Assembly (NCBI GenBank): GCA_002796125.1
Contig: PCWA01000109.1
Span: 1,347-65,346, forward strand
Origin: Candidatus Ghiorseimicrobium undicola
GTDB taxonomy: Bacteria > Omnitrophota > Gorgyraeia > Ghiorseimicrobiales > Ghiorseimicrobiaceae
Direction of reading: 5' to 3'
DNA: 64,000 bases
In this document: positions 1 to 64,000 of the stretch, piece by piece
Layout of the letters: the number at the start of each line of letters is the position of its first letter
Position numbering within the stretch: the first letter of the stretch is position 1
The notes under the pieces: model-generated
What the model was told of the DNA's origin: nothing
Database searches by the model: none
Seen by the model: only the letters and a program-made list of their open reading frames with translations
Translations under genes and position numbers: made by a program

Positions 1-443
1 AACGTGGTAATCAGCACATTGGCATAAGTATTGCCCCTTATTGCTATCAGCTCTTCAGATAATGATAATTTTACCATCCACAGGCGCGCCGGAAGCAAAT
101 CGTTTAACTTCTCCAAAACACCGCTCCAGGCAACATTCGTTTTAAGCTCCTTATCCAAAAACTCTATGCGCGTTTCTGCTTCTTTAGATTTCTGCTGCCA
201 AGAGTTTATCTGAGCGGAAATATTATCGCCTACCCTTCTATTTTCACTTAATCTTTGTGAAAGAGAGCTTAATTCAGAACTGCTTTGTTTTACTCGGTAT
301 GAATAGTACCCTATAGTTATAAGCTGAAAAATTGTAATGGCTACAAACAGGCAAATGGCCACTACGAATGATAAAAACATTATGTAGTCAAACTGTGTCT
401 TAAAGCTAAAAGGCGACTGGCCGCTTGTTAAGTCATCGCTCAT
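1..443 (-). CDS. pilN: Type IV pilus assembly protein PilN-like (partial, runs off window start)
   Basis: My own translation of the minus strand from the ATG at 443 gives MSDDLTSGQSPFSFKTQFDYIMFLSFVVAICLFVAI..., an N-terminal TM helix followed by a coiled region. It sits immediately downstream of pilM; there is no stop before the window edge. Confidence 0.5.
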   Translation of the reverse strand, partial: MSDDLTSGQSPFSFKTQFDYIMFLSFVVAICLFVAITIFQLITIGYYSYRVKQSSSELSSLSQRLSENRRVGDNISAQINSWQQKSKEAETRIEFLDKELKTNVAWSGVLEKLNDLLPARLWMVKLSLSEELIAIRGNTYANVLITT

Positions 444-460
444 AAGATTAGTTCGATGCA

Positions 461-1729
461 TCAAAAACCGTCCTTTCTTAACGCTAAACCTACGGCAAGC
501 GTAAAACGAGGAGCATTCCTTTTTATATAAACACTGTCAAACTTACCGCTGTCAATCAGGATTCTTTCAAAAGGGTTAGCCACTATCACGGGAATATTAA
601 AACGGCTGGATAGTATTTTATCCAGATCTTTAATCAGTGCCCCCCCGCCTGATAAAATCAATTTATCAAAACCGGTAATATTAAGCGTGCTTAATTGATG
701 CAGGTAAGATTTAAACGTATGCTCAATGATGTTGATTAATTTTTCTATTTTGAAACTCACGGCCTGATAGACGCACAGTTTTTCATTTAAAGCGCCTGTA
801 TCCTGATTTAATTTATCAAGCGCCTGCGAATCAAAAAACCCGCTCAAGCCGTATTCTATTTTTAAATTTTCCGCTTTTATTTTATCTACTCCGCAATAGC
901 TGGCAATTTCCTCGGTAAGTAAATCGGAGGCAATGGGAATATTGCGCGTAAAACGCAAAGACCCGTCAATGACAATGCTAAAATTTGTAAGCCTGGCGCC
1001 CAAATCCAATATGCCTAAAACTCTGCCTTCTTTACGTAATTTATCCGAACCAAAAGCTTCCACCACTGCCAGCGCAGGCGGCTCAAAAGCATGCGGATTA
1101 AGGCCGATATCTCTTATTGAATTAACCAGTTCGGCGACAACAGACTTTGGCACTGTTATAAGCAAAACTTCAAACTGCCGGGTCCCGAGTTTATCCGCTT
1201 CTCCCAAAACTATATAATCCATGGAAGTACTGTTGAGATCTATAGATAATTCATCCTGTGCCTCCCAGCGTAGTGCCTTGGCAATTTCTTCTTCAGGCAT
1301 AAAGGGAATCCGTATAGTCTGGATATTAACGGTATCTCCTCCGATGGAGGCAACGACATTTCCCTGGATCTTATGTTTCAAAATTAATTTTTTAAGAATT
1401 TCTTTCACCACCTCATAGCCCGGTTGTATCCCTTTAGGTAATTCTTCAATAAAAAAATCAGTCAATTCCAAGCCGGACTTGCCACGGTTTATTTGTATCA
1501 ATTTTATAGCACTGCTGCCGATATCCAGCCCGTAAATGTTTTTACTTAGTTGGGGAGGAGTAAAAATTGCCTTCAGCAGTGATTTAAAAAAATCCCGTGA
1601 AGAATTTTTTGAAGCCTGAAAACCTGATTTTTGATTTAAATTCTTTTTAAATTTTTTAAAAAAAGGGGATAATAAAGCTGATACTGTTGGGGAGGTTTTT
1701 ATTTGAGCTGATTTTATCTCTTCTTGCAC
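461..1729 (-). CDS. pilM: Type IV pilus assembly ATPase-like protein PilM
   Basis: 422 aa; actin-like ASKHA fold signature GLDIGSSAIKLIQI and overall PilM architecture. Confidence 0.8.
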   Translation of the reverse strand: MQEEIKSAQIKTSPTVSALLSPFFKKFKKNLNQKSGFQASKNSSRDFFKSLLKAIFTPPQLSKNIYGLDIGSSAIKLIQINRGKSGLELTDFFIEELPKGIQPGYEVVKEILKKLILKHKIQGNVVASIGGDTVNIQTIRIPFMPEEEIAKALRWEAQDELSIDLNSTSMDYIVLGEADKLGTRQFEVLLITVPKSVVAELVNSIRDIGLNPHAFEPPALAVVEAFGSDKLRKEGRVLGILDLGARLTNFSIVIDGSLRFTRNIPIASDLLTEEIASYCGVDKIKAENLKIEYGLSGFFDSQALDKLNQDTGALNEKLCVYQAVSFKIEKLINIIEHTFKSYLHQLSTLNITGFDKLILSGGGALIKDLDKILSSRFNIPVIVANPFERILIDSGKFDSVYIKRNAPRFTLAVGLALRKDGF

Positions 1730-1819
1730 TTATCGCTTTTATTTTAGAGAGGTTAGCATCATTTTAAAAAATGCATAAGCTGATTATTAAATTGATACTA
1801 ACATACCAGAAAAATATAG

Positions 1820-3073
1820 TCAAGTATTTTTTGATACCGTGCCGGATATTTTTTTGAATACCAGTTCCGGAAGATAAGCCTCAAGATTACATCCTGCTTC
1901 AACGTAATCAATATTTTCAATAGTCCCTTCTTTATAAACCATATCCAATATATTCATATGGTTTAACGGAATAAAAAATTTGTATTTTTTAAAAAGCTTG
2001 GGAAGGCAGGCCGTTATTAAAGACATAAGTTCATTTAAATTTTGTTTATTTTTTGCGGAAATTGCCACGCAATTTTTAAAATCTTGCTTTATGTGATTAA
2101 GCCAAATATAATCTTCCAGATTATCAATCTTATTTAAAACATTGATTACGGGTTTTTCAGCGGCTCCCAACTGCATGAGTACTTCATTCACCGAGCTAAT
2201 GCGCCCGGAAAAATTCTCCCGCGACACATCGATGACGTGTATAAGTAAATCTGACTCCGCAACCTCTTCCAGTGTTGCCTTAAAGGCCTCGATCAGGTGG
2301 TGCGGCAGGCGGTATAAAAAACCTACAGTATCAGACAAAACAACCCTTTGCCTGCCGGGTAAAATCAATAGCTTCGAAAGAGGGTCCAGCGTGGTAAACA
2401 GGCTGTTTTTAACAACCTGATGCGCAGAAGTAAGGGCATTTATTAGTGTTGATTTTCCCGCGTTCGTATATCCTACCAGCGATATCAACGGAATGCCGGC
2501 ATTAATTCTTTTTTTACGTATATTCTTTCTATGCTGGCTCAATAACTCAAAATCTTCCTTAAGCTTGGCGATTCTCCTGCGTATATTGCGCCTGTCTATT
2601 TCCAGCTTCTGCTCTCCGGGGCCCCTTGTACCTATGCCTCCGCCAAGGCGGGAAAGCATAACCCCCTTCCCGGAAAGCCGGGGGAGAATATATTCCAGTT
2701 GCGCAAGCTCCACCTGAACTTTGCCTTCCTGAGAATGAGCATTCCTGGCGAATATATCCAGTATTAACTGTGTTCTATCCAATACCCTCACGCTCAATAA
2801 ATCTTCCAGATTTCTATGTTGAGTAGGCGTCAATTCATTATTAAAAACAACGCATTCGATGCCGTACTTTTGGCATAACAAGCTGATCTCTCCCGCCTTG
2901 CCTTTTCCGATATAAAAATTAGGGGTGATATTCTTGCATGAACAGCTGATTTTATCCGCTACATGCAAACCTGCCGTAATTGCCAGCTCGGCCAATTCCT
3001 CTTGGCGCATGTTTAAAGAAAGCGTCTCTATTAAATGGCTAATATCAACCGTAATCAATAAAGCTCTTTGCAT
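1820..3073 (-). CDS. hflX: GTPase HflX
   Basis: 417 aa; HflX N-domain plus G-domain motifs (GYTNAGKSTL, DTVGF, NKID). Confidence 0.85.
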   Translation of the reverse strand: MQRALLITVDISHLIETLSLNMRQEELAELAITAGLHVADKISCSCKNITPNFYIGKGKAGEISLLCQKYGIECVVFNNELTPTQHRNLEDLLSVRVLDRTQLILDIFARNAHSQEGKVQVELAQLEYILPRLSGKGVMLSRLGGGIGTRGPGEQKLEIDRRNIRRRIAKLKEDFELLSQHRKNIRKKRINAGIPLISLVGYTNAGKSTLINALTSAHQVVKNSLFTTLDPLSKLLILPGRQRVVLSDTVGFLYRLPHHLIEAFKATLEEVAESDLLIHVIDVSRENFSGRISSVNEVLMQLGAAEKPVINVLNKIDNLEDYIWLNHIKQDFKNCVAISAKNKQNLNELMSLITACLPKLFKKYKFFIPLNHMNILDMVYKEGTIENIDYVEAGCNLEAYLPELVFKKISGTVSKNT

Positions 3074-3089
3074 AGCATTTACATTAAAA

Positions 3090-3893
3090 TTATACGATAG
3101 GAATAGTCATGCCGTCGTATGCGCATATTACGTTTACGCCCAGTTTATTCCTAAGCTCATCTTCCAATATATGCGGTTTAGCCTTAAGCATAGACATCCC
3201 AAAATGAGTAATAATTGCTTCTTTTGGCTTAGATATTTTAATAATATTTTCCGCATCAGCAAGGCTTAAATGGTCAACCCCGGGGTGCGGCTGATGAAAA
3301 ACCACATTTATGATTAAAATATCCGAGCCGTATGCATGGGATAATTCATCAAAATAACGCGTATCGCTTATCAACCCAACAGTCCTAGCACCAAGCTCAA
3401 ATTTTAAGCCATATGTTTCCACGCTATGGATATGACGCATAGCAGTGAAGAATTTTAGCTTACCTACAGTATAAGCAGCATTTTCCTTCAATATCTCCAC
3501 TCTCTCAATAGCGCCGCGTATATGAGAAGATATAATTGGTTCCGAATCAATGGCATCTGCGGGAAGAAACAATGAACCCCTTTTCCTAAATCCCCCTTCG
3601 GTCATGGCTTCCAGCATAACATTAACATCGTTAGAGTGATCAAGATGACGGTGCGTAATAATAACGCTATCCAGCTGTTCGGGATCAAGCTTAGGACGCG
3701 AGCTTAAACACCTTAGCAAACTCCCCGGCCCGGGGTCTAAGAGAACATTTACGCCTTCATAATTTATCCAGATGCCTCCGGAAGCCCTTAACTGTTTCAG
3801 CATCACAAAACGCGCACCAGCCGTTCCAAGAAACTTAAGAAAACCGCCGGAGCCCTGCTGTATTTTACGCTGCTTTTTAAATTTTTCAGGCAT
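3090..3893 (-). CDS. Metallo-beta-lactamase fold hydrolase
   Basis: 267 aa; HRHLDH (HxHxDH) zinc-binding motif. Confidence 0.7.
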   Translation of the reverse strand: MPEKFKKQRKIQQGSGGFLKFLGTAGARFVMLKQLRASGGIWINYEGVNVLLDPGPGSLLRCLSSRPKLDPEQLDSVIITHRHLDHSNDVNVMLEAMTEGGFRKRGSLFLPADAIDSEPIISSHIRGAIERVEILKENAAYTVGKLKFFTAMRHIHSVETYGLKFELGARTVGLISDTRYFDELSHAYGSDILIINVVFHQPHPGVDHLSLADAENIIKISKPKEAIITHFGMSMLKAKPHILEDELRNKLGVNVICAYDGMTIPIV

Positions 3894-3898
3894 CTGTT

Positions 3899-4038
3899 TA
3901 GTGCGCTGTTAATTTAATTTTTAATAGGACAGCGCACAGAGCAATTGAGCAATAGATAATAGAACAATAGACAAGCAAAAGCTCAATTGCGGTCTATTTT
4001 CTATTGCTCTATTGTTCAAGAATTAGTTTAACAATGTA
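3899..4038. repeat. Structured ~140 bp repeat, copy A; inverted copy of 17479-17621
   Basis: Nested palindromes gtgcgctgt...acagcgcac and gcaattgagc...gctcaattgc. The reverse complement matches 17494-17621 with about 4 mismatches. Confidence 0.85.
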
Positions 4039-4059
4039 TTAGCATGATTTTTAAGTAAG

Positions 4060-4551
4060 TTATTCTTCTTTCAGCCAAAACCTGCTCAATTCTTCGGTGA
4101 TCTTGCGCTCCAAAGAAGGCAAAAGCTTAATATTATCGCTTTTATGATCCAGTTTTTTCTCTTTTTTCCGCAGAAACTCATCAACGCCGACCCATAACGC
4201 ACCCTGCGCGCGCACCCGATAACCCAATTGCCTGTCATCCGTAATAACTACGGCATTTTTTGGATTAGGCATTCTATCCACCATCTCAACAATTACCCCA
4301 TCGGCGTCCTTAGACCTGGAAAAAATAATCTTAATATTGCCGTATTTCTTTTTATCTTCATTTAAAACATAATTACCGGGATTATGAAGGGCATCAAAAA
4401 CTACGGTTATGTTATTACGGAGGCTTTGGGAGATTTTATTGGTTTGTAAAAACCTGAGGAAGAGATCCCTTGCTTCTTCCAGGTTTTTATCTTTCCAGGC
4501 CTGAGATTTTTTTACCACGTTGTAACCATCGATTATGTAGTGCAACGACAT
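4060..4551 (-). CDS. YacP-like NYN-domain protein (putative Rae1-type ribonuclease)
   Basis: 163 aa; N-terminal IIDGYNVV motif typical of YacP/NYN. Overlaps the upstream ORF by 65 bp. Confidence 0.6.
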   Translation of the reverse strand: MSLHYIIDGYNVVKKSQAWKDKNLEEARDLFLRFLQTNKISQSLRNNITVVFDALHNPGNYVLNEDKKKYGNIKIIFSRSKDADGVIVEMVDRMPNPKNAVVITDDRQLGYRVRAQGALWVGVDEFLRKKEKKLDHKSDNIKLLPSLERKITEELSRFWLKEE

Positions 4552-5458
4552 AAATTATCCCGCATAAAATACTGGCTATGGCCATAAAAGAAAAGTTTAG
4601 CAATGAGGCGGCTACGGCAATATCTTTGGTTATGCCGACCTTAGCAAAAAAGAAAGCGCTACCCATATCTCTTATTCCCAGGCCTCCGATAGAAAGAGGT
4701 ATCATAGCGGCTACATTAATCAACGGAACCGCGATAAAGAAGAAAATAAGATTCAGCTTATATCCCAAAGAAAGAAATATTAAATAATAGCTGAAGACTA
4801 TGGCAATCTGCGCCAGAAGCGAAATCAGCAAAGAATCCAATAAAACCTTTTTCTTTTTGCGGAAAAAGAAAATTTCCGCATGCAGGCTCTCCGCCTTTAT
4901 CCTGAATGAATTAACAGGAATTAACATCTTCAATTTAGAAAAAAGATTTTTAGTAAAAAATATCCAAACCATAATCAGTACTATTGAAAATAAAATCAAT
5001 ACCGGATTTAATATCCCTTGTTCTTTAATATAGGTGTGGCCTAAACCGATAGATATTAGAACTATCAGGCTTAAAGCTACAAATCCGGATAATCTATCCA
5101 GCAGTACGGTCGCGGCTATTTCTCGCGTACGCTTTGCATGATTTGTTAAATCAGCGATGCGTACAAAATCCCCCCCTATCGTTGAGGGCAAAAAAAGATT
5201 AAAAAATATTCCGCCGGCGTAAGAAACTACTAGGCGCCCAAAAGGCGCGTTGACACCAGCGCTTTTCAATAAAAGGCACCAGCGGAAAAAACAAAGAATA
5301 TAAATTAATAAAAAAAGCAAACCGGTTAAACATAATAATTCCCATCTGGCTGTATGAGTAACGCCGATAATCTTTTTAATACCTATCCATTTAAACAAAA
5401 AAAACAGCATAACTATGCTTATGCTGGCCCTTAAGACAATAGAAAATATTACTTTCAC
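4487..5458 (-). CDS. Membrane protein with lysylphosphatidylglycerol-synthase-type TM (flippase-like) domain, UPF0104/MprF-like
   Basis: 323 aa polytopic membrane protein; LPSTIGGDFVR motif. Confidence 0.6.
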   Translation of the reverse strand: MKVIFSIVLRASISIVMLFFLFKWIGIKKIIGVTHTARWELLCLTGLLFLLIYILCFFRWCLLLKSAGVNAPFGRLVVSYAGGIFFNLFLPSTIGGDFVRIADLTNHAKRTREIAATVLLDRLSGFVALSLIVLISIGLGHTYIKEQGILNPVLILFSIVLIMVWIFFTKNLFSKLKMLIPVNSFRIKAESLHAEIFFFRKKKKVLLDSLLISLLAQIAIVFSYYLIFLSLGYKLNLIFFFIAVPLINVAAMIPLSIGGLGIRDMGSAFFFAKVGITKDIAVAASLLNFSFMAIASILCGIIYVVALHNRWLQRGKKISGLER

Positions 5459-5463
5459 TTATA

Positions 5464-7260
5464 TCATCCTTTGTAATTCTTTATACGGGAATATAATGCC
5501 TTATATTCCTGCCAAAGTTCACGCGGCAGGCTATTTTTAAACTTCTTAAAGAAAGTCTTTATGCTTTCCAATTCTACCATCCAGTCCTTTTTATGTATTT
5601 CAAAAAGCTTCTGCAGTGAATTTTTACTAAGTTTTAGCCCGGTTATATCTATATCAGATATTTTTGGTATATATCCTACGGGGGTTTGAACTGCGCTAAT
5701 CTTATTGTTGCACCTGTCAAGTATCCATTCCAGAACTCTTAAGTTTTCTCCAAAGCCGGGCCAGAGAAACTTACCGTTTTCATCTATTCTAAACCAATTA
5801 ACATGAAAAATTTTCGGAGCTTTGGGCATATTTTTACCCATCTTCAACCAATGTTTAAAGTATTCTGCCATATTATATCCGCAAAACGGAAACATTGCCA
5901 TGGGGTCGCGGCGGACCTCTCCTAATTTCCCTACTTGCGCTGCCGTACGCTCAGAAGCCATAGTAGCCCCTAAAAACACTCCATGCTGCCAATTAAACGA
6001 TTCATAAACCAAAGGCGCTAAATGCTGCCGTCGTCCGCCAAAAACAATAGCGGATATAGGCACGCCGTGGTGCTGTTCTAATCGAAATGATACGCTGGGA
6101 CAATTCTCTATGGGGGTAGTAAAACGGCTATTTGGATGCGCGCCTAGAATAGGCCTGCCGGAGGCATCAAACATCCCCGGTCTCCATGGCCTCCCCTGCC
6201 AATCAATACCTTCGGCAGGTATTTCTCCGTCAGCTCCTTCCCACCATACCGTGCCATCAGGCTTTAAAAGTACGTTGGTAAAGATAGTATCTTTTTTTAT
6301 TGTTTCGACCATATTCGGGTTAGTCCGGCTGTTGGTGCCCGGGGCTACGCCAAAAAATCCCGACTCCGGATTAATCGCCCAAAGCGCGCCGTCAGAATCA
6401 ATGCGCATCCATGCAATATCATCTCCCACTGTCCATATACGATAACCCTTTCGCCTCAGGCCCTGAGGAGGAATTAACATGGCAAGATTTGTTTTACCGC
6501 AGGCACTGGGAAAAGCCGCGGCAATATATTCTATGTGGCCGTTAGGCTCTTCTATGCCCATAATTAACATATGCTCTGCCAACCACATTTCCCGGCGGGC
6601 GATGACACTTGCGATTCTCAAAGAAAGGCACTTTTTACCCAGAAGAACGTTACCGCCATAGCCGGAACCAACGCTCCATATAGTGTTATCTTCCGGAAAA
6701 TGCAATATCATACGTTTATTAATATCCAAATCTGCCTTAGAATGCAGGCATTTAGTAAAATCATCCTTATCTTCCAGGTGCCGTAAGACAGCTTCCCCTA
6801 CCCGCGTCATAATTAACATGTTCAATACAACATAACGCGAATCAGTAAGCTCTACGCCTATTTTACTGAATTCCGAACCAACCGGCCCCATCGAAAAAGG
6901 AATAACGTACATGGTCCGCCAACGCATGGAGCCCTTAAAAATAGCCTCCGCTTTTTTGTAAGCCAATTTCGGAGGCATCCAGTTACTTGTCGGCCCTGCC
7001 GTACGCTTTCTTTTTGTACATATAAAAGTGAGGTGTTCCGTACGCGCCACATCATCTATTGATGTACGATGCAAAAAACATCCAGGGAGCTTCTTTTGAT
7101 TTAAACGGATAAGCTCTCCGCTTAACACCGATTCTTCCTGAAGCCTAAGTTTTTGCTCTTCTGAACCGTCAATCCAAACAATATCCTGCGGCTCGCATAA
7201 TCGCGTCATTTTATCAACCCAATTGATTAATTTTTTATTGTGTGTAGGATATTTCTTCAT
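5464..7260 (-). CDS. pckG: Phosphoenolpyruvate carboxykinase (GTP)
   Basis: 598 aa; GTP-PEPCK motifs (FPSACGKTN, the kinase-1a P-loop). Confidence 0.9.
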   Translation of the reverse strand: MKKYPTHNKKLINWVDKMTRLCEPQDIVWIDGSEEQKLRLQEESVLSGELIRLNQKKLPGCFLHRTSIDDVARTEHLTFICTKRKRTAGPTSNWMPPKLAYKKAEAIFKGSMRWRTMYVIPFSMGPVGSEFSKIGVELTDSRYVVLNMLIMTRVGEAVLRHLEDKDDFTKCLHSKADLDINKRMILHFPEDNTIWSVGSGYGGNVLLGKKCLSLRIASVIARREMWLAEHMLIMGIEEPNGHIEYIAAAFPSACGKTNLAMLIPPQGLRRKGYRIWTVGDDIAWMRIDSDGALWAINPESGFFGVAPGTNSRTNPNMVETIKKDTIFTNVLLKPDGTVWWEGADGEIPAEGIDWQGRPWRPGMFDASGRPILGAHPNSRFTTPIENCPSVSFRLEQHHGVPISAIVFGGRRQHLAPLVYESFNWQHGVFLGATMASERTAAQVGKLGEVRRDPMAMFPFCGYNMAEYFKHWLKMGKNMPKAPKIFHVNWFRIDENGKFLWPGFGENLRVLEWILDRCNNKISAVQTPVGYIPKISDIDITGLKLSKNSLQKLFEIHKKDWMVELESIKTFFKKFKNSLPRELWQEYKALYSRIKNYKG

Positions 7261-7261
7261 G

Positions 7262-8176
7262 TTAATTTAGGCTCTCCAGATACCGCTGGATGCAGAAAGC
7301 AGCAGTCGCCCCATCAGAACAAGCAGTAACTACTTGCCTTAATATCTTCTGGCGGCAGTCGCCGGCGGCAAATATACCTTTTTTGTTTGTCTGCATACAT
7401 TCATCGGTCAAAATATGGCCGTGTTCATCTAATTTTACTAAATCAGCCAGGAAACCGGTTGCCGGAGCCCTCCCCACATATATAAAAACCCCGCTGCAGC
7501 GTATATTTTCTTCTTTTTTTGTCTTAACATTCTTCAAGACCATCCCATCTACTTTATCTTTGCCTGATATTTTCACGACTACAGAATCCCAGACAGGCGT
7601 AATTTTATCATTACCAAGCACCCTCTCCCTCAGTATTTCCGCAGCTCTTAAAGTATCTCTTCGATGAACAAGAAAAACTTTCTCGCAGAATTTAGCCAGA
7701 TACAAGGCCTCTTCTACGGCGGTATCACCGCCGCCAATAACCGCTACCTGCTTGCCGCGGAATAAAGGCGCATCACAAGTGGCGCAATAGGAAACCCCTT
7801 TACCAATCAATAAATCTTCCCCCTCAACACCCAGGCGCTTAGGGTCAGAGCCCACCGAAATAATAATTGATTTAGATATACGCTCCGCTATATCTGTCTT
7901 TACGATCCAGCCGGATTCATCTTTCTTTATACCGCTTACTTCTTCTTGTAAAATCTCAACGCCCAGGCCCTTAACCTGTTTTTCCATATCAAGCATCAGG
8001 TCCCTGGCCAAAGGCGGCTCTTTAAAACCAGGGTAATTTTCTATGTATTCCGTAAGTAAAATCTGTCCGCCGCATGAAATTTTTTCCAAAATAAGAGTCT
8101 TTAATTTGCTTCTGCCGGCATATAACCCCGCTGTTAATCCAGCAGGGCCTGCCCCGATTATTACTACATCATACAT
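7262..8176 (-). CDS. trxB: Thioredoxin-disulfide reductase
   Basis: 304 aa; GAGPAG FAD site, CATC redox motif, NADPH GGGDTA site. Confidence 0.9.
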   Translation of the reverse strand: MYDVVIIGAGPAGLTAGLYAGRSKLKTLILEKISCGGQILLTEYIENYPGFKEPPLARDLMLDMEKQVKGLGVEILQEEVSGIKKDESGWIVKTDIAERISKSIIISVGSDPKRLGVEGEDLLIGKGVSYCATCDAPLFRGKQVAVIGGGDTAVEEALYLAKFCEKVFLVHRRDTLRAAEILRERVLGNDKITPVWDSVVVKISGKDKVDGMVLKNVKTKKEENIRCSGVFIYVGRAPATGFLADLVKLDEHGHILTDECMQTNKKGIFAAGDCRQKILRQVVTACSDGATAAFCIQRYLESLN

Positions 8177-9051
8177 TATTTAAATCCTTTCAAGCGGCGA
8201 TAGGTTTCCTCCGCTTTATACGAGCTTCTTACCAAAGGCCCTGATAAAACAGCCTTGAAACCCAAATCCAATGCAATATTTCTATATTCTATAAATTCTT
8301 CTCTGTCAAGAAATCTTTTTACGGGAAAATGCCGCTTTGATGGAGAAAGATATTGCCCCAGTGTAATTATATCGCAGTCAACGCTTTTTAAATCTCTTAA
8401 AACTTTTATAACCTCATCTTTTTTTTCCCCCAGGCCCAGCATTATACCCGACTTAACCGGCATCGCGGGATCCAGAGCCTTGATACTGCGCAAAACAGCC
8501 AACGATCTGTCATAAAAAGAGCTGTCGCGCCTAAGCTCGGGATAAAGGCGCTTAACCATTTCAAGATTATGCGCAAGGCAGTCCGGTTTTTCATATACGA
8601 TTTTATGCAAAGCATCGAAAGATCCTGAAAAATCAGGAATAAGCAGTTCTATTTTTGTATCCTTGCCCAGAGAGCGTATAGATCTTAATACTTTTATAAA
8701 CTGGCTGCATCCGTAATCTAGTAAATCATCACGCGTTACGGAAGTAATTACCGCATAAGCAAGCCCCATGCTTTCTATCGCAAGCGCTATATTCAAAGCT
8801 TCATTATCATCAAGCTCATCCGGAGCGCCTTTATCCACCGCGCAAAAAAGGCATTTACGCGTACAGATATCTCCCAGGATCAAAAAGGTAGCGGTATTAT
8901 CCTTTAGGCAGCGGCTTAAATTCGGGCAACGCGCGCTCGAACAAACCGTATTTATATTGTATTTGGAAAATAAGGTTTTCCTTTTTTCCAGTAAAATACT
9001 ATCCGGTATTTGCTGAAAAAATTGAACAGGAAGATCAAAGGGCAAAATCAC
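8176..9051 (-). CDS. lipA: Lipoyl synthase
   Basis: 291 aa; CX4CX5C auxiliary cluster (CSSARCPNLSRC), radical-SAM CTRKCLFC, C-terminal RSSY. Confidence 0.85.
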   Translation of the reverse strand: MILPFDLPVQFFQQIPDSILLEKRKTLFSKYNINTVCSSARCPNLSRCLKDNTATFLILGDICTRKCLFCAVDKGAPDELDDNEALNIALAIESMGLAYAVITSVTRDDLLDYGCSQFIKVLRSIRSLGKDTKIELLIPDFSGSFDALHKIVYEKPDCLAHNLEMVKRLYPELRRDSSFYDRSLAVLRSIKALDPAMPVKSGIMLGLGEKKDEVIKVLRDLKSVDCDIITLGQYLSPSKRHFPVKRFLDREEFIEYRNIALDLGFKAVLSGPLVRSSYKAEETYRRLKGFK

Positions 9052-9063
9052 TCCTTAATATTG

Positions 9064-9264
9064 TTACTTTTGATTTATCTTTATGAAATTTTCTACGGAC
9101 CTATCGTAGGCGCGTTCTGCCTGGGGGTTAAAAAAACAAGCGGGAAGCTGCCGGTTTTTTCTGTGATACAATATACATTCACAACAGACACCTTTCCTGC
9201 CGCAGGAACTATAAGTACAATTACAGTTTTTTAAATTAATTTCTTTATTTACGCAATTAGACAT
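9064..9264 (-). CDS. Small cysteine-rich protein (8 Cys in 66 aa), possible metal-binding
   Basis: C-x9-C-x-C-x4-C-x5-CC-x-C-x12-C; ends 13 bp upstream of lipA on the same strand. I do not recognise a family. Confidence 0.4.
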   Translation of the reverse strand: MSNCVNKEINLKNCNCTYSSCGRKGVCCECILYHRKNRQLPACFFNPQAERAYDRSVENFIKINQK

Positions 9265-9309
9265 TTTTCACTGTGAGCTGCCCCGCTTGCCGCGGTGAAA
9301 TACCCGCCG

Positions 9310-9816
9310 CTAATTAAGGCGAAGCGCCTTCTTCCTAGCCTTTGAAAAATCGGCCTTTAGAAGAAGCTTCCTATGCCATGGAGCATAATCAATAATTAAC
9401 TTTCCGTTTAAATGGTCCACCTCATGCTGAAAAACCCTAGCAAGCAAATCATGGGCATCGAATTTTACTGATTGGTTATGTTCATTGATCCCGGCTACTA
9501 CGATATCTTTTGCCCGGCACACTTTCACAACAATATCAGGGAGGCTAAGGCAACCCTCCTCCTGGCTGACTCTGCCTGCTTTCTTTATGATTTTAGGATT
9601 GGCAATTTTAATTATACCCGTGCCTATATCAATAACCAGCATCTGCTTATTGACGCCTACCTGATTGGCAGCCAGGCCTACGCCGTTGGCTTTATGCATA
9701 ATTTCAACCATAGAAGAAAAAAAAGCGCGTTCTTCTTCCCCGATAAACTGCAAACACTCTGTTTTCTTCTTTAATACAGGGGAGGCGTAGGTATATATCT
9801 TTAATTCTTTGCTCAT
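9310..9816 (-). CDS. def: Peptide deformylase
   Basis: 168 aa; GVGLAANQ, EGCLS, QHEVDHL motifs. Confidence 0.9.
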   Translation of the reverse strand: MSKELKIYTYASPVLKKKTECLQFIGEEERAFFSSMVEIMHKANGVGLAANQVGVNKQMLVIDIGTGIIKIANPKIIKKAGRVSQEEGCLSLPDIVVKVCRAKDIVVAGINEHNQSVKFDAHDLLARVFQHEVDHLNGKLIIDYAPWHRKLLLKADFSKARKKALRLN

Positions 9817-10169
9817 TTTATCTTTTCTATTTTATTACTTTTATTTAAATAAACTATTTTCGGCTTTAATGCTTTGGCATCAGATTCGCTTACATTAACA
9901 TAGCCTAAGATTATCACTTCATCGCCCACGCAGGCAAAACGCGCGGCTGGGCCATTCAGACAGATTATACCGCTATTTTCTTTACCGACTATAGCATAAG
10001 TTTCTATGCGCTGTCCATTATTCAAATTAAGAACCTCTACCTTTTCATGCGGATAAATATCTGCCGCTTTTAATATAACGTTATCTATGGTAATGCTGCC
10101 CTCATACTGAAGCTCCGCCTGCGTAACCTGCGCTTTATGAATTTTTGATTTTAACATCGTTCTAAACAT
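9813..10169 (-). CDS. panD: Aspartate 1-decarboxylase
   Basis: 118 aa; MFRTMLKSKIHKA...GSITID pyruvoyl-dependent PanD signature. Confidence 0.9.
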   Translation of the reverse strand: MFRTMLKSKIHKAQVTQAELQYEGSITIDNVILKAADIYPHEKVEVLNLNNGQRIETYAIVGKENSGIICLNGPAARFACVGDEVIILGYVNVSESDAKALKPKIVYLNKSNKIEKIK

Positions 10170-10197
10170 ATTTTACCCCTTGTAAAAATTCCCGCTT

Positions 10198-11256
10198 TTA
10201 TTTTACCAGATCATAGGCTTTTTCAGCTATAAGCAATTCCTCGCGGGTTTTAATTACGCAAACCTTGGGCTTTTTTTTGAAATTATTAAAAAGCCCTCTA
10301 CTAATAGCCGATACTACAGACCTTTGATTTTCTCCTATACCGCCGCAAAAAACTAATAAATCCACATTTCCCAAAACCGCCGTATACGCCCCAATGTATT
10401 TCCTGATACGATAAACAAAGATATCAAGCGCAAGCTGTGCCCTCTTGTTTCCTTTTAGTGCGGCCTTTTTTATATAACGCATATCATTTGTTATGCCGCT
10501 TATTCCTTTTAACCCGCTTTCCCTGTTTAAAATCTCATCTATTCTTCCCGGGCGCAATTTTTTAAGGCGCATAATGTAAGTTATCAGAGCGGGATCCAAA
10601 TCTCCGCACCTGGTACCCATAAGCAGCCCTTCTAAAGGGGTAAAACCCATGCTTGTATCTACCGAACTGCCCTTGTATATAGCGCTGATACTGGCTCCAT
10701 TACCTAAATGGCAACTGATTAAATTTATTTTATTTAAGGGCTTATTTAATATACGGCGCGCTTCATGAAGCATGTACTCATGGCTTATCCCATGGAACCC
10801 GTATTTACGAATTTTAAACTTTTTATAATAGTCATAAGGCAAGCCGTAAATATAAGCATGCTCAGGCAGTGTTTGATGAAACGCCGTATCAAAAACAGCT
10901 ACCTGAGGAACATTTTTTAAGACCTGCTTACAGGCAATTATTCCGGAAAGATTAGCCGGGTTATGCAAAGGAGCCAAAGCAGAAAGCGCCCTTATGTTTT
11001 CTATTACCTTCGAATTTATAATAGTGGGGCTGTGAAATTTCTCGCCTCCGTGCACTACGCGATGGCCAACGCACGAAATATAGCCCAGCTTTTCTAAAAT
11101 TAACTTAAGCCCCTGCTTGTGATCCCTTATCAAAGAACCCTTCTCTCCTATTTTATCTATATGCCCCTTTTTAAGTACCGCTTTCTGCGGCATCAAAAAT
11201 AATTCATATTTAATGGAGGAGCTGCCGCTGTTTATAACTAATATCTTCATGCTCAT
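10198..11256 (-). CDS. ackA: Acetate kinase
   Basis: 352 aa; ASKHA acetate/propionate kinase motifs (LVINSGSSSIKY, HLGNGASI). Confidence 0.85.
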   Translation of the reverse strand: MSMKILVINSGSSSIKYELFLMPQKAVLKKGHIDKIGEKGSLIRDHKQGLKLILEKLGYISCVGHRVVHGGEKFHSPTIINSKVIENIRALSALAPLHNPANLSGIIACKQVLKNVPQVAVFDTAFHQTLPEHAYIYGLPYDYYKKFKIRKYGFHGISHEYMLHEARRILNKPLNKINLISCHLGNGASISAIYKGSSVDTSMGFTPLEGLLMGTRCGDLDPALITYIMRLKKLRPGRIDEILNRESGLKGISGITNDMRYIKKAALKGNKRAQLALDIFVYRIRKYIGAYTAVLGNVDLLVFCGGIGENQRSVVSAISRGLFNNFKKKPKVCVIKTREELLIAEKAYDLVK

Positions 11257-11257
11257 T

Positions 11258-12190
11258 TTATTCTTGCGACCTTATGGCTGTAATTGCAACGCAATCGACC
11301 ACATCATCCGCGCTGCAGCCGCGGGATAAATCGCAGCAAGGCTTTTTCAACCCCTGCAGTATCGGCCCTATAGCGCGGGCGCCTGAAAGCCGCTGTACTA
11401 ACTTATAACCTATATTCCCTGAATTCAGGTCGGGGAATATCAAAACATTAGCCCTGCCTTCTAAAACATCATAGGCATTTTTTATCTTGGCTACTTCGGG
11501 AACTATCGCGCTATCAGCCTGCATTTCTCCATCTAATAATAAATCCGGGTTAATTTCCTTTGCCAGGCGCGTAGCTTCCTTTACTTTTTCCAGCAAAGGA
11601 TGCCTGCTTGAACCTTTGGTCGAAAAACTAAGCATAGCAACTCGGGGCTCAATAGACAAAATTTTTTTCGCTAAGTCTGCGGTTGAAAGCGCTATATGGG
11701 CGAGCTGTCTGGCATTGGGATCAGGCACTATCCCGCAATCAGCAAAAAATAATAAACCATTCTCGCCAAAAGATTGGTCCGAAACCGACATTATAAAGCA
11801 GCTGGATATAACACTAAAACGCGCATCCAAACCCACGCAATATATCGCGGCCCTGGCGACATCGGGTGTCGTATGTGAAGCGCCGGCAACAAAACCATCA
11901 GCAAGGCCGGCCCTAACCATCATTGCGGCATAATAAACCGGCGAAAACATTACACGCTCAGCCTCCTGACGGCTAATACCTTTAGCCTTGCGTATTTCAT
12001 AAAATGAATCCGCATATTCTTTGATTTTTTCTTTTTCCATATTACTCTTACTTAAAAGAATCACTTCGGCAATATTCTCTTTTCTTATGATATCGGCTGC
12101 CTTTATCACCCTTTGATCATCCGCCTCGGGCAGAATTATGCGTTTTTTATTTTTCTTTGCCTTTTCCCTGATAAAGTTTTCGATGTCCAT
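11258..12190 (-). CDS. pta: Phosphate acetyltransferase, catalytic PTA_PTB domain (C-terminal half of a long-form Pta)
   Basis: 310 aa PTA domain; separate ORF starting 8 nt after the stop of the upstream N-terminal-domain ORF. Confidence 0.8.
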   Translation of the reverse strand: MDIENFIREKAKKNKKRIILPEADDQRVIKAADIIRKENIAEVILLSKSNMEKEKIKEYADSFYEIRKAKGISRQEAERVMFSPVYYAAMMVRAGLADGFVAGASHTTPDVARAAIYCVGLDARFSVISSCFIMSVSDQSFGENGLLFFADCGIVPDPNARQLAHIALSTADLAKKILSIEPRVAMLSFSTKGSSRHPLLEKVKEATRLAKEINPDLLLDGEMQADSAIVPEVAKIKNAYDVLEGRANVLIFPDLNSGNIGYKLVQRLSGARAIGPILQGLKKPCCDLSRGCSADDVVDCVAITAIRSQE

Positions 12191-12198
12191 ATGTTAGT

Positions 12199-13299
12199 TT
12201 ATATATCCGCGGATATTCTTTCCAAATCCACATTGTTTTTTACCAAATTAATTATCTCTTCAATCTTCTCATTATCCTGCGGCCTTATCTTGATAGTTAA
12301 ATCATGTATGATAGAGGCTACTTTGTAAGTATCAAGGCTGGATAAAAGAATAGGCACGTTTATTGACTGAGCAAAATCAATAATTGTTTTGTGCGGGATG
12401 ACGCCTCCGGAAAGAACTATGCCGGAAACATTGATACATCCCTTTATCTGTGAGCTATGGCAATTTAAAGCCGTCATGATCATATCTTCTCTGTCTCCCG
12501 GAGTAATCATCAAGCACCTATCAGAGATATAATTTAACGCGTCATGCGGGCCCATGGCGCCTACGATAATTTTCATCACGACATTATTCAGGCCCTCTTC
12601 TCCGCAAATCAATTTAAAATCCGCCTCCTCCGCAACCTGTCCTATGGTAGGAGCGCAAAGGCGGGGATGATACGGAATCACACCCAACACATCTATGCCT
12701 TTCCTGCTTAAACCCTTGCGTACCAATTTATTAATCTTATCAAACTTATCCGGCATTATTTTATTTATAATTACTCCCAGAAGCCTGACTCCGCAGGAAT
12801 CAAAAAGCGTTTTATTCAAAACTATTTCATCTATCGGCCTGCCTATCCCTCCGGAAGAGACCAAGATCACCTTAGCGCCCAATAACTTTGCTACATAAGC
12901 GTTGGAATGGTCGAATACACTGCCCACTCCCGCATGCCCCGTACCTTCAATCACCACGAAATCCTTTTGGGCAGCTATACGCTCATAGGAAGCCAGTATA
13001 CGTTCGGTAATCGCCTCCTTGTTTGGATGCAGGATATATTCTTCGGTAAATCCTTTTTCGACTGCGACAGGGCTCATATCCTTGAGCCCGCATTTGATAC
13101 CGCAGACCTCTTCTATCAAGACCGAGTCTTCATCCACTTTTACGCCTTCTTCAATAAGGTATCTCTGCCCTATAGGCTTTATAAAGCCGATTTTTTTATA
13201 CATTTTGCTGAAGTTAGAAATAAGGCCTAAACACGTGGTGGTCTTGCCGTCATTCTGGCGCGTTGCGGCAATAAATATATTTTTATGATTATTGCTCAT
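12199..13299 (-). CDS. Pta N-terminal domain protein (P-loop CobQ/DRTGG-type regulatory half of long Pta)
   Basis: 366 aa; GKTT P-loop, matches the N-terminal half of E. coli-type Pta; own stop (TAA) at 12199. Confidence 0.7.
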   Translation of the reverse strand: MSNNHKNIFIAATRQNDGKTTTCLGLISNFSKMYKKIGFIKPIGQRYLIEEGVKVDEDSVLIEEVCGIKCGLKDMSPVAVEKGFTEEYILHPNKEAITERILASYERIAAQKDFVVIEGTGHAGVGSVFDHSNAYVAKLLGAKVILVSSGGIGRPIDEIVLNKTLFDSCGVRLLGVIINKIMPDKFDKINKLVRKGLSRKGIDVLGVIPYHPRLCAPTIGQVAEEADFKLICGEEGLNNVVMKIIVGAMGPHDALNYISDRCLMITPGDREDMIMTALNCHSSQIKGCINVSGIVLSGGVIPHKTIIDFAQSINVPILLSSLDTYKVASIIHDLTIKIRPQDNEKIEEIINLVKNNVDLERISADI

Positions 13300-13339
13300 A
13301 AGCTAAATTATATAACCCTTGGCAACTCCCAGCTTCATA

Positions 13340-13660
13340 TTATAAGCTCGAATCTATTTTCTGCTTTAACTGTTGCTTGCTTAATGCGCCGACAACCTGA
13401 TTTACAACCTTGCCGTTTTTGAATATTACCAAAGTAGGCACGGACATTATCCCGTAATTAGAAGCCGTGTCCTGGCCTTCGTCTATATCAAGCTTGCCTA
13501 CCTTTAAACGGCCTTTGTATTCTTCGGCTAGTTCCTCAACTATAGGCGCTATTGCCTTACACGGCCCGCACCACGAAGCGGAAAAATCAACCAATACCGG
13601 CAAGGCGGAAGAAACAACTTCCTGATTAAAATTTCCATCACTAAGATGAATTAAAGACAT
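13340..13660 (-). CDS. trxA: Thioredoxin
   Basis: WCGPCK active site; likely start at MSLIHL (GGAGGGA SD upstream) rather than the ORF-track start at 13687. Confidence 0.85.
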   Translation of the reverse strand: MSLIHLSDGNFNQEVVSSALPVLVDFSASWCGPCKAIAPIVEELAEEYKGRLKVGKLDIDEGQDTASNYGIMSVPTLVIFKNGKVVNQVVGALSKQQLKQKIDSSL

Positions 13661-13812
13661 ACTCCCTCCATTAATAAAGTTTATCAATATTTAAACAAGA
13701 ATAGGAATTGCCAGAAGGTTATTGCCTATATGAAATAGAGGCAAGGAGTTTCTGAGCGTAAAAAAATATAATAGCATAAAATAGCCTTTATTTCAATATT
13801 CAAATCCGGCAC

Positions 13813-14049
13813 GGTAGTATGCGGAAAATTGTGTAAATTCGCCTGCTGGCTTGGGCTGATTTTGAGCAGGGCGTAACGCAGGCCGAGCAGGCAAGGTTCG
13901 CCTTTGATTGCATATTGGCGAGAGCGAGGCCGAGTAGCCGAGCGCGATTTTCCACGCTGGGGAAAATCGCGCGTCCCCGCGAAAAATAAGGCCAAGCCAG
14001 CGGCCATGTTAATCCGCTATAATTTACACAATTTATTCTACACAACCAA
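13813..14049. mobile_element. Non-autonomous MITE-like element with IS256-family-like terminal inverted repeats and a GC-rich palindromic core
   Basis: Left end ggtagtatgcggaaaattgtgtaaatt (13813-13839) and right end aatttacacaatttatt (14021-14037) mirror the IR pattern ggtagtat...aattgtgtgtaaatt / aatttacacaatttatt at the ends of the IS at 28911-30276. Flanked by 12-bp direct repeat ccggcacggtag (13806-13817, 14050-14061). Core is ~55% GC against a ~38% genome. Confidence 0.7.
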
Positions 14050-14086
14050 CCGGCACGGTAGCATTTATTAATAAGACAACTGCGCG

Positions 14087-15082
14087 CTATTTCACGCTAT
14101 ACAAACAAACCCTGTTTTTGCCTAGATTCTTCGCTTCATAAAGCGCCCTGTCGGCCTTATCCATCAAATCTTTATCGCTTTGCGCATCAATGGGAAAGCT
14201 GGTAATTCCTATGCTTATAGTCGCCCTTAAAACAGTATCGTAGGCTTTTATAACGTTATCTTCCACTGCCCTTCGTATGCGCTCAGCGGCAAACAAAGCC
14301 GCCTGCTTATCCGTCTCCGGAAGTATGAGTATAAATTCTTCCCCCCCAAACCTGCCTAATAAATCTATAGATCTGATGTTTTCCTTTATTACAGACGATA
14401 CCGCCACCAAAACAACATCGCCTATCAAATGCCCAAGCCGGTCATTATATTCTTTAAAATTATCTACATCAATCATCACGCAGGAAAGGAAAAGATTATT
14501 ATGCCGGCAGCGTAAAACCTCTTCCTTGAGACGCTCCAGGCAATGACGCTTAACTAGAACCTGTGTAAGGTTATCGGTTATTGACAATTCCTGCATTACC
14601 TGATAAAGCTCCGCCCGTTTCCGGACCAAAGCAAATTGATTAGCAAGAATCTTAAATTTATCCTTATTGCCGCCTTCTAAGCCTTTTACGGCTAAAGCTT
14701 CCATGCCCTGATTTTCCAAGCTAAGCGGAAAAACGAAATAACAATTATCTATTTTTTCAAGCTCCTCTCTATTCAATAATAAGCATTCCGCGATGCCTAA
14801 AACCGATTTTAAAATATTCTTAAATATAATAAATATTTTATTCTTGTCCAATGTTTTTGATATGTCTTTTACGACTTTATAAAGCGTTGTAACATTCCGG
14901 TATTCTTCTTCTAAAAGCAAAGATTGGCTTCTTATGCTCTTTAACTTATCCAGCATCGTATTATATTCATTCCGGTATTTTTCAAATTCAGCATTCTGCC
15001 TCAAGGAAAAATTCCTGCCTGCTTCCCTTACCTGCAAAATAACAACCAGAGATAAAATTATAACCGCAATTAAGAAAAACAT
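14087..15082 (-). CDS. Diguanylate cyclase (TM + coiled coil + GGDEF)
   Basis: 331 aa; GGEEF active site, N-terminal TM helix. Confidence 0.8.
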   Translation of the reverse strand: MFFLIAVIILSLVVILQVREAGRNFSLRQNAEFEKYRNEYNTMLDKLKSIRSQSLLLEEEYRNVTTLYKVVKDISKTLDKNKIFIIFKNILKSVLGIAECLLLNREELEKIDNCYFVFPLSLENQGMEALAVKGLEGGNKDKFKILANQFALVRKRAELYQVMQELSITDNLTQVLVKRHCLERLKEEVLRCRHNNLFLSCVMIDVDNFKEYNDRLGHLIGDVVLVAVSSVIKENIRSIDLLGRFGGEEFILILPETDKQAALFAAERIRRAVEDNVIKAYDTVLRATISIGITSFPIDAQSDKDLMDKADRALYEAKNLGKNRVCLYSVK

Positions 15083-16359
15083 ACTTTATTTCTTCCCGCG
15101 CTCTTTGCCCGATAAAGGCGCTTATCTACCACCTGTAATAATTTTTCTCCCGATAATCCGTCTTCGGGAAAACTACATAATCCGATTGACATGGTGGCGG
15201 AATTTTTCATTCTGCGTAAAACTATCTCTCTTTTTTCCACGCTCTTCCTTATTTCCTCCGCAACAGCCCTTGCCTGTTTTTTATCAAAGCCGCTCAGAAG
15301 TATAATAAATTCCTCTCCTCCGTAACGGGAAATTATTGATTTTCCTTTTGGAGAACACCGGCGCAAACATGCCGCTATCTCTGTCAATAAAATATCACCG
15401 GCTATATGGCCGAATTTATCATTATATTTTTTAAAGTTATCTACATCGGCCATGATTAAGGAAAAAACCGCCTCTTCCTTACCGGATTGTTTTATTTCTT
15501 CGTTTAAGCATACCATAAAATACTGCCTGAGATAACAACCTGTCAAGCCGTCGGTTATGGCTAATTGCTGTGTATATTGATAAAGGCGCGCATTGTCTAT
15601 GGACAAAGCGGCTATGTCAGAAAAAGCGCGGAGATACCTTAAGTCCTCAGAAGAAAACCTTTCCCTTTCGCTGTGTTCTGCGCGTAATATACCTATAATT
15701 CTTTTACCTACAAACAAAGGAACGCTTATCAAGGACCCCAAATAACGCCGTAAAGCATAATTTTTATCTATGTTAAAACGGAAATCGCCATTAACATCCT
15801 CAACTAGAAGCGGCATCTGATGTTTAAAAACCCAACTGTCAAAAATATCGGCGCCGATATCCTTGGCCGGATAATTTTTAGCGCCCAAAGATTTATAAAC
15901 AGTCAAGGCCTGTTTTTGCGTATCCAAAAGATATAAAACAACTCTTCCGTTAGAATTTGCGACCAAAGCATAAATCCGCTCAATTATAATTTTAGCCGTG
16001 CGTTCCAGTGAAAGCGACTGCATTAGTATCTGCATGAGATTCTGTAACTGGCTATACCTGCCGATCTTATCTGAAAGCACGGAAAGCCTATAAGACTCTT
16101 TTTTCGCTTCCTCTTCTAATATGTTTATTTTTTCCAGAAGCTTATCTTTTTCAAATGATATGTTATTATTTTTGCTGCGGTTAAAAGCGTGAATAAAATA
16201 GCAAAAAAGGATGGTAAGTAAATATGCGGAGAGAAAAAATTTAACCAGGCCGGGATAGAATTTAATCCCGTAATATATAGGAATTACAAAGTAGGAAACA
16301 AGAAAGAAAAGATAATATAATCTGTTGTTAAATAATAGTTTCTTCTGTGGCCTTATCAA
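15070..16359 (-). CDS. Diguanylate cyclase (TM + GAF + GGDEF)
   Basis: 429 aa; GGEEF motif, GAF-like middle region, two N-terminal TM helices. Confidence 0.8.
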
Positions 16360-17431
16360 AGAAATGCACCTTGTTCATATCAAAAACCAATTCCATATCC
16401 TGTCCTACCTGCGGTTTATCATGCCCGCCAACCCTGGCAATAAATGTGTGCTTGCCGGTATTAAGATAAAGATACACCTCGGAACCCATGGGTTCTATAA
16501 CTTCACAGCTGGCCTTTACGATATTTTCCGGAGGCGCATCTGAAACGAATAATTTATCATAAATATTTTCGCACCTAATTCCCATGATTATTTCCTTATT
16601 TAAAAAATCGGCCAGTTTATTTTTCATACTGTCAACTATCTTGACTAAAATCCTGCCTTCTTCAAAATAAATTTTGCCGTTCTTTTTTATCAGCCTGCCC
16701 GACATAAAATTCATCGGTGGTGAACCAATAAAACTAGCCACAAATTTATTTTTCGGCCTATCATATACATCTACAGGGGCGTCAACCTGTTGCAAAATAC
16801 CGTCCTTCATTACGGCAATCCTATCGCCCAAAGTCATGGCCTCAACCTGATCATGGGTTACATAAATCATTGTGCTTTTAAGGCGCGCATGCAATTTATG
16901 CAACTCTGTTCTCATTTGAGTGCGTAATTTTGCGTCTAAATTGGATAAAGGCTCATCAAATAAAAAAACCAGCGGTTTTCTTACGATCGCACGCCCTACT
17001 GCCACGCGCTGGCGTTCGCCGCCGGAAAGCTCCCTGGGATGCCTTTCAAGCAGCTTTTTTATACCCAGAATATCGGCTGCTTCATTCACGCGGTTGACTA
17101 TCTCCTGCTTGGGATAACGCCGGAGCTTAAGCCCGAACGCCATATTCTCAAACACGGTCATATGCGGGTATAAAGCGTAATTTTGAAATACCATCGCGAT
17201 ATCCCTGTCTTTGGCCGGTATATCGTTAACAAACCTGTCGCCGATATAAAGCTTGCCTTCCGAAATTTCTTCCAATCCCGCGATCATTCTCAACGTAGTA
17301 GATTTACCGCAACCGGAAGGGCCGACTAAAACCATGAATTCCTTATTTTCTATTCCAAGGCTTATATTATCTACGGCCTTAACCGCCCCAGCATAAACTT
17401 TACTTATATTGCGCAAACTTACCTGTGCCAT
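16328..17431 (-). CDS. ABC transporter ATP-binding protein, MalK/UgpC family with C-terminal TOBE domain
   Basis: 367 aa; Walker [10 protein letters not shown], signature [14 protein letters not shown], Walker [11 protein letters not shown]. No adjacent permease genes. Confidence 0.85.
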
Positions 17432-17478
17432 TTCTCCTCACTTCTTTCGAAAGCAGACGATTTTTAGTTATTGATTAC

Positions 17479-17621
17479 TAGTGCACTGTAAAATTAATTC
17501 TTGAACAATAGAGCAATAGAAAATAGACCGCAATTGAGCTTTTGCTTGTCTATTGTTCTACTCTCTATTGCTCAATTGCTCTGCGCGCTGTCCTATTAAA
17601 AATTAAATTAACAGCGCACTA
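17479..17621. repeat. Structured ~140 bp repeat, copy B (inverted relative to 3899-4038)
   Basis: Terminal inverted repeat tagtgcactgt (17479-17489) / acagcgcacta (17611-17621); internal palindromes as in copy A. Confidence 0.85.
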
Positions 17622-17651
17622 GCTACTGGCTGCTTTAAATATTATATGTCA

Positions 17652-18491
17652 TTATGTCAGATAGTCAAGCAGCTGGCTTAATATAGTTTTCAGATTTTTC
17701 CGCTGCACTATCATGTCTATCAAGCCGTGTTCCAGTAAAAATTCCGCCTTTTGAAAACCATCGGGAAGTTTTTGCCGGATGGTCTGCTCTATTACGCGCG
17801 GCCCGGCAAAACCGATAAGGGCTTTAGGCTCGGCTATAATAATATCGCCTAAACCGGCGAATGATGCCATAACCCCTGCCATAGTCGGATTCGTCAATAT
17901 AGAAATATAAAGCAAGCCTTTTCCCTGATGCCTCGCTAATGCCGCAGACGTCTTAGCCATCTGCATCAGGCTAAACATGCCTTCATACATACGCGCCCCT
18001 CCACCCGAACCTGAAATGATAATTATAGGCAACCCTTTACGGGTAGCATATTCTATGGAGCGGGTAACCTTATCCCCCACCACCGAACCCATTGAACCCA
18101 TTATGAAACGGGAATCGGTAGCGGTAAGCACCACAGCATAACTTGACAATTTCGCCTGGCCGTAAATACATGCCTCGGATAAACCGGTAAGCTCCTTATC
18201 CTGCTCTAGTTTTTCCTTATAAGTCTTTGGGCCTTTAAATTCCAGGGGATCAAGCGATTCCACATTTTTGTCAAATTCTTCGAATCTTCCGCCATCCGCT
18301 AATGATAAAATGCGCTCATAAGCCGTTAAAGAAAAATGATAGCCGCATTCAGGGCAAACCTTCAAATTTTCATCCAGCGTTTTGTTATAAATAGGCTGCA
18401 GGCAGTCCTGGCACTTAGTCCATAAGCCGTCAGGCATTTGTTTTTTCTTAGTGCGTACAATCGTATATTTAGGTTTTCCGAATAAAGACAT
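17652..18491 (-). CDS. accD: Acetyl-CoA carboxylase carboxyltransferase beta subunit
   Basis: 279 aa; N-terminal CxxC...CxxC zinc ribbon plus carboxyltransferase domain. Confidence 0.85.
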   Translation of the reverse strand: MSLFGKPKYTIVRTKKKQMPDGLWTKCQDCLQPIYNKTLDENLKVCPECGYHFSLTAYERILSLADGGRFEEFDKNVESLDPLEFKGPKTYKEKLEQDKELTGLSEACIYGQAKLSSYAVVLTATDSRFIMGSMGSVVGDKVTRSIEYATRKGLPIIIISGSGGGARMYEGMFSLMQMAKTSAALARHQGKGLLYISILTNPTMAGVMASFAGLGDIIIAEPKALIGFAGPRVIEQTIRQKLPDGFQKAEFLLEHGLIDMIVQRKNLKTILSQLLDYLT

Positions 18492-18505
18492 TGTTATCGA
18501 TAAAA

Positions 18506-19870
18506 TTATTCCTGGCCGTCGAATTTATAGATCAATAAACCCGTTGGCAATTTAGGGTAAAAAAATGTTGATTTAGGAGGCAGGCGTACTCCCTGCAAAG
18601 CCAAATCGGCCATTTCTTGAATTTTAACCGGATTAACAAAAAAAGCAAGCATCGCCTCTTTATTATTCACCATATTAATTGCTAAATCCGCGCTATCGGT
18701 ATAAAACAAATTTTCGCTTTTTAAATCTTTTTCTTCGTATTGAAGTATTTTTCCGATGATCAAACGGTTTAAAATTACAACCGCTAATTTTTTATATTCC
18801 CGCGGCTTATTAACATCAATGATTTTATTTATGTCAATCCTGCTTTTAAGCCGCAGCAGGAAAAATTTATTTTCCCGGTACAGGCCTAAAACCTGTTCGT
18901 TCTTAGCGGCTTTGCCCAGCATAATAAATAAATCAGCGCGGTGATCAGCTTTATATATATCAAAATACTCCGCCAGATTATCCATCATTTTATCATAAAT
19001 ATCCTTTTTGACGAATTTAACTACCCGGTGGGTGGGAAGAATAGTCAGGCCGGAAGAATGCATGCCGGTAAAATAAGCCATTACATAATCAGAGGGTAAT
19101 TCCCTGTCCGGATTACCTAATTTCTGGCGCATAAGGCTGCGGAAATTACAAGCAACCTCATAGCGATGATGGCCGTCAGCTATAAAGACATCCGAGAGAG
19201 ATAGGCTTTTTATTATCTGGCTTGTCATCTTTTCATCGGTTATGCGCCACAATTTATGCCTTATTGATTCGCATTCGATTTCCACAAAGCAAGATTGATC
19301 GCGACACTTTTCATAGGCGCGGCTTATAATATGATTTTTGTCTGGAAAAAGCACGAATATAGGGCTTAAATTTGCCTTAACATGGTTCAAAAGCTCTAGC
19401 CTGTCTTCCTTTGGCCCCAATTGCGTATGCTCATGAGCATAAACTTTTCCGCCTTTGGCGGATGGTTCTTTATCCGGGCCAGTTAAACGTAAAAGCGCAA
19501 AAAAACCCATGCGTTTTTTACGTTCTCCGGCATAGGCATAATCTTGTTCGTAAAAATATACGGCATCGGAATTATCTTTTTTTAATACCTCTGATTCTAT
19601 CCATTCGTTAAGTTTTTGGGCGGCATAGGCGTATTTATCTTCCCTGCCACTACGGGATGTTCCTGCATCGGCGCAAGAAAGTGCGTAGGTTTTAGCCAAA
19701 TGCCTTAAGCCGGGTAAAATTAAATGTATGGCGTTATAATCGGTAGAATTGTAGTACTTCAGTCCCGACTTACTGTCAATTACATCATAAGGAGGACATA
19801 TAAGCTTGGATAAATCGCTAAATTTATCCTGATTATAAACAATCGCTTTGAATGGTTTTATATCTGCCAT
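18506..19870 (-). CDS. DUF1015 family protein
   Basis: 454 aa; N-terminal MADIKPFKAIVYN matches the conserved DUF1015 start. Confidence 0.6.
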   Translation of the reverse strand: MADIKPFKAIVYNQDKFSDLSKLICPPYDVIDSKSGLKYYNSTDYNAIHLILPGLRHLAKTYALSCADAGTSRSGREDKYAYAAQKLNEWIESEVLKKDNSDAVYFYEQDYAYAGERKKRMGFFALLRLTGPDKEPSAKGGKVYAHEHTQLGPKEDRLELLNHVKANLSPIFVLFPDKNHIISRAYEKCRDQSCFVEIECESIRHKLWRITDEKMTSQIIKSLSLSDVFIADGHHRYEVACNFRSLMRQKLGNPDRELPSDYVMAYFTGMHSSGLTILPTHRVVKFVKKDIYDKMMDNLAEYFDIYKADHRADLFIMLGKAAKNEQVLGLYRENKFFLLRLKSRIDINKIIDVNKPREYKKLAVVILNRLIIGKILQYEEKDLKSENLFYTDSADLAINMVNNKEAMLAFFVNPVKIQEMADLALQGVRLPPKSTFFYPKLPTGLLIYKFDGQE

Positions 19871-20258
19871 AATTTTTGGACAAACCTAATCTGTACAGGA
19901 AAGCTCCAAACCCTGCTCCAACGGCATCAGCCAAAATATCATAGAAACTAAACTCGCGGTTTGGAACTAATAACTGATGCAGCTCATCTGAGACGCCATA
20001 AAAAGCCAGAGCTGACACGACCCATATATAATACTTTAAAATAGTGGCTTTTGGAAAAGATTTAAGGAAAGCGCGCGAATATAAAATACCGAATGCAGCA
20101 TACTCAAAAATATGTAATATTTTATCAAAAGAGTAAATGGGCGGGGTTCTTAACGCGCAAGGCATGGAGGACAACAAAAATACGAAAGCCGCATAAATGA
20201 TTACCGACAACCAATGCGTCAGAAATATATTTGAGTTTTTTTGCAATGTATTAGCCAA
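19833..20258 (-). CDS. VanZ-like family membrane protein
   Basis: 141 aa; SDELHQLLVPNREFSFYDILADAVGAGFG VanZ motif; 38-bp overlap with the DUF1015 gene. Confidence 0.65.
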   Translation of the reverse strand: MANTLQKNSNIFLTHWLSVIIYAAFVFLLSSMPCALRTPPIYSFDKILHIFEYAAFGILYSRAFLKSFPKATILKYYIWVVSALAFYGVSDELHQLLVPNREFSFYDILADAVGAGFGAFLYRLGLSKNYGRYKTIQSDCL

Positions 20259-20349
20259 TTTATATTATTTTTGATTCTTGCCTAACTCGCGCAATAATAT
20301 ATCAAATAATCTCTTTAAAAATATAAGTCTGAATAAAATTTAATATGCT

Positions 20350-20619
20350 CTATTTTTGCATCTTAGGGCACTCTTTGCTGCCGCACGTACTGCCACTGGC
20401 CGGGCAAATATTTTCTTCCTGCTTGCTGCTGCGGCCTTTAGCTTTATAGTCTGTGGCATAAAAACCAGAACCTTTAAATATTATGCCTGCCCCGGCCCCT
20501 ATTAACCTTTTTACTGCTTTGCCGCATTTAGGGCACTTTTTCAGCGGGACAGCATTCATAGTCTGAAATGCCTCAAATTTATATTTGCACTTCAAACACT
20601 CATATTCATATGTAGGCAT
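20350..20619 (-). CDS. FmdB family zinc-ribbon protein
   Basis: 89 aa; MPTYEYECLKCKYKFE...CPKCG zinc ribbon. Confidence 0.75.
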   Translation of the reverse strand: MPTYEYECLKCKYKFEAFQTMNAVPLKKCPKCGKAVKRLIGAGAGIIFKGSGFYATDYKAKGRSSKQEENICPASGSTCGSKECPKMQK

Positions 20620-20697
20620 TTTACCTCACTTTATTTGGCAGTTTACAGTTAACGGTTAACGGCTTTTGCTATAAACTCTACACTGTTCATTGTAAAC

Positions 20698-21840
20698 TCA
20701 TTTAAACGCTTTTTTTATTTTCTCCGTAAAAGACGTTCCACTTGCGGCGTCTTCACCTGTAATTCTGGCGAATTCTTCCATTAACTTTTTCTGTTCTGAA
20801 TTTAACGACACCGGTATTTCTACCTGTATTTTTACCAGCTGGTCACCCTTGGCATAGCTATGTAAATCAACTACGCCTTTTCCGCGTAGACGGAAGATTT
20901 TACCCGGCTGAGTACCCGGCGGAATTTTCATACTTACGCGCCCATCCAGAGTAGGCACTTCTATTTCCGCTCCCAATACCGCCTTAGGCATACTAATCGC
21001 AACTTCACAAATTATATCATTGCCCTGACGGACAAATTTATCATGCCCCGATACATTGATTATTATATATAAATCGCCTTTTACGCTTCTACCCTGTTCG
21101 CCTTCCCCTTTTAAACGCAGATGCGAACCGGTTTCTACCCCCGCCGGTATTTTCACTTCCAGGCTGCGCTTTTTTTTCACTCTTCCCTGTCCATTACATT
21201 CAGGACAAAAAGATGTTATTATGGTACCTTCTCCGCGGCACTTCGGGCAGGTCTGGCTCATCCTAAAAAATCCACCGCTGACAAGTATCTGGCCTTGCCC
21301 TTTACACTGAGAACAGGTTTTTCTTTTTGTGCCCGGTTTCGCTCCGCTGCCGGCACATACAGCACAACTCTCATACCTGGGGACTGTTATGGATTTAGTT
21401 GCGCCAAAGGCCGCCTCTTCTAACGAAATATCCAGCTGCAGCTGTAAATCCCTGCCCCTGCCGGAAGTACGCCCACGAGAAGAAGCGCCGAAAATATCAA
21501 ATCCGAAATCACCGAAAATATTACCGAATACGCTCTCGAGATCCGCTCCGCCAAAAATACTACTGAAATCCGCACCGCGGAAGATATCTTCTGCTGAATA
21601 CTTCTGATCAATGCCTGCATGCCCATACTGGTCATAAAGCGCTCTTTTTTTCTCATCAGATAAAACAGCATAAGCTTCGGAAACTTCCTTGAATTCCTCT
21701 TCTGCTTCTTTTTTTTTCTCAGAAGCCACTCTATCCGGATGATATCTTAAAGCAAGTTTACGATATGCTTTTTTAATTTCATCGGCATTAGCTGTTTTAT
21801 TTATTCCTAATATCTCGTAGTAATCGCGCTTGGCAGACAT
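20698..21840 (-). CDS. dnaJ: Molecular chaperone DnaJ
   Basis: 380 aa; J-domain HPD, G/F region, four CxxCxGxG repeats. Confidence 0.95.
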
Positions 21841-21926
21841 TTTATCTTCGAATTAATCGAGAGCAACCAGATAGCAGCAACCAGTAACCGAATAAACTAT
21901 CCTGGTTCCCGGCAACTGGCTTCTGA

Positions 21927-23840
21927 TTACTTCTTATCATCTTCTTCCTTATATTCGGCATCTATTATATCTTCTTTTTCCCTGCCTTTAGAATTATCTT
22001 CGCCGGCTGCTCCAGCCGAAGCAGCGCCTTCTCCCGAAGCGCCCTGCGCCTGAGATGCCTGCTGCTTCTTAGCCGCTTCTTTATAAATTTCTTCCGCAAG
22101 TTTATGAGATGCCTTGGTCAATTCTTCCATTCCTTTTTTAATCGCTTCGCTATCCTTACCATCCAGCGCCTTGCGCAGAGAATCAGCTTTTTTCTGTATT
22201 TCTTCTTTTTCTCCTTTGGAAACCTTGTCTCCATATTCCTTAAGCGACTTCTCGGTGCTGTAAAGCAAAGCATCCGCCTGATTATGTACCTCTACCTCTG
22301 CTTTTCGTTTTTCATCTTCGGCAGAAAACTTTTCAGCTTCCTTAACCATTTTTTCTATCTCTTCCTTGGAAAGTTTTTTAGGCGCTGAAATACGCATGGA
22401 TTGCTCTTTACCGGTACCTAAATCTTTAGCGCCTACATGCACTATTCCATTGGCATCGATATCAAAACTCACCTCTATTTGCGGCACGCCTCTGGGTGCT
22501 GCCGGTATGCCAATTAAATCAAACCTCCCCAGCTCAACATTATCATTAGCCATCTGACGTTCGCCCTGCAAAACGCGTATAGTAACAGCTGTCTGATTAT
22601 CGGCCGCGGTTGAAAATATCTGGCTCTTCCGGGTAGGAATGGTGGTATTTCTTTCTATAAGCTTCGTGCACACGGCTCCCAATGTCTCTATCCCCAGAGA
22701 AAGCGGCGTCACATCTAAAAGTAAAACCTCCTTGGCTTCTCCTCTAATTATCGCTGCCTGTACCGCAGCCCCCATTGCTACGCATTCCATAGGATCTATG
22801 CCGCGCTCTATTTTTTTGCCCACATAATCCTCCACAAATTTCTGCACTATAGGCATGCGCGTAGGGCCGCCGACTAAAATTACTTTTGCCACATCCTTAA
22901 CTGTCAATTTAGCATCAGAAACAGCCAGCTCCACAGGATGCTGGCAACGCTCAATTATCGGGGCAACTAATTCTTCAAGTTTGGCCCTGTTTATTGACAT
23001 TGTAAGATGCTTGGGGCCGCTGGCATCAGCGGTAATAAAAGGAAGGTTTATATCGGTAGATACGGTACTGGATAATTCAACCTTGGCTTTTTCCGCCGCC
23101 TCGCGCAATCTTTGCATAGCCATCTTATCTTTGCGTAAATCTATGCCGTTCTCGCGCTTAAACTGTTCGGCTATAAAATCTATCAAGATATTATCCATGT
23201 CTGTACCACCCAGCTGTGTGTCTCCGGAAGTAGATAGCACCTCAAATGTAGCAGCTTTATGCTCTTCATCCCAGCCCATTTCCAGGATTGTTACGTCTAA
23301 AGTACCGCCGCCAAAGTCAAAAACCATAATCTTTTGTTCTTTGCCGGCCTTATCCAAGCCATAAGCAAGACAAGCGGCAGTCGGCTCATTTATAATACGC
23401 AGGACCTTTAAACCGGCTATTTCTCCGGCATCTTTCGTCGCCTGCCGCTGGTTATCGTCAAAATAAGCCGGGCATGTAATAACGACTTCTTCTATCTTAT
23501 CTCCCAAATATGCCTCGGCATCCTTTTTTATTTTTTGCAGAATAAAAGCTGATATCTGCTGTGGGGTATATTCTTTGCCGTGTACCTTAAACTTATGGTC
23601 AGTACCCATCTTGCGTTTGGCGGCATATATAGTTGCTTCCGGATTAACAGAGGCCTGCCTTCTGGCCGGTTCCCCAACCAAAAGTTGATCATCTTTTGTA
23701 AAAGCCACAAAAGAAGGAAAAGCCTTGCCTGAAGCAACCCCCGCGCCTTCCGCCGAAGGAATAATTACCGGCCTTCCGGCTTCCATTGTCGCGGCTGCGG
23801 AATTTGATGTACCTAAATCAATACCAATAACTTTTGCCAT
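21927..23840 (-). CDS. dnaK: Molecular chaperone DnaK (Hsp70)
   Basis: 637 aa; [18 protein letters not shown]. Confidence 0.97.
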
Positions 23841-23901
23841 TTTTCTCCCTCCCTAAAATAATAAACTGCCGCAAAAAAATACCGCGGCAGAATCCGTTGT
23901 T

Positions 23902-24498
23902 TTAAATACCGCCGGACTTTTTAGAAACTTTAACCTTTGACGTACGGATAACCCTTCCGTTTAAAAAATATCCTTTTTGTAATTCTTCAACAATCGTATG
24001 CTCAGGCAAATTATTGTTTTCAATATGAAGCAAGGCCTCATGCAGTTGAGGGTCGAAAAGCTTGCCCTCTGTATCAATCGGGCTCAAACCGCGTTTTTTC
24101 ATGATTTCATAGAAATGCCCAAGCACAAGTTCTATGCCCTTCAAAAAAGCAAGCGGGTCATTCTTGTTTTGTTCGGCCAGACAAACAGACCTTTCCAGAT
24201 CATCCAAAACTACAAGCAGTTCCGCGATCAAAGCTTCATTGGCGAATTTTATAAAATCCTGCTTTTCTTTTTCCATGCGTTTTTTTATATTTTCGAATTC
24301 CGCCTGCGCACGCAACAGTTTATCCCAATTTTCAACTGCTTTTTTCGCTTCGCTGTTCAAAACTTCATATTCATCCTTCGGGATAGATATCATTGCCTTA
24401 TTATCCTGATGCTCCTGCCGGAGATTATTCTTATGGCTTGTTTCTTTGCGCCCGTTTTTTTCGCCAGAAATAGATTGTTCTTTTTTTTCTTCGCTCAT
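23902..24498 (-). CDS. grpE: Nucleotide exchange factor GrpE
   Basis: 198 aa; coiled-coil plus GrpE C-terminal domain. Confidence 0.85.
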   Translation of the reverse strand: MSEEKKEQSISGEKNGRKETSHKNNLRQEHQDNKAMISIPKDEYEVLNSEAKKAVENWDKLLRAQAEFENIKKRMEKEKQDFIKFANEALIAELLVVLDDLERSVCLAEQNKNDPLAFLKGIELVLGHFYEIMKKRGLSPIDTEGKLFDPQLHEALLHIENNNLPEHTIVEELQKGYFLNGRVIRTSKVKVSKKSGGI

Positions 24499-24516
24499 TT
24501 GTTTAATTTTATATGG

Positions 24517-25266
24517 TTAAAATTCGGTTAAAAGATCGCTTAATAGGCCTGATATATATTCTATGGCAGGGATTACCTTTGCATATTCCATACGCGTGGG
24601 GCCCAATATTGCAATGCGGCCTTGCGGCCTCTTATTCACACTATATTCCGATATAATAAGCGTACAGCCTTCAATGTCGTCAAAAGGCAGCTCTCTGCCT
24701 ATATAAAGTTTAAACTTTTCATTCAAATCGCTGTTTATGAGCTCAAGAAGCCGCTTCTTTTCCTCTAGAAGATTTACCAATAATTTTATCCGCCTTAAAT
24801 CTTTAAACTCCGGCTGATTTAATATCAACCCCATACCTTTATAGTAAATTCTATCTTTACTGTCGGTAAAAGATACTATGCCTGTGCAGCTGCTTAAAGA
24901 TGAAAGTATATCCGAGGTTTTTTCTAATAAACTTTCCAGTTCCTTCTTGCTGGTATCGTACTCATGAAGCACTTTTTCTTTTTCCGCCTGAAGCATATCA
25001 ATTTCACATAATAGATTGTCAACATAAAAACGATAACCCTTATCTGTAGGGATACGGCCGCTTGAAGTGTGCGTATGGGCAAGAAAACCAAACTCTTCCA
25101 ATTCAGACATTACATTGCGTATAGTCGCGCTGCTGCAATTAAAATCCCTGGCCAAAAGTTCAGAACTTACTGCGCAAGCATTGGTTATATAAAAATCTAC
25201 CGCCGCGGCAAGTACCTGATTTTTTCTTTTTTCATAATCTATTGATTTTACCATAGTTAGCTCCAA
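24517..25266 (-). CDS. hrcA: Heat-inducible transcription repressor HrcA (short form)
   Basis: 249 aa; N-terminal wHTH, position upstream of grpE-dnaK-dnaJ, CIRCE operator upstream. Confidence 0.8.
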   Translation of the reverse strand: MELTMVKSIDYEKRKNQVLAAAVDFYITNACAVSSELLARDFNCSSATIRNVMSELEEFGFLAHTHTSSGRIPTDKGYRFYVDNLLCEIDMLQAEKEKVLHEYDTSKKELESLLEKTSDILSSLSSCTGIVSFTDSKDRIYYKGMGLILNQPEFKDLRRIKLLVNLLEEKKRLLELINSDLNEKFKLYIGRELPFDDIEGCTLIISEYSVNKRPQGRIAILGPTRMEYAKVIPAIEYISGLLSDLLTEF

Positions 25267-25323
25267 CTAGGAGAAAAAAATAAGCAACGCACCCTAGGCC
25301 AACAAAGGCCAGGGAGATCTAAA

Positions 25324-25350
25324 ATTAGCACTCTTGTTATGAGAATGCTA
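25324..25350. promoter_or_regulatory. CIRCE operator (HrcA binding site)
   Basis: TTAGCACTC-N9-GAATGCTAA, one mismatch from the consensus TTAGCACTC-N9-GAGTGCTAA; 58 bp upstream of the hrcA start. A putative TTGACA-N16-TAAACT sigma-A promoter on the minus strand lies just upstream. Confidence 0.8.
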
Positions 25351-25468
25351 AAAAATTAGTTTAGCACAAATTTTTATTTTGTCAATATATAATACAGGCT
25401 GGATAATTACTCCGCTACGCGTGGCGGGATATATTAAAGACTGGTGATTTTAATCGCTAATAATGAAT

Positions 25469-28400
25469 TTAAATCTCGTTTTTTTCTAAAATAGGCATAA
25501 AGGCGTTAACGATTGCCGGGTCAAACTGTGAACCAGCGCCGTCTTTAATTATTTTAATGGCTTCATCTTTCGAATAAGCTTTACGGTATGGACGGTCAGA
25601 AATTAAAGCCTGGTAAACATCCGCTATAGCAATAATTCGCGCGCCCATCGGGATATCTTCGCCCCTTAATCCGCTGGGATAGCCGGTACCATCCCATTTT
25701 TCATGATGATACAGCATGAGCGGGATCATGCTGCGCAAAAAATGTACCGGCCGTATGATATCAACAGCGATCTGGGGGTGTTTTTTGATTTCTTCAAATT
25801 CTTCCCCTGAAAGCGGAGTCCTCTTAAGCAGGATTTTTTCGCTTATACCCACCTTGCCCAAATCATGAAGGGCCGCAGCCTGCCTTATCAAAACTATATC
25901 TTCCTTAGAAAGCATCAATGCCTTAGCAATACTATCGGCGTATTCTACGGTATTTTCCACATGCTCTCCGGTATAATGGTCTTTTAATTCTATCGTCTTG
26001 GCAAAAGCAAAAACCGCCTCCATCAAACTTTGATTAGTCTGCCGCGTAAGTTTATCCAATTTGCCCTTAAGAAAAGAAACGTCTTCTTCTACACTCTTAT
26101 CCATATAATTTTCTTTTTTATTTTTCAAAATATCTGCATGCGAATAAACCCTCCCCCCTCCGTCATATTTAGCCTTATCTAAAATCTTGTCTGCCAGCTC
26201 AACCAATTCCATGCCTTTTGCCGCCCTGTCTTCAGGATATGAAACAACCGACATACTTAATTTTAATCTTATAGAAGTATCATTATTGCCGAAATTATAC
26301 AGGGATATGGCATCCGATAGCCTTTGCGACAAATTAATAGCCGACGATACATCTATGCCGGGGCATATAATAACAAATTCTTCTCCGCCGAACCTTATAA
26401 TGATATCATAGCGCCGCACCATACGCTTAAGCTGGCGCGCAAATTGTTTCAATACCAAATCGCCAAATTCATGCCCATAGACTTTATTTATGGATTTAAA
26501 ATAATCTATATCCAGCATTATTACGGAAAGCGACTGCGTATAACGGTTAGCCCTGACAAATTCCGTCTCAATTACTTCCGCAAGGTAACGATGGTTATAT
26601 ACTCCCGTATGGTAATCTCTCAATACCAATTCATTCAGCCGCCTGCTTGATTTTATCAATTCCTTATTTATCTCTTTAAGTTTTCTTTCTGTATGTTTAC
26701 GCTCTGTTATATTAACAAATGATACCAATGTCTTGGCTAATGTCTGTTCATAGATAGGAGGAACTGACCATTTAACATAAACATCTATCTTATTACCTTT
26801 GAGCGTAAAGACAATCAATTCGCAATCAAAAACAGACTTACCCTCACCTATGGCAATCAGCTCTTCTTTAAACATGGTCAATGATTCTTCAGCCAGCGTC
26901 ATTTTCGGGTTTGAAATTAGGGTGTTTTTATCATCAGCCTCAAATAGAGTCAGCGCTGATTTATTGGCATCCAAAATCTTAACCATAGACATGCAATCAG
27001 TAATGGCATCCGGATTAGCTTCAAAATATGCGCGGAAATCAACAATCCCCTTTTTCTTTAGAAGATCTATAAATATTTTTATATTAGAGAAATCCTCCTC
27101 CAATAAAGCAACAGGAGAATCTTCGAATAAGGCATGGTAACGCCTGCTGCTTTCATGGAGCATGCCTTCTGATTTTTTTCTTTCGGATATATCTCTTATA
27201 ATGGCCAATATACTTTGCCTTTGATTAAGGACGATGTGCTTAAGGCTGATTTCCGCCCAAAACAGGCCTGCCTCTTTAGTCTTGCAGCGCCATTCAAACA
27301 CTTGTGGCTTACCGTCTATTGCTTCAGCAACAAAATTGTAAAGTTCTTTTTTGGAATAAGGCGGATAACCCAGGCTCAAATCGCAGATATCCATTTTTTT
27401 TATTTCCAGCTCAGAATAGGCGAAAATATCCAGCATCTTTTTATTAGCGTTTACTACTTTGGCGGACTTAATATCATAAATAACGATAATATCATTAGCG
27501 AAATTAAAAATATCGCTATAATTGGCCTCTGATTCACGCAAAGCTCTTTCAGCGTGTTTTCTGCGGGTAATATCCATAACCATCCCGGAGATCTCATCGT
27601 CTTCAAGAAGCGCATCAACAAGAATATGCTTGATTATTTTTGCCTCGGTTAAAATTTCCAACTCCAAGCCTTCAACCTTGCCTTTCATTTTAAGCAGCTG
27701 AATAAAAGCCTCATAATCATTTCTGCTTTTATAAAACCCGGCCATATTAAAATGCATTATTTTTTCCAAAGGCATAAAATCGAATATATCCGCCAGCGCC
27801 TTGTTCGCGTATAAAATATCTCCCTTTAAATTCGTTTTGTATATCCCGACTATGGCATTTTCGGTAAGGTCGCGGTATTTCTTTTCGGATAAATTCAGCG
27901 CCTCCTGAGCCTTCTTCTGTTTCGTTATGTCAAGGCAATATTCAATAATCTGCATAACCTTTCCTTTTTTGTCAAATATTGGATAGGCATGCACTTCAAC
28001 ATGCCTTGCCTCGCCTTTCTTATCGTAATGCACATGCTCAACCACCACCGGTTTTTTTGTCTTCTTAACTTCCTGCAATGTGCAGGGATATCCGTCTTTA
28101 AAACATGGCCGCCCGCTTTTATGTGTTATGCCGTAACAAGTAGACTTAGGGCTTAGTTCTCCAAGCTGCGCTGTGGAATTGGCTAATTTAATAGTATAAT
28201 CTTTGGCATCCACCACATAAAACGGATGAGAAAGCGATTCTATGGCACTGTATAAAAATTCCTTTTGATGAAGGATTTTATTTTCCTCCGCTTTGCGTGC
28301 CGTAATATCCTGCATTGTCTCTATTACATAAATGACCTTGCCGGATTTATCCTTCTTGGGCGTTGAGGTAAGATTGTATATCTTGCCATCGCTGCAAACT

Positions 28401-28723
28401 CCTGTTTCGGAAAAAGAAACCTTTCCTGTTTTAAAAGTTTTTATGGCCGGGCAATTATCGCAAATATTTTTCCTAGACTTAGAAAATAATAACTTATAAC
28501 AGACAGGATTAGCCTTTAATTTGACCTGGGGGAACCCCTCTTCAAAAACTTTATTAAACCAAACCAACTCCATCCGGGGATTTATTATGACAGCCCCCAT
28601 GTTTGAATCGTATAAAAGCTTACCCACCATTTTGCCTATTGATTTTTCCCTATTCATAAACATGGCTATGCCGGTTTTATGACTTTTAAAAACCTTTGTT
28701 TTTTTCTCTAAATTTTTACCCAT
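25469..28723 (-). CDS. Multidomain c-di-GMP signalling protein: several PAS domains + GGDEF + HD-GYP
   Basis: 1084 aa; GGEEF (IIRFGGEEFVIICPG) and HD-GYP signature HHEKWDGTGYP; Cys-cluster motifs in the N-terminal PAS domains. Confidence 0.85.
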   Translation of the reverse strand: MGKNLEKKTKVFKSHKTGIAMFMNREKSIGKMVGKLLYDSNMGAVIINPRMELVWFNKVFEEGFPQVKLKANPVCYKLLFSKSRKNICDNCPAIKTFKTGKVSFSETGVCSDGKIYNLTSTPKKDKSGKVIYVIETMQDITARKAEENKILHQKEFLYSAIESLSHPFYVVDAKDYTIKLANSTAQLGELSPKSTCYGITHKSGRPCFKDGYPCTLQEVKKTKKPVVVEHVHYDKKGEARHVEVHAYPIFDKKGKVMQIIEYCLDITKQKKAQEALNLSEKKYRDLTENAIVGIYKTNLKGDILYANKALADIFDFMPLEKIMHFNMAGFYKSRNDYEAFIQLLKMKGKVEGLELEILTEAKIIKHILVDALLEDDEISGMVMDITRRKHAERALRESEANYSDIFNFANDIIVIYDIKSAKVVNANKKMLDIFAYSELEIKKMDICDLSLGYPPYSKKELYNFVAEAIDGKPQVFEWRCKTKEAGLFWAEISLKHIVLNQRQSILAIIRDISERKKSEGMLHESSRRYHALFEDSPVALLEEDFSNIKIFIDLLKKKGIVDFRAYFEANPDAITDCMSMVKILDANKSALTLFEADDKNTLISNPKMTLAEESLTMFKEELIAIGEGKSVFDCELIVFTLKGNKIDVYVKWSVPPIYEQTLAKTLVSFVNITERKHTERKLKEINKELIKSSRRLNELVLRDYHTGVYNHRYLAEVIETEFVRANRYTQSLSVIMLDIDYFKSINKVYGHEFGDLVLKQFARQLKRMVRRYDIIIRFGGEEFVIICPGIDVSSAINLSQRLSDAISLYNFGNNDTSIRLKLSMSVVSYPEDRAAKGMELVELADKILDKAKYDGGGRVYSHADILKNKKENYMDKSVEEDVSFLKGKLDKLTRQTNQSLMEAVFAFAKTIELKDHYTGEHVENTVEYADSIAKALMLSKEDIVLIRQAAALHDLGKVGISEKILLKRTPLSGEEFEEIKKHPQIAVDIIRPVHFLRSMIPLMLYHHEKWDGTGYPSGLRGEDIPMGARIIAIADVYQALISDRPYRKAYSKDEAIKIIKDGAGSQFDPAIVNAFMPILEKNEI

Positions 28724-28747
28724 TTTTTTAATAGCGGAATCAAAAAC

Positions 28748-28784
28748 AAAGGCAGTTTTCTAACTTGAATAGAAAACTGCCTTT
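28748..28784 (-). terminator. Leader hairpin (intrinsic-terminator-like) in the 5' UTR of the PAS-GGDEF-HD-GYP gene
   Basis: Perfect 14-bp stem aaaggcagttttct / agaaaactgccttt with a 9-nt loop, followed on the minus strand by TGTTTTTG and then the ATG about 35 nt later. Confidence 0.5.
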
Positions 28785-28865
28785 TATGTATTTAAATTAT
28801 TTTGGTACCACGCTATGCCTATGATTAATATGCGCATCATGGCTCTTTTCTGTGGCTGGAATATA

Positions 28866-28894
28866 AGTATAACATATCAAATCAGATTTGTCAA
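28866..28894 (-). promoter_or_regulatory. Putative sigma-70 promoter for the PAS-GGDEF-HD-GYP gene
   Basis: Minus strand TTGACA (28889-28894) - 17 nt - TATACT (28866-28871); the -35 lies 17 bp from the IS left end. Confidence 0.5.
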
Positions 28895-28910
28895 TTGGTG
28901 ATGTAGCGGA

Positions 28911-30276
28911 GGTAGTATACTCAATTGTGTGTAAATTAGCTTTACAGCATTAATAAAAAGGCGTATCTTTCTGTTTGGAACATTATTAACCCAGGCCGGA
29001 CACGCCAATGTCTGCCTAACCAGAAAGGATACGCCATGCAATACGTTGTTACAGAACATAGTTTACGGCGCCGATGGGCAAGAGTCAATGAGTTTTTTCA
29101 ATGCACGCAGGAGAAAGACTTTTGGGTTGACATTAATCAGTACCTGCGCCGTATGGTTAAGGGCGTTATTGAAGTCAGCCTCGATGAGGAAATGATCCAA
29201 TACATGCAGACACAGCCTTATCAAAGAACTAATAAATCAAGCCGCTTAGATTACCGTAACGGATATTATCATCGCAATCTTGATACTACTTTCGGCCCGG
29301 TTGAACAAATTGCCATTCCCCGCTCAAGGCAGGGATTATTCAGGCCATCTGTTTTTGAACGTTATCAAAGACGGCAACAATCCGTTAATGATGTCGTCTG
29401 TAATGTATTCCTGCGCGGGATATCTACCAGGGATGTCGCGGAAGCATTAAAACCGCTGCTCAACACCACTCTTTCGGCTTCGGCAGTATCCAGAATTACC
29501 AAACGCTTGAACCCCATGGTTAAAGAATTCCATCAACGTAAACTGCTCGATGAATACCAGTTCTTGTTTTTAGACGGCATTACTATCTCGGTCAAAGGCT
29601 CGCTTAAGGCAAAGAAAATACTTGTCCTTGTGGCTTATGGAATAACCGTCTTCGGCAAAAAGGAACTTGTCGCCTTTAGAATCGCCAATGCCGAGTCTGC
29701 TTCTGCCTGTGAAAGCTTCCTTAATGATTTATTTAAGCGCGGGCTTGAAGGCAAAAACCTCAAGATGATTATTACCGACGGCTCCAAAGGCTTTATAGCC
29801 GCGATTGAACTTGTCTATCCGCATGCCCTGCATCAACGCTGCTGGGTGCATAAACTGCGTAATGCCACCAAGCGCCTTAAAAAAACGGATATCAAACCTT
29901 TTAAGGCGGAGGCGCGCAAGATTTATAACGCCTCTACTCATAGAAAGGCCGTAGCCGCCTTCAAAACATTAAGGAATCATTGGAAAGGCATCGCGCCTGA
30001 GGCGGTTAATTGCCTTGAGCGCGACATAGACGAGCTTTTAGCCTTCTTGACTATTCCTATTAAAGAACAATACCGTGCTTTTATCCGCCGGCAGATTCGC
30101 ACTACCAACATCATCGAGCGCTCATTCCGCGAAGTCAGGCGTAGGACTAGGCCGATGGGTTGTTTTACTAATTACGACAGCGTATCACGTATTATTTACG
30201 CGATTTTTAACCGTCTAAACTCCAAATGGCAAGAGAAGCCTTTAGAACAATTTACACAATTTATTTGACATTACCT
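28911..30276 (+). mobile_element. IS256-family insertion sequence (1366 bp) with 8-bp target site duplication GTAGCGGA
   Basis: Direct repeats gtagcgga at 28903-28910 and 30277-30284. Imperfect terminal IRs ggtagtatactcaattgtgtgtaaatt / (reverse complement) aggtaatgtcaaataaattgtgtaaatt. Encodes a mutator/IS256-type transposase. Confidence 0.85.
29036..30268 (+). CDS. IS256 family transposase
   Basis: 410 aa; Transposase_mut-type core (FLFLDGITISVKG...VLVAYGITVFGKKE), typical length. Confidence 0.85.
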   Translation: MQYVVTEHSLRRRWARVNEFFQCTQEKDFWVDINQYLRRMVKGVIEVSLDEEMIQYMQTQPYQRTNKSSRLDYRNGYYHRNLDTTFGPVEQIAIPRSRQGLFRPSVFERYQRRQQSVNDVVCNVFLRGISTRDVAEALKPLLNTTLSASAVSRITKRLNPMVKEFHQRKLLDEYQFLFLDGITISVKGSLKAKKILVLVAYGITVFGKKELVAFRIANAESASACESFLNDLFKRGLEGKNLKMIITDGSKGFIAAIELVYPHALHQRCWVHKLRNATKRLKKTDIKPFKAEARKIYNASTHRKAVAAFKTLRNHWKGIAPEAVNCLERDIDELLAFLTIPIKEQYRAFIRRQIRTTNIIERSFREVRRRTRPMGCFTNYDSVSRIIYAIFNRLNSKWQEKPLEQFTQFI

Positions 30277-31559
30277 GTAGCGGACACAATTGACTGATAA
30301 GTAATTTTCAGTAATTTTTTAAGCGTATTCATGGAAATATTTAGCGCCGGCATAAGCACAATTACATTACCTAACGGCCTTAGTATTGCCCCCCGTTTTC
30401 TTGCTTCGTTTACAACCTTTAGGCCTATTCTTTCTTCCCAATGATAAGGCGTACCGGCTTTTTTATTCTTTATTAATTCAATACCCACCATAAAACCCAA
30501 TTGCCGCACCTCTTTTACGTTCTTAAGTCCTTGAAAAACCTTAAGTTGAATTTTTAGATAGTTAATTTTTGGCTTGAGCTTCTGTAAAGTTTTCTCTTTT
30601 TTGAATATCTTAAGATTTGCCAAAGCGGCACTGCAAGCCAAAGGATTGGCAGTATAACTATGCCCATGAAAAAATGTCTTTTTATGGCCGTAATATCCTA
30701 AAAAAGCCCTGTATATCTTATCGCTGGTAATGGTTGCGGCTAAAGGCAAGTAGCCCCCCGTAATGCCTTTACCTAAGCACATCACATCCGGCCTAACCTT
30801 CTCATGCTCACAAGCAAACATTTTTCCGGTCCTGCCGAATCCAGTAGCCACTTCATCAGCTATAAACAATATATCATAACGGCTGCAAAGCAGTCTTGCC
30901 TTTTTTAAAAAACCGCTAGGACAAAGCAGCATCCCGCCTGCCCCTTGTATCAATGGTTCAATAATCAAAGCGGCGATTTTTTTATGATGCCTTTTTAAGA
31001 GGGTTTCCAATTTTTTTTCACAAAAACCAGCCATGTAAGAGCCAAACAATAGCGGCTTGTATATATTATGAAACAAATTAATCCCTCCCACGCTCACGGA
31101 ACCTACGGTGTCACCGTGATATGAATTATTAAAATATATAAATTTTGTTTTACCGGCCATACCCTTATGGCGCCAATATTGAAAACACATTTTAAGCGCT
31201 ATCTCAACGCTGGTCGAGCCATTATCAGAATAGAATACCTTATTTAAGCCAGGAGGCACTATGCCGATTAATTGCCTGGCAAGTAAAATAGCTTTCTCAT
31301 GGCTTAAGCCTAAAAAAGTTGAATGCGCGATTTTCCCAAGCTGCTTTTTTACTGCCGAATCTATTTCTTTGTTTCTGTGACCATGCACATTAACCCATAA
31401 AGAAGAAACGCCGTCTATGAACCATCGGCCATGCATATCTTTTAAATACACCCCCCTGCCTTCCTTGACAATCAAAGGATCTTCCCTCAACCAATCGCGC
31501 ATCTGGGTAAATGGGTGCCAAACATATTTTTTATCCAGTTGAGTTAAATTTTTACGCAT
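30261..31559 (-). CDS. bioA: Adenosylmethionine-8-amino-7-oxononanoate aminotransferase
   Basis: 432 aa class-III aminotransferase at the end of the bio operon. The last 4 codons and the stop (GNVK*) are supplied by the IS right end. Confidence 0.85.
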   Translation of the reverse strand: MRKNLTQLDKKYVWHPFTQMRDWLREDPLIVKEGRGVYLKDMHGRWFIDGVSSLWVNVHGHRNKEIDSAVKKQLGKIAHSTFLGLSHEKAILLARQLIGIVPPGLNKVFYSDNGSTSVEIALKMCFQYWRHKGMAGKTKFIYFNNSYHGDTVGSVSVGGINLFHNIYKPLLFGSYMAGFCEKKLETLLKRHHKKIAALIIEPLIQGAGGMLLCPSGFLKKARLLCSRYDILFIADEVATGFGRTGKMFACEHEKVRPDVMCLGKGITGGYLPLAATITSDKIYRAFLGYYGHKKTFFHGHSYTANPLACSAALANLKIFKKEKTLQKLKPKINYLKIQLKVFQGLKNVKEVRQLGFMVGIELIKNKKAGTPYHWEERIGLKVVNEARKRGAILRPLGNVIVLMPALNISMNTLKKLLKITYQSIVSATGNVK

Positions 31560-32202
31560 TTATAATCCCATCCAGCATGATCTTTATGTTTCTAAAATTA
31601 TTATGGGGAACTACTCCCAGCACGGGAATATTAGAAATACTTTTGATTATCCCGGGATTCGTGCTTTCGACAACGCCGGGCCTCGGGCCCCGGGTGTTAA
31701 ATATTAACCCCGCTATTTTGAGCCCCTTATTCTTTGCATGCTCAATGGTAAGCAGAGTATGGTTTATGGCCCCTAAGCCAACATCTGCAACAATAACTAG
31801 AGGCAGGCCCAAATCAGCCGCCAGATCAGAAATAAAATAATCTTTTGTTAACGGAACTAAAAGTCCGCCCGCTCCCTCAACCAGCATGAATTGGTGAAGA
31901 TTAGACAACTTCTCAAAACTATCAAGTACGATTTTTTTCCTAAACTTTATTCCTTCTTTCTTGAATGCCAAAAGGGGAGCGTAGGAATGCTTTAAAAAAA
32001 ATGGATTAACCAACACCTTCCCGTCTTTAACGCAGGAAGCGCGCATCAATATTTCTGCGTCATTCCCCGCGCATTGCACAGGTTTCATCACTCCGCAATC
32101 AATGCCGCGTTTCTTAAGCAGCTTTATTAAAATACAGCTTACGGTAGTCTTTCCTATATCTGTACCGACTGCCGTAATAAAGATTCCTTTTGCCATAATC
32201 AT
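31552..32202 (-). CDS. bioD: Dethiobiotin synthetase
   Basis: 216 aa; FITAVGTDIGKTTVS P-loop. Confidence 0.85.
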   Translation of the reverse strand: MIMAKGIFITAVGTDIGKTTVSCILIKLLKKRGIDCGVMKPVQCAGNDAEILMRASCVKDGKVLVNPFFLKHSYAPLLAFKKEGIKFRKKIVLDSFEKLSNLHQFMLVEGAGGLLVPLTKDYFISDLAADLGLPLVIVADVGLGAINHTLLTIEHAKNKGLKIAGLIFNTRGPRPGVVESTNPGIIKSISNIPVLGVVPHNNFRNIKIMLDGIINA

Positions 32203-32978
32203 CTATCGGGTTTTACCGCTCTAACGAATATTTTTTCAAAAGAGGCGCTTATTTTATCGCCTGTTTTAAATTTTTCCATATAGAGCTTACCTGCCAATTT
32301 CAATAATCCCCTTGCCTCAAGAGCAGAAAATTTTAAACCTGCCTTATTTACTCCTAAAATCTTGAGCCAACGCAAGAGCTCGAAAATATCGTAAAATTGC
32401 TCATTTTCTACGCTGGCCGCCGTATCTATAGCGCCAAATCCTGCTCTCTCTAATTTATTACGGATTTCCTCCTCGGAGGGAAGTGTTTTTATAAATGCGG
32501 TGTTTTTTACTTTACTAATGCATTCACGGAGCTGCCAAAGGGTCGTTTTGCCAAAAAGAGAAATACAGAATAAACCGTTGGGCTTTAGAATTCGCATAGC
32601 TTCACTGAAAGCGCCATCCAGGTCAACTATCCATTGATATGCAAGGTTTGAGACTATCAAATCAAAAGCGCTTCCAGTAAAAGGAAAATGCTGCCCATCA
32701 GCCTGCACCAATAATTTCACGCCATTCGTTTTTGCTTCTTTCAGCATGCCTAAGGCAAAATCCAAGCCTATAATTCTTGATCCCGGAAAATTACGCGATA
32801 TCTCATTTATCATGCCGGCTGTGCCTGTCCCTACATCTAAGGCCATGCCGAAGCTGGCGCCTTTAAAAAATTGGCTATCGATAAACTCCCGGCATATACG
32901 CTGCTGTATAAAAGCATTCTTGTCGTAATCCGCGGCGGCTTTGGAAAATACCCTGCGTATTCCGTTATCAGCTCGCAT
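32199..32978 (-). CDS. bioC: Malonyl-ACP O-methyltransferase BioC (SAM-dependent methyltransferase)
   Basis: 259 aa; LDVGTGTAG SAM motif; operon context. Confidence 0.75.
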   Translation of the reverse strand: MRADNGIRRVFSKAAADYDKNAFIQQRICREFIDSQFFKGASFGMALDVGTGTAGMINEISRNFPGSRIIGLDFALGMLKEAKTNGVKLLVQADGQHFPFTGSAFDLIVSNLAYQWIVDLDGAFSEAMRILKPNGLFCISLFGKTTLWQLRECISKVKNTAFIKTLPSEEEIRNKLERAGFGAIDTAASVENEQFYDIFELLRWLKILGVNKAGLKFSALEARGLLKLAGKLYMEKFKTGDKISASFEKIFVRAVKPDR

Positions 32979-33116
32979 AATTATTTTAATGAGTTCCCGA
33001 TGATTCGCTTTTGCAAAGCAAAACGAGTCAGTGAGAACGGATTAACCCCGCGGAATATTGAAAAATTCTCTTCGATAATTTTTCAATGTTTATGCTGCGG
33101 AGCTTGCGTAGAAAAA

Positions 33117-33800
33117 TTATTCTTCGCTGTCAGATAAATTATTTATGAAATTATGGATAGCCGCGTTAAATGCCTCAGAATTAGTCAAAAAGGGTAAATG
33201 CCCGGCATCCATCTCTTCGATTACCGCATGAGGTATGTGCTCCCTCAGCATGCGCGCCTCTTTAGATAGACATATAATATCTTCTTTACCCGAAATTAAG
33301 AGAACCGGCGCAGTGAATCCATCGAAACATCCGGAAAGGTCTATATCCTTAAGGAAAAAAAGGTATTTCAATAATTCCTCGTTATCATCTTGCCGATTCT
33401 TTTTTAAAAAATCGCATTGCCGGAAAAATTCCGCGGATATTTTTTCTTTCGGGCTAAATATCCAGCCGTCAAAACTGCTCAATAGGGCATCCGGATCTTT
33501 CTTAAAACTTTGTATGATACGCCGTACTAACGGTTTTTGAAAACATAAAGCGGGAGCTACTCCGATTAAGGCAGATGGCATTTGCTTTTTCGCCGATAAA
33601 TAATCAACCAGCTTAAACCATCCTAAAGACCAGGCAATAAATACAGTCCTGCTAATATCTATGCTATCAAGGCAATCTTTAAGCTTTTCTAAATCACATA
33701 ATAAAACATTAGTGCCGCACTTAAAAAAATATTCTTTTTGCCTTTGCCAGATCCCCGCTTTAAAACTCCATCCGGGTAAAAAAATGATATTTTTAAACAC
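33117..33800 (-). CDS. Alpha/beta hydrolase, probable pimeloyl-ACP methyl ester esterase (BioH/BioG-like)
   Basis: 227 aa; AWSLG nucleophile elbow; sits between bioF and bioC. Confidence 0.6.
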   Translation of the reverse strand: MFKNIIFLPGWSFKAGIWQRQKEYFFKCGTNVLLCDLEKLKDCLDSIDISRTVFIAWSLGWFKLVDYLSAKKQMPSALIGVAPALCFQKPLVRRIIQSFKKDPDALLSSFDGWIFSPKEKISAEFFRQCDFLKKNRQDDNEELLKYLFFLKDIDLSGCFDGFTAPVLLISGKEDIICLSKEARMLREHIPHAVIEEMDAGHLPFLTNSEAFNAAIHNFINNLSDSEE

Positions 33801-35061
33801 TGGTAATTATGCCAAATTTTTTAGCTGTGGTTAGAATTTTATCCAGACAAAATTTTAAATCACGCTTTGTATGCGCAGCAGTCAATGTAATACGCAGCCG
33901 GGAGGTCCCCTCCGGGACAGTCGGCGGACGTATCGCCTGCACAAAAATCCCCTGTTCAAATAAACGCTCGCTAAACTCCAGCGCTTTTTTCGCATCACCT
34001 ACCAACAAAGGAATAATCGGAGTCAGATCGTCGCTTATTTTAACGCCCCGGGATCTTAAAGACTGTCTAAAAAAAACTATATTATCCCGCAGTTGATTTA
34101 GAGAATAAGCATCGTTTTCGACGATATCTAAAGCGGCCAGAGATGCGGCACATAAGGATACCGGGAGCGCTGTTGTATAGATAAAACCCCTTGCTTTATT
34201 CACCAGATAATCAATCAAAGATGAACTGCCGCAAATATAGGCGCCAAAACTACCCAGCGCCTTACTTAAAGTACCCATCTCTATAAGGCGCCTGCTGTCT
34301 ATGACAAAATGCTCAATAGCCCCCCTGCCGCTTTTACCAATAACACCTGTGGCGTGGGCCTCATCAATAAATACATAGGCATCATAACGCTCTGCCAAAT
34401 CCACTATTTTATCTAAAGGCGCCAGGTCTCCATCCATGCTAAATACGCTATCCGTAGCAATAATACGCCTTCTAAAACGCTTAGCGCGTTTTAAAAAACT
34501 CTCCAAGGCCTGCATATCCACATGCGGATAACGCCATAATTTTGCCCTGGATAAAATAACCGCATCAATAATCGAGGCATGATTTAATCTATCGGAGAAA
34601 ACAACGTCATCTCTTCCGGCTAAAGCGGGAATCAAGCTTAAATTGGCAGAATAACCGCTATTAAATACCAATGCTGACTCAAACCCTTTAAACGAGGCTA
34701 TTCTTTTCTCAAGCTCATTATGCAGCATCATGCTGCCGCAAACCAGCCGAGAGGCACCCACCCCCAGGCCGTATTTATTTATTGCCTCAATAGCATGGTT
34801 CTTTAAGCGGGCATCATTGCAAAGGCCTAAATAATTATTTGAGGAGAGATTAATAAAAAATCTGCCATCTATGGTAATTTTTGCTTCCTGAGGGCCTTGC
34901 ACTAACTTTAATTCCCTCAATAAGCTATCATGCTTCAATTTTATTAATTCGTCTTGAAGGAAGTCCATAACTAGTGATCGGTAGTGTCTATAAGCTATGA
35001 TTAGAGAATAATTTTTACGGTTGGGCTCGCCTGGCCGGCTTCGGTTTCTTAGCTGACCCAA
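33793..35061 (-). CDS. bioF: 8-amino-7-oxononanoate synthase
   Basis: 422 aa class-II aminotransferase/AONS; the ORF-track start is probably extended, the true start lying a few codons in. Confidence 0.85.
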   Translation of the reverse strand: MGQLRNRSRPGEPNRKNYSLIIAYRHYRSLVMDFLQDELIKLKHDSLLRELKLVQGPQEAKITIDGRFFINLSSNNYLGLCNDARLKNHAIEAINKYGLGVGASRLVCGSMMLHNELEKRIASFKGFESALVFNSGYSANLSLIPALAGRDDVVFSDRLNHASIIDAVILSRAKLWRYPHVDMQALESFLKRAKRFRRRIIATDSVFSMDGDLAPLDKIVDLAERYDAYVFIDEAHATGVIGKSGRGAIEHFVIDSRRLIEMGTLSKALGSFGAYICGSSSLIDYLVNKARGFIYTTALPVSLCAASLAALDIVENDAYSLNQLRDNIVFFRQSLRSRGVKISDDLTPIIPLLVGDAKKALEFSERLFEQGIFVQAIRPPTVPEGTSRLRITLTAAHTKRDLKFCLDKILTTAKKFGIITSV

Positions 35062-35090
35062 ACCAAAATATGATACGGGCTTGCTCTATC

Positions 35091-36092
35091 CTAACCCCGG
35101 CTGATTACTCTAAGCCCTAGATCTTGAATCATCTGGATATCATCCTGAGGCCTGCTCCCGGGGGTAGTCAAATAATTCCCGATAATAATCGCATCAGCTC
35201 CTGCCATAAAAATAAGAGGCTGGAGATTACGCAGATTAACCTGCCTTCCTCCGCAAATTCTTATCTCCTTGGTAGGAAGTATAAAACGGAATAAGGCAAT
35301 AGTCTTAAGGATGGATAGCGGCCTAAGCGGTAAAAAGTTCATCATCTGAGTATTGGCTATGGGATTTAAAAAATTTAAGGGAAGGCTATCAATATCCAAA
35401 TCCTTAAGCGCAAAGGCAAATTCAATCCTCTGCCTATCCGTCTCTCCAAGGCCTATTATACCTCCGCAGCAAAGTTCTATACCGGCTTTTTTTATAATCT
35501 TTGCAGTTCTTAGCCTATCGGCATAGGTATGAGTAGTGCATATTTTAGAAAAATAACTTTCCGCGCTTTCCAAATTGTGATTGTATCTGTCTAAACCGCA
35601 TTTTTTTAATTTTGAAGCGTCTTTTTCCGATAATATGCCCAAAGAAGCATCAATTTTTAGATTTGGATAGAGCCTCTTGATCTCGCCTATAGCTTCACAA
35701 ATTACTGAAAGCTCATCATTATTTATCCCCCTGCCGCTTGTTACGATGCAGAACCTATTGGTCCCTTGCCTAAAAGTATCACCTGCCCTATTCAACATCT
35801 CATCTTTAGAGATTAAGGGATAAGTAGATATGCTGGTATTGTGGTACCCGGACTGCGCGCAAAAAGCGCAATCCTCAGGGCACATCCCGGAACGCGCGTT
35901 AGTAATGGCGCATAAACTCACAGCATCATGCCTATATTTAGTCCTGATTTTAGAAGAAGCGGATAGAATATCGGTTAAATATTCTTCAGGCAGCGAATAA
36001 AGCTGTTCTGCTTCCTGGAAACTTAAATTTTCGCCTTTTAACACCTTATTTTTTAGCCCGTTTAGCATATTATATATTTTCATATTAAACAA
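35091..36092 (-). CDS. bioB: Biotin synthase
   Basis: 333 aa radical-SAM (CPEDCAFC); the ORF-track start is a TTG, likely true start ATG at 36083 (MKIYNML). Confidence 0.9.
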   Translation of the reverse strand: MFNMKIYNMLNGLKNKVLKGENLSFQEAEQLYSLPEEYLTDILSASSKIRTKYRHDAVSLCAITNARSGMCPEDCAFCAQSGYHNTSISTYPLISKDEMLNRAGDTFRQGTNRFCIVTSGRGINNDELSVICEAIGEIKRLYPNLKIDASLGILSEKDASKLKKCGLDRYNHNLESAESYFSKICTTHTYADRLRTAKIIKKAGIELCCGGIIGLGETDRQRIEFAFALKDLDIDSLPLNFLNPIANTQMMNFLPLRPLSILKTIALFRFILPTKEIRICGGRQVNLRNLQPLIFMAGADAIIIGNYLTTPGSRPQDDIQMIQDLGLRVISRG

Positions 36093-36122
36093 TGTAAACT
36101 TTATTATATATATTAGTTTACA
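36093..36122. promoter_or_regulatory. Putative BirA operator (bioO)
   Basis: TGTAAAC-N16-GTTTACA inverted repeat just 5' of the bioB start; resembles the E. coli bioO half-sites TTGTAAACC/GGTTTACAA. Confidence 0.55.
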
Positions 36123-36140
36123 ATAAGTATAAAAAATATA

Positions 36141-36641
36141 TCACAATCTCAAACCGTTATTTTTTTTGAAATGATTTACCAACCCTCCGTCTGCCAATAA
36201 TGTTTGCAATACCTTGGGGATGGGAAGAATTTTTATTTTTTCTCCTCTAGTCTCATTATTTATTATAGCACGATCAAGATCTATCTCTATATTATCGTTT
36301 TCATCTATTTTATCCGTATCGGCTTCTATAAGATTTAAGCCGATATTAAAAGCATTGCGGTAAAATATGCGGGCAAAGCTCTTGGCCACAACCGCCAAAA
36401 TTCCCGCTTCTTTTATTACCAGCGGTGCCTGTTCCCGCGAAGAGCCCATACCAAAATTTTCTCCTGCGACTATGATAGATTCATTAGGCCTTACTTTTTT
36501 GACAAAACCCGGATCAAGATCTTCAAAAATATATTTAGCAAGCTCTTTCATGTCGGTTATGGAAAATTTATATCTGCCGGAAATAATTAAATCCGTATTT
36601 ATATCATTACCTAATTTTATTGCCTTGCCTTTAAGTTTCAC
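36141..36641 (-). CDS. leuD: 3-isopropylmalate dehydratase small subunit (aconitase-family, short archaeal-type)
   Basis: 166 aa aconitase swivel domain; GTG start. Confidence 0.7.
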   Translation of the reverse strand: MKLKGKAIKLGNDINTDLIISGRYKFSITDMKELAKYIFEDLDPGFVKKVRPNESIIVAGENFGMGSSREQAPLVIKEAGILAVVAKSFARIFYRNAFNIGLNLIEADTDKIDENDNIEIDLDRAIINNETRGEKIKILPIPKVLQTLLADGGLVNHFKKNNGLRL

Positions 36642-36699
36642 CCCCGCTCTTCCTTTCTGTTCTACCCCCGAATCCTTTAGGAAGGGCGGGGTTCATAAT
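36642..36699 (-). promoter_or_regulatory. Structured leader repeat (SD-sequestering hairpin), copy 1 of 2
   Basis: Minus strand CCCCGCCCTTCCTAAAGG...AGAAAGGAAGAGCGGGG-GTG; paralogous to 48403-48485 upstream of rplR. Confidence 0.5.
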
Positions 36700-37749
36700 T
36701 TAGAGATTTTTAAAATCATGCGGATTCTTTACTTTAGCCAATACCGCCTCATAGGAAACTATGCCAGCTTTATATAATTCCTTTAACGACTTATCCATGG
36801 TTCTCATGCCGTGCTGGGCTCCTGTTTGAATCAACGTAGGTATCTGTTCTACCTCCTGCTCGCGTATAAGATTACGGATTCCGGAGGTGCCTACCATTAC
36901 CTCGCAAGCCAATACCCGGCCTTCTCCTGATGCTTTAGGTAAAAGTAATTGTGAAACTACGCCCTGCAGGCAATCCGACAACTGGAGCCGTACCTGCTGC
37001 TGTTGATGAGGAGGGAAAACATCAATGATTCTCTGTATAGTCTGCGGCGCATCAGGCGTATGCAATGTCGCTAGAACCAAATGGCCTGTTTCTGCGGCCG
37101 TAAGAGCCGTAGATATGGTTTCCAAATCACGCATCTCTCCAACTATTATAACGTCCGGATCCTGCCTAAGCGCATGACGCAAGGCTTCGGCAAAAGACCG
37201 CGTATCGGAAAAAACTTCTCTCTGCTTAATAATGCTTTTCTTATTGGAATGGATAAATTCTATCGGATCTTCAATACAGACTATTATGCAAGACCTTTCG
37301 CTATTTATCAGGTTTACAATAGAAGCAAGGGTTGTTGTCTTTCCCACGCCTGTCGGCCCGGTTACCAAGACTAAACCATTGGATTTACGGGCCAGATCCA
37401 ATACTATTTTCGGAAGCCCTAAATCCGCTATATCGGGAATTAATAAAGGTATTCGCCTAAAAGCGGCCTCAACAGAGCCCCGCTGAATATGCACATTCAC
37501 GCGAAATCTATCCAGTCCGGGCAAGGCTAAAGAAAGATCAAGCTCTAAATCTTTTTCAAAGGCCTCTTTTTGTGATTCGGTAAGCATGCTATAAATTAAT
37601 TTTTTAGTATCTTCTTTGTTAAGTTTAGGGTGGTCTATATTAACCAGATGGCCGTCGATACGTAATATCGGAGGCGCATCCACCGTAAGGTGCAGATCCG
37701 AAGCTTTTTTTTCAATAGTCAGCATCAATAATGATCTTAAATCCAGCAT
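36700..37749 (-). CDS. pilT: Type IV pilus twitching-motility ATPase PilT
   Basis: 349 aa; Walker A GPTGVGKTTT, Asp box, His box. Confidence 0.9.
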   Translation of the reverse strand: MLDLRSLLMLTIEKKASDLHLTVDAPPILRIDGHLVNIDHPKLNKEDTKKLIYSMLTESQKEAFEKDLELDLSLALPGLDRFRVNVHIQRGSVEAAFRRIPLLIPDIADLGLPKIVLDLARKSNGLVLVTGPTGVGKTTTLASIVNLINSERSCIIVCIEDPIEFIHSNKKSIIKQREVFSDTRSFAEALRHALRQDPDVIIVGEMRDLETISTALTAAETGHLVLATLHTPDAPQTIQRIIDVFPPHQQQQVRLQLSDCLQGVVSQLLLPKASGEGRVLACEVMVGTSGIRNLIREQEVEQIPTLIQTGAQHGMRTMDKSLKELYKAGIVSYEAVLAKVKNPHDFKNL

Positions 37750-37987
37750 TTCAGCTCCTTAATGAGCATATCCGCCTATGGCGAGATATGCGCGAATTTT
37801 CGCCGTAGGCGAATCAGCCTTCGGCTGAAATCCCGAAACCTACCCACAAGGGTAGGCCATCCTGATACCTTTAAAGGATGGGCCCAAGCAGTAAATTTAG
37901 AATAAATTTACAAGTGTTTGGACAAGGGATACAGTTTTCAAATTGCTAAACACATCCGCCGTAGGCGGATAAGCGTGAATTAAACCG
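37750..37987. repeat. Structured intergenic repeat family, long copy (copy 1), abutting the pilT start codon
   Basis: Contains ttaatgagc (37759), gcgaatt, cagtaaatttagaataaatttacaag, and a 3' module gggatacag...catccgccgtaggcgg...gcgtgaatt closely matching copy 5 (56768-56930). Confidence 0.75.
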
Positions 37988-39250
37988 CTATTTTTCCAAA
38001 TAGATACCAGGGTCAGTAATCTTGCCGTTAATAGCAGATGCGCAAACCGTAGCCGGAGATGCAAGATAAATCTCCGCATCAGGATTGCCCATTCTGCCTT
38101 TAAAATTCCTGTTGGCCGTTGATATAACCGTTTCATTATCTGACGGCACCCCCATATGCGTTCCCACGCAAGGCCCGCAACCGGGGCTAATCACCGCGGC
38201 ATTCGCATTAATAAAAATTTTGATTAAGCCTAGTTTTAAAGCTTTCAGATAAATCTCTTTTGACGCTGGAGCCACTATAAACTTAACATCCGGGTTAATT
38301 TTATTGTCCTTTAATATTTTAGCACCAATTTTTAAATCTGCAAGCCTGCCGTTAGTACAAGTTCCTAAAAAAGCTTCGTCTATGTGCGTACCTGCGACAT
38401 CAGCGACCGGAAAAACATTATCTACGGTATGCGGCTTAGCCACCTGCGGAGTCATGCCGGAAACATCATATCTTTTAACGAAAGAATACCGCGCGCCTGC
38501 GTCTGCTTTGTATATAACCGGATTACGCCCGCTGTTCTTTAATTTCAGCCAATCCAGCACTTTCTTATCCACGGGGAAGAAAGCGCATTTTGCGCCCATT
38601 TCTACAACCATATTGCTCATAGTAAAGCGCCCGTCAAGATCAAGGCTGTCAATCGCCTCTCCGTAAAATTCCACAGCTTTGTAAGTGGCGCCATTAGCAG
38701 TTAAATCGCCTATAATATAAAGTATAATATCTTTAGCAAAAACAGATTTAGGCAATTTGCCGCTTAGTTCTATTTTTATCGTCTCAGGCACGCGAAACCA
38801 ATTTTTCCCGCTGGCTAAAGCTATGGCCAAATCAGTAGAACCCACTCCGGTAGAAGCAACTCCTATAGCACCATAGGTACACGTGTGCGAATCTGCTCCT
38901 AAAACCAAATCCCCTGGCAGTATCTTCCCGGAGAAAGGAATAACTTCATGGCAAACTCCGCAGCCGATATCATAAAGATTTAAGCCGAATTCATTAGCAA
39001 AATCGCGCATTTTTTTATGCACCTTGGAGACCCCCATATTCGGGCTTGGCGAACTATGGTCAATAACCATAGAAAATTTATCCTTATTTGCCAGCCGCTT
39101 CACCCCCAACTCCCTTATCCGGTCAATTATAATACTACTTGTGCCATCCTGGCCAAAGCAATAATCAACATTACATACGGCAAAATCGCCTGCTTTTAAA
39201 TCCTGGCCGGAATGCGCGCTTAATATTTTTTCAATAATTGTTTTATTCAT
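37988..39250 (-). CDS. leuC: 3-isopropylmalate dehydratase large subunit (aconitase-family)
   Basis: 420 aa aconitase catalytic domain with Cys ligands (GCGVCHE, GCGPCVG pattern). Confidence 0.75.
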   Translation of the reverse strand: MNKTIIEKILSAHSGQDLKAGDFAVCNVDYCFGQDGTSSIIIDRIRELGVKRLANKDKFSMVIDHSSPSPNMGVSKVHKKMRDFANEFGLNLYDIGCGVCHEVIPFSGKILPGDLVLGADSHTCTYGAIGVASTGVGSTDLAIALASGKNWFRVPETIKIELSGKLPKSVFAKDIILYIIGDLTANGATYKAVEFYGEAIDSLDLDGRFTMSNMVVEMGAKCAFFPVDKKVLDWLKLKNSGRNPVIYKADAGARYSFVKRYDVSGMTPQVAKPHTVDNVFPVADVAGTHIDEAFLGTCTNGRLADLKIGAKILKDNKINPDVKFIVAPASKEIYLKALKLGLIKIFINANAAVISPGCGPCVGTHMGVPSDNETVISTANRNFKGRMGNPDAEIYLASPATVCASAINGKITDPGIYLEK

Positions 39251-39291
39251 AATTTAAATCTCGTTACAGTTTTATCAGTTGCTTAACCAGG

Positions 39292-40479
39292 CTAAATCAA
39301 CAGATCCAAAAATTCCCTAAGCCGTTTTATTCCTTTTTCAATCTGCTCTTTACTTGTGGCAAAACTAAAGCGCACATACCCATCGTCTCCAAAAGCACTG
39401 CCGGGAATAGAGGCGACATGCTTTTCTGTTAAGAACCTGCTGGAAAAATCAAATGAATTCAGGCCGGTTTTTGATATATCGCAAAATACATAGAATGCCC
39501 CCTGCGGCTTTATATATTCCATACCTGCCTCATCAAGCAAAACAAGCATATAATCACGCCTGGATTCAAATTCTTTACGCATCACATCAACAACAGAGCT
39601 GTCCAAAGAAAGAGCCGCAAGCGCTGCTTTCTGTGAAATAGAACAAGGGTTTGAAGTTGAATGGTCCTGAATTTTAGAGATTGCCTCCACCGCCGTTTTA
39701 TCCCCTGCCATATATCCGATGCGCCAGCCGGTCATAGAATAAGCCTTAGATACGCCATTTACAACAAATGTTCTTTTATAAATATCGTCGTTTATGCTTG
39801 CGATAGATATATGCCTGCCATTTTCATAAATCAATTTTTCATATATCTCATCGCTTATAACAAATAGCTTATTCTTGATGCACACCTCCGCTATATCTTC
39901 CAATTCATTTCTGGCGTAAGTATAACCTACGGGATTAGACGGAGAATTTAAAATGAGGGCTTTTGTCTTTTTAGTAATGCTCTTTTTCAAAGAATCTCCG
40001 TCCAACTTAAAAGAACAGGACTTATTTGTCTTGACGATAGCCGGAACGCCGCCGCAGAATTTAACCATCTCCACGTAACTTACCCAATAGGGAGACGGGA
40101 CGATAACTTCATCGCCCTCTGCGATCAAAGCCTGCATAAGATTAAAAAGAGAATGTTTTGCGCCGTTGGAAACTACTATTTGATCAATATCGTAATTTAG
40201 ATTATTATCCAGGCGGAATTTTTTCTGGATTGCGCTCTTAAGCTCAAAAATCCCGGAAGAAGGGGTATATTTTGTAAAACCGCTTTTTATCGCATCTATA
40301 GCCGCCTGCTTGATTTGATCCGGGGTGTCAAAATCAGGCTCGCCGGCAGCAAAGCTTACCACATCGATATGTTCCTGACGCATTTTTTTTGCGCGGGCTG
40401 TAATAGAAAGAGTAGAGGAAGGATTTATTTGCTGACTTCTCTTGGAAAGATATGCCATATTATGCTGTGAGCAAAACAA
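39292..40479 (-). CDS. aspC: Aspartate/aromatic aminotransferase (class I)
   Basis: 395 aa; PLP-lysine motif SKAYSMTGWRIGY; true start possibly MAYLSK at 40458. Confidence 0.8.
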   Translation of the reverse strand: MFCSQHNMAYLSKRSQQINPSSTLSITARAKKMRQEHIDVVSFAAGEPDFDTPDQIKQAAIDAIKSGFTKYTPSSGIFELKSAIQKKFRLDNNLNYDIDQIVVSNGAKHSLFNLMQALIAEGDEVIVPSPYWVSYVEMVKFCGGVPAIVKTNKSCSFKLDGDSLKKSITKKTKALILNSPSNPVGYTYARNELEDIAEVCIKNKLFVISDEIYEKLIYENGRHISIASINDDIYKRTFVVNGVSKAYSMTGWRIGYMAGDKTAVEAISKIQDHSTSNPCSISQKAALAALSLDSSVVDVMRKEFESRRDYMLVLLDEAGMEYIKPQGAFYVFCDISKTGLNSFDFSSRFLTEKHVASIPGSAFGDDGYVRFSFATSKEQIEKGIKRLREFLDLLI

Positions 40480-50844: not shown

Positions 50845-51213
50845 CTAAACTACTTCTGGGGCCAGCGAAATAATCTTCATGAAATCTTTCTCTCTCAACT
50901 CCCTGGCGACCGGCCCGAAAACTCTTGTCCCCTTAGGATTACGCTGATTATCAATGATTACCGCAGCATTACGGTCAAAACGTACTGTAGACCCGTCCGG
51001 CCTGCGTATGGGCGCCTTTGTCCTAACTACCACCGCTTTGGCAACCTCTCCTTTTTTTACGCCTGCATCAGGAGCAGATTCTTTTACATTTACGACTATC
51101 ACATCGCCAATTTCGGCGGTACGCCGGTTTTTTCTGCCGAGAACATTAATAAAGGAAACCTTCTTTGCTCCCGTATTATCCGCTACATCCAATATTGACC
51201 TTATTTGTATCAT
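50845..51213 (-). CDS. rplN: 50S ribosomal protein L14
   Basis: 122 aa. Confidence 0.95.
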
Positions 51214-51278
51214 TTTCTACTCTTATCCTTTACTTATTGAGCTTTATACAACTAAAAGCAAAAATCAATAGTTACTGA

Positions 51279-51554
51279 TTATTTCAAAACCTCTATCAAT
51301 CTCCAGTACTTATCTTTAGAAAGAGGCCTCGTCTCCATTATTCTTACGCGATCACCGATTTTAGCGGTATTATTTTCATCATGTACTTTAAACTTATTAT
51401 ATTTTTTTATTATTTTTTTATAGGCGGGGTGACGGGCAGCCATCTCAACCCTTACCACGATAGTTTTCTGCATTTTATCGCTGGTAACATAACCTATGCG
51501 CTCTTTCCTTTTTGCTCTAACATTTGTCATTTTATATTCTTCCTTTTTTTGCAC
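51279..51554 (-). CDS. rpsQ: 30S ribosomal protein S17
   Basis: 91 aa. Confidence 0.95.
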
Positions 51555-51724
51555 AAAATAGTTTCAATCCTGGCAATATCTTTTTTAAATTTAGAGAATA
51601 AGTGCGGCTTATCTACCCTACCGAATTTACGCTGATAATTCAATTTATGCAGCTCTTCTTTACAGGATGTTTTTTTCTGAATAAGTTCATCTGCGCTCAA
51701 ATTAGTATAATCTTCTTTTTTCAC
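51527..51724 (-). CDS. rpmC: 50S ribosomal protein L29
   Basis: 65 aa; overlaps rpsQ. Confidence 0.9.
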
Positions 51725-51799
51725 TAAATCTTCCCTTCCTGTCGTTATATTTTTAACACCCGCCTCGTATTTACGGCAGGCGAGAGGCAGGCGGTAAAA

Positions 51800-52219
51800 T
51801 TAATAGCTATGGCCGTGCTTAATTAATTTTGTTTTTACAGGCAGTTTAAAAGACGCCAGCCTAAAAGCCTCTTTAGCAAGGGCTTCAGGAACACCTCCCA
51901 GCTCAAAAAGAACCTGACCTCTTTTTACTACAGCTACCCAATGATCTAATTCACCCTTGCCTTTTCCCATGCGTGTTTCCGCGGGTTTTTTCGTCACGGA
52001 CTTATGCGGAAAAATCCTTATCCAAAGCTTCCCGCCGCGGCGAAGCTGCCTGGCGATTATAACGCGCACCGCCTCAATGTGCATACTTTTAATCCAGCCG
52101 TTATCCAAGGCTTTTAATCCGAACTCGCCGAAGTTAACCTTATTTGAACGCAAAGAAATGCCTTTACGCCTTCCTCTTTGTAATTTTCTATACTTTACTC
52201 TTTTGGGCATCAAAGCCAT
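51800..52219 (-). CDS. rplP: 50S ribosomal protein L16
   Basis: 139 aa. Confidence 0.95.
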
Positions 52220-52234
52220 AGCTTACCTACCTAT

Positions 52235-52969
52235 TTATTTTACTGATTTTGCTTCTCTAAACTTAAAATTTTCCTGCTTGGTCTCTATATCCTCTCGAAG
52301 ATTCATAGACCTACCTATAATGTCGCCTTTATAAATCCATACTTTTATGCCTATAAGGCCATATGTCGTGTAGGCCTCGCAAAAACCATAATCTATGTCT
52401 GCCCTCAGAGTTTGAAGCGGGATTTTTCCTTCCTTATATTTCTCGCGACGCGATATCTCTACCCCTCCCAACCTCCCGGCACAGGCAACTTTTATTCCTT
52501 TTGCCCCCGCGCTCATCGCCTGCTCTATTGCCCGCTTTACCGCTCTTCGATAAGCTACGCGCTTCTCTATCTGGAAAGCTATATTCTGCGCTACAATCTG
52601 GGCATCAATGGCGGGCCGCTTGACCTCCACTATATCAATAGCTAAATCTTTCTTGATTAGTTTATACAAATCCTGCTTTAATCTATCGATATCTGCTCCG
52701 TGCCTACCGATAATTACACCTGGACGCGCCGTATATATTCTAATACGCAGACTTCCGGTGCTAACCCTTTCGATTATTATTTTTGAAAGAGAAGCCTGGC
52801 GAAATTTAACGCGTATATAACTGCGTATCCTGGCATCTTCAACAATAAATCGGGCAAAGTCGCCTTTAGGAGCGAACCATCTACTGTTCCAGTCTTTAAT
52901 AAAGCCTATTCTTGATATTAGAGGATGAACTTTGTGTCCCAAAATTGCCTCCTTGATTAATCCTGACAA
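52235..52969 (-). CDS. rpsC: 30S ribosomal protein S3
   Basis: KH plus S3-C domains; the true start is probably the TTG 8 codons in (GHKVHP), with an AAGGAGG SD upstream. Confidence 0.95.
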   Translation of the reverse strand: MSGLIKEAILGHKVHPLISRIGFIKDWNSRWFAPKGDFARFIVEDARIRSYIRVKFRQASLSKIIIERVSTGSLRIRIYTARPGVIIGRHGADIDRLKQDLYKLIKKDLAIDIVEVKRPAIDAQIVAQNIAFQIEKRVAYRRAVKRAIEQAMSAGAKGIKVACAGRLGGVEISRREKYKEGKIPLQTLRADIDYGFCEAYTTYGLIGIKVWIYKGDIIGRSMNLREDIETKQENFKFREAKSVK

Positions 52970-53023
52970 GGCGTAACGAAAATTCCGTCTTGTGATATTC
53001 CTTACAATTTATGTAATTAACGC

Positions 53024-53359
53024 TTATTTATGTTTTAAATCCAATTCTATCTTAAGATGAACCGTGCGCTTCAAAATCGGCGCAGCCCTGCCAAACGCCG
53101 CTGCCCGGTATCGCTTCCATCTTGCGCCTTCATCAGCGCTGATACGGGATATATAGAGCTGTTGAGGTTCTATGCCTTTAACTTTAGCGTTAGCAATAGC
53201 AGAACGAAGCGTTTTAAGCACGTAATCCCGCGGACGCTTATTTAAATTAGGCAATAAGCCCAACGCATAAGAAACATCTTCGCCTCTAATTAAATCAATG
53301 ACTTCGCGTGTTTTTCTTGGTGACAGCCTTAAAAATTTGTTTTCTGCTCTTGATATCAT
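53024..53359 (-). CDS. rplV: 50S ribosomal protein L22
   Basis: 111 aa. Confidence 0.95.
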   Translation of the reverse strand: MISRAENKFLRLSPRKTREVIDLIRGEDVSYALGLLPNLNKRPRDYVLKTLRSAIANAKVKGIEPQQLYISRISADEGARWKRYRAAAFGRAAPILKRTVHLKIELDLKHK

Positions 53360-53483
53360 ATTAATGAGCCCACAACTTACGGAGTGAAGCTAACGTAAGT
53401 TGTTTGGGCGAATTAATCCCGCAGCCTATCAGGGTAAATTTCTGCGAAATTTACCCTGATGTTTAGGCAAGGGATATTGATCC
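53360..53483. repeat. Structured intergenic repeat family, copy 4, abutting the rplV start codon (inside the S10 operon)
   Basis: ttaatgagccc-[hairpin acaacttacg/cgtaagttgt]-ttgggcgaattaatcccg-[perfect hairpin cagggtaaattt/aaatttaccctg]-gtttaggcaagggat. Confidence 0.8.
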
Positions 53484-53494
53484 TTTAAATTATA

Positions 53495-53782
53495 TTAAGT
53501 TTTATCGGCTGCTTTCTTTGCTTTTACGCCGCCGTGTTTTCTGAATATGCGCGTTGGCGCAAACTCACCTAATTTATGCCCGACCATATTTTCGGTAATA
53601 AATACAGGCACGTGTTTTCTTCCGTCATAAACGGCAAATGTAAAACCTACGAAATCAGGAGTAACCACCGAGCGCCTGGACCATGTTTTAATTGCCTGGC
53701 GGCTTCCGGTTTTTCGTGCCCTATCTACCTTTTTTAATAACTTTTCATCTATAAATGGTCCTTTTTTTATCGACCGCGCCAT
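53495..53782 (-). CDS. rpsS: 30S ribosomal protein S19
   Basis: 95 aa. Confidence 0.95.
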
Positions 53783-53805
53783 ATCCCTCTCCGATGTTCA
53801 AAAAT

Positions 53806-54639
53806 TTATTTTCTTCTGTTCACTATATATTTATCAGAATATTTAACCTTCTTCCGGGTTCGGAAGCCTTTTGTGGGTTTCCCCCAAGGCGTTACCGGAT
53901 GAGGATTACCCTGCCCTGATTTACCCTCGCCTCCGCCGTGCGGATGATCGACAGGATTCATAACAACGCCTCTGACATGCGGCTTTCTCCCTTTCCAATT
54001 ATTTCTACCCGCTTTACCGTCTTTCTCCGCTTCATGACTTACATTACCGACTTGCCCTATGGTTGCCGAACAATCCAAGCGCACCAACCTGACTTCTCCG
54101 GAAGGAAGCCGAACATGCGCAAAATCTCCTTCCTTAGCCATTATCTGGGCGGACGTTCCTGCGCCCCTGACTATCTTGCCCCCCTGGCCTTTAACCAGTT
54201 CAATATTATGCATTAATGTTCCTGAAGGAATATTACGCAGAGGCATACAATTACCTGATTTAATATCAATCTCCGCCGTATCTGAGCTTATAACAGCATC
54301 TCCCACATTTAAATCCACAGGAGCTAGAATATAACGCTTTTCTTTATCTTCATATTCCAAAAGAGCAATCCTGCTTGAACGATTAGGGTCATATTCAATA
54401 GCAATAACCCTCGCAGGTATATTTTTCTTATCGCGTTTGAAATCTATGACACGATACATCCGTTTATGTCCGCCGCCGCGAAACCGCACGGTAATACGCC
54501 CATAACAATTCCTGCCGCCGCTTTTCTTTAAAGGCCTAAGAAGAGATTTTTCAGGCGTATTTTTAGTAATCTCCTCAAAGGTGGGACGCTTCATAAATCT
54601 CATACCGGGTGTTGTTGGATTATATTTTCTTATAGCCAT
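53806..54639 (-). CDS. rplB: 50S ribosomal protein L2
   Basis: 277 aa. Confidence 0.97.
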
Positions 54640-54680
54640 AGTTTAAGTTTTAATTTTGATTTTCTTTGATTTTTTATTTT

Positions 54681-54959
54681 TTATGTTGTGTCTATCTTAT
54701 GACCTTCTTTTAAGCTGACTATCGCCTTTTTCCAGTCTGAAGTATATCCAGTCTGATAGCGTAATCTTTTTGCCTTCCCCTTAGAAATCAACGTATTTAC
54801 ACAGTCAACTTTAACCTTATAAATTGATTCAACCGCCTTTTTTATCTGTATTTTATTCGCTCTTTTATTAACCCAAAATACATACCTTCCAAAAGGCTCA
54901 TCAAAGTTTGTGCTTTTTTCGGTGCGAATTATCGTCTTAACAACGTCGTAATTATCCAT
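54681..54959 (-). CDS. rplW: 50S ribosomal protein L23
   Basis: 92 aa. Confidence 0.9.
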   Translation of the reverse strand: MDNYDVVKTIIRTEKSTNFDEPFGRYVFWVNKRANKIQIKKAVESIYKVKVDCVNTLISKGKAKRLRYQTGYTSDWKKAIVSLKEGHKIDTT

Positions 54960-54964
54960 ATTTT

Positions 54965-55666
54965 CTAAAGGCTGTTTTTTATTCTGCTGGTTATTTTTTT
55001 TAGCGCCTCTTTAGTCATCAATAATTTCTTATGGCACAACACATCATAAGCAGTTACGTCTTCCGGCCTGATTATATTTAAATTCGCGATATTCCCCATG
55101 GAACGCCGTACTCCGGCGCTGTTATCAAAAACGCCTAATGTCGCGCTACTAAGGCGTGTTCCGGAAATAATCCCCGGTAAATGCGATAATAATTTTATCG
55201 CGTCTTTTGTTTTCTCAAGCTTAGCCAAACTATCAAGCAGTATAACATCCTGATTGTTAAGGCGGCTGTTAATGCTGGATTTCAAAGCTGAGATTCTTAT
55301 TTTCTGCGGTATGGTATAAGAAAAATCGCGCGGCCTGGGACCAAAAGTAACGCCTCCATGCTTAAAAAGCGGCGAACGGGAAGAACCTGCTCTCGCGCGC
55401 CCGGTACCTTTCTGCCTCCAAGGCTTTTTCCCGCCTCCGGACACTTCACCGCGGGTTTTCGTAGAAGCGGTACCCGTACGTAAATTCGCCTGATAACAAA
55501 TCACTGCCTGATGCAGGATATCCTTGTTGACTCCACCGTCAAAAATATGCTTATCCAAAACCAAATCCTCCAGCTTCCTGCCGTCGCTGCCGTAAACAGA
55601 CAACTTGAAATCTTGAGGATCTTTGGTTGCCAAATTATTTTTTTTGTTAGATTTAATATCGGTCAT
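54965..55666 (-). CDS. rplD: 50S ribosomal protein L4
   Basis: 233 aa. Confidence 0.95.
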   Translation of the reverse strand: MTDIKSNKKNNLATKDPQDFKLSVYGSDGRKLEDLVLDKHIFDGGVNKDILHQAVICYQANLRTGTASTKTRGEVSGGGKKPWRQKGTGRARAGSSRSPLFKHGGVTFGPRPRDFSYTIPQKIRISALKSSINSRLNNQDVILLDSLAKLEKTKDAIKLLSHLPGIISGTRLSSATLGVFDNSAGVRRSMGNIANLNIIRPEDVTAYDVLCHKKLLMTKEALKKITSRIKNSL

Positions 55667-55674
55667 TTAGATTC

Positions 55675-56376
55675 CTATTTCTTTTTTATATTTTTCTTAC
55701 CCTTTGGCTTACTTTGTTTTTTCTCTGCTTCTCTTGCGGCAGCTTCAGCTTTTAGGGCATTTATATCACCGCGTTTTTTTGCTTTTCGGATTATTACATA
55801 ACTATTTTTATGGCCTGCTACAGAACCTTTAACGGATAGCATATTATTTTCACTGTCTACGCTGACCACTCTGAGATTTTGCACGGTAATGCGGCTATTT
55901 CCCATATGCCCGGGCATGTGCGTATTTTTAAATACGCGCGAAGGGTCGGAACTAGCACCTATAGAACCGACTCTGCGATGAGACATGGAACCATGGCTCT
56001 TCGGTCCGCCACTCCAATGCCAGCGTTTGACGCCGCCCTGAAACCCTTTACCTATAGAAACGCCTGTAACATCCACAAAATCGCCTTCTTTGAATATATC
56101 CACCTTTATCGCCTGGCCGATATTGTATTCTTGCGGTTTATCAACTTTTATTTCCTTAATAAAAGCCTGCGGCTCAACGGATATCTTTTTGAAAACACCG
56201 GACTGTGGACGCGCCAGCCGCCTATCAGCAATCTTACCGAAACCAACCTGTATACTATTGGCTTTTTTCTGAATTACAAAACACGGCCCTGCCTCAATAA
56301 CCGTAACCGGAACAAAACGCCCGTCTTCATTAAATTTATGCGTCATCCCTAATTTTCTACCTAATAAACCGCTCAT
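55675..56376 (-). CDS. rplC: 50S ribosomal protein L3 (with Lys-rich C-terminal tail)
   Basis: 233 aa. Confidence 0.95.
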   Translation of the reverse strand: MSGLLGRKLGMTHKFNEDGRFVPVTVIEAGPCFVIQKKANSIQVGFGKIADRRLARPQSGVFKKISVEPQAFIKEIKVDKPQEYNIGQAIKVDIFKEGDFVDVTGVSIGKGFQGGVKRWHWSGGPKSHGSMSHRRVGSIGASSDPSRVFKNTHMPGHMGNSRITVQNLRVVSVDSENNMLSVKGSVAGHKNSYVIIRKAKKRGDINALKAEAAAREAEKKQSKPKGKKNIKKK

Positions 56377-56467
56377 AGTGATTTTAAAATTTACAATCGG
56401 ATTTTTCTATAGAGCAGGCAGAATTAATATTTTTAAACGCCGGCTTTTGAATCCAATTGTATAATTA

Positions 56468-56767
56468 TTATTTTATTTCTACCGCTACTCCAGCAGGTAG
56501 GTTTAGCTTACGCAGGGCATCAACCGTCTTAGCCGTAGGATCAAGCAACTCTAAAAGACGACGATGCGTAAAAAGGCCAAATTGTTCCCGTGATTTTTTA
56601 TCAATAACCGTAGCCCTTAACACTGTGTATATCTCTTTTTTAGTCGGCAGCGGAATCGGTCCTGAAACACGCGCACCAGTCCTTTTCGCTGTCTCTACGA
56701 TTTCCTGTGTTGATTGATCAAGCAATCTGTGATCGTAAGCTTTTAATTTTATACGTATCTTCTGCAT
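56468..56767 (-). CDS. rpsJ: 30S ribosomal protein S10
   Basis: Likely start ATG at 56767 ([12 protein letters not shown] matches the S10 N-terminus); the ORF track begins at an upstream in-frame GTG (56779). Confidence 0.95.
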
Positions 56768-56930
56768 TTTAATGAGCACATAAGTTACGGAAGCGAAGCT
56801 GACGTAATTTATAAGTGCGAATTAATCCCGAAGCCTGTGCAGTAAATTTCGAAGAAATTTACAAACGTTTAGGCGAGGGATACATTTACAAACTGCTGAG
56901 CCCATCCGCCTGCGGCGAAATATGGGCGAA
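56768..56930. repeat. Structured intergenic repeat family, copy 5 (with 3' extension module), between the tuf stop and the rpsJ start
   Basis: tttaatgagcac-[hairpin ataagttacg/cgtaatttat with a G-T pair]-gtgcgaattaatcccg-[cagtaaattt/aaatttac]-gtttaggcgagggatacattt...gagcccatccgcctgcggcgaaatatgggcgaatt. Confidence 0.8.
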
Positions 56931-58136
56931 TTAAGCGATTATCTCAGAAACCACGCCGGCTCCTACTGTATGGCCGCCTTCACGAATAGCAAAACGTGAT
57001 TCTTTCTCCATGGCAATCGGAACAATCAATTCTACTTCTACTGTTACGTTATCGCCAGGCATAACCATCTCCGTTCCTTCGGGAAGTTTTACATTCCCCG
57101 TAACATCGGTTGTTCTGAAATAAAACTGAGGACGGTAGCCGGTAAAAAACGGCGTATGTCTTCCGCCTTCTTCTTTACTTAAAACATAAACCTGGGCTTT
57201 AAATTTGGTATGCGGAGTAATGGAACCGGTCGCAGCCAATACCATACCTCTCTCAAGAGTAGCTTTTTCTACGCCTCTTAAAAGCAGACCTACGTTATCT
57301 CCTGCCTGCCCTTCATCCAGCAACTTACGAAACATCTCAATACCCGTAACTACTGTCTTGCCTATTTCCGGTTTAAGCCCCACTATATCTATATTCTCAT
57401 TAAGCTTTATTTTACCACGCTCAATCCTGCCGGTTCCTACTGTACCGCGGCCTTCTATTGAAAAAACGTCTTCTATGGCCATAAGAAATGGCTTATCTAA
57501 GTCCCTCTTAGGCAGGGGAATATAGTCATCAACGGCCTTCATAAGGTCTACAATCGGTTTACACTTAGGGCAATCGTCTTTAGCGCAACCACAACCCATT
57601 GCCTCAAGCGCGCTTCCTTTAATAACAGGGACCTTATCCCCTTCAAAGTTATATTTTGTAAGCAATTCCCTGGTTTCCATCTCCACCAAATCAATCAGCT
57701 CTTTATCGTCAACCATATCTACTTTATTCAAAAATACAACCAATGCCGGCACATTTACCTGACGGGCTAAAAGAATGTGCTCTCTTGTTTGAGGCATCGG
57801 GCCGTCCGCGGCTGAAACAACCAATATACCGCCGTCCATCTGCGCGGCACCGGTAATCATGTTTTTAATGTAGTCGGCGTGACCCGGGCAGTCAATATGC
57901 GCATAATGCCTGGCATCTGTCTGATACTCAACATGGGCGATGTTAATCGTTACTCCTCTTTCCTTTTCTTCAGGAGCATTATCAATAGAATCATAAGTTC
58001 TGGCTTCAGCATAACCTTTCTTACCTAAAACCATTGTTATAGCCGAAGTTAACGTGGTTTTTCCATGATCAACGTGCCCTACTGTTCCGATATTTACGTG
58101 TGGCTTATTTCTTACAAATTTTTCTTTAGCCATCAT
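56931..58136 (-). CDS. tuf: Elongation factor Tu
   Basis: 401 aa; GHVDHGKTT; strong AAGGAGGG SD. Confidence 0.98.
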
Positions 58137-58206
58137 ACCCTCCTTAGTAACCCCTGGATTGCTCGGGGATTGAATCTGCGTATTTTATTTTAATTCCTTA
58201 GTTTAC

Positions 58207-60297
58207 TTATCTTGCTCCGGCTTTTACCGCAGCCCCCTGCATTACAATCTTTTGTGATATATGTGAAGGCACCTCTGCGTAATACGAGGGCTCCATCGTA
58301 TAGGAAGCTCTACCCTGGGTGATAGACCTAAGGGTAGTAGCATAACCAAACATTTCCGCCAAAGGCACATTTCCTCTTAATACGCGCACGTTACCGCGCT
58401 TACCAACAGAAAGAATCTTTCCTCGTTTCGATGTTAAATCACCAATTACTGTTCCCATGAATTCATCGGGCACTACAATCTCAATATCCATTATCGGCTC
58501 AAGCAATACAGCTCCCCCCTTACGCAAGCCATCGGAAAGCGCGATACCGGCTGCCATCTGAAAGGCTAGTTCCGATGAATCAACATCGTGATAAGAACCG
58601 TCTACTAAAGTTACAACCGCATCTATGACAGGATATCCTGCCAATACTCCGTTTTTAGCCGCGGCCAGCACGCCCTTTTTTACCGCCGGGATAAATTCTC
58701 TTGGTATTGAACCACCCCTTATCTTGTCGATAAATTCTATTCCCTTGGTAGACTCCTCAGAAGGGGCCATTTCAAAAACAACATGCCCATATTGGCCTCT
58801 GCCGCCTGACTGCTGGACAAACTTACCTACGCTTGTAACTTTTTTTGTAAGTGTTTCTTTATAAGCAACCTGGGGACGCCCGATATTGGCATCAACTTTA
58901 AACTCGCGCGAAATCCTGTCTATTATAATATCCAAATGAAGCTGGCCCATTCCTGAAATAATATTTTCGCCTGTTTCAGAATCATATTTTACCTTAAAAG
59001 ACGGATCTTCATCTTCAAGCTTTTTTAAAGCTAAGGCTAGTTTTTCCTGATCCGCTTTTGTCTTTGGCTCAATAGCCTGTGAAATAACCGGTTCCGGAAA
59101 TTTCATCGGCTCAAGTATGATAAAATTATTCTCGTCACAGATAGTATCTCCCGTCTTGGTATCCTTTAAGCCAACCAAAGCGGCTATATCTCCGCAAGAA
59201 ACATCCGAAACTATCTCCTGCTTATTGGCATGCATCTGGACAATTTTTGCTATCCTTTCCTTTTGGCGGCGAGTCGCATTATAAGCGTATGTTCCGGAAG
59301 AAAGTTTGCCCGAATAAACCCTGATATAACTTAATTTCCCAACATATGGGTCAGTGGCAACCTTAAAACATAACGCGCAGAAAGGAGCTTCTTCAGAAAC
59401 GCTTATCTCTTCATATTCTTCCTTGGCATTCATGCCTTTAACGCTGGCTACATCTTTTGGAGAAGGAAGATAATCACATACCGCATCCAATAAAGGCTGC
59501 ACGCCTTTATTCTTAAACGAAGACCCGCAAAAAACAGGTACAAAATGCCCTGTTACTACTGCCTGCCGGATAGAGTTGCGTATTTCAGAAACCGCTATCG
59601 GTTGATTGTGTAAAAATTTATCCATAATATAATCATTGGCATCTGATAATCTTTCCAGCATGGCTTCGCGGGCTTTTTCCGCTTTATCTTTATAATCAGC
59701 AGGAATATCAACAATTTCAAAAGTTTTACCCGCTTCATCACTGAACAAATAAAGTTTTTGGTCTATTAAATCTATCATCCCATTGAAATCATCTTCGGAC
59801 CCGTAGGGAATCTGAACTGCTGCCGCATTAGCACCTAATCTCTCATGCATCTGCTTTAAAACTTCGTCAAAATCAGCGCCTACCCTGTCCATCTTATTCA
59901 CGTAGGCAATGCGCGGAACCCCATACCTATCAGCCTGCCGCCATACGGTCTCAGATTGCGGCTCAACTCCGCCCACACCGCAAAATACCACTACCGCGCC
60001 GTCAAGAATTTTAAGAGAACGCTCTACCTCAACGGTAAAATCCACATGGCCGGGAGTATCTATTATGTTTATACGGCAATCGCGCCATGCACAAGTTGTT
60101 GCCGCTGCTGTTATGGTTATGCCTCTTTCCTGCTCTTGAGCCATCCAGTCCATCGTAGCCGTTCCCTCATGAACCTCGCCAAGCTTATGAGTCCTGCCGG
60201 TATAAAATAACACACGCTCGGTAGTGGTGGTTTTACCCGCATCGATGTGCGCGATTATTCCTATATTTCTAATTTTATCTAACGGTGTTTTCTTCAT
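58207..60297 (-). CDS. fusA: Elongation factor G
   Basis: 696 aa; AHIDAGKTT. Confidence 0.98.
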
Positions 60298-60341
60298 AAT
60301 AAATTATAGTTTTTCGCAACCTATTAACTATAAACGTACTT

Positions 60342-60812
60342 TTACCATCTAAAATGCGCAAAGGCCTTATTGGCTTCGGCCATTTTATGCGTATCGTCGC
60401 GTTTTTTTATGCAGGCACCCTCGCCTTTATAGGCAGAAAAAATTTCATCGGCTAATTTTTCCAGCATTGGTTTGCCTTTTTTACCATCGGCAAAATCTCT
60501 TATCCAGCGAAGGGCGATAGAAACCCCGCGGTCATGCTTTACCTCTATCGGCACCTGATATGTAGCGCCACCCACACGCCTTGGCTTCACTTCCAGTCTC
60601 GGGCGCGCATTATCCAAAGCCTTATAGAAAACTTTTAAAGCATCAGGTTCATTAGTTTTGTCTTTTAGCTTTTCAAATGCACCGTAAACAATCTTTTCCG
60701 CCATGGACTTTTTGCCTTTTGACATAACCATGTTTATAAATTTTGCCACGACCTTGCTGTTAAACTTGGCGTCCGGTTTAAGCTCTCTTCTTTTTTTATT
60801 TCCTCGTCTCAT
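60342..60812 (-). CDS. rpsG: 30S ribosomal protein S7
   Basis: 156 aa. Confidence 0.95.
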   Translation of the reverse strand: MRRGNKKRRELKPDAKFNSKVVAKFINMVMSKGKKSMAEKIVYGAFEKLKDKTNEPDALKVFYKALDNARPRLEVKPRRVGGATYQVPIEVKHDRGVSIALRWIRDFADGKKGKPMLEKLADEIFSAYKGEGACIKKRDDTHKMAEANKAFAHFRW

Positions 60813-60904
60813 GTTTTCTTTGCTCCGTGCTGCCTATAAGTAAAATTTAATGAATTTATAATTATATAGTAGAAATTAAAAAATTACAACCTTTATTTAA
60901 AAAT

Positions 60905-61276
60905 TTATTTGCTTCTCTTTGTTCCGTATTTGGAACGGCTGCGCTTTCTATTGGCAACCCCCGCCGTATCTAATGTTCCCCTGACTATATGATAGCGGAC
61001 GCCGGGCAAATCCTTAACTCTGCCGCCACGCACCAACACTATAGAATGCTCCTGAAGATTATGCCCCTCGCCTGGAATATAAGAAGTGACTTCCAGGCCG
61101 GTCGTAAGCCTGACACGAGCGATTTTTCTTAAAGCAGAATTAGGCTTTTTGGGAGTCATTGTCCTTACCTGAACACATACGCCTCGTCTCTGCGGGCATC
61201 TCTTCAAAGCCGGAGATTTTGATTTTTTATTCTTTCGTTCTCTTCCTTTTCTAATTAATTGCGATATAGTTGGCAT
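60905..61276 (-). CDS. rpsL: 30S ribosomal protein S12
   Basis: Likely start [12 protein letters not shown] at 61276 (the ORF track extends to 61312); the ATG lies 1 nt after the rpoC stop. Confidence 0.95.
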
Positions 61277-61277
61277 A

Positions 61278-64000
61278 TTATTTTGTCTCTTTGTTTGCAC
61301 CTGGCTCTTCAATATTTTTTACGATATCGATATTTTGGTGGCTATGGAAACTTGTCCCCGCCGGTATTAAGTGCCCGACAATAACATTTTCCTTAAGGCC
61401 AAACAGCTCGTCGCTTTTACCAGCTGCCGCGGCTTCGGTAAGAATCTTGGTTGTCTCCTGGAAACTGGCCGCAGATATAAAACTTTCGGTGCTGAGCGAG
61501 GCCTTAGTGATTCCCAATAAGATCGGCGTAGCGGAAGCGGCTTTGCCTTTTTTCTTCATTACTCTCTCATTTTCGTCGCGAAATGCCCATTTATCAACCT
61601 GTTGATTGGTTAAAAATACGGTATCGCCCGGTTCATCAATTTTTACTTTTTTAAGCATCTGGCGTATAATTAACTCTATGTGCTTATCGTTAATTCGCAC
61701 ACCCTGCAGACGGTAGATTTCCTGCACCTCATTAACCAAATATTCTTGTAAAACTTTATCTCCGCAAACACGTAAGATATCCTGAAGGACCACAGGGCCA
61801 TCAGTTAATTGCTGGCCGGCGTTAACTTTATCCCCTTTATATATATTTGGATGCTTACCGTGGGGAATGGCATATTCCCTTTTCATGCCCGTGGGGCTTT
61901 TTACAATGATCGCGCGCTGTCCTTTTTTCGATTCTCCAAATTCCACAAAACCGTCTAACTCGGAAATTAAAGCTGGGTCTTTCGGCCGCCTGGCTTCGAA
62001 TAATTCAGCTACCCGTGGTAAACCGCCTGTTATATCGCGGGTCTTCCCAACCACGCGCGGAATCTTAGCCAAGAGATCGCCTGCTTCAACCTTATTTCCA
62101 TCCTCAACCAATATATGCGCACCTATAGGAATAGAATAAATCCCGGCAACCTCGCCTTTATTATCTAAAATCAAAATATGAGGATGATACTCGGCTTTAT
62201 GCTCAACAATAACCCTTTCCACTAATTTTGTGGCAGGATTGAGCTCTTTGCGCATAGTGATATTTTCTTTAATGTCTTCGAATTTTACAACACCGGCGAC
62301 TTCCGTTAAGGTAGGAATATTATAAGGGTCCCAGCGAATAAAAACGGAATCTTTATTGACGGTTTTACCGTCAGGAATATATATAACAGCACCCTGCGGA
62401 ACGGGATAGCGTTCGAATTCCCGCCCTTCTTCATCATTTATGCTTATGGCGCCGTTTCTATTTAAAACAATAAACTCTTTTGACTTGTCTACAACTTTTA
62501 GGTTATGATACTTAATAAAACCTTTATTTTTGGCCTTAAGATAAGATTGCTCAACAATACGGCTTGCCGTGCCTCCTATATGGAAAGTTCTCATAGTAAG
62601 CTGCGTTCCTGGTTCACCTATCGATTGTGCCGCGATAATCCCGACAGCTTCTCCTGCTTCGACTATTCTTCCTGTAGCTAAATTTCTACCATAACACTTG
62701 GCACAGACTCCTCTAGCTGTTTCGCAGGTCAAAACGCTTCTAATGCGTATTTTTTCGATACCCAGCATCTCTATCCTATCTGCCTTTTCTTCGGTAATCT
62801 CCTGCCCTGCTTCAACTATAATGTCATCGGTAATAATATCGACAATATTATCCAGGGCTATCCTGCCCACAATCCTATCTTTTAAGCTTACGACCACCTC
62901 ATCGCCTTCGATAATTGCGCTCAAGGTGATGCCGTTTAAAGTACCGCAATCGTCATCGATGATTATAACTTCCTGTGCTACATCTACCAGCCTGCGCGTA
63001 AGATAACCGGCGTCCGCTGTTTTCAACGCGGTGTCAGCTAACCCTTTTCTAGCGCCATGCGTCGATATAAAATACTCCAGAACGGTCAATCCTTCTCTAA
63101 AATTTGCCGTTATCGGGCTTTCAATAATCTCACCCGAGGGCTTGGCCATTAAACCGCGCATTCCGGCGAGCTGGCGTATCTGTAACCTGGATCCGCGCGC
63201 GCCAGAGTCAGCCATCAGAAATATCGGGTTAAAACTATCCATTTCCGTGAAAACTAAATCTGAAATCTTGTCAGTCGTATGCGTCCAGATATCGATTATC
63301 TTATTATAACGTTCCCTGTTTGTAATTATACCCTTACGGTACTGATCATCAACCTTTGCCACTTCCTGTTTTGCTTCGGCCAAAACAGCCTTTTTCTGTT
63401 TTGGTATCTTTAAATCATCAATGGATATGGAAAGGCCGGCAATAGTCGCGTATTCGAATCCCAACTGTTTTAAATCATCAAGAAGTTTTATTGTTACATT
63501 ATGGCCAAAACGCTTAAATGAAATAGAAACTACATCGCCTACGCTTTTCTTACCCATATTAAGGTTGACAAAGCCGAATCCTTTCGGCAGAGACAAATTA
63601 AATATTACGCGGCCCACGGTTGTATCAATAAATTTTCTTTCGTTTATAAGTTTATTTTCTCCCATGTCGAAGACTTCATCTATTCTTACTTTAATCTTAG
63701 ACTGTAAATCAATAACATTATCGTTATAAGCCATTACCGCCTCTTCGCAATCAGCGAATATCTTGCCTTCACCTTTGGCCTGCGCTTTTTCCCGCGTCAA
63801 ATAGGCAATTCCCAAAATTATATCTTGCGTAGGTGTTATGATCGGGCGGCCGTCAGCAGGAGAAAAAATATTATTTACGGACAGCATCAATATACGGCTC
63901 TCTATCTGTGACTCCAATGAAAGCGGCACATGTACCGCCATTTGGTCTCCGTCAAAATCGGCATTGAATGCAGTACATACCAAAGGATGGATTTTTATCG
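61278..64000 (-). CDS. rpoC: DNA-directed RNA polymerase beta' subunit (partial; N-terminal part lies beyond the window end)
   Basis: [14 protein letters not shown] catalytic motif; the ORF runs off the window end. Confidence 0.95.

Follow-up and report, generated by a model that had tools for sequence, protein, structure and literature searches.

Two inverted copies of a short repeat, 13.4 kb apart in the genome of Candidatus Ghiorseimicrobium undicola, are very probably two separate insertions of a MITE-like, non-coding dispersed repeat of about 142-144 bp that this Omnitrophota bacterium shares with its relatives, and their inverted placement is incidental. They lie in a stretch of 64,000 nucleotides, called the window here. 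A preliminary description of the window had taken the pair as a bracket around a metabolic gene block, either a substrate for inversion or the ends of a composite or MITE-flanked unit. We find that the copies are ordinary members of a dispersed hairpin repeat whose core is a tRNA-trailer module, so the 13.4 kb block is not marked as a unit.

The two arms, copy A (3899-4042, plus strand) and copy B (17478-17621, minus strand), are each 144 nt long, 94% complementary and 13,435 nt apart, and form by far the longest repeat pair of the 64-kb window. The reverse-complement relationship first described is real, but it includes 8 mismatches over 144 nt rather than about four. Five of the eight fall within the final 17 nt, and the copies share exact runs of 37, 20 and 66 nt. 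Sub-motifs of the element occur in the window in copies A and B only, and shuffled sequences predict 0.00-0.16 occurrences. A search with nhmmer --max of the window and of syntenic relatives detected no degraded or extra copies besides A and B.

Both copies are intergenic, as first described, and sit in spacers between minus-strand genes. Copy A separates a gene for an MBL-fold hydrolase (3090-3893), directly downstream by transcription, from a yacP-like NYN gene (4060-4551) whose stop codon is 18 nt from the copy. Its sense strand is the plus strand of the window, antisense to both neighbors. Copy B, with its sense strand on the minus strand, is co-directional with the malK-like ABC ATPase gene downstream (16328-17431) and the accD-like carboxyltransferase gene upstream (17652-18491). 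The gene list originally given for the interval agrees with Pfam calls on identical contigs and with syntenic relatives. The 144-nt element overlaps no ORF of at least 80 aa, and the window contains neither tRNA genes nor a four-helix-bundle gene. Within the copies we found no intrinsic terminator or promoter consensus; a promoter-like site with 11/12 matches lies immediately upstream of copy B.

In three distant relatives with conserved synteny (64-66% amino-acid identity), the yacP and MBL genes overlap by about 20 nt and the element is absent, and the order mprF-like, yacP, MBL, hflX, pilMNO is kept in all three. Copy A is therefore an insertion within an ancestral operon junction and not the boundary of a unit. 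Most of the block, from trxA to yacP, is likewise syntenic in element-free relatives, as is its continuation past copy A; pckG and the GGDEF-GGDEF-malK genes are absent from the corresponding places in the three relatives.

Each copy opens with an 11-nt terminal inverted repeat, TAGTGCGCTGT (3899-3909, plus strand, in copy A; 17611-17621, minus strand, in copy B). Together with an internal inverted copy of itself, this repeat makes up a hairpin that we call HP1. In copy A, HP1 spans 3901-3937, its 5' arm (3901-3909) overlapping the terminal repeat and pairing perfectly over 9 bp with the 3' arm (3929-3937); in copy B it spans 17583-17619, with arms at 17611-17619 and 17583-17591. A conserved core of about 80 nt follows, consisting of AGAGCAATTGAGC, AATAGA units, a loop, GCTCAATTGCGG, TCTATTG units and a TTCAA end. 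On the plus strand of copy A, this core comprises motif a (GAGCAATTGAGC, 3939-3950), which is near-invariant throughout the family; arm b (3951-3972), three AATAGA-type units that form the left arm of a long hairpin; motif a' (GCTCAATTGC, 3981-3990), the complement of motif a, with compensatory changes in divergent copies; and arm b' (3991-4017), GG followed by TCTATT(G)-type units that form the right arm. The copy B core occupies 17503-17581 on the minus strand (a, 17570-17581; b, 17548-17569; a', 17530-17539; b', 17503-17529). The tail of the element repeats the 3' arm of HP1 and supplies the right terminal repeat, ACAGTGCACTA (ACAGYGCACTA; 17479-17489, minus strand, in copy B).

Two details of the earlier account change with this anatomy. 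Terminal inverted repeats are present at 10/11 positions in copy B and conserved in 18 unique full copies that carry both ends, but the copy A tail, ACAATGTATTA (4031-4041, plus strand), is degraded and matches at only 7/11. What had been described as nested 9-10 bp palindromes are actually two complementary segment pairs, GTGCGCTGT/ACAGCGCAC (9 bp, HP1) and GCAATTGAGC/GCTCAATTGC (10 bp), alongside an imperfect hairpin of about 26 bp whose arms are the AATAGA and TCTATT units.

Copies of the element occupy many unrelated intergenic sites, in both orientations, in related Omnitrophota genomes and metagenomes, so a special relation to the 13.4 kb block does not hold as far as it can be tested. 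The core 18-mer matched 35 genome loci and occurs in one Omnitrophica GWA2_41_15 genome 13 times at 12 loci; the full-length copies recovered by this search are 84-90% identical to those in the window. A two-part core pattern matched 115 metagenome stretches, and dozens of metagenome contigs carry the repeat. The identity of copy A to copy B (94.4%) is about the same as to the copies at loci L097 (93.8%) and L166 (92.4%). Both loci come from the same sample series, with a tetranucleotide correlation of 0.95-0.97 that is no higher than between related species. We discarded one further match, in a cyanobacterial MAG, as a chance 18-mer in a coding region (22 nt match only). The core 18-mer had no match among IMG/VR viral contigs, and hence there is no sign of a phage vector. 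Rfam returned no window match at the gathering threshold and, in E-value mode, only generic hairpins such as miRNA precursors, far under threshold. A literature search on the core strings, Omnitrophota MITEs and PF05635/TIGR02436 found no description of the element.

The element looks like a MITE, with its 11-nt terminal inverted repeats, C|TA...TA|G flanks and ends that are often at stop codons. MITEs are recognized as non-coding sequences of less than about 300 bp with terminal inverted repeats, dispersed and polymorphic placement, a fixed target-site duplication and a cognate IS. The window element is short and non-coding, has terminal inverted repeats, and is multi-copy, dispersed and polymorphic in presence or absence. 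It forms a small repeat family distinct from the IS256-type ends, as the preliminary description had it. C precedes TAG in 11/18 copies and G follows CTA in 11/18, and the terminal TAG serves as the stop codon of the neighboring ORF in at least six. Where both flanking genes are co-directional, six copies are in the sense and three in the antisense orientation. Since no empty site was found at nucleotide resolution, the TA target duplication is read from the flanks only. Neither the window nor about 1 Mb of fetched loci contains an autonomous IS with matching terminal repeats; the sole transposase of the window is IS256-type, with ends unrelated to the element. Mobilization in trans would fall to an IS630- or IS5-type DDE transposase with TA or CTAG as its target. 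In an FCPU426 variant, the same core lies between different 22-nt terminal repeats, so a simple origin from one IS and one MITE does not explain the family: the core module has been adopted by at least two different MITE frames.

Other classes of mobile sequence fit less well. REP/BIME elements with RAYT were rejected on unit length (144 nt vs 20-40 nt) and on a G before TAG in only 5/18 copies. Integron attC sites are defined by R''/L''...L'/R' boxes, RYYYAAC...GTTRRRY ends and cassette arrays adjoining intI; the element begins AGAGCAATTG... and ends ...TTGTTCAAAA, lacks the RYYYAAC/GTTRRRY pair and has no cassette-array context in the window. IS200/IS605-type ends, weighed on anatomy, did not match.

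In several candidate phyla, HP1 and the core of the window element also exist as a module that trails tRNA genes and shares their strand. The core is near-invariant in MAGs labelled as at least six phyla, and the hosts include Omnitrophota, FCPU426, Elusimicrobia, Goldiibacteriota, and Planctomycetota- and Nitrospirota-labelled MAGs. Of 151 modules, 55 lie 21-46 nt 3' of a tRNA gene, 54 of these on the tRNA strand, and at tRNA loci a hairpin of variable sequence always precedes the core. The tRNAs concerned serve 13 amino acids, and at two loci consecutive tRNAs each have a module of their own. HP1 pairs with the NCCA end of its own tRNA, with the discriminator base compensated. A PF05635/TIGR02436 ORF, the four-helix-bundle gene of the 23S-rRNA-IVS type, starts within about 40 nt after 24 modules; in tRNA-linked cassettes this ORF has often decayed or been deleted, with the RNA part still in place. 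HP1-like hairpins are rare in tRNAs that lack the module (10/54, vs 54/56 with it), so HP1 seems to travel with the core and is unlikely to be a pre-existing target such as a tRNA terminator. With a T-tract 5' and an A-tract 3', it is not a terminator on either strand. The window repeat appears to derive from this tRNA-trailer module. Transcribed as part of an operon, it would form long hairpins open to cleavage by RNase III, like IVS stems and Correia elements.

Folding is strong on both strands of copy A (-55.6 kcal/mol, z = -7.8, plus strand; -45.7 kcal/mol, z = -6.2, minus strand), and the RNAalifold consensus contains HP1 and the 26-bp hairpin. HP1 has compensatory changes at two pairs among 17 copies and forms a perfect stem despite its variable sequence, reaching at least 8 in 70/122 distinct upstream sequences vs 0/610 shuffles. 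The a:a' helix shows compensatory changes at 5 of its 10 pairs, amounting to 13 compensatory cells vs 3.9 in shuffles, a value reached by 0/500 of them. The long stem b:b' lacks covariation, its variable positions giving frequent A.A and A.G mismatches, and the balance of G.U and A.C mismatches points to no particular RNA strand. The a:a' and b:b' helices are interleaved and so cannot form simultaneously. We rejected a pseudoknot of the two on geometry, as loops of 0-2 nt would have to span helices of 10 and 25 bp; they are therefore alternative helices.

A broader reading, which we offer tentatively, is that HP1 and the core constitute an undescribed structured module, of RNA or single-stranded DNA, almost unchanged across several candidate phyla. 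The module may define a selfish cassette that installs itself at the exact 3' ends of tRNA genes, possibly with an NCCA direct repeat, and that carries the IVS four-helix-bundle gene. Such a cassette would be a free-living mobile relative of IVS elements, and the window copies would be its non-autonomous, MITE-packaged derivatives. To our knowledge, the origin and mobility of IVS elements have never been explained.

It is also possible, if doubtful, that the copies are not purely selfish DNA but are retained as RNA. In polycistronic transcripts they could serve as a hairpin for processing (at an RNase III site, for example) or for stability, or as a platform that binds protein, a part that the tRNA-trailer module would play in tRNA precursors. 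An RNA role would suit the strong folding of both strands, the compensatory changes in a:a' and HP1, the tRNA-strand orientation at 54/55 loci, the pairing of HP1 with the NCCA end and the promoter-like site upstream of copy B, which would put that copy in a 5' leader. A precedent exists in the Coxiella 23S IVS, where a tandem-heptamer stem (GACAGAT x3) precedes the homologous S23p ORF and is cut by RNase III (PMC4990558).

Other observations argue against retention as RNA. The MITE form faces both ways in mRNA contexts, the window copies included, and the copy A site is empty in relatives. The long stem b:b' also lacks covariation.

We consider it unlikely that the family moves without a DDE transposase, as single-stranded DNA hairpins handled by an HUH/Y1 enzyme (REP/RAYT or IS200/IS605 PATE type) or a structure-targeting recombinase, with HP1 as the recognized or targeted hairpin. 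Such a route would accommodate a core that always begins 0-2 nt past the foot of a sequence-variable hairpin and terminates in ...TTGTTCAA, the fixed orientation at tRNA genes, and a shared core that FCPU426 and Omnitrophota frame with different outer repeats. However, HUH elements have neither true terminal inverted repeats nor TA-type flanks, and the MITE form has both; the scarcity of HP1-like hairpins at module-less tRNAs does not fit a hairpin that serves as target. No Y1 or RAYT gene was noticed incidentally.

There is little to recommend the pair as a functional inversion switch, or as a regular site at which homologous recombination turns the 13.4 kb block around. At 94% identity and in inverted orientation, the arms have one exact run of 66 nt in common, which by minimal homology lengths suffices for rare RecA-dependent exchange. 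A rare RecA-mediated inversion over this run is physically possible, but it is unobserved. All six population contigs that span a copy, from several samples, have the window arrangement and none the inversion isomer, although this sampling is shallow and comes from short-read assemblies. Inversion would also set 13 co-directional genes against their neighbors and split operons, no invertase or recombinase gene adjoins either copy, and the copy A junction is the ancestral yacP/MBL junction. GC skew, which had been suggested as a boundary check, is negative throughout the window and, like G+C content, does not change through either copy.

Highly improbable, and close to refuted, is a composite or MITE-flanked mobile unit that ended in the two copies and imported the metabolic block. 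Inverted repeats do surround a compact gene block, and in the three relatives pckG and the GGDEF-GGDEF-malK genes are missing from these positions. But an element without an ORF cannot act as an IS arm in a composite transposon, composition is continuous, the trxA-to-yacP portion is syntenic through and past copy A in relatives without the element, and many unrelated sites hold a single copy of the element.

The 13.4 kb metabolic block is neither mobile nor invertible as a unit; its gene order is ancestral, with two repeats inserted. The two insertions also explain why window-population contigs break at these two places (7/13 break inside the element). Beyond the block, the repeat reveals an unannotated, highly conserved module, a fixed-orientation tRNA trailer in poorly known phyla that stands ahead of a 23S-IVS protein gene. 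If this module is processed from tRNA precursors, it would offer a testable model for the expression and spread of IVS-type genes, and for the cutting of tRNA operons in lineages where RNA processing is unstudied.

Among known systems, invertible segments and IS-bounded composite transposons share with the window an inverted repeat pair around a multi-gene segment. In contrast to them, the window repeats have no recombinase or transposase inside or adjoining, show one isomer, with no composition or synteny break at copy A, and belong to an ordinary dispersed family. ERIC/IRU and REP/BIME of enterobacteria are likewise dispersed, imperfectly palindromic, intergenic, transcribed repeats in either orientation. 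Unlike the window element, ERIC lacks defined terminal repeats and TA flanks, and REP is 20-40 nt long, has a GTAG head and is RAYT-linked; neither has a core in common with tRNA trailers.

The tRNA-linked cassettes are closer to the 23S rRNA IVS of Coxiella and Leptospira, with which they share the PF05635 protein family (PMC4990558). In both, a short-tandem-repeat stem precedes the ORF (heptamers in Coxiella, AATAGA-type units here), residence is in stable-RNA transcription units, and the ORF is often lost while the RNA part persists. The cassettes differ in lying after tRNA genes, not in 23S helices 25 or 45, and in that their hairpin does not enclose the ORF but lies entirely upstream of it. 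The window copies themselves are not 23S IVS elements, as they lie in mRNA spacers and operons and have no ORF.

Correia elements (CREE/NEMIS) of Neisseria and RUP of Streptococcus pneumoniae are about 100-160 bp long, non-coding, and bounded by terminal inverted repeats with target flanks of the TA type. Found between genes in either orientation, and often just past stop codons or within operons, they form long hairpins when transcribed; RNase III cleavage is reported for Correia elements, and RUP is a MITE moved by IS630-Spn1. The window element resembles them in size, terminal inverted repeats, TA-type flanks, intergenic sites often at stop codons or within operons, use of both orientations and hairpins. 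It has no sequence relationship to either, its cognate IS was not found and its terminal repeat is only 11 nt long, the left one doubling as half of an internal hairpin. Above all, its interior is not a deleted transposase remnant but a conserved module that stands alone after tRNA genes in other phyla.

A repeat search of the window returned a single outstanding inverted pair, copy A (3899-4042, plus strand) and copy B (17478-17621, minus strand), each 144 nt long, 94% complementary and spaced 13,435 nt apart. Direct comparison of the two gives 8 mismatches, 5 of them in the last 17 nt, and exact shared runs of 37, 20 and 66 nt. Within the window the element's sub-motifs occur only in these copies, where shuffled sequences lead one to expect 0.00-0.16 occurrences. 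Around both copies, every long ORF runs on the minus strand. The spacer between an MBL-fold gene (3090-3893) and yacP (4060-4551) contains copy A, and that between a malK-like gene (16328-17431) and accD (17652-18491) contains copy B, so that both are intergenic, as the preliminary description had it. That description is confirmed except for its count of about 4 mismatches; its "nested palindromes" are better termed pairs of complementary segments. Folding the element as a single strand gives two hairpins (-55.6 kcal/mol and z = -7.8 for the plus strand; z = -6.2 for the complement). Just upstream of copy B, a candidate sigma-70-type promoter (17641-17668, minus strand; TTGACT, 16 nt, TATAAT; 11/12 match) straddles the end of accD, whose stop is at 17652. 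If real, this promoter would make copy B part of the malK-like gene's 5' leader.

The pair had been read as special to the 13.4 kb block of metabolic genes between the copies, either as the substrate for its inversion or as the ends of a composite or mobile unit. A search for further copies was suggested at the time. The core 18-mer AGCTCAATTGCGGTCTAT matched 35 loci in a collection holding one genome per species, and with one or two exceptions the match is genuine and extends over 80-145 nt. A single Omnitrophica genome, GWA2_41_15, accounts for 12 of these loci (13 matches) and has repeats of the whole 144-nt unit at 84-90% identity. A two-part core pattern matched 115 metagenome stretches. 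Copy A shares 94.4% identity with copy B, 93.8% with L097 and 92.4% with L166, the last two being other loci from the same sample series. Because copy A is nearly as close to them as to copy B, A and B are not a privileged pair. Thirteen contigs from several samples have genes identical to the window's, and 7 of the 13 terminate within the element, as contigs usually do at multi-copy repeats. The population occurs in JGI samples 3300004196, 3300004208, 3300004209, 3300025833 and 3300025850, in ERZ27293412-14, and in SRR6240784 and SRR6240790.

Base composition is continuous: over 1-64,000, GC skew is always negative, between -0.06 and -0.24, and G+C lies within 38-45%, neither with a step at copy A or B. 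All six contigs that cross a copy (L036, L040, L041, L042, L045 and L046) have the window arrangement. Three syntenic relatives (L049, L051 and L052), whose MBL proteins are 64-66% identical to the window's, keep the order trxA, pta, ackA, panD, def, lipA, trxB, mprF-like, yacP, MBL, hflX, pilM-N-O, which runs through the site of copy A. In all three the yacP and MBL genes overlap by about 20 nt, and the element, when looked for, was absent. Copy A has therefore been inserted at an old operon junction. The window keeps the ancestral neighbours at this junction, which is at odds with both a unit boundary and a fixed inversion. The GTP-dependent PEPCK gene (5464-7260, minus strand), between trxB and the mprF-like gene, is missing from that position in the same relatives and has therefore been gained or lost within the block in a lineage-specific way. 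Overall, the evidence does not support the 13.4 kb block as an invertible or mobile unit, and copies A and B probably reflect two insertions of a MITE-like dispersed repeat that are incidental to it.

We derived a consensus from a full-length alignment of 17 copies. It opens with a first hairpin, HP1 (5'-TAGTGCGCTGT, an AT-rich loop, then ACAGCGCAC), and continues, after an A, with a core composed of motif a (GAGCAATTGAGC), arm b (three AATAGA-type units), a loop, motif a' (GCTCAATTGC), GG and arm b' (three TCTATT(G)-type units), before ending in TTCAAAAAC and TAATTTTACARYGCACTA-3'. The first 11 nt and the last 11 nt are inverted repeats of each other. Across all loci, 18 unique copies have both terminal repeats; the preceding base is C in 11 of the 18 and the following base is G in 11, the pattern to expect if insertion takes place at TA within CTAG, as it does for IS630 and some elements of the IS5 group. 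All copies but one are intergenic, and in at least six the terminal TAG (or its complement) serves as the stop codon of the adjoining ORF. At loci with co-directional genes on both sides, six copies are sense and three antisense, to which the window adds one of each. We found no promoter or terminator consensus within the elements and no cognate transposase in the window or the fetched loci. The sole transposase in the window, which is also its only long plus-strand ORF, is of the IS256 family (29036-30268; PF00872, E = 1.8e-88), and its ends bear no relation to the 144-nt element, as had been proposed. These features are those of a MITE, from which we infer a target duplication and a mobilising enzyme; the latter is quite possibly a TA-targeting DDE transposase.

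Besides this element, the window contains another family of intergenic repeats, about 110 nt long, in four direct copies (45630-45765, 49025-49160, 53350-53485 and 56760-56935) on the strand opposite to the genes, in ribosomal-protein, secY and tuf spacers. Identity in its 45-nt core is 62-82%. Its conserved blocks include TTAATGAGC..ATAACTTACGGAG..GACGTAAGTT..GCGAATTAATCCCG, and it has a hairpin, AACTTACG/CGTAAGTT.

Outside the closest relatives the outer repeats are missing, and HP1 plus core, hereafter the module, persists at 84-92% identity. Going by record titles, the carrier MAGs are assigned to Omnitrophota, FCPU426, Elusimicrobia, Goldiibacteriota, Planctomycetia/Planctomycetales and Nitrospirales. 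A tRNA gene lies 21-46 nt upstream of 55 of the 151 modules in the fetched loci, and 54 of these 55 share its strand; the lone opposite-strand module has a sense-orientation fragment resembling a tRNA 3' end directly before its hairpin. The linked tRNAs cover thirteen amino acids. Modules follow each of three consecutive tRNAs (Lys, Leu, Gly) in L081 and two consecutive tRNAs (Met, Val) in L088, and many of the remaining modules are preceded by tRNA 3'-end fragments.

The gap from tRNA to core is always a hairpin of variable sequence. Watson-Crick stems of at least 8 that end 0-2 nt before the core are present in 70 of 122 distinct upstream sequences, compared to 0 of 610 shuffles, and the base of the 3' arm takes the form of 62 different 8-mers. 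When the tRNA gene encodes CCA, the stem often takes in NCCA and the 3' arm then ends in the matching TGGN. Such a hairpin follows 54 of 56 tRNAs with a module, compared to 10 of 54 without one. FCPU426 genomes carry the same core within a different 22-nt terminal repeat, also with CTAG at start and end. As the core is common to this frame and the window-type frame, the module has been taken up by MITE frames of at least two kinds; in both, two copies of the HP1 3' arm flank the core.

Several loci have further peculiarities. Some HP1 loops after tRNA-Gln (L163, L111, L135, L064, L066) copy the neighbouring tRNA's T-arm, either direct (GGTTCGAGTCCA) or inverted (GACTCGAACCAG). Two Omnitrophota tRNA-operon spacers (L002, 5800-6160; L081, 2850-3420) contain other long hairpins with tandem 7-8-nt arm units, GAGCTAA/TTAGCTC and TATGGCA-type respectively, and hairpins with arms of this kind seem typical of such spacers in general. 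In two Omnitrophota MAGs (L024 ~540-600, L027 ~7760-7815) the module directly follows three DnaA-box-like 9-mers (TTATCCACA, TTATTCACA, AATCCACA), a site that may be origin-proximal.

Within about 40 nt after 24 modules lies a four-helix-bundle ORF, behind a AAAGGTGA-like ribosome-binding site and starting M(A/P/S)F(M/L)FEN, that belongs to PF05635/TIGR02436, the "23S rRNA intervening sequence protein"; the ORF at L035 3383-3727 is an example. In several cases the ORF has been truncated or pared down to its two ends beside an intact module: those of L053, L135 and L066 have an internal deletion or retain only the first and last codons. A conserved segment, NCCA-ACC-TTGACGCTCAGGCGAAC, comes after the ORF stop in some loci and after the bare core in others; elsewhere it comes after a 3-3.2-kb insert or directly after a tRNA-Ser(gga) gene (L035 ~3360-3385, L083 565-600, L053 3090-3125, L118, L137, L106/L132, L070, L108). 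In 6 of 7 cases its NCCA agrees with the upstream tRNA's discriminator base, and the segment may form the right-hand limit of a cassette that has inserted at the 3' end of the tRNA. The best explanation for the conserved interior of the window element is that it derives from an undescribed module trailing tRNA genes and leading IVS-protein genes.

Pairing between a and a' was assessed in a hand-extracted alignment of 13 sequences. In it 94.6% of a:a' cells pair, 5 of 10 pairs have changed on both sides, and 13 cells are compensated compared to 3.9 in shuffles, none of 500 being as high; slid controls collapse. Matched changes occur in divergent second copies, which escaped selection by the search patterns (GCAATCGAAA with TTTCGATTGC, GCATTTGAGA with TCTCAAATGC, ACAATCGAGC with GCTCGATTGT), and HP1 has compensatory pairs as well. 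Across 114 unique cores the long b:b' stem is conserved in sequence, has frequent A.A or A.G mismatches at fixed positions and displays no covariation. With linkers of 0-2 nt and the order a-b-a'-b', the a:a' and b:b' helices must be alternatives; a pseudoknot combining them was rejected as sterically implausible. Mismatch spectra pointed neither to a selected strand nor to RNA over DNA, and a role in RNA processing is a tentative suggestion.

No Rfam family matches the element, IMG/VR yielded no copy, and nothing was found in the literature on the motifs, on Omnitrophota MITEs or on the protein family in such a setting. The form of the window elements is like that of Correia and RUP-type MITEs. 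The closest likeness for the tRNA-linked cassette is the 23S rRNA IVS of Coxiella and Leptospira, which has a homologous S23p ORF. In Coxiella, tandem heptamers come before this ORF, within a terminal stem of 28 bp that is cut by RNase III (PMC4990558), whereas our module sits after tRNA genes and its hairpin does not enclose the ORF. The same paper describes decay of the IVS ORF with retention of the RNA part, and gives the element as one of unknown origin (PMC4990558); the decayed ORFs of L053, L135 and L066 parallel the reductive evolution reported for the Coxiella IVS ORF.

Follow-up and report, generated by a model that had tools for sequence, protein, structure and literature searches.

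The window analysed here, a 64-kb stretch of DNA, holds between the thioredoxin gene trxA (13340-13660, minus strand; Pfam PF00085, E = 1e-33) and a gene for a GGDEF diguanylate cyclase (14087-15082, minus strand; Pfam PF00990, E = 5e-42) a short sequence that ends like an insertion sequence (IS), which raises the question of what this sequence is, what could have moved it there and how its landing site was chosen. A preliminary description had placed a miniature element of about 235 bp with IS256-like ends between these two genes and had considered it too small to encode a transposase, and in all of this it was borne out. Comparison of six copies and their flanks sets the boundaries of the element at 13813-14047 (plus strand, 235 bp), and it is a non-coding miniature transposon (MITE) whose ends are of the IS256-family type. 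Its right end lies 39 bp from the stop codon of the GGDEF gene, and trxA is the gene downstream of the promoter next to which it has inserted.

Ends and core of the element, and its full-length relative

The MITE is bounded by a left terminal inverted repeat (IRL, 13813-13839, plus strand, GGTAGTATGCGGAAAATTGTGTAAATT) and a right one (IRR, 14021-14047, plus strand, AATTTACACAATTTATTCTACACAACC), both of which could be aligned without gaps to the ends of the full-length IS at 28911-30275. The MITE IRL is identical to the IS IRL (28911-28937) at 21 of 27 positions, or at 22 of 27 in the copies at other loci (...TATACGG), and the MITE IRR matches the IS IRR (30249-30275) at 23 of 27, an exact 17-mer included, leaving differences from the window IS at 5-6 of 27 (IRL) and 4 of 27 (IRR) positions; the ends of the two elements pair in the correct left/right arrangement. 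TGTAAA occupies nucleotides 20-25 from the tip in all four ends of the MITE and the window IS; a subterminal TGTAAA has been described for IS256-family ends (PMC7780238), which agrees with the preliminary description, where a terminal motif had been given as common to the family. With at most one mismatch, the 13-mer AATTTACACAATT occurs three times in the 64 kb against 0.35 expected, each time at an end of the MITE or the IS. In all copies both MITE ends preserve the conserved core (AAATTGTGTAAATT, with TGTAAA at nucleotides 20-25, and the GGT tip) undamaged, and the outward TTGACA of the IS IRR has been lost from the MITE IRR, which reads TTCTACA there.

Between these ends there is neither a transposase nor a credible open reading frame (ORF): the only ORFs, of 55-93 aa, extend through the ends and none contains a Pfam domain. 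The core of about 180 bp is GC-rich and structured, and the element is predicted to fold into a long hairpin (-95 kcal/mol, z = -5.1), a strong fold being predicted on both strands (z about -5). Small hairpin-plus-T-run motifs were seen close to both ends. No Rfam family matched the MITE, either over 13000-15000 at E up to 1 or over the whole window at the gathering score, and a blastn comparison of the core with the IS and with all fetched loci returned other MITE copies only. The preliminary description was thus right in calling the element a MITE, but its derivation from the IS256-type element has to be qualified, as a simple internal deletion of the window IS copy was rejected: the GC-rich core bears no relation to that IS.

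The IS itself (28911-30275, plus strand, 1365 bp, with 27-nt inverted repeats) was recognised in the preliminary description with its family and ends, its last position being 30275 and not 30276. Its single ORF (29036-30268, plus strand) encodes a transposase of 410 aa that matches Pfam PF00872 at E = 1.8e-88 (297 bits, cut-off 21) and the NCBIfam profile transpos_IS256 (NF033543) at 328.8 bits (cut-off 150), with only 16.9 bits against the NCBIfam ISLre2 profile (cut-off 200) and no ISKra4 among its profile matches; the window transposase is therefore a member of the IS256 family and not of ISLre2. A perfect 9-bp target-site duplication, tgtagcgga, flanks the IS at 28902-28910 and 30276-30284. 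The same termini were found on ten further contigs that carry the IS at 100% identity with several distinct flanks, and the duplications of these further copies are also perfect, of 9 bp and once of 8 bp; the IS is apparently active. A search for an empty site of the IS through the adjoining gene for a 1084-aa protein found no record of that gene. In IS256-family elements the right end is known to contain a hexamer resembling a -35 box and the left end one resembling a -10 box, so that circularisation could create a promoter at the junction (PMC7780238). Here TTGACA lies in the IS IRR, pointing outward at 5 nt from the tip, and TATACT lies in the IS IRL, and the two would stand 17 nt apart given a 7-bp circle spacer. 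In a relative with 77% identity (L067) an IRR-9 bp-IRL junction was observed, which could be a tandem dimer.

Target duplications, further copies and a locus without the element

At the window locus the MITE lies between two 9-bp sequences that agree at 8 of 9 positions, atccggcac on the promoter-proximal side (13804-13812) and aaccggcac on the distal side (14048-14056), the latter followed by GGTAG (14057-14061). The preliminary description had reported a flanking direct repeat of 12 bp, and the 12-mer ccggcacggtag is indeed present at 13807-13818 and 14050-14061; as a 12-bp target duplication it was rejected, since the other MITE copies and the IS fix the start of the element at GGTAG (13813), so that the left copy owes 5 of its 12 bases to the IRL tip. 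The additional GGTAG in the right flank is unique to the window locus.

Further copies, 97-100% identical, were found at five or more loci in metagenomes from this Omnitrophota population, at different sites and with duplications of their own. One copy (L009) is flanked by an 8-bp duplication, gaagcggg, matching at 8 of 8 positions, and another (L011) by a 9-bp duplication matching at 8 of 9, so that the length of 8 bp named in the preliminary description for other copies fits the former and not the latter. All known copies are intergenic. Five distinct IRR-side and three distinct IRL-side flanks were read as DNA, and a protein (P0002) encoded on a further contig of the same NCBI metagenome-assembled genome (MAG) points to a fourth IRL-side flank; this flank, known only as protein, was left out of the promoter count given below, its sequence AWVRYIDSI requiring an ATT isoleucine codon in order to fit TTGA at offset 16. 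Spurious ORFs called inside the MITE served as queries as well, and yielded three protein clusters and two new loci. Many metagenome contigs terminate inside the element. Three contigs (L001, L010 and L025) connect flanks of different loci through the MITE and may be assembly chimeras; because of such possibly chimeric contigs, the count of loci rests on flanks and not on fully resolved loci. A repeat search detected no second copy in the 64-kb window, and a gapped end-to-end pattern of the MITE had no match in 185,579 GTDB species genomes and, among JGI metagenome contigs, matched at one locus only, that of L009; MAGs probably lose or break the repeat.

The preliminary description had also raised the question of whether an orthologous locus would show the sequence to be ancestral. 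In a related Omnitrophota genome (L061) the GGDEF-trxA locus has a seven-gene order identical to that of the window and lacks the MITE; the spacer measures 180 bp there against 426 bp in the window, a difference of 246 bp that is close to 235 + 9, and the trxA promoter is kept (TTGAAA-17-TAATAT). As this genome is distant (its GGDEF protein is 57% identical), the empty site is established by synteny and length and not base for base. Within the species no empty site was found, the contigs with the exact GGDEF or trxA protein either carrying the MITE or breaking in it. The MITE duplications are imperfect or short in all three cases, whereas those of the IS are perfect, and for this reason the MITE insertions may be of old date, and the element may have lost its activity.

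Oriented insertion next to promoters

The trxA promoter at the window locus (13768-13796, minus strand) is of the sigma70 type, TTGAAA-17-TATTAT with TG before the -10 box, and scored 10 of 12 in a promoter scan; its -35 box starts 16 nt beyond the IRL tip of the MITE, and it is directed away from the element. The promoter beside the IS (28866-28894, minus strand; TTGACA-17-TATACT, also with TG before the -10 box; 11 of 12) has the same arrangement, its -35 box beginning 16 nt past the IRL tip and its direction being off the IS and towards the gene at 25469-28723. Both were recovered independently by the promoter scanner. Twenty-one of 22 distinct IRL-side flanks, 18 from the IS and three from the MITE, contain an outward TTGAnn-16/17-TAnnnT that starts 15 nt (four flanks) or 16 nt (17 flanks) off the tip, and the remaining one is the IRR-IRL junction. 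About seven variants, whose transposases are 77-100% identical, supplied the IS flanks, and they occur in various Omnitrophota genomes and in metagenomes. On the IRR side the motif was absent at this offset from all 32 flanks, two weak matches being present at other offsets, and the motif has a background frequency of 3.4e-4 per position, which becomes 1.3e-3 where the DNA is AT-rich. The MITE and its partner IS thus consistently insert, in one orientation, 15-16 bp upstream of promoter -35 boxes, and in both it is invariably the IRL that faces the promoter, the sequences of IRL and IRR being different. The sites are promoter-like also at positions that the search left unconstrained, the third base of the -10 box being T and the fifth base of the -35 box being C in 13 and 12, respectively, of the first 18 flanks tallied; TG of an extended -10 box is present in about half of the 21. 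At the L011 copy of the MITE (copy B) the neighbouring promoter lies directly upstream of a 6S RNA gene (L011, 2597-2754; Rfam RF00013, 60.6 bits). That the promoter could be part of the element was considered and rejected, as the flanks have no sequence in common beyond the hexamers, and the duplications lie directly against the tips. L033 (58% identity) and L034 (43%), two relatives at a greater distance that are each known from one locus, are not at promoters.

These observations are very probably accounted for by an IS256-family MITE that is moved in trans by the transposase of its clade and directed to promoters with the IRL nearest. The MITE would have retained one IRL-type and one IRR-type end from a clade of Omnitrophota IS256-family ISs, of which the IS at 28911-30275 is one member, and these ends bracket an unrelated, GC-rich, hairpin-forming core that encodes nothing. 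Mobilisation by a transposase supplied in trans, as the preliminary description had envisaged, is the most likely route, and gains independent support from the unusual, oriented target choice that MITE and IS share; the enzyme may come from the window IS or from another member of the clade. Transposition would follow a copy-out/paste-in pathway, presumably through a circular intermediate, that leaves target duplications of 8-9 bp, the transposase setting the IRL tip 15-16 bp upstream of a sigma70-type -35 box from which the promoter fires away from the element. Under the same placement rule one MITE copy would have come to the trxA promoter and another to the 6S RNA promoter. Promoter recognition might proceed by contact with the promoter-bound RNA polymerase holoenzyme, as proposed for TnGBS, a mode to which we give close to an even chance. 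Since the asymmetric ends are the only part common to MITE and IS, the data suggest that integration at a chosen target and in a set orientation needs no more than these ends and a transposase acting in trans.

The choice of target could also be explained without RNA polymerase, if the transposase read a TTGA or TTGAC word at a fixed distance from the cut site and selection purged the insertions at such words within genes, leaving in assembled genomes those in front of genuine promoters. This possibility deserves attention, though we tend to doubt it: TTG is present in all 21 promoter-bearing flanks and TTGA in 20 of them, which makes this word the most conserved part of the target, and the IS IRR itself has an outward TTGACA, so that the transposase already handles DNA with that word. 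Moreover, only insertions at high frequency are visible in metagenome assemblies, where those seen are the ones that survived selection, and the -10 part of the promoter signal could reflect survivorship instead of recognition. All 21 flanks, however, also have a -10 box at 16-17 nt and are promoter-like at unconstrained positions, and the IS copies, being 100% identical, are recent and have left little time for selection. In addition, MITE ends without TCAA/TTGACA target alike, which indicates that the IRR word is not needed in cis, and one insertion re-tails an upstream ORF, so that the avoidance of genes is not absolute.

The identity of the element as a MITE under trans-mobilisation invites two other objections. 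It could be a fossil, that is, a dead derivative of an extinct or different IS within the clade, which multiplied in earlier times and which the current IS cannot mobilise; this we regard as unlikely. The degraded duplications (8/9 and 8/9), a divergence of up to 2.5% among MITE copies when IS copies are identical, and the presence of the MITE at the trxA locus in every sampled population, with no polymorphic empty site found within the species, are in line with this reading, as is the spacing of the MITE IRL, which is nearer to that of the L033 element, at 58% identity, than to that of the resident IS. Against it stand the AAATTGTGTAAATT core with TGTAAA at its usual place and the GGT tip, unbroken in all MITE copies, and the finding that equally divergent ends (GGTAGTATAC, GGTGATATAC, CTC/CTG/CCA) are all found on apparently active, multi-copy IS variants. 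Far less probable is that the sequence is no transposon but a structured repeat of the host with a chance resemblance to IS ends, for instance a REP-like element, a regulatory hairpin or the gene of a small RNA; the strong fold predicted on both strands, the invariably intergenic location and the hairpin-plus-T-run motifs near both ends would suit such a repeat, but no Rfam family matches, both ends correspond to IS ends with the correct left and right and with the family motif at an equal distance from the tip, the flanking duplications have the length typical of the family, targets and orientation are chosen exactly as by the IS, and the element is missing from the syntenic ortholog L061 although the promoter is conserved there.

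Significance and comparison with known systems

No IS256-derived MITE and no promoter-targeting IS256-family element was found in the open-access literature, in agreement with the preliminary description, which had held such MITEs to be not commonly described; no MITE of the IS256 family may have been described before the present one. As its core is unrelated to the IS, the MITE constitutes a natural minimal substrate, and it suggests that for targeting as well as for orientation two asymmetric 27-nt ends suffice in cis. To the problem of promoter targeting the present clade adds a third transposase lineage, one that is classified separately, and a three-lineage comparison can locate the residues responsible. 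The working assumption that IS256-family elements insert at random is corrected, which bears on how IS256-type insertions beside genes are read. Each insertion also flags a promoter in uncultivated Omnitrophota: a TTGACA-17-TATAAT-like consensus emerges from the 21 sites, and the trxA and 6S RNA promoters were identified without transcript data. For metagenome assembly the repeat is a hazard, breaking or misjoining contigs at promoters, and several contigs here end in the MITE or switch loci through it.

The closest precedents are the TnGBS/ISLre2 elements (p-MULT 3) and the ISKra4 group (p-MULT 4), which encode Mutator-like DDE transposases and insert upstream of sigmaA promoters (Guerillot et al. 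2014, PMC3942029, citing Brochet et al. 2009), 15-17 bp from the -35 box and in one orientation, the latter having been ascribed to the asymmetry of the inverted repeats (PMC3942029). Docking of TnGBS-type elements on the RNA polymerase initiation complex has so far been a proposal only. The 2014 study links a transposase sequence signature, with a conserved Asp between domains N1 and N2, to targeting; no non-autonomous derivative is described in it, and the word MITE is absent from it (PMC3942029). The elements described here resemble these groups in the fixed distance upstream of the -35 box (15-16 bp here), the single orientation when the inverted repeats differ, the 8-9-bp duplications, the Mutator-superfamily DDE transposase, here presumably also acting through a circular intermediate, and the safe intergenic landing site, and differ from them in that the window transposase is not a member, scoring 328.8 bits (cut-off 150) as IS256 and 16.9 bits (cut-off 200) as ISLre2. 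Oriented promoter targeting had been reported only for these sister families of IS256.

With IS256 and ISCth4 the window IS shares a single ORF, a length of about 1.3-1.5 kb, a PF00872 transposase, imperfect inverted repeats with the subterminal TGTAAA and 8-9-bp duplications, and with the IS256 family at large the hexamers of a possible junction promoter, here TTGACA in the IRR and TATACT in the IRL. For 109 elements of the IS256 family (p-MULT 1), no positional enrichment was observed and insertion was called random, IS256 itself reportedly having no target preference (PMC3942029), and ISPsy17 of the same family showed no target consensus (PMC3189936); unlike IS256 and ISPsy17, the present clade is strictly promoter-associated. 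The most far-reaching interpretation, which we advance only tentatively, is that a lineage of IS256 proper (p-MULT 1) with strict, oriented sigma70 targeting mediated by RNA polymerase has given rise to what may be the first described MITE of the family and the first MITE of any family shown to be promoter-homing, with its two asymmetric 27-nt ends as the sole requirement in cis; targeting in p-MULT 1 would then have been acquired independently of TnGBS/ISLre2/ISKra4, or would be an ancestral Mutator-like trait that was retained.

Eukaryotic Mutator elements and Pack-MULEs show an insertion bias to the 5' ends of genes and to promoters (discussed in PMC3942029). They belong to the same transposase superfamily, and non-autonomous derivatives are common among them, but their bias is regional and chromatin-linked, with no fixed distance in bp from a promoter hexamer, and they have no direct relationship to the window MITE. 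Bacterial MITEs are exemplified by the Correia and RUP elements. Another, MITEPye1 of Paracoccus yeei, has been attributed to IS1182-family transposases (PMC11578231). The present element is like such bacterial MITEs in being small and devoid of a transposase, in its terminal inverted repeats copied from an IS family, its flanking direct repeats, its intergenic position, its long stem-loop fold and its presumed mobilisation in trans; it is unlike bacterial MITEs in general in having IS256 as the parent family, asymmetric ends of IRL and IRR type, and an oriented insertion at a defined position upstream of promoters.

Anatomy, copies and empty site of the miniature element

The spacer between the thioredoxin gene trxA (13340-13660, minus strand) and a GGDEF gene (14087-15082, minus strand) carries, as the preliminary description had claimed, a miniature element with IS256-like termini. 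This MITE occupies 235 bp (13813-14047), with left end GGTAGTATGCGGAAAATTGTGTAAATT and right end AATTTACACAATTTATTCTACACAACC. Ungapped alignment from the tips (outermost bases) with the IS256-family insertion sequence (IS) at 28911-30275 gave 21/27 identical positions on the left and 23/27 on the right, the latter including an exact 17-mer. All four MITE and IS ends carry TGTAAA at nt 20-25, counted from the tip; PMC7780238 notes this subterminal motif for the IS256 family. With at most one mismatch allowed, the window has three occurrences of the 13-mer AATTTACACAATT (0.35 expected), each of them in a MITE or IS end. The 12-bp direct repeat described earlier exists, the 12-mer ccggcacggtag being present twice (13807-13818 and 14050-14061), but it is not the target-site duplication (TSD). 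Comparison of copies showed that the other MITE copies and all IS copies start at GGTAG, preceded by unrelated sequence, so that the left 12-mer ends with five bases that belong to the MITE tip. The TSD abutting both tips is 9 bp long with an 8/9 match (atccggcac, 13804-13812; aaccggcac, 14048-14056), and the longer repeat arises because the sequence that follows it on the right (14057-14064, GGTAGCAT) is nearly that of the tip of the left inverted repeat (IRL), GGTAGTAT. GGTAG follows the right duplication at no other MITE locus compared, and its presence here is probably a coincidence, expected about once in 1000 per locus.

The ORFs called inside the MITE have no Pfam domain, in keeping with the earlier statement that it is too small for a transposase, and an Rfam search returned nothing for it. 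The core is GC-rich (about 57% G+C versus 41% in the window) and shows no similarity to the IS in sequence comparison; a long hairpin is predicted for either strand of the element (z about -5), as is seen in MITEs.

Exact matches to the GGDEF and thioredoxin proteins were sought in public assemblies and yielded contigs of several metagenome samples, many of which end inside or at the MITE, as contigs commonly do at repeats. Proteins COV72_08490, COV72_08430 and COV72_05130 of the NCBI MAG 'Candidatus Omnitrophica bacterium CG11_big_fil_rev_8_21_...' are identical or nearly so to the transposase, the GGDEF protein and a MITE-derived ORF. With pattern and protein-word searches for further copies, six copies were recovered, 97-100% identical over 235 bp. 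Five unrelated flanks adjoin the right end (GGDEF, PheT in contig L011, a radical-SAM gene in L010, and those of L009 and L025) and three the left end (trxA, a 6S RNA/RarA locus in L011, and L009), a fourth left flank being implied by protein P0002 on a different contig of that MAG. Where both flanks were resolved each copy has its own TSD; the 8-bp length foreseen for other copies was found in L009 (gaagcggg), but L011 has 9 bp (gcgcttgcc/gcgcttacc). Contigs L001, L010/L022 and L025 switch flanks within the MITE, joining different MITE loci with the crossover visible in SNP patterns. They are either assembly chimeras or products of real recombination between copies, and in both cases call for caution on MAG synteny in this organism.

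The nearest GGDEF ortholog (57% identical; NCBI assembly GCA_011051015.1) lies in the same seven-gene arrangement, with a GGDEF-trxA spacer that lacks the MITE and measures 180 bp versus 426 bp in the window, a difference of 246 bp that is compatible with 235 + 9. With its copies, its TSDs, an ortholog without it, its non-coding content and its fold, the window element has the features by which MITEs are usually recognised, and the earlier MITE reading is upheld.

The partner insertion sequence and other repeats

The IS (28911-30275, 1365 bp) contains one 410-aa ORF between perfect 9-bp TSDs (tgtagcgga). This ORF matches Pfam PF00872 (Transposase_mut, E = 1.8e-88) and NCBIfam transpos_IS256 (328.8 bits, cut-off 150). 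The transposase clearly belongs to the IS256 family and not to ISLre2. Ten further contigs carry the IS at 100% identity; counting the window copy, flanks of 30 nt or more comprise six different ones on the left and five on the right, and the TSD is a perfect 9 bp, once 8 bp, wherever both sides represent one locus. An outward TTGACA lies 5 nt from the right tip and TATACT at nt 6-11 of the left end, and if the ends were joined in a circle by a 7-bp spacer these would form a promoter across the junction, as described for other IS256-family members (PMC7780238). Neither hexamer survives in the MITE, which has no gene to express and would not be expected to keep them. The MITE core is unrelated and its left-end spacing is that of L033, a more distant clade member, so the MITE stems from this IS clade and not from simple deletion of the window IS copy.

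In a 77%-identity relative (L067, about 60-130), a right end, 9 bp (ggccgagaa) and a left end are joined. The same 9 bp flank the L066 copy on its right. The junction, formed by a tandem dimer or by a circle, would point to ongoing copy-out/paste-in.

An aminotransferase-like ORF (30261-31559, minus strand) has its last four codons and stop inside the IS right end (30261-30284); in the reconstructed empty site it would continue for 34 more codons (462 versus 432 aa), so the promoter-targeted insertion re-tailed the upstream gene. The target is itself palindromic, GTCAATTG ... tgtagcgga ... CAATTGAC (28889-28897, 30287-30294), and 14 nt beyond the right end there is a weaker TTGACT-16-TAATTT that reads outward. 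The leader of a 1084-aa PAS/GGDEF/HD gene, downstream of the IS-adjacent promoter, contains a perfect 15-bp stem hairpin (28748-28784). An 87%-identity IS in L029 has, at about 1290-1400, an extra GC-rich, self-complementary insert of ~110 nt between the left inverted repeat and the conserved 5' leader; its right flank (after 2760) contains a GC-rich motif of similar kind (GGGTCCTGCC..GAGGCAC). In these AT-rich genomes, GC-rich structured inserts may be passengers that turn up repeatedly, and MITE cores could have come from them.

A second intergenic repeat of about 144 nt, unrelated to the MITE, is present at 3899-4042 and 17478-17621 in inverted orientation (94% identical); it starts with TAGTGCGCTGTTAATTT, contains internal inverted repeats, has ends that are not IS256-type and may represent a further small element, mobile or regulatory. 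The repeat search also returned a block of about 100 nt in four copies (families D1, D2, D11 and D13; 45632-45779, 49026-49099, 53357-53478 and 56765-56887) spaced 3.4-4.3 kb apart, which probably belong to paralogous genes, as their ends or the regions upstream of them.

Promoters beside the left ends

The IS and the MITE share an oriented association with promoters. The flank set was enlarged with transposase relatives from GTDB genomes and metagenomes, the IS flanks representing about seven variants (77-100% amino-acid identity), nearly all labelled Omnitrophota. In the final tally a sigma70-type promoter firing away from the element is present at 21 of 22 distinct left-end flanks (18 IS and three MITE), and the remaining one is the right-end/9 bp/left-end junction. 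Outward from the left tip come the 8-9-bp TSD, 6-7 nt, TTGAnn, 16-17 nt and TAnnnT, the -35 starting 15 nt from the tip in four flanks and 16 nt in 17. None of 32 right-end flanks has a promoter at the 15-16-nt offset; in two of them a weak promoter-like match lies at another offset between 10 and 24 nt. The background frequency of the motif is 3.4e-4 per window position and 1.3e-3 in AT-rich stretches. Positions outside the search requirement behave like those of real promoters, the third base of the -10 being T in 13/18 and the fifth of the -35 being C in 12/18 of the first 18 flanks tallied; TG precedes the -10 in about half of the first 13. An independent promoter scanner found both window promoters (10/12 and 11/12).

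The trxA promoter adjoining the window MITE is conserved in the MITE-free ortholog (TTGAAA-17-TAATAT versus TTGAAA-17-TATTAT in the window). Beside MITE copy B, TTGATT-16-TATACT lies 16 nt from the IRL tip, and a 6S RNA gene (Rfam RF00013, 60.6 bits; L011 2597-2754, also L001 about 6330-6490) begins only a few bases beyond this promoter, which places the copy directly upstream of the 6S RNA promoter. As expected, genes called to the left of the transposase in the relatives have the opposite orientation. The promoter rule does not hold for the more distant L033- and L034-type relatives (58% and 43% identity), each represented by one locus. Beside MITE copy D (L009, about 1033-1075), the ATG of a membrane-protein ORF stands 6 nt past the promoter TTGACA-17-TAGAAT, which suggests a leaderless mRNA.

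Probable mobilisation in trans, promoter targeting and precedent

A transposase of this IS clade, acting in trans by copy-out/paste-in, probably moves the MITE or did so in the past. The MITE may now be inactive, given its degraded TSDs and copies that stand 1-2.5% apart, versus identical IS copies. The target would be a promoter with bound RNA polymerase holoenzyme, and recognition of that complex is put forward tentatively, as something that could almost equally be so or not. The main rival, in which the transposase reads the TTGA(C) word alone and selection supplies the remainder of the promoter, is plausible but not probable.

For the insertion rule there is a published parallel (Guerillot et al. 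2014, PMC3942029). TnGBS conjugative elements and the ISLre2 family keep a constant distance of 15-17 bp upstream of the -35 and a single orientation, which is ascribed to asymmetric inverted repeats, and the same authors proposed that TnGBS-type elements dock on the RNA polymerase initiation complex; the ISKra4 group follows the same rule with a weaker signal (PMC3942029). The same study found zero positional enrichment among 109 IS256-family elements (p-MULT 1), called IS256 insertion random and reports no non-autonomous derivative. In open-access full text we found no IS256-family element with promoter targeting and no MITE attributed to IS256, which agrees with the earlier remark that such MITEs are not commonly described. 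Promoter homing in an IS256-family clade and its MITE is new for a family thought to be without such targeting, and in this clade, as in the sister families, the elements hold a fixed position upstream of promoters.

Follow-up and report, generated by a model that had tools for sequence, protein, structure and literature searches.

Intrinsic terminators placed within operons or leaders share a simple arrangement, in which a GC-rich stem followed by a U-tract stands between a source of transcription and a promoterless gene. The Escherichia coli rpsU-dnaG-rpoD operon contains such an internal terminator, T1, which lowers expression of the distal genes. A promoter, a leader and a terminator with its U-tract also precede a c-di-GMP gene in the c-di-GMP-I (GEMM-I, RF01051) and c-di-GMP-II (RF01786) riboswitches. 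In the leader-peptide attenuators of the trpL and pyrBI type, a short open reading frame ends at the foot of the terminator, where a stalled ribosome would mask the 5′ arm. The Omnitrophota are an uncultured phylum of very small cells, and we know of no experimental work on gene regulation in them; a search of the literature on Omnitrophota and c-di-GMP found nothing relevant.

Here we describe a hairpin and U-tract that precede a gene for a c-di-GMP turnover enzyme in Omnitrophota. The element is present in no RNA family library, yet in kind it belongs with the conventional leader or intra-operon terminators. Like intra-operon terminators, it lies inside an otherwise co-transcribed pair of genes, rpoD and the PAS gene discussed below, in 11 relatives. 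It differs from them in having a dedicated strong promoter ~75 nt upstream, and in a stem (GGCAGC...) that many species have conserved and that is linked to a single gene family. On balance, and with only modest assurance, we favour the reading that the hairpin and U-tract act as an intrinsic terminator and form a conserved 'gate' on the 5′ edge of the Omnitrophota PAS-GGDEF-HD-GYP genes.

The gene encodes a protein of 1084 residues with the domain order PAS-PAS-PAS-GGDEF-HD-GYP (25469..28723, minus strand; Pfam scan, with HD-GYP as HD_5). It lies in the window, by which we mean the whole stretch of 64,000 nucleotides that was analysed. Its ATG at 28723 is not preceded by a Shine-Dalgarno sequence; this choice of start codon is supported by the alignment of its N-terminus, MGKNLEKKTKVFKSH, with that of the homologue in locus L012, MKKNMKKIEKQLSLH. 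On the same strand, a sigma-70 promoter (28866..28894) consists of a −35 box TTGACA (28894-28889), a 17-nt spacer and an extended −10 element TGtTATACT, in which the hexamer TATACT (28871-28866) is preceded by TGn. Its score of 11/12 bears out the near-consensus minus-strand promoter, TTGACA-17-TATACT, that an earlier note on this DNA had proposed. Promoter matches of at least 11/12 occur at three sites on either strand of the 64-kb window (128 kb scanned) against ~1.5 expected, and the leader promoter alone among the three has both the TG and a 17-nt spacer. No other promoter is visible for the PAS-GGDEF-HD-GYP gene. Transcription is predicted to start at ~28859 (minus strand), which would give a 5′ UTR of ~136 nt, in agreement with the ~135 nt stated earlier.

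The first ~75 nt of the predicted transcript (28785..28859, minus strand) begin with CCAGCC and contain a small hairpin, P1, in the predicted fold (GCCAUGAU...AUCAUAGGC; 28843-28817, minus strand). They also hold most of a small open reading frame of 18 codons, MMRILIIGIAWYQNNLNT (28784..28840, minus strand), whose TAA stop codon (28786-28784) touches the base of the main hairpin. This intrinsic-terminator-type hairpin (28748..28784, minus strand) has a perfect 15-bp stem, AAAGGCAGUUUUCUA / UAGAAAACUGCCUUU, with arms at 28784-28770 and 28762-28748 and a 7-nt loop. It is followed by the U-tract GUUUUUG (28741..28747, minus strand), which together with the stem-closing UUU reads UUUGUUUUUG and directly follows the GC core GGCAG/CUGCC. 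The isolated hairpin folds at −20.2 kcal/mol, and a fold of the 163-nt leader has z = −4.2 relative to shuffles. With a stable, GC-containing stem-loop and a U-rich tract on the transcribed strand, the hairpin has the features that define an intrinsic terminator, and no other terminator-like site on the coding strand of the window comes near it in strength. R1, a covariance model of the hairpin, gives it 40 bits on the gene strand and its palindromic mirror on the opposite strand 37.3 bits; the next distinct site reaches 17.7 bits. A perfect stem-loop with a U-tract ahead of the ATG had thus been recognised correctly in the earlier note, but the stem has 15 bp and not 14, and it lies 24 nt, not ~35 nt, from the start codon. 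The possibility of a repeated or mobile hairpin element was ruled out, as each locus has only one copy and no further copy occurs in the window.

Species-representative genomes and metagenomes were scanned with the alignment of the protein, which gave ~160 loci, nearly all of them from Omnitrophota; once redundancy was removed, the gene start could be resolved in 78 loci. A search with the full PAS protein contributed one useful further relative, P0122 (locus L177), whereas the contig of P0002 (L175) stops before the leader. A hairpin of the GGCAGC or GGCAAC type with a T-tract precedes homologous PAS-GGDEF-HD-GYP genes in 28/78 Omnitrophota loci, and three more hairpin loci (L176, L177 and L118) were found separately. 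The stems are visibly homologous to one another (AAGGCAGC, AAGGCAAC or AAGGUAAUCC with a matching 3′ arm) and unlike other terminators of the same genomes; the 9 nt after the stem contain 6.0 T on average. In 907 kb of related loci, R1 finds almost exclusively the leaders of PAS genes. The strict order of promoter, hairpin and open reading frame occurs eight times in ~905 kb, and five of these eight occurrences belong to the PAS-gene family. Since the hairpin is absent from 50 of the 78 homologous loci, the element is dispensable. What these counts describe is one c-di-GMP turnover enzyme family that, in Omnitrophota, stands systematically behind a conserved terminator.

In an alignment of the outer helix, 92% of cells are paired and nine of ten pairs show changes on both sides. 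None of 500 shuffles paired as well and slid controls were 36-60% paired, with the proviso that the presence of a hairpin was the basis on which these loci were chosen and the percentage paired is therefore partly built in. The family helix contains 27 G-U pairs vs 3 A-C, which indicates that the RNA of the gene strand is the functional form, and not a DNA palindrome or an antisense element. Compensatory changes and this strand asymmetry of G-U pairs together rule out a DNA operator, that is, a palindrome bound by a protein.

The position of the hairpin relative to the gene is also constrained. Its end lies 8-53 nt from the ATG in 25 of the 28 loci (85-120 nt in L015, L019 and L110). A space of 8-53 nt is too short for a promoter, so that the gene would be reached by read-through. 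The regular distance from the ATG could equally be that of a post-transcriptional 5′-UTR element which is not a terminator, either a stabiliser of the mRNA or a standby or S1-binding platform for starts without a Shine-Dalgarno sequence. Many start codons of the family indeed lack this sequence and are preceded only by the U-tract, and the predicted transcript of L035 carries the hairpin right at its 5′ end. A GC-rich stem with an immediate run of 6-9 U is, however, the signature of a terminator and is not needed by a stabiliser. Moreover, most loci have 40-80 nt between the 5′ end and the hairpin, and in 11 loci the hairpin occupies the place where a terminator of rpoD is expected. We consider such a 5′-UTR element distinctly unlikely.

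Two kinds of upstream context can be distinguished. A sigma-70 promoter, often with the sequence ATATGtTATAMT, is found 45-86 nt upstream of the hairpin in 17-19 loci. In 11 loci the hairpin follows 20-55 nt after the stop codon of an rpoD-like gene (...RHPSRSRRLRTFMDMTLAHQREY*), with no promoter in between. Fourteen other loci have a space of only 2-24 nt between rpoD and the PAS gene and no hairpin, and the comparison of the two groups fits the insertion of a terminator into a co-transcribed pair. The gene upstream is co-directional in 26/26 hairpin loci, against 33/45 hairpin-free loci.

The PAS-GGDEF-HD-GYP gene directly follows an rpoD-like sigma-70 gene in 25 of the 78 related loci, with the hairpin (e.g. 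L096, L102, L114, L120 and L143) or free of it (e.g. L025, L026, L029, L032, L033, L065 and L108). That the two genes adjoin in many Omnitrophota suggests ancestral co-transcription of the c-di-GMP enzyme with the housekeeping sigma factor.

The loci closest to the window have the first kind of context. L012, L014 and L176 share the gene order bioB, bioF, an unannotated gene, bioC, bioD, bioA and the PAS-GGDEF-HD-GYP gene, and in L014 and L177, as in the window, hrcA-grpE-dnaK come after the PAS gene. All four loci (L012, L014, L176 and L177) contain a promoter, a leader of 59-85 nt, the hairpin with its U-tract, and an ATG 21-40 nt further on. Their promoters read TTGACT-17-TATAAT, TTGAAA-17-TGtTATAAT, TTGACA-17-TGtTAAACT and TTGACA-17-TGtTATACT; the hexamers of L177 are those of the window, and comparable promoters are found in L012, L014, L176, L020 and others. 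The layout of promoter, leader, terminator hairpin and ATG that had been described for the window is therefore real and recurs in homologous loci; the concern that orthologues might lack the hairpin is removed by these four loci and by ~25 others. A possible remnant of the gene occurs in L013 (6137-6400), where bioA is followed by TTGACT-17-TATAAT, 8 nt, a 66-aa open reading frame with PAS-like sequence and an unrelated UDP-glucose dehydrogenase gene; this frame looks like what is left of a PAS-GGDEF-HD-GYP gene and has no hairpin.

In the window, the bio operon and the leader are now separated by an insertion sequence of the IS256 family (28911..30275, plus strand; 1365 bp). It carries a single DDE transposase of 410 aa (open reading frame 29036-30268, plus strand; Pfam Transposase_mut PF00872, E=1.8e-88), imperfect terminal inverted repeats (GGTAGTATAC... 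/ GGTAATGTCA...) and a 9-bp target-site duplication, TGTAGCGGA (left copy 28902..28910, right copy 30276-30284). A Mutator-type DDE transposase, terminal inverted repeats and a duplication of 8-9 bp are the hallmarks of the IS256 family, which the element resembles further in its many identical copies. Its ends were set by aligning the flanks of 10 other copies in unrelated contexts. The element appears active, because the identical transposase protein is found on at least 10 other metagenome contigs in unrelated contexts. One contig matches the window with 100% identity and breaks off 140 nt into the insertion sequence, as would be expected of an assembler with k=141 at a repeat.

The left end of the insertion sequence is 16 bp upstream of the −35 box, and the promoter and leader therefore lie outside it. 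The earlier note had considered that the hairpin might belong to a divergent element; the divergent neighbour is this insertion sequence, which ends at 28911 and is separate from the leader. It does not supply the promoter either. A hybrid promoter brought in by the element was rejected because both hexamers are outside the element, and because the hexamers are identical in L177, where the ~145 nt upstream of the promoter show no trace of this insertion sequence.

The insertion has affected the end of bioA, the gene for adenosylmethionine-8-amino-7-oxononanoate transaminase (30261..31559, minus strand), the last codons of which are replaced by the insertion sequence. BioA of the window ends with ...SIVSAT + GNVK*, its relatives with ...ESAT* and ...SVTSP*. 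Removal of the element and one copy of the duplication, which leaves the empty site (...CAATTGGTGATGTAGCGGACACAATTG...), restores the bioA frame; this frame then crosses the promoter and has its stop codon at 28799-28797, with 12 nt left to the hairpin. The nearest relatives (67-72% identity) have a BioA that ends earlier, and the extra 30 codons are not conserved. The leader hairpin is the first terminator after the bio operon, and the insertion sequence now lies between the two. The insertion has cut the bio operon off from the leader terminator and has spared the promoter and leader. The window is in this respect a clean example of how an IS256-type insertion uncouples an operon from its terminator while sparing a neighbouring promoter.

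The stop codon of bioA that relatives keep is lost in the window (28880-28901), where TCACCAATTGACA replaces the TCACCTTGA of L014 (7279-7293), and the −35 box overlaps the spot of this lost stop codon. Without the insertion sequence, BioA would have a non-conserved tail of 34 residues that extends 30 residues past the end of L014 BioA and is read through the promoter and leader.

These relationships bear on the proposal that the hairpin is nothing but the terminator of the upstream bio operon, or elsewhere of rpoD, and that the promoter-like site is irrelevant or arose by chance in the former 3′ end of bioA. The restored bioA frame that runs through the promoter and stops just before the hairpin would be in line with it. 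So would the lack of any other terminator after bioA in the window, L012 or L014, the occurrence of the hairpin only behind co-directional upstream genes, and its place right after rpoD in 11 loci. Yet BioA of the relatives ends at least 80 nt before their promoters, and the 30-codon tail of the window is unconserved. Near-consensus promoters recur in 17-19 independent loci with differing upstream genes, and chance would very rarely put one there (~1.5 expected per 128 kb). The stems of other terminators in these genomes are unrelated, and the PAS gene would be left without any promoter. We therefore hold this proposal to be quite improbable. Its narrower form, in which the hairpin is the bioA terminator only and the promoter is former coding sequence, was rejected as a full account, because BioA of relatives stops earlier and their promoters still lie upstream of the hairpin.

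Beyond the hairpin, conservation of the leader is confined to a few close relatives. The leader of the window is detectably similar only to those of L176, L014 and L177 (z 2.4-6.0). Its 5′ end, CCAGCC, is common to the window, L014 and L020, with the variants CCAGTC in L176 and CTGGCC in L177, and P1 is retained in L176 with two compensatory pairs. As judged from sequence, the similarity of the four closest leaders implies some lineage-specific constraint beyond the hairpin, and nothing that amounts to an aptamer.

A strong promoter and a strong terminator form a complete transcription unit, and the unit might encode an independent trans-acting small RNA of ~115 nt (75-90 nt in relatives), with the PAS gene reached by incidental read-through. 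Such a transcript would have the usual shape of a small RNA, in which an A/U-rich linker joins a 5′ hairpin to a terminator, and the conserved 5′ end would suit it also. Against it stand the tie of the element to one gene family, with R1 matches almost only in PAS-gene leaders, the lack of conservation of the transcribed pre-hairpin part beyond the nearest relatives, the 11 loci that have no promoter, and the fact that no other promoter is visible for the gene. An independent small RNA is in our view unlikely, if the least so of the alternatives discussed here.

The layout of the leader is that of an expression platform, and the earlier note had interpreted it as a riboswitch or attenuator platform whose ligand or mechanism would differ from that of the known c-di-GMP riboswitches. 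On this account, formation of the terminator would depend on an aptamer or antiterminator within the leader. At gathering scores, Rfam gave no match in the whole window and, in nine related loci, none except a truncated tRNA match far from the leader (L039). Matches in the 1-kb region at E≤10, and in the leaders of relatives at E≤10 or E≤1, were at chance level. No c-di-GMP riboswitch, of type I or II, was found even at E≤10, in accordance with the earlier failure to recognise a GEMM-I or GEMM-II motif. The region before the hairpin varies from 5 to 80 nt across 17-19 leaders, is not conserved in sequence, and cannot be aligned beyond four relatives. In the five closest leaders RNAalifold recovers the terminator only, with no consensus structure upstream. 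L035 leaves no room for an aptamer, as its hairpin begins ~5 nt past the predicted transcription start, and in the 11 loci behind rpoD the leader is missing altogether, the end of rpoD taking its place.

Complementarity between the leader and the terminator 5′ arm, the antiterminator check that had been suggested, was assessed in 17 leaders against a null of dinucleotide shuffles. It yields no family-wide signal (mean z −0.01). The leader of the window alone stands out: its nt 8-19, CAGAAAAGAGCC, pair with GGCAGUUUUCU of the terminator 5′ arm (−11.4 kcal/mol, z=−2.7). In the modelled fold P1 could mask the segment CAGAAAAGAGCC, which would produce a classical three-part attenuator layout. This candidate antiterminator, the compensatory pairs of P1 in L176 and the fact that the leaders of the window, L014, L176 and L177 can be aligned count in favour of a riboswitch or alternative-structure attenuator. 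The pairing of the window is, however, not seen in L014 or L176. The window leader resembles c-di-GMP riboswitches in layout and differs from them in having neither an aptamer nor conserved sequence or structure before the hairpin. With no conserved aptamer, no family-wide antiterminator, no significant enrichment of open reading frames and no Rfam match, the interpretation as a riboswitch or attenuator platform is not upheld, and we judge it very unlikely. The locus is a caution that a textbook 'expression platform' beside a signalling gene does not imply a riboswitch.

The short open reading frame invites comparison with trpL and pyrBI, since it ends at the foot of the terminator in such a way that a stalled ribosome would mask the 5′ arm. 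Its N-terminus resembles those of the leader frames in L014 and L176, but the frame is interrupted by a stop codon in L177. Open reading frames that reach the hairpin are present in 11/19 leaders, compared with 8.75 ± 1.9 in shuffles (P=0.18). In contrast to leader-peptide attenuators, the frame of the window appears not to be conserved, frames that reach the hairpin are not significantly commoner than in shuffled leaders, and there is no alternative pairing scheme. We regard the 18-codon frame MMRILIIGIAWYQNNLNT as probably fortuitous. Its start, MMRILII..., recalls the Ibs toxins, and a small hydrophobic toxin of this kind was also considered; it was rejected, as only ~9 residues are hydrophobic, the peptides of relatives are polar and L177 lacks the open reading frame.

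If the hairpin is a terminator, as we favour, the sequence arrangement suggests the following course of events. Polymerase that starts at the strong promoter (28894-28866) would meet the terminator 24 nt before the ATG, and, before the insertion sequence arrived, polymerase from the bio operon would have crossed the same terminator. Most transcripts would end at the hairpin and yield a terminated leader RNA of ~115 nt, whereas read-through transcripts alone would encode the c-di-GMP enzyme. The element would thereby both end upstream transcription, from the bio operon or rpoD, and hold expression of the c-di-GMP enzyme down, with read-through that we infer to be leaky and mostly constitutive.

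A strong promoter ahead of an unconditional terminator, an arrangement that recurs in many species, looks wasteful, and this hints at regulation that has escaped detection. One could envisage a regulated attenuator specific to this family, in which a trans-acting factor, such as an RNA-binding antiterminator or a c-di-GMP-responsive protein, reads the GGCA stem or the leader and sets the level of read-through; we give this extension a small chance. Were it true, it would amount to feedback control of a c-di-GMP synthase/hydrolase in Omnitrophota, and the leader RNA of ~115 nt released by termination might in addition serve as a small RNA. Regulated read-through of any kind would make the locus a compact model of how a terminator can be controlled in the absence of an aptamer.

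Several further features were observed. Downstream of the PAS gene in the window, hrcA-grpE-dnaK-dnaJ follow immediately, and L014 and L177 share this order of PAS gene and hrcA operon. In the window the operon is preceded by a CIRCE operator with one mismatch, TTAGCACTC-N9-GAGAATGCTAA (25325-25351), just upstream of which lies a sigma-70 promoter, TTGACA...TAAACT (~25385-25357, minus strand).

A leader with a riboswitch-like layout was noticed in two of the related loci, L041 (~7450-7615) and L059 (~7580-7765), ahead of a gene resembling O-acetylhomoserine sulfhydrylase (MSKIDAKLKVESLALHGG...). It comprises a promoter, TTGACA-16-TAAAAT or TATAAT, and a GC-rich hairpin with a U-tract (GGCCCGTGC...GCGCGGGTT). 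The L041 leader has no Rfam match at E≤0.01, and it is possible that the two represent an uncatalogued sulfur or methionine leader.

The window as a whole has 41% G+C and an extreme gene-strand bias, ~50 of 54 open reading frames of at least 150 aa being on the minus strand, and hairpins of the intrinsic-terminator type are very scarce in it (1-64000). It contains an inverted repeat of 144 nt whose arms (3899-4042 and 17478-17621) are 94% complementary and 13.4 kb apart. A family of 45-nt direct repeats at 45659-56836 has four copies, with 62-100% identity to the reference copy and a spacing of ~3.4-4.3 kb; these copies probably lie within paralogous genes.
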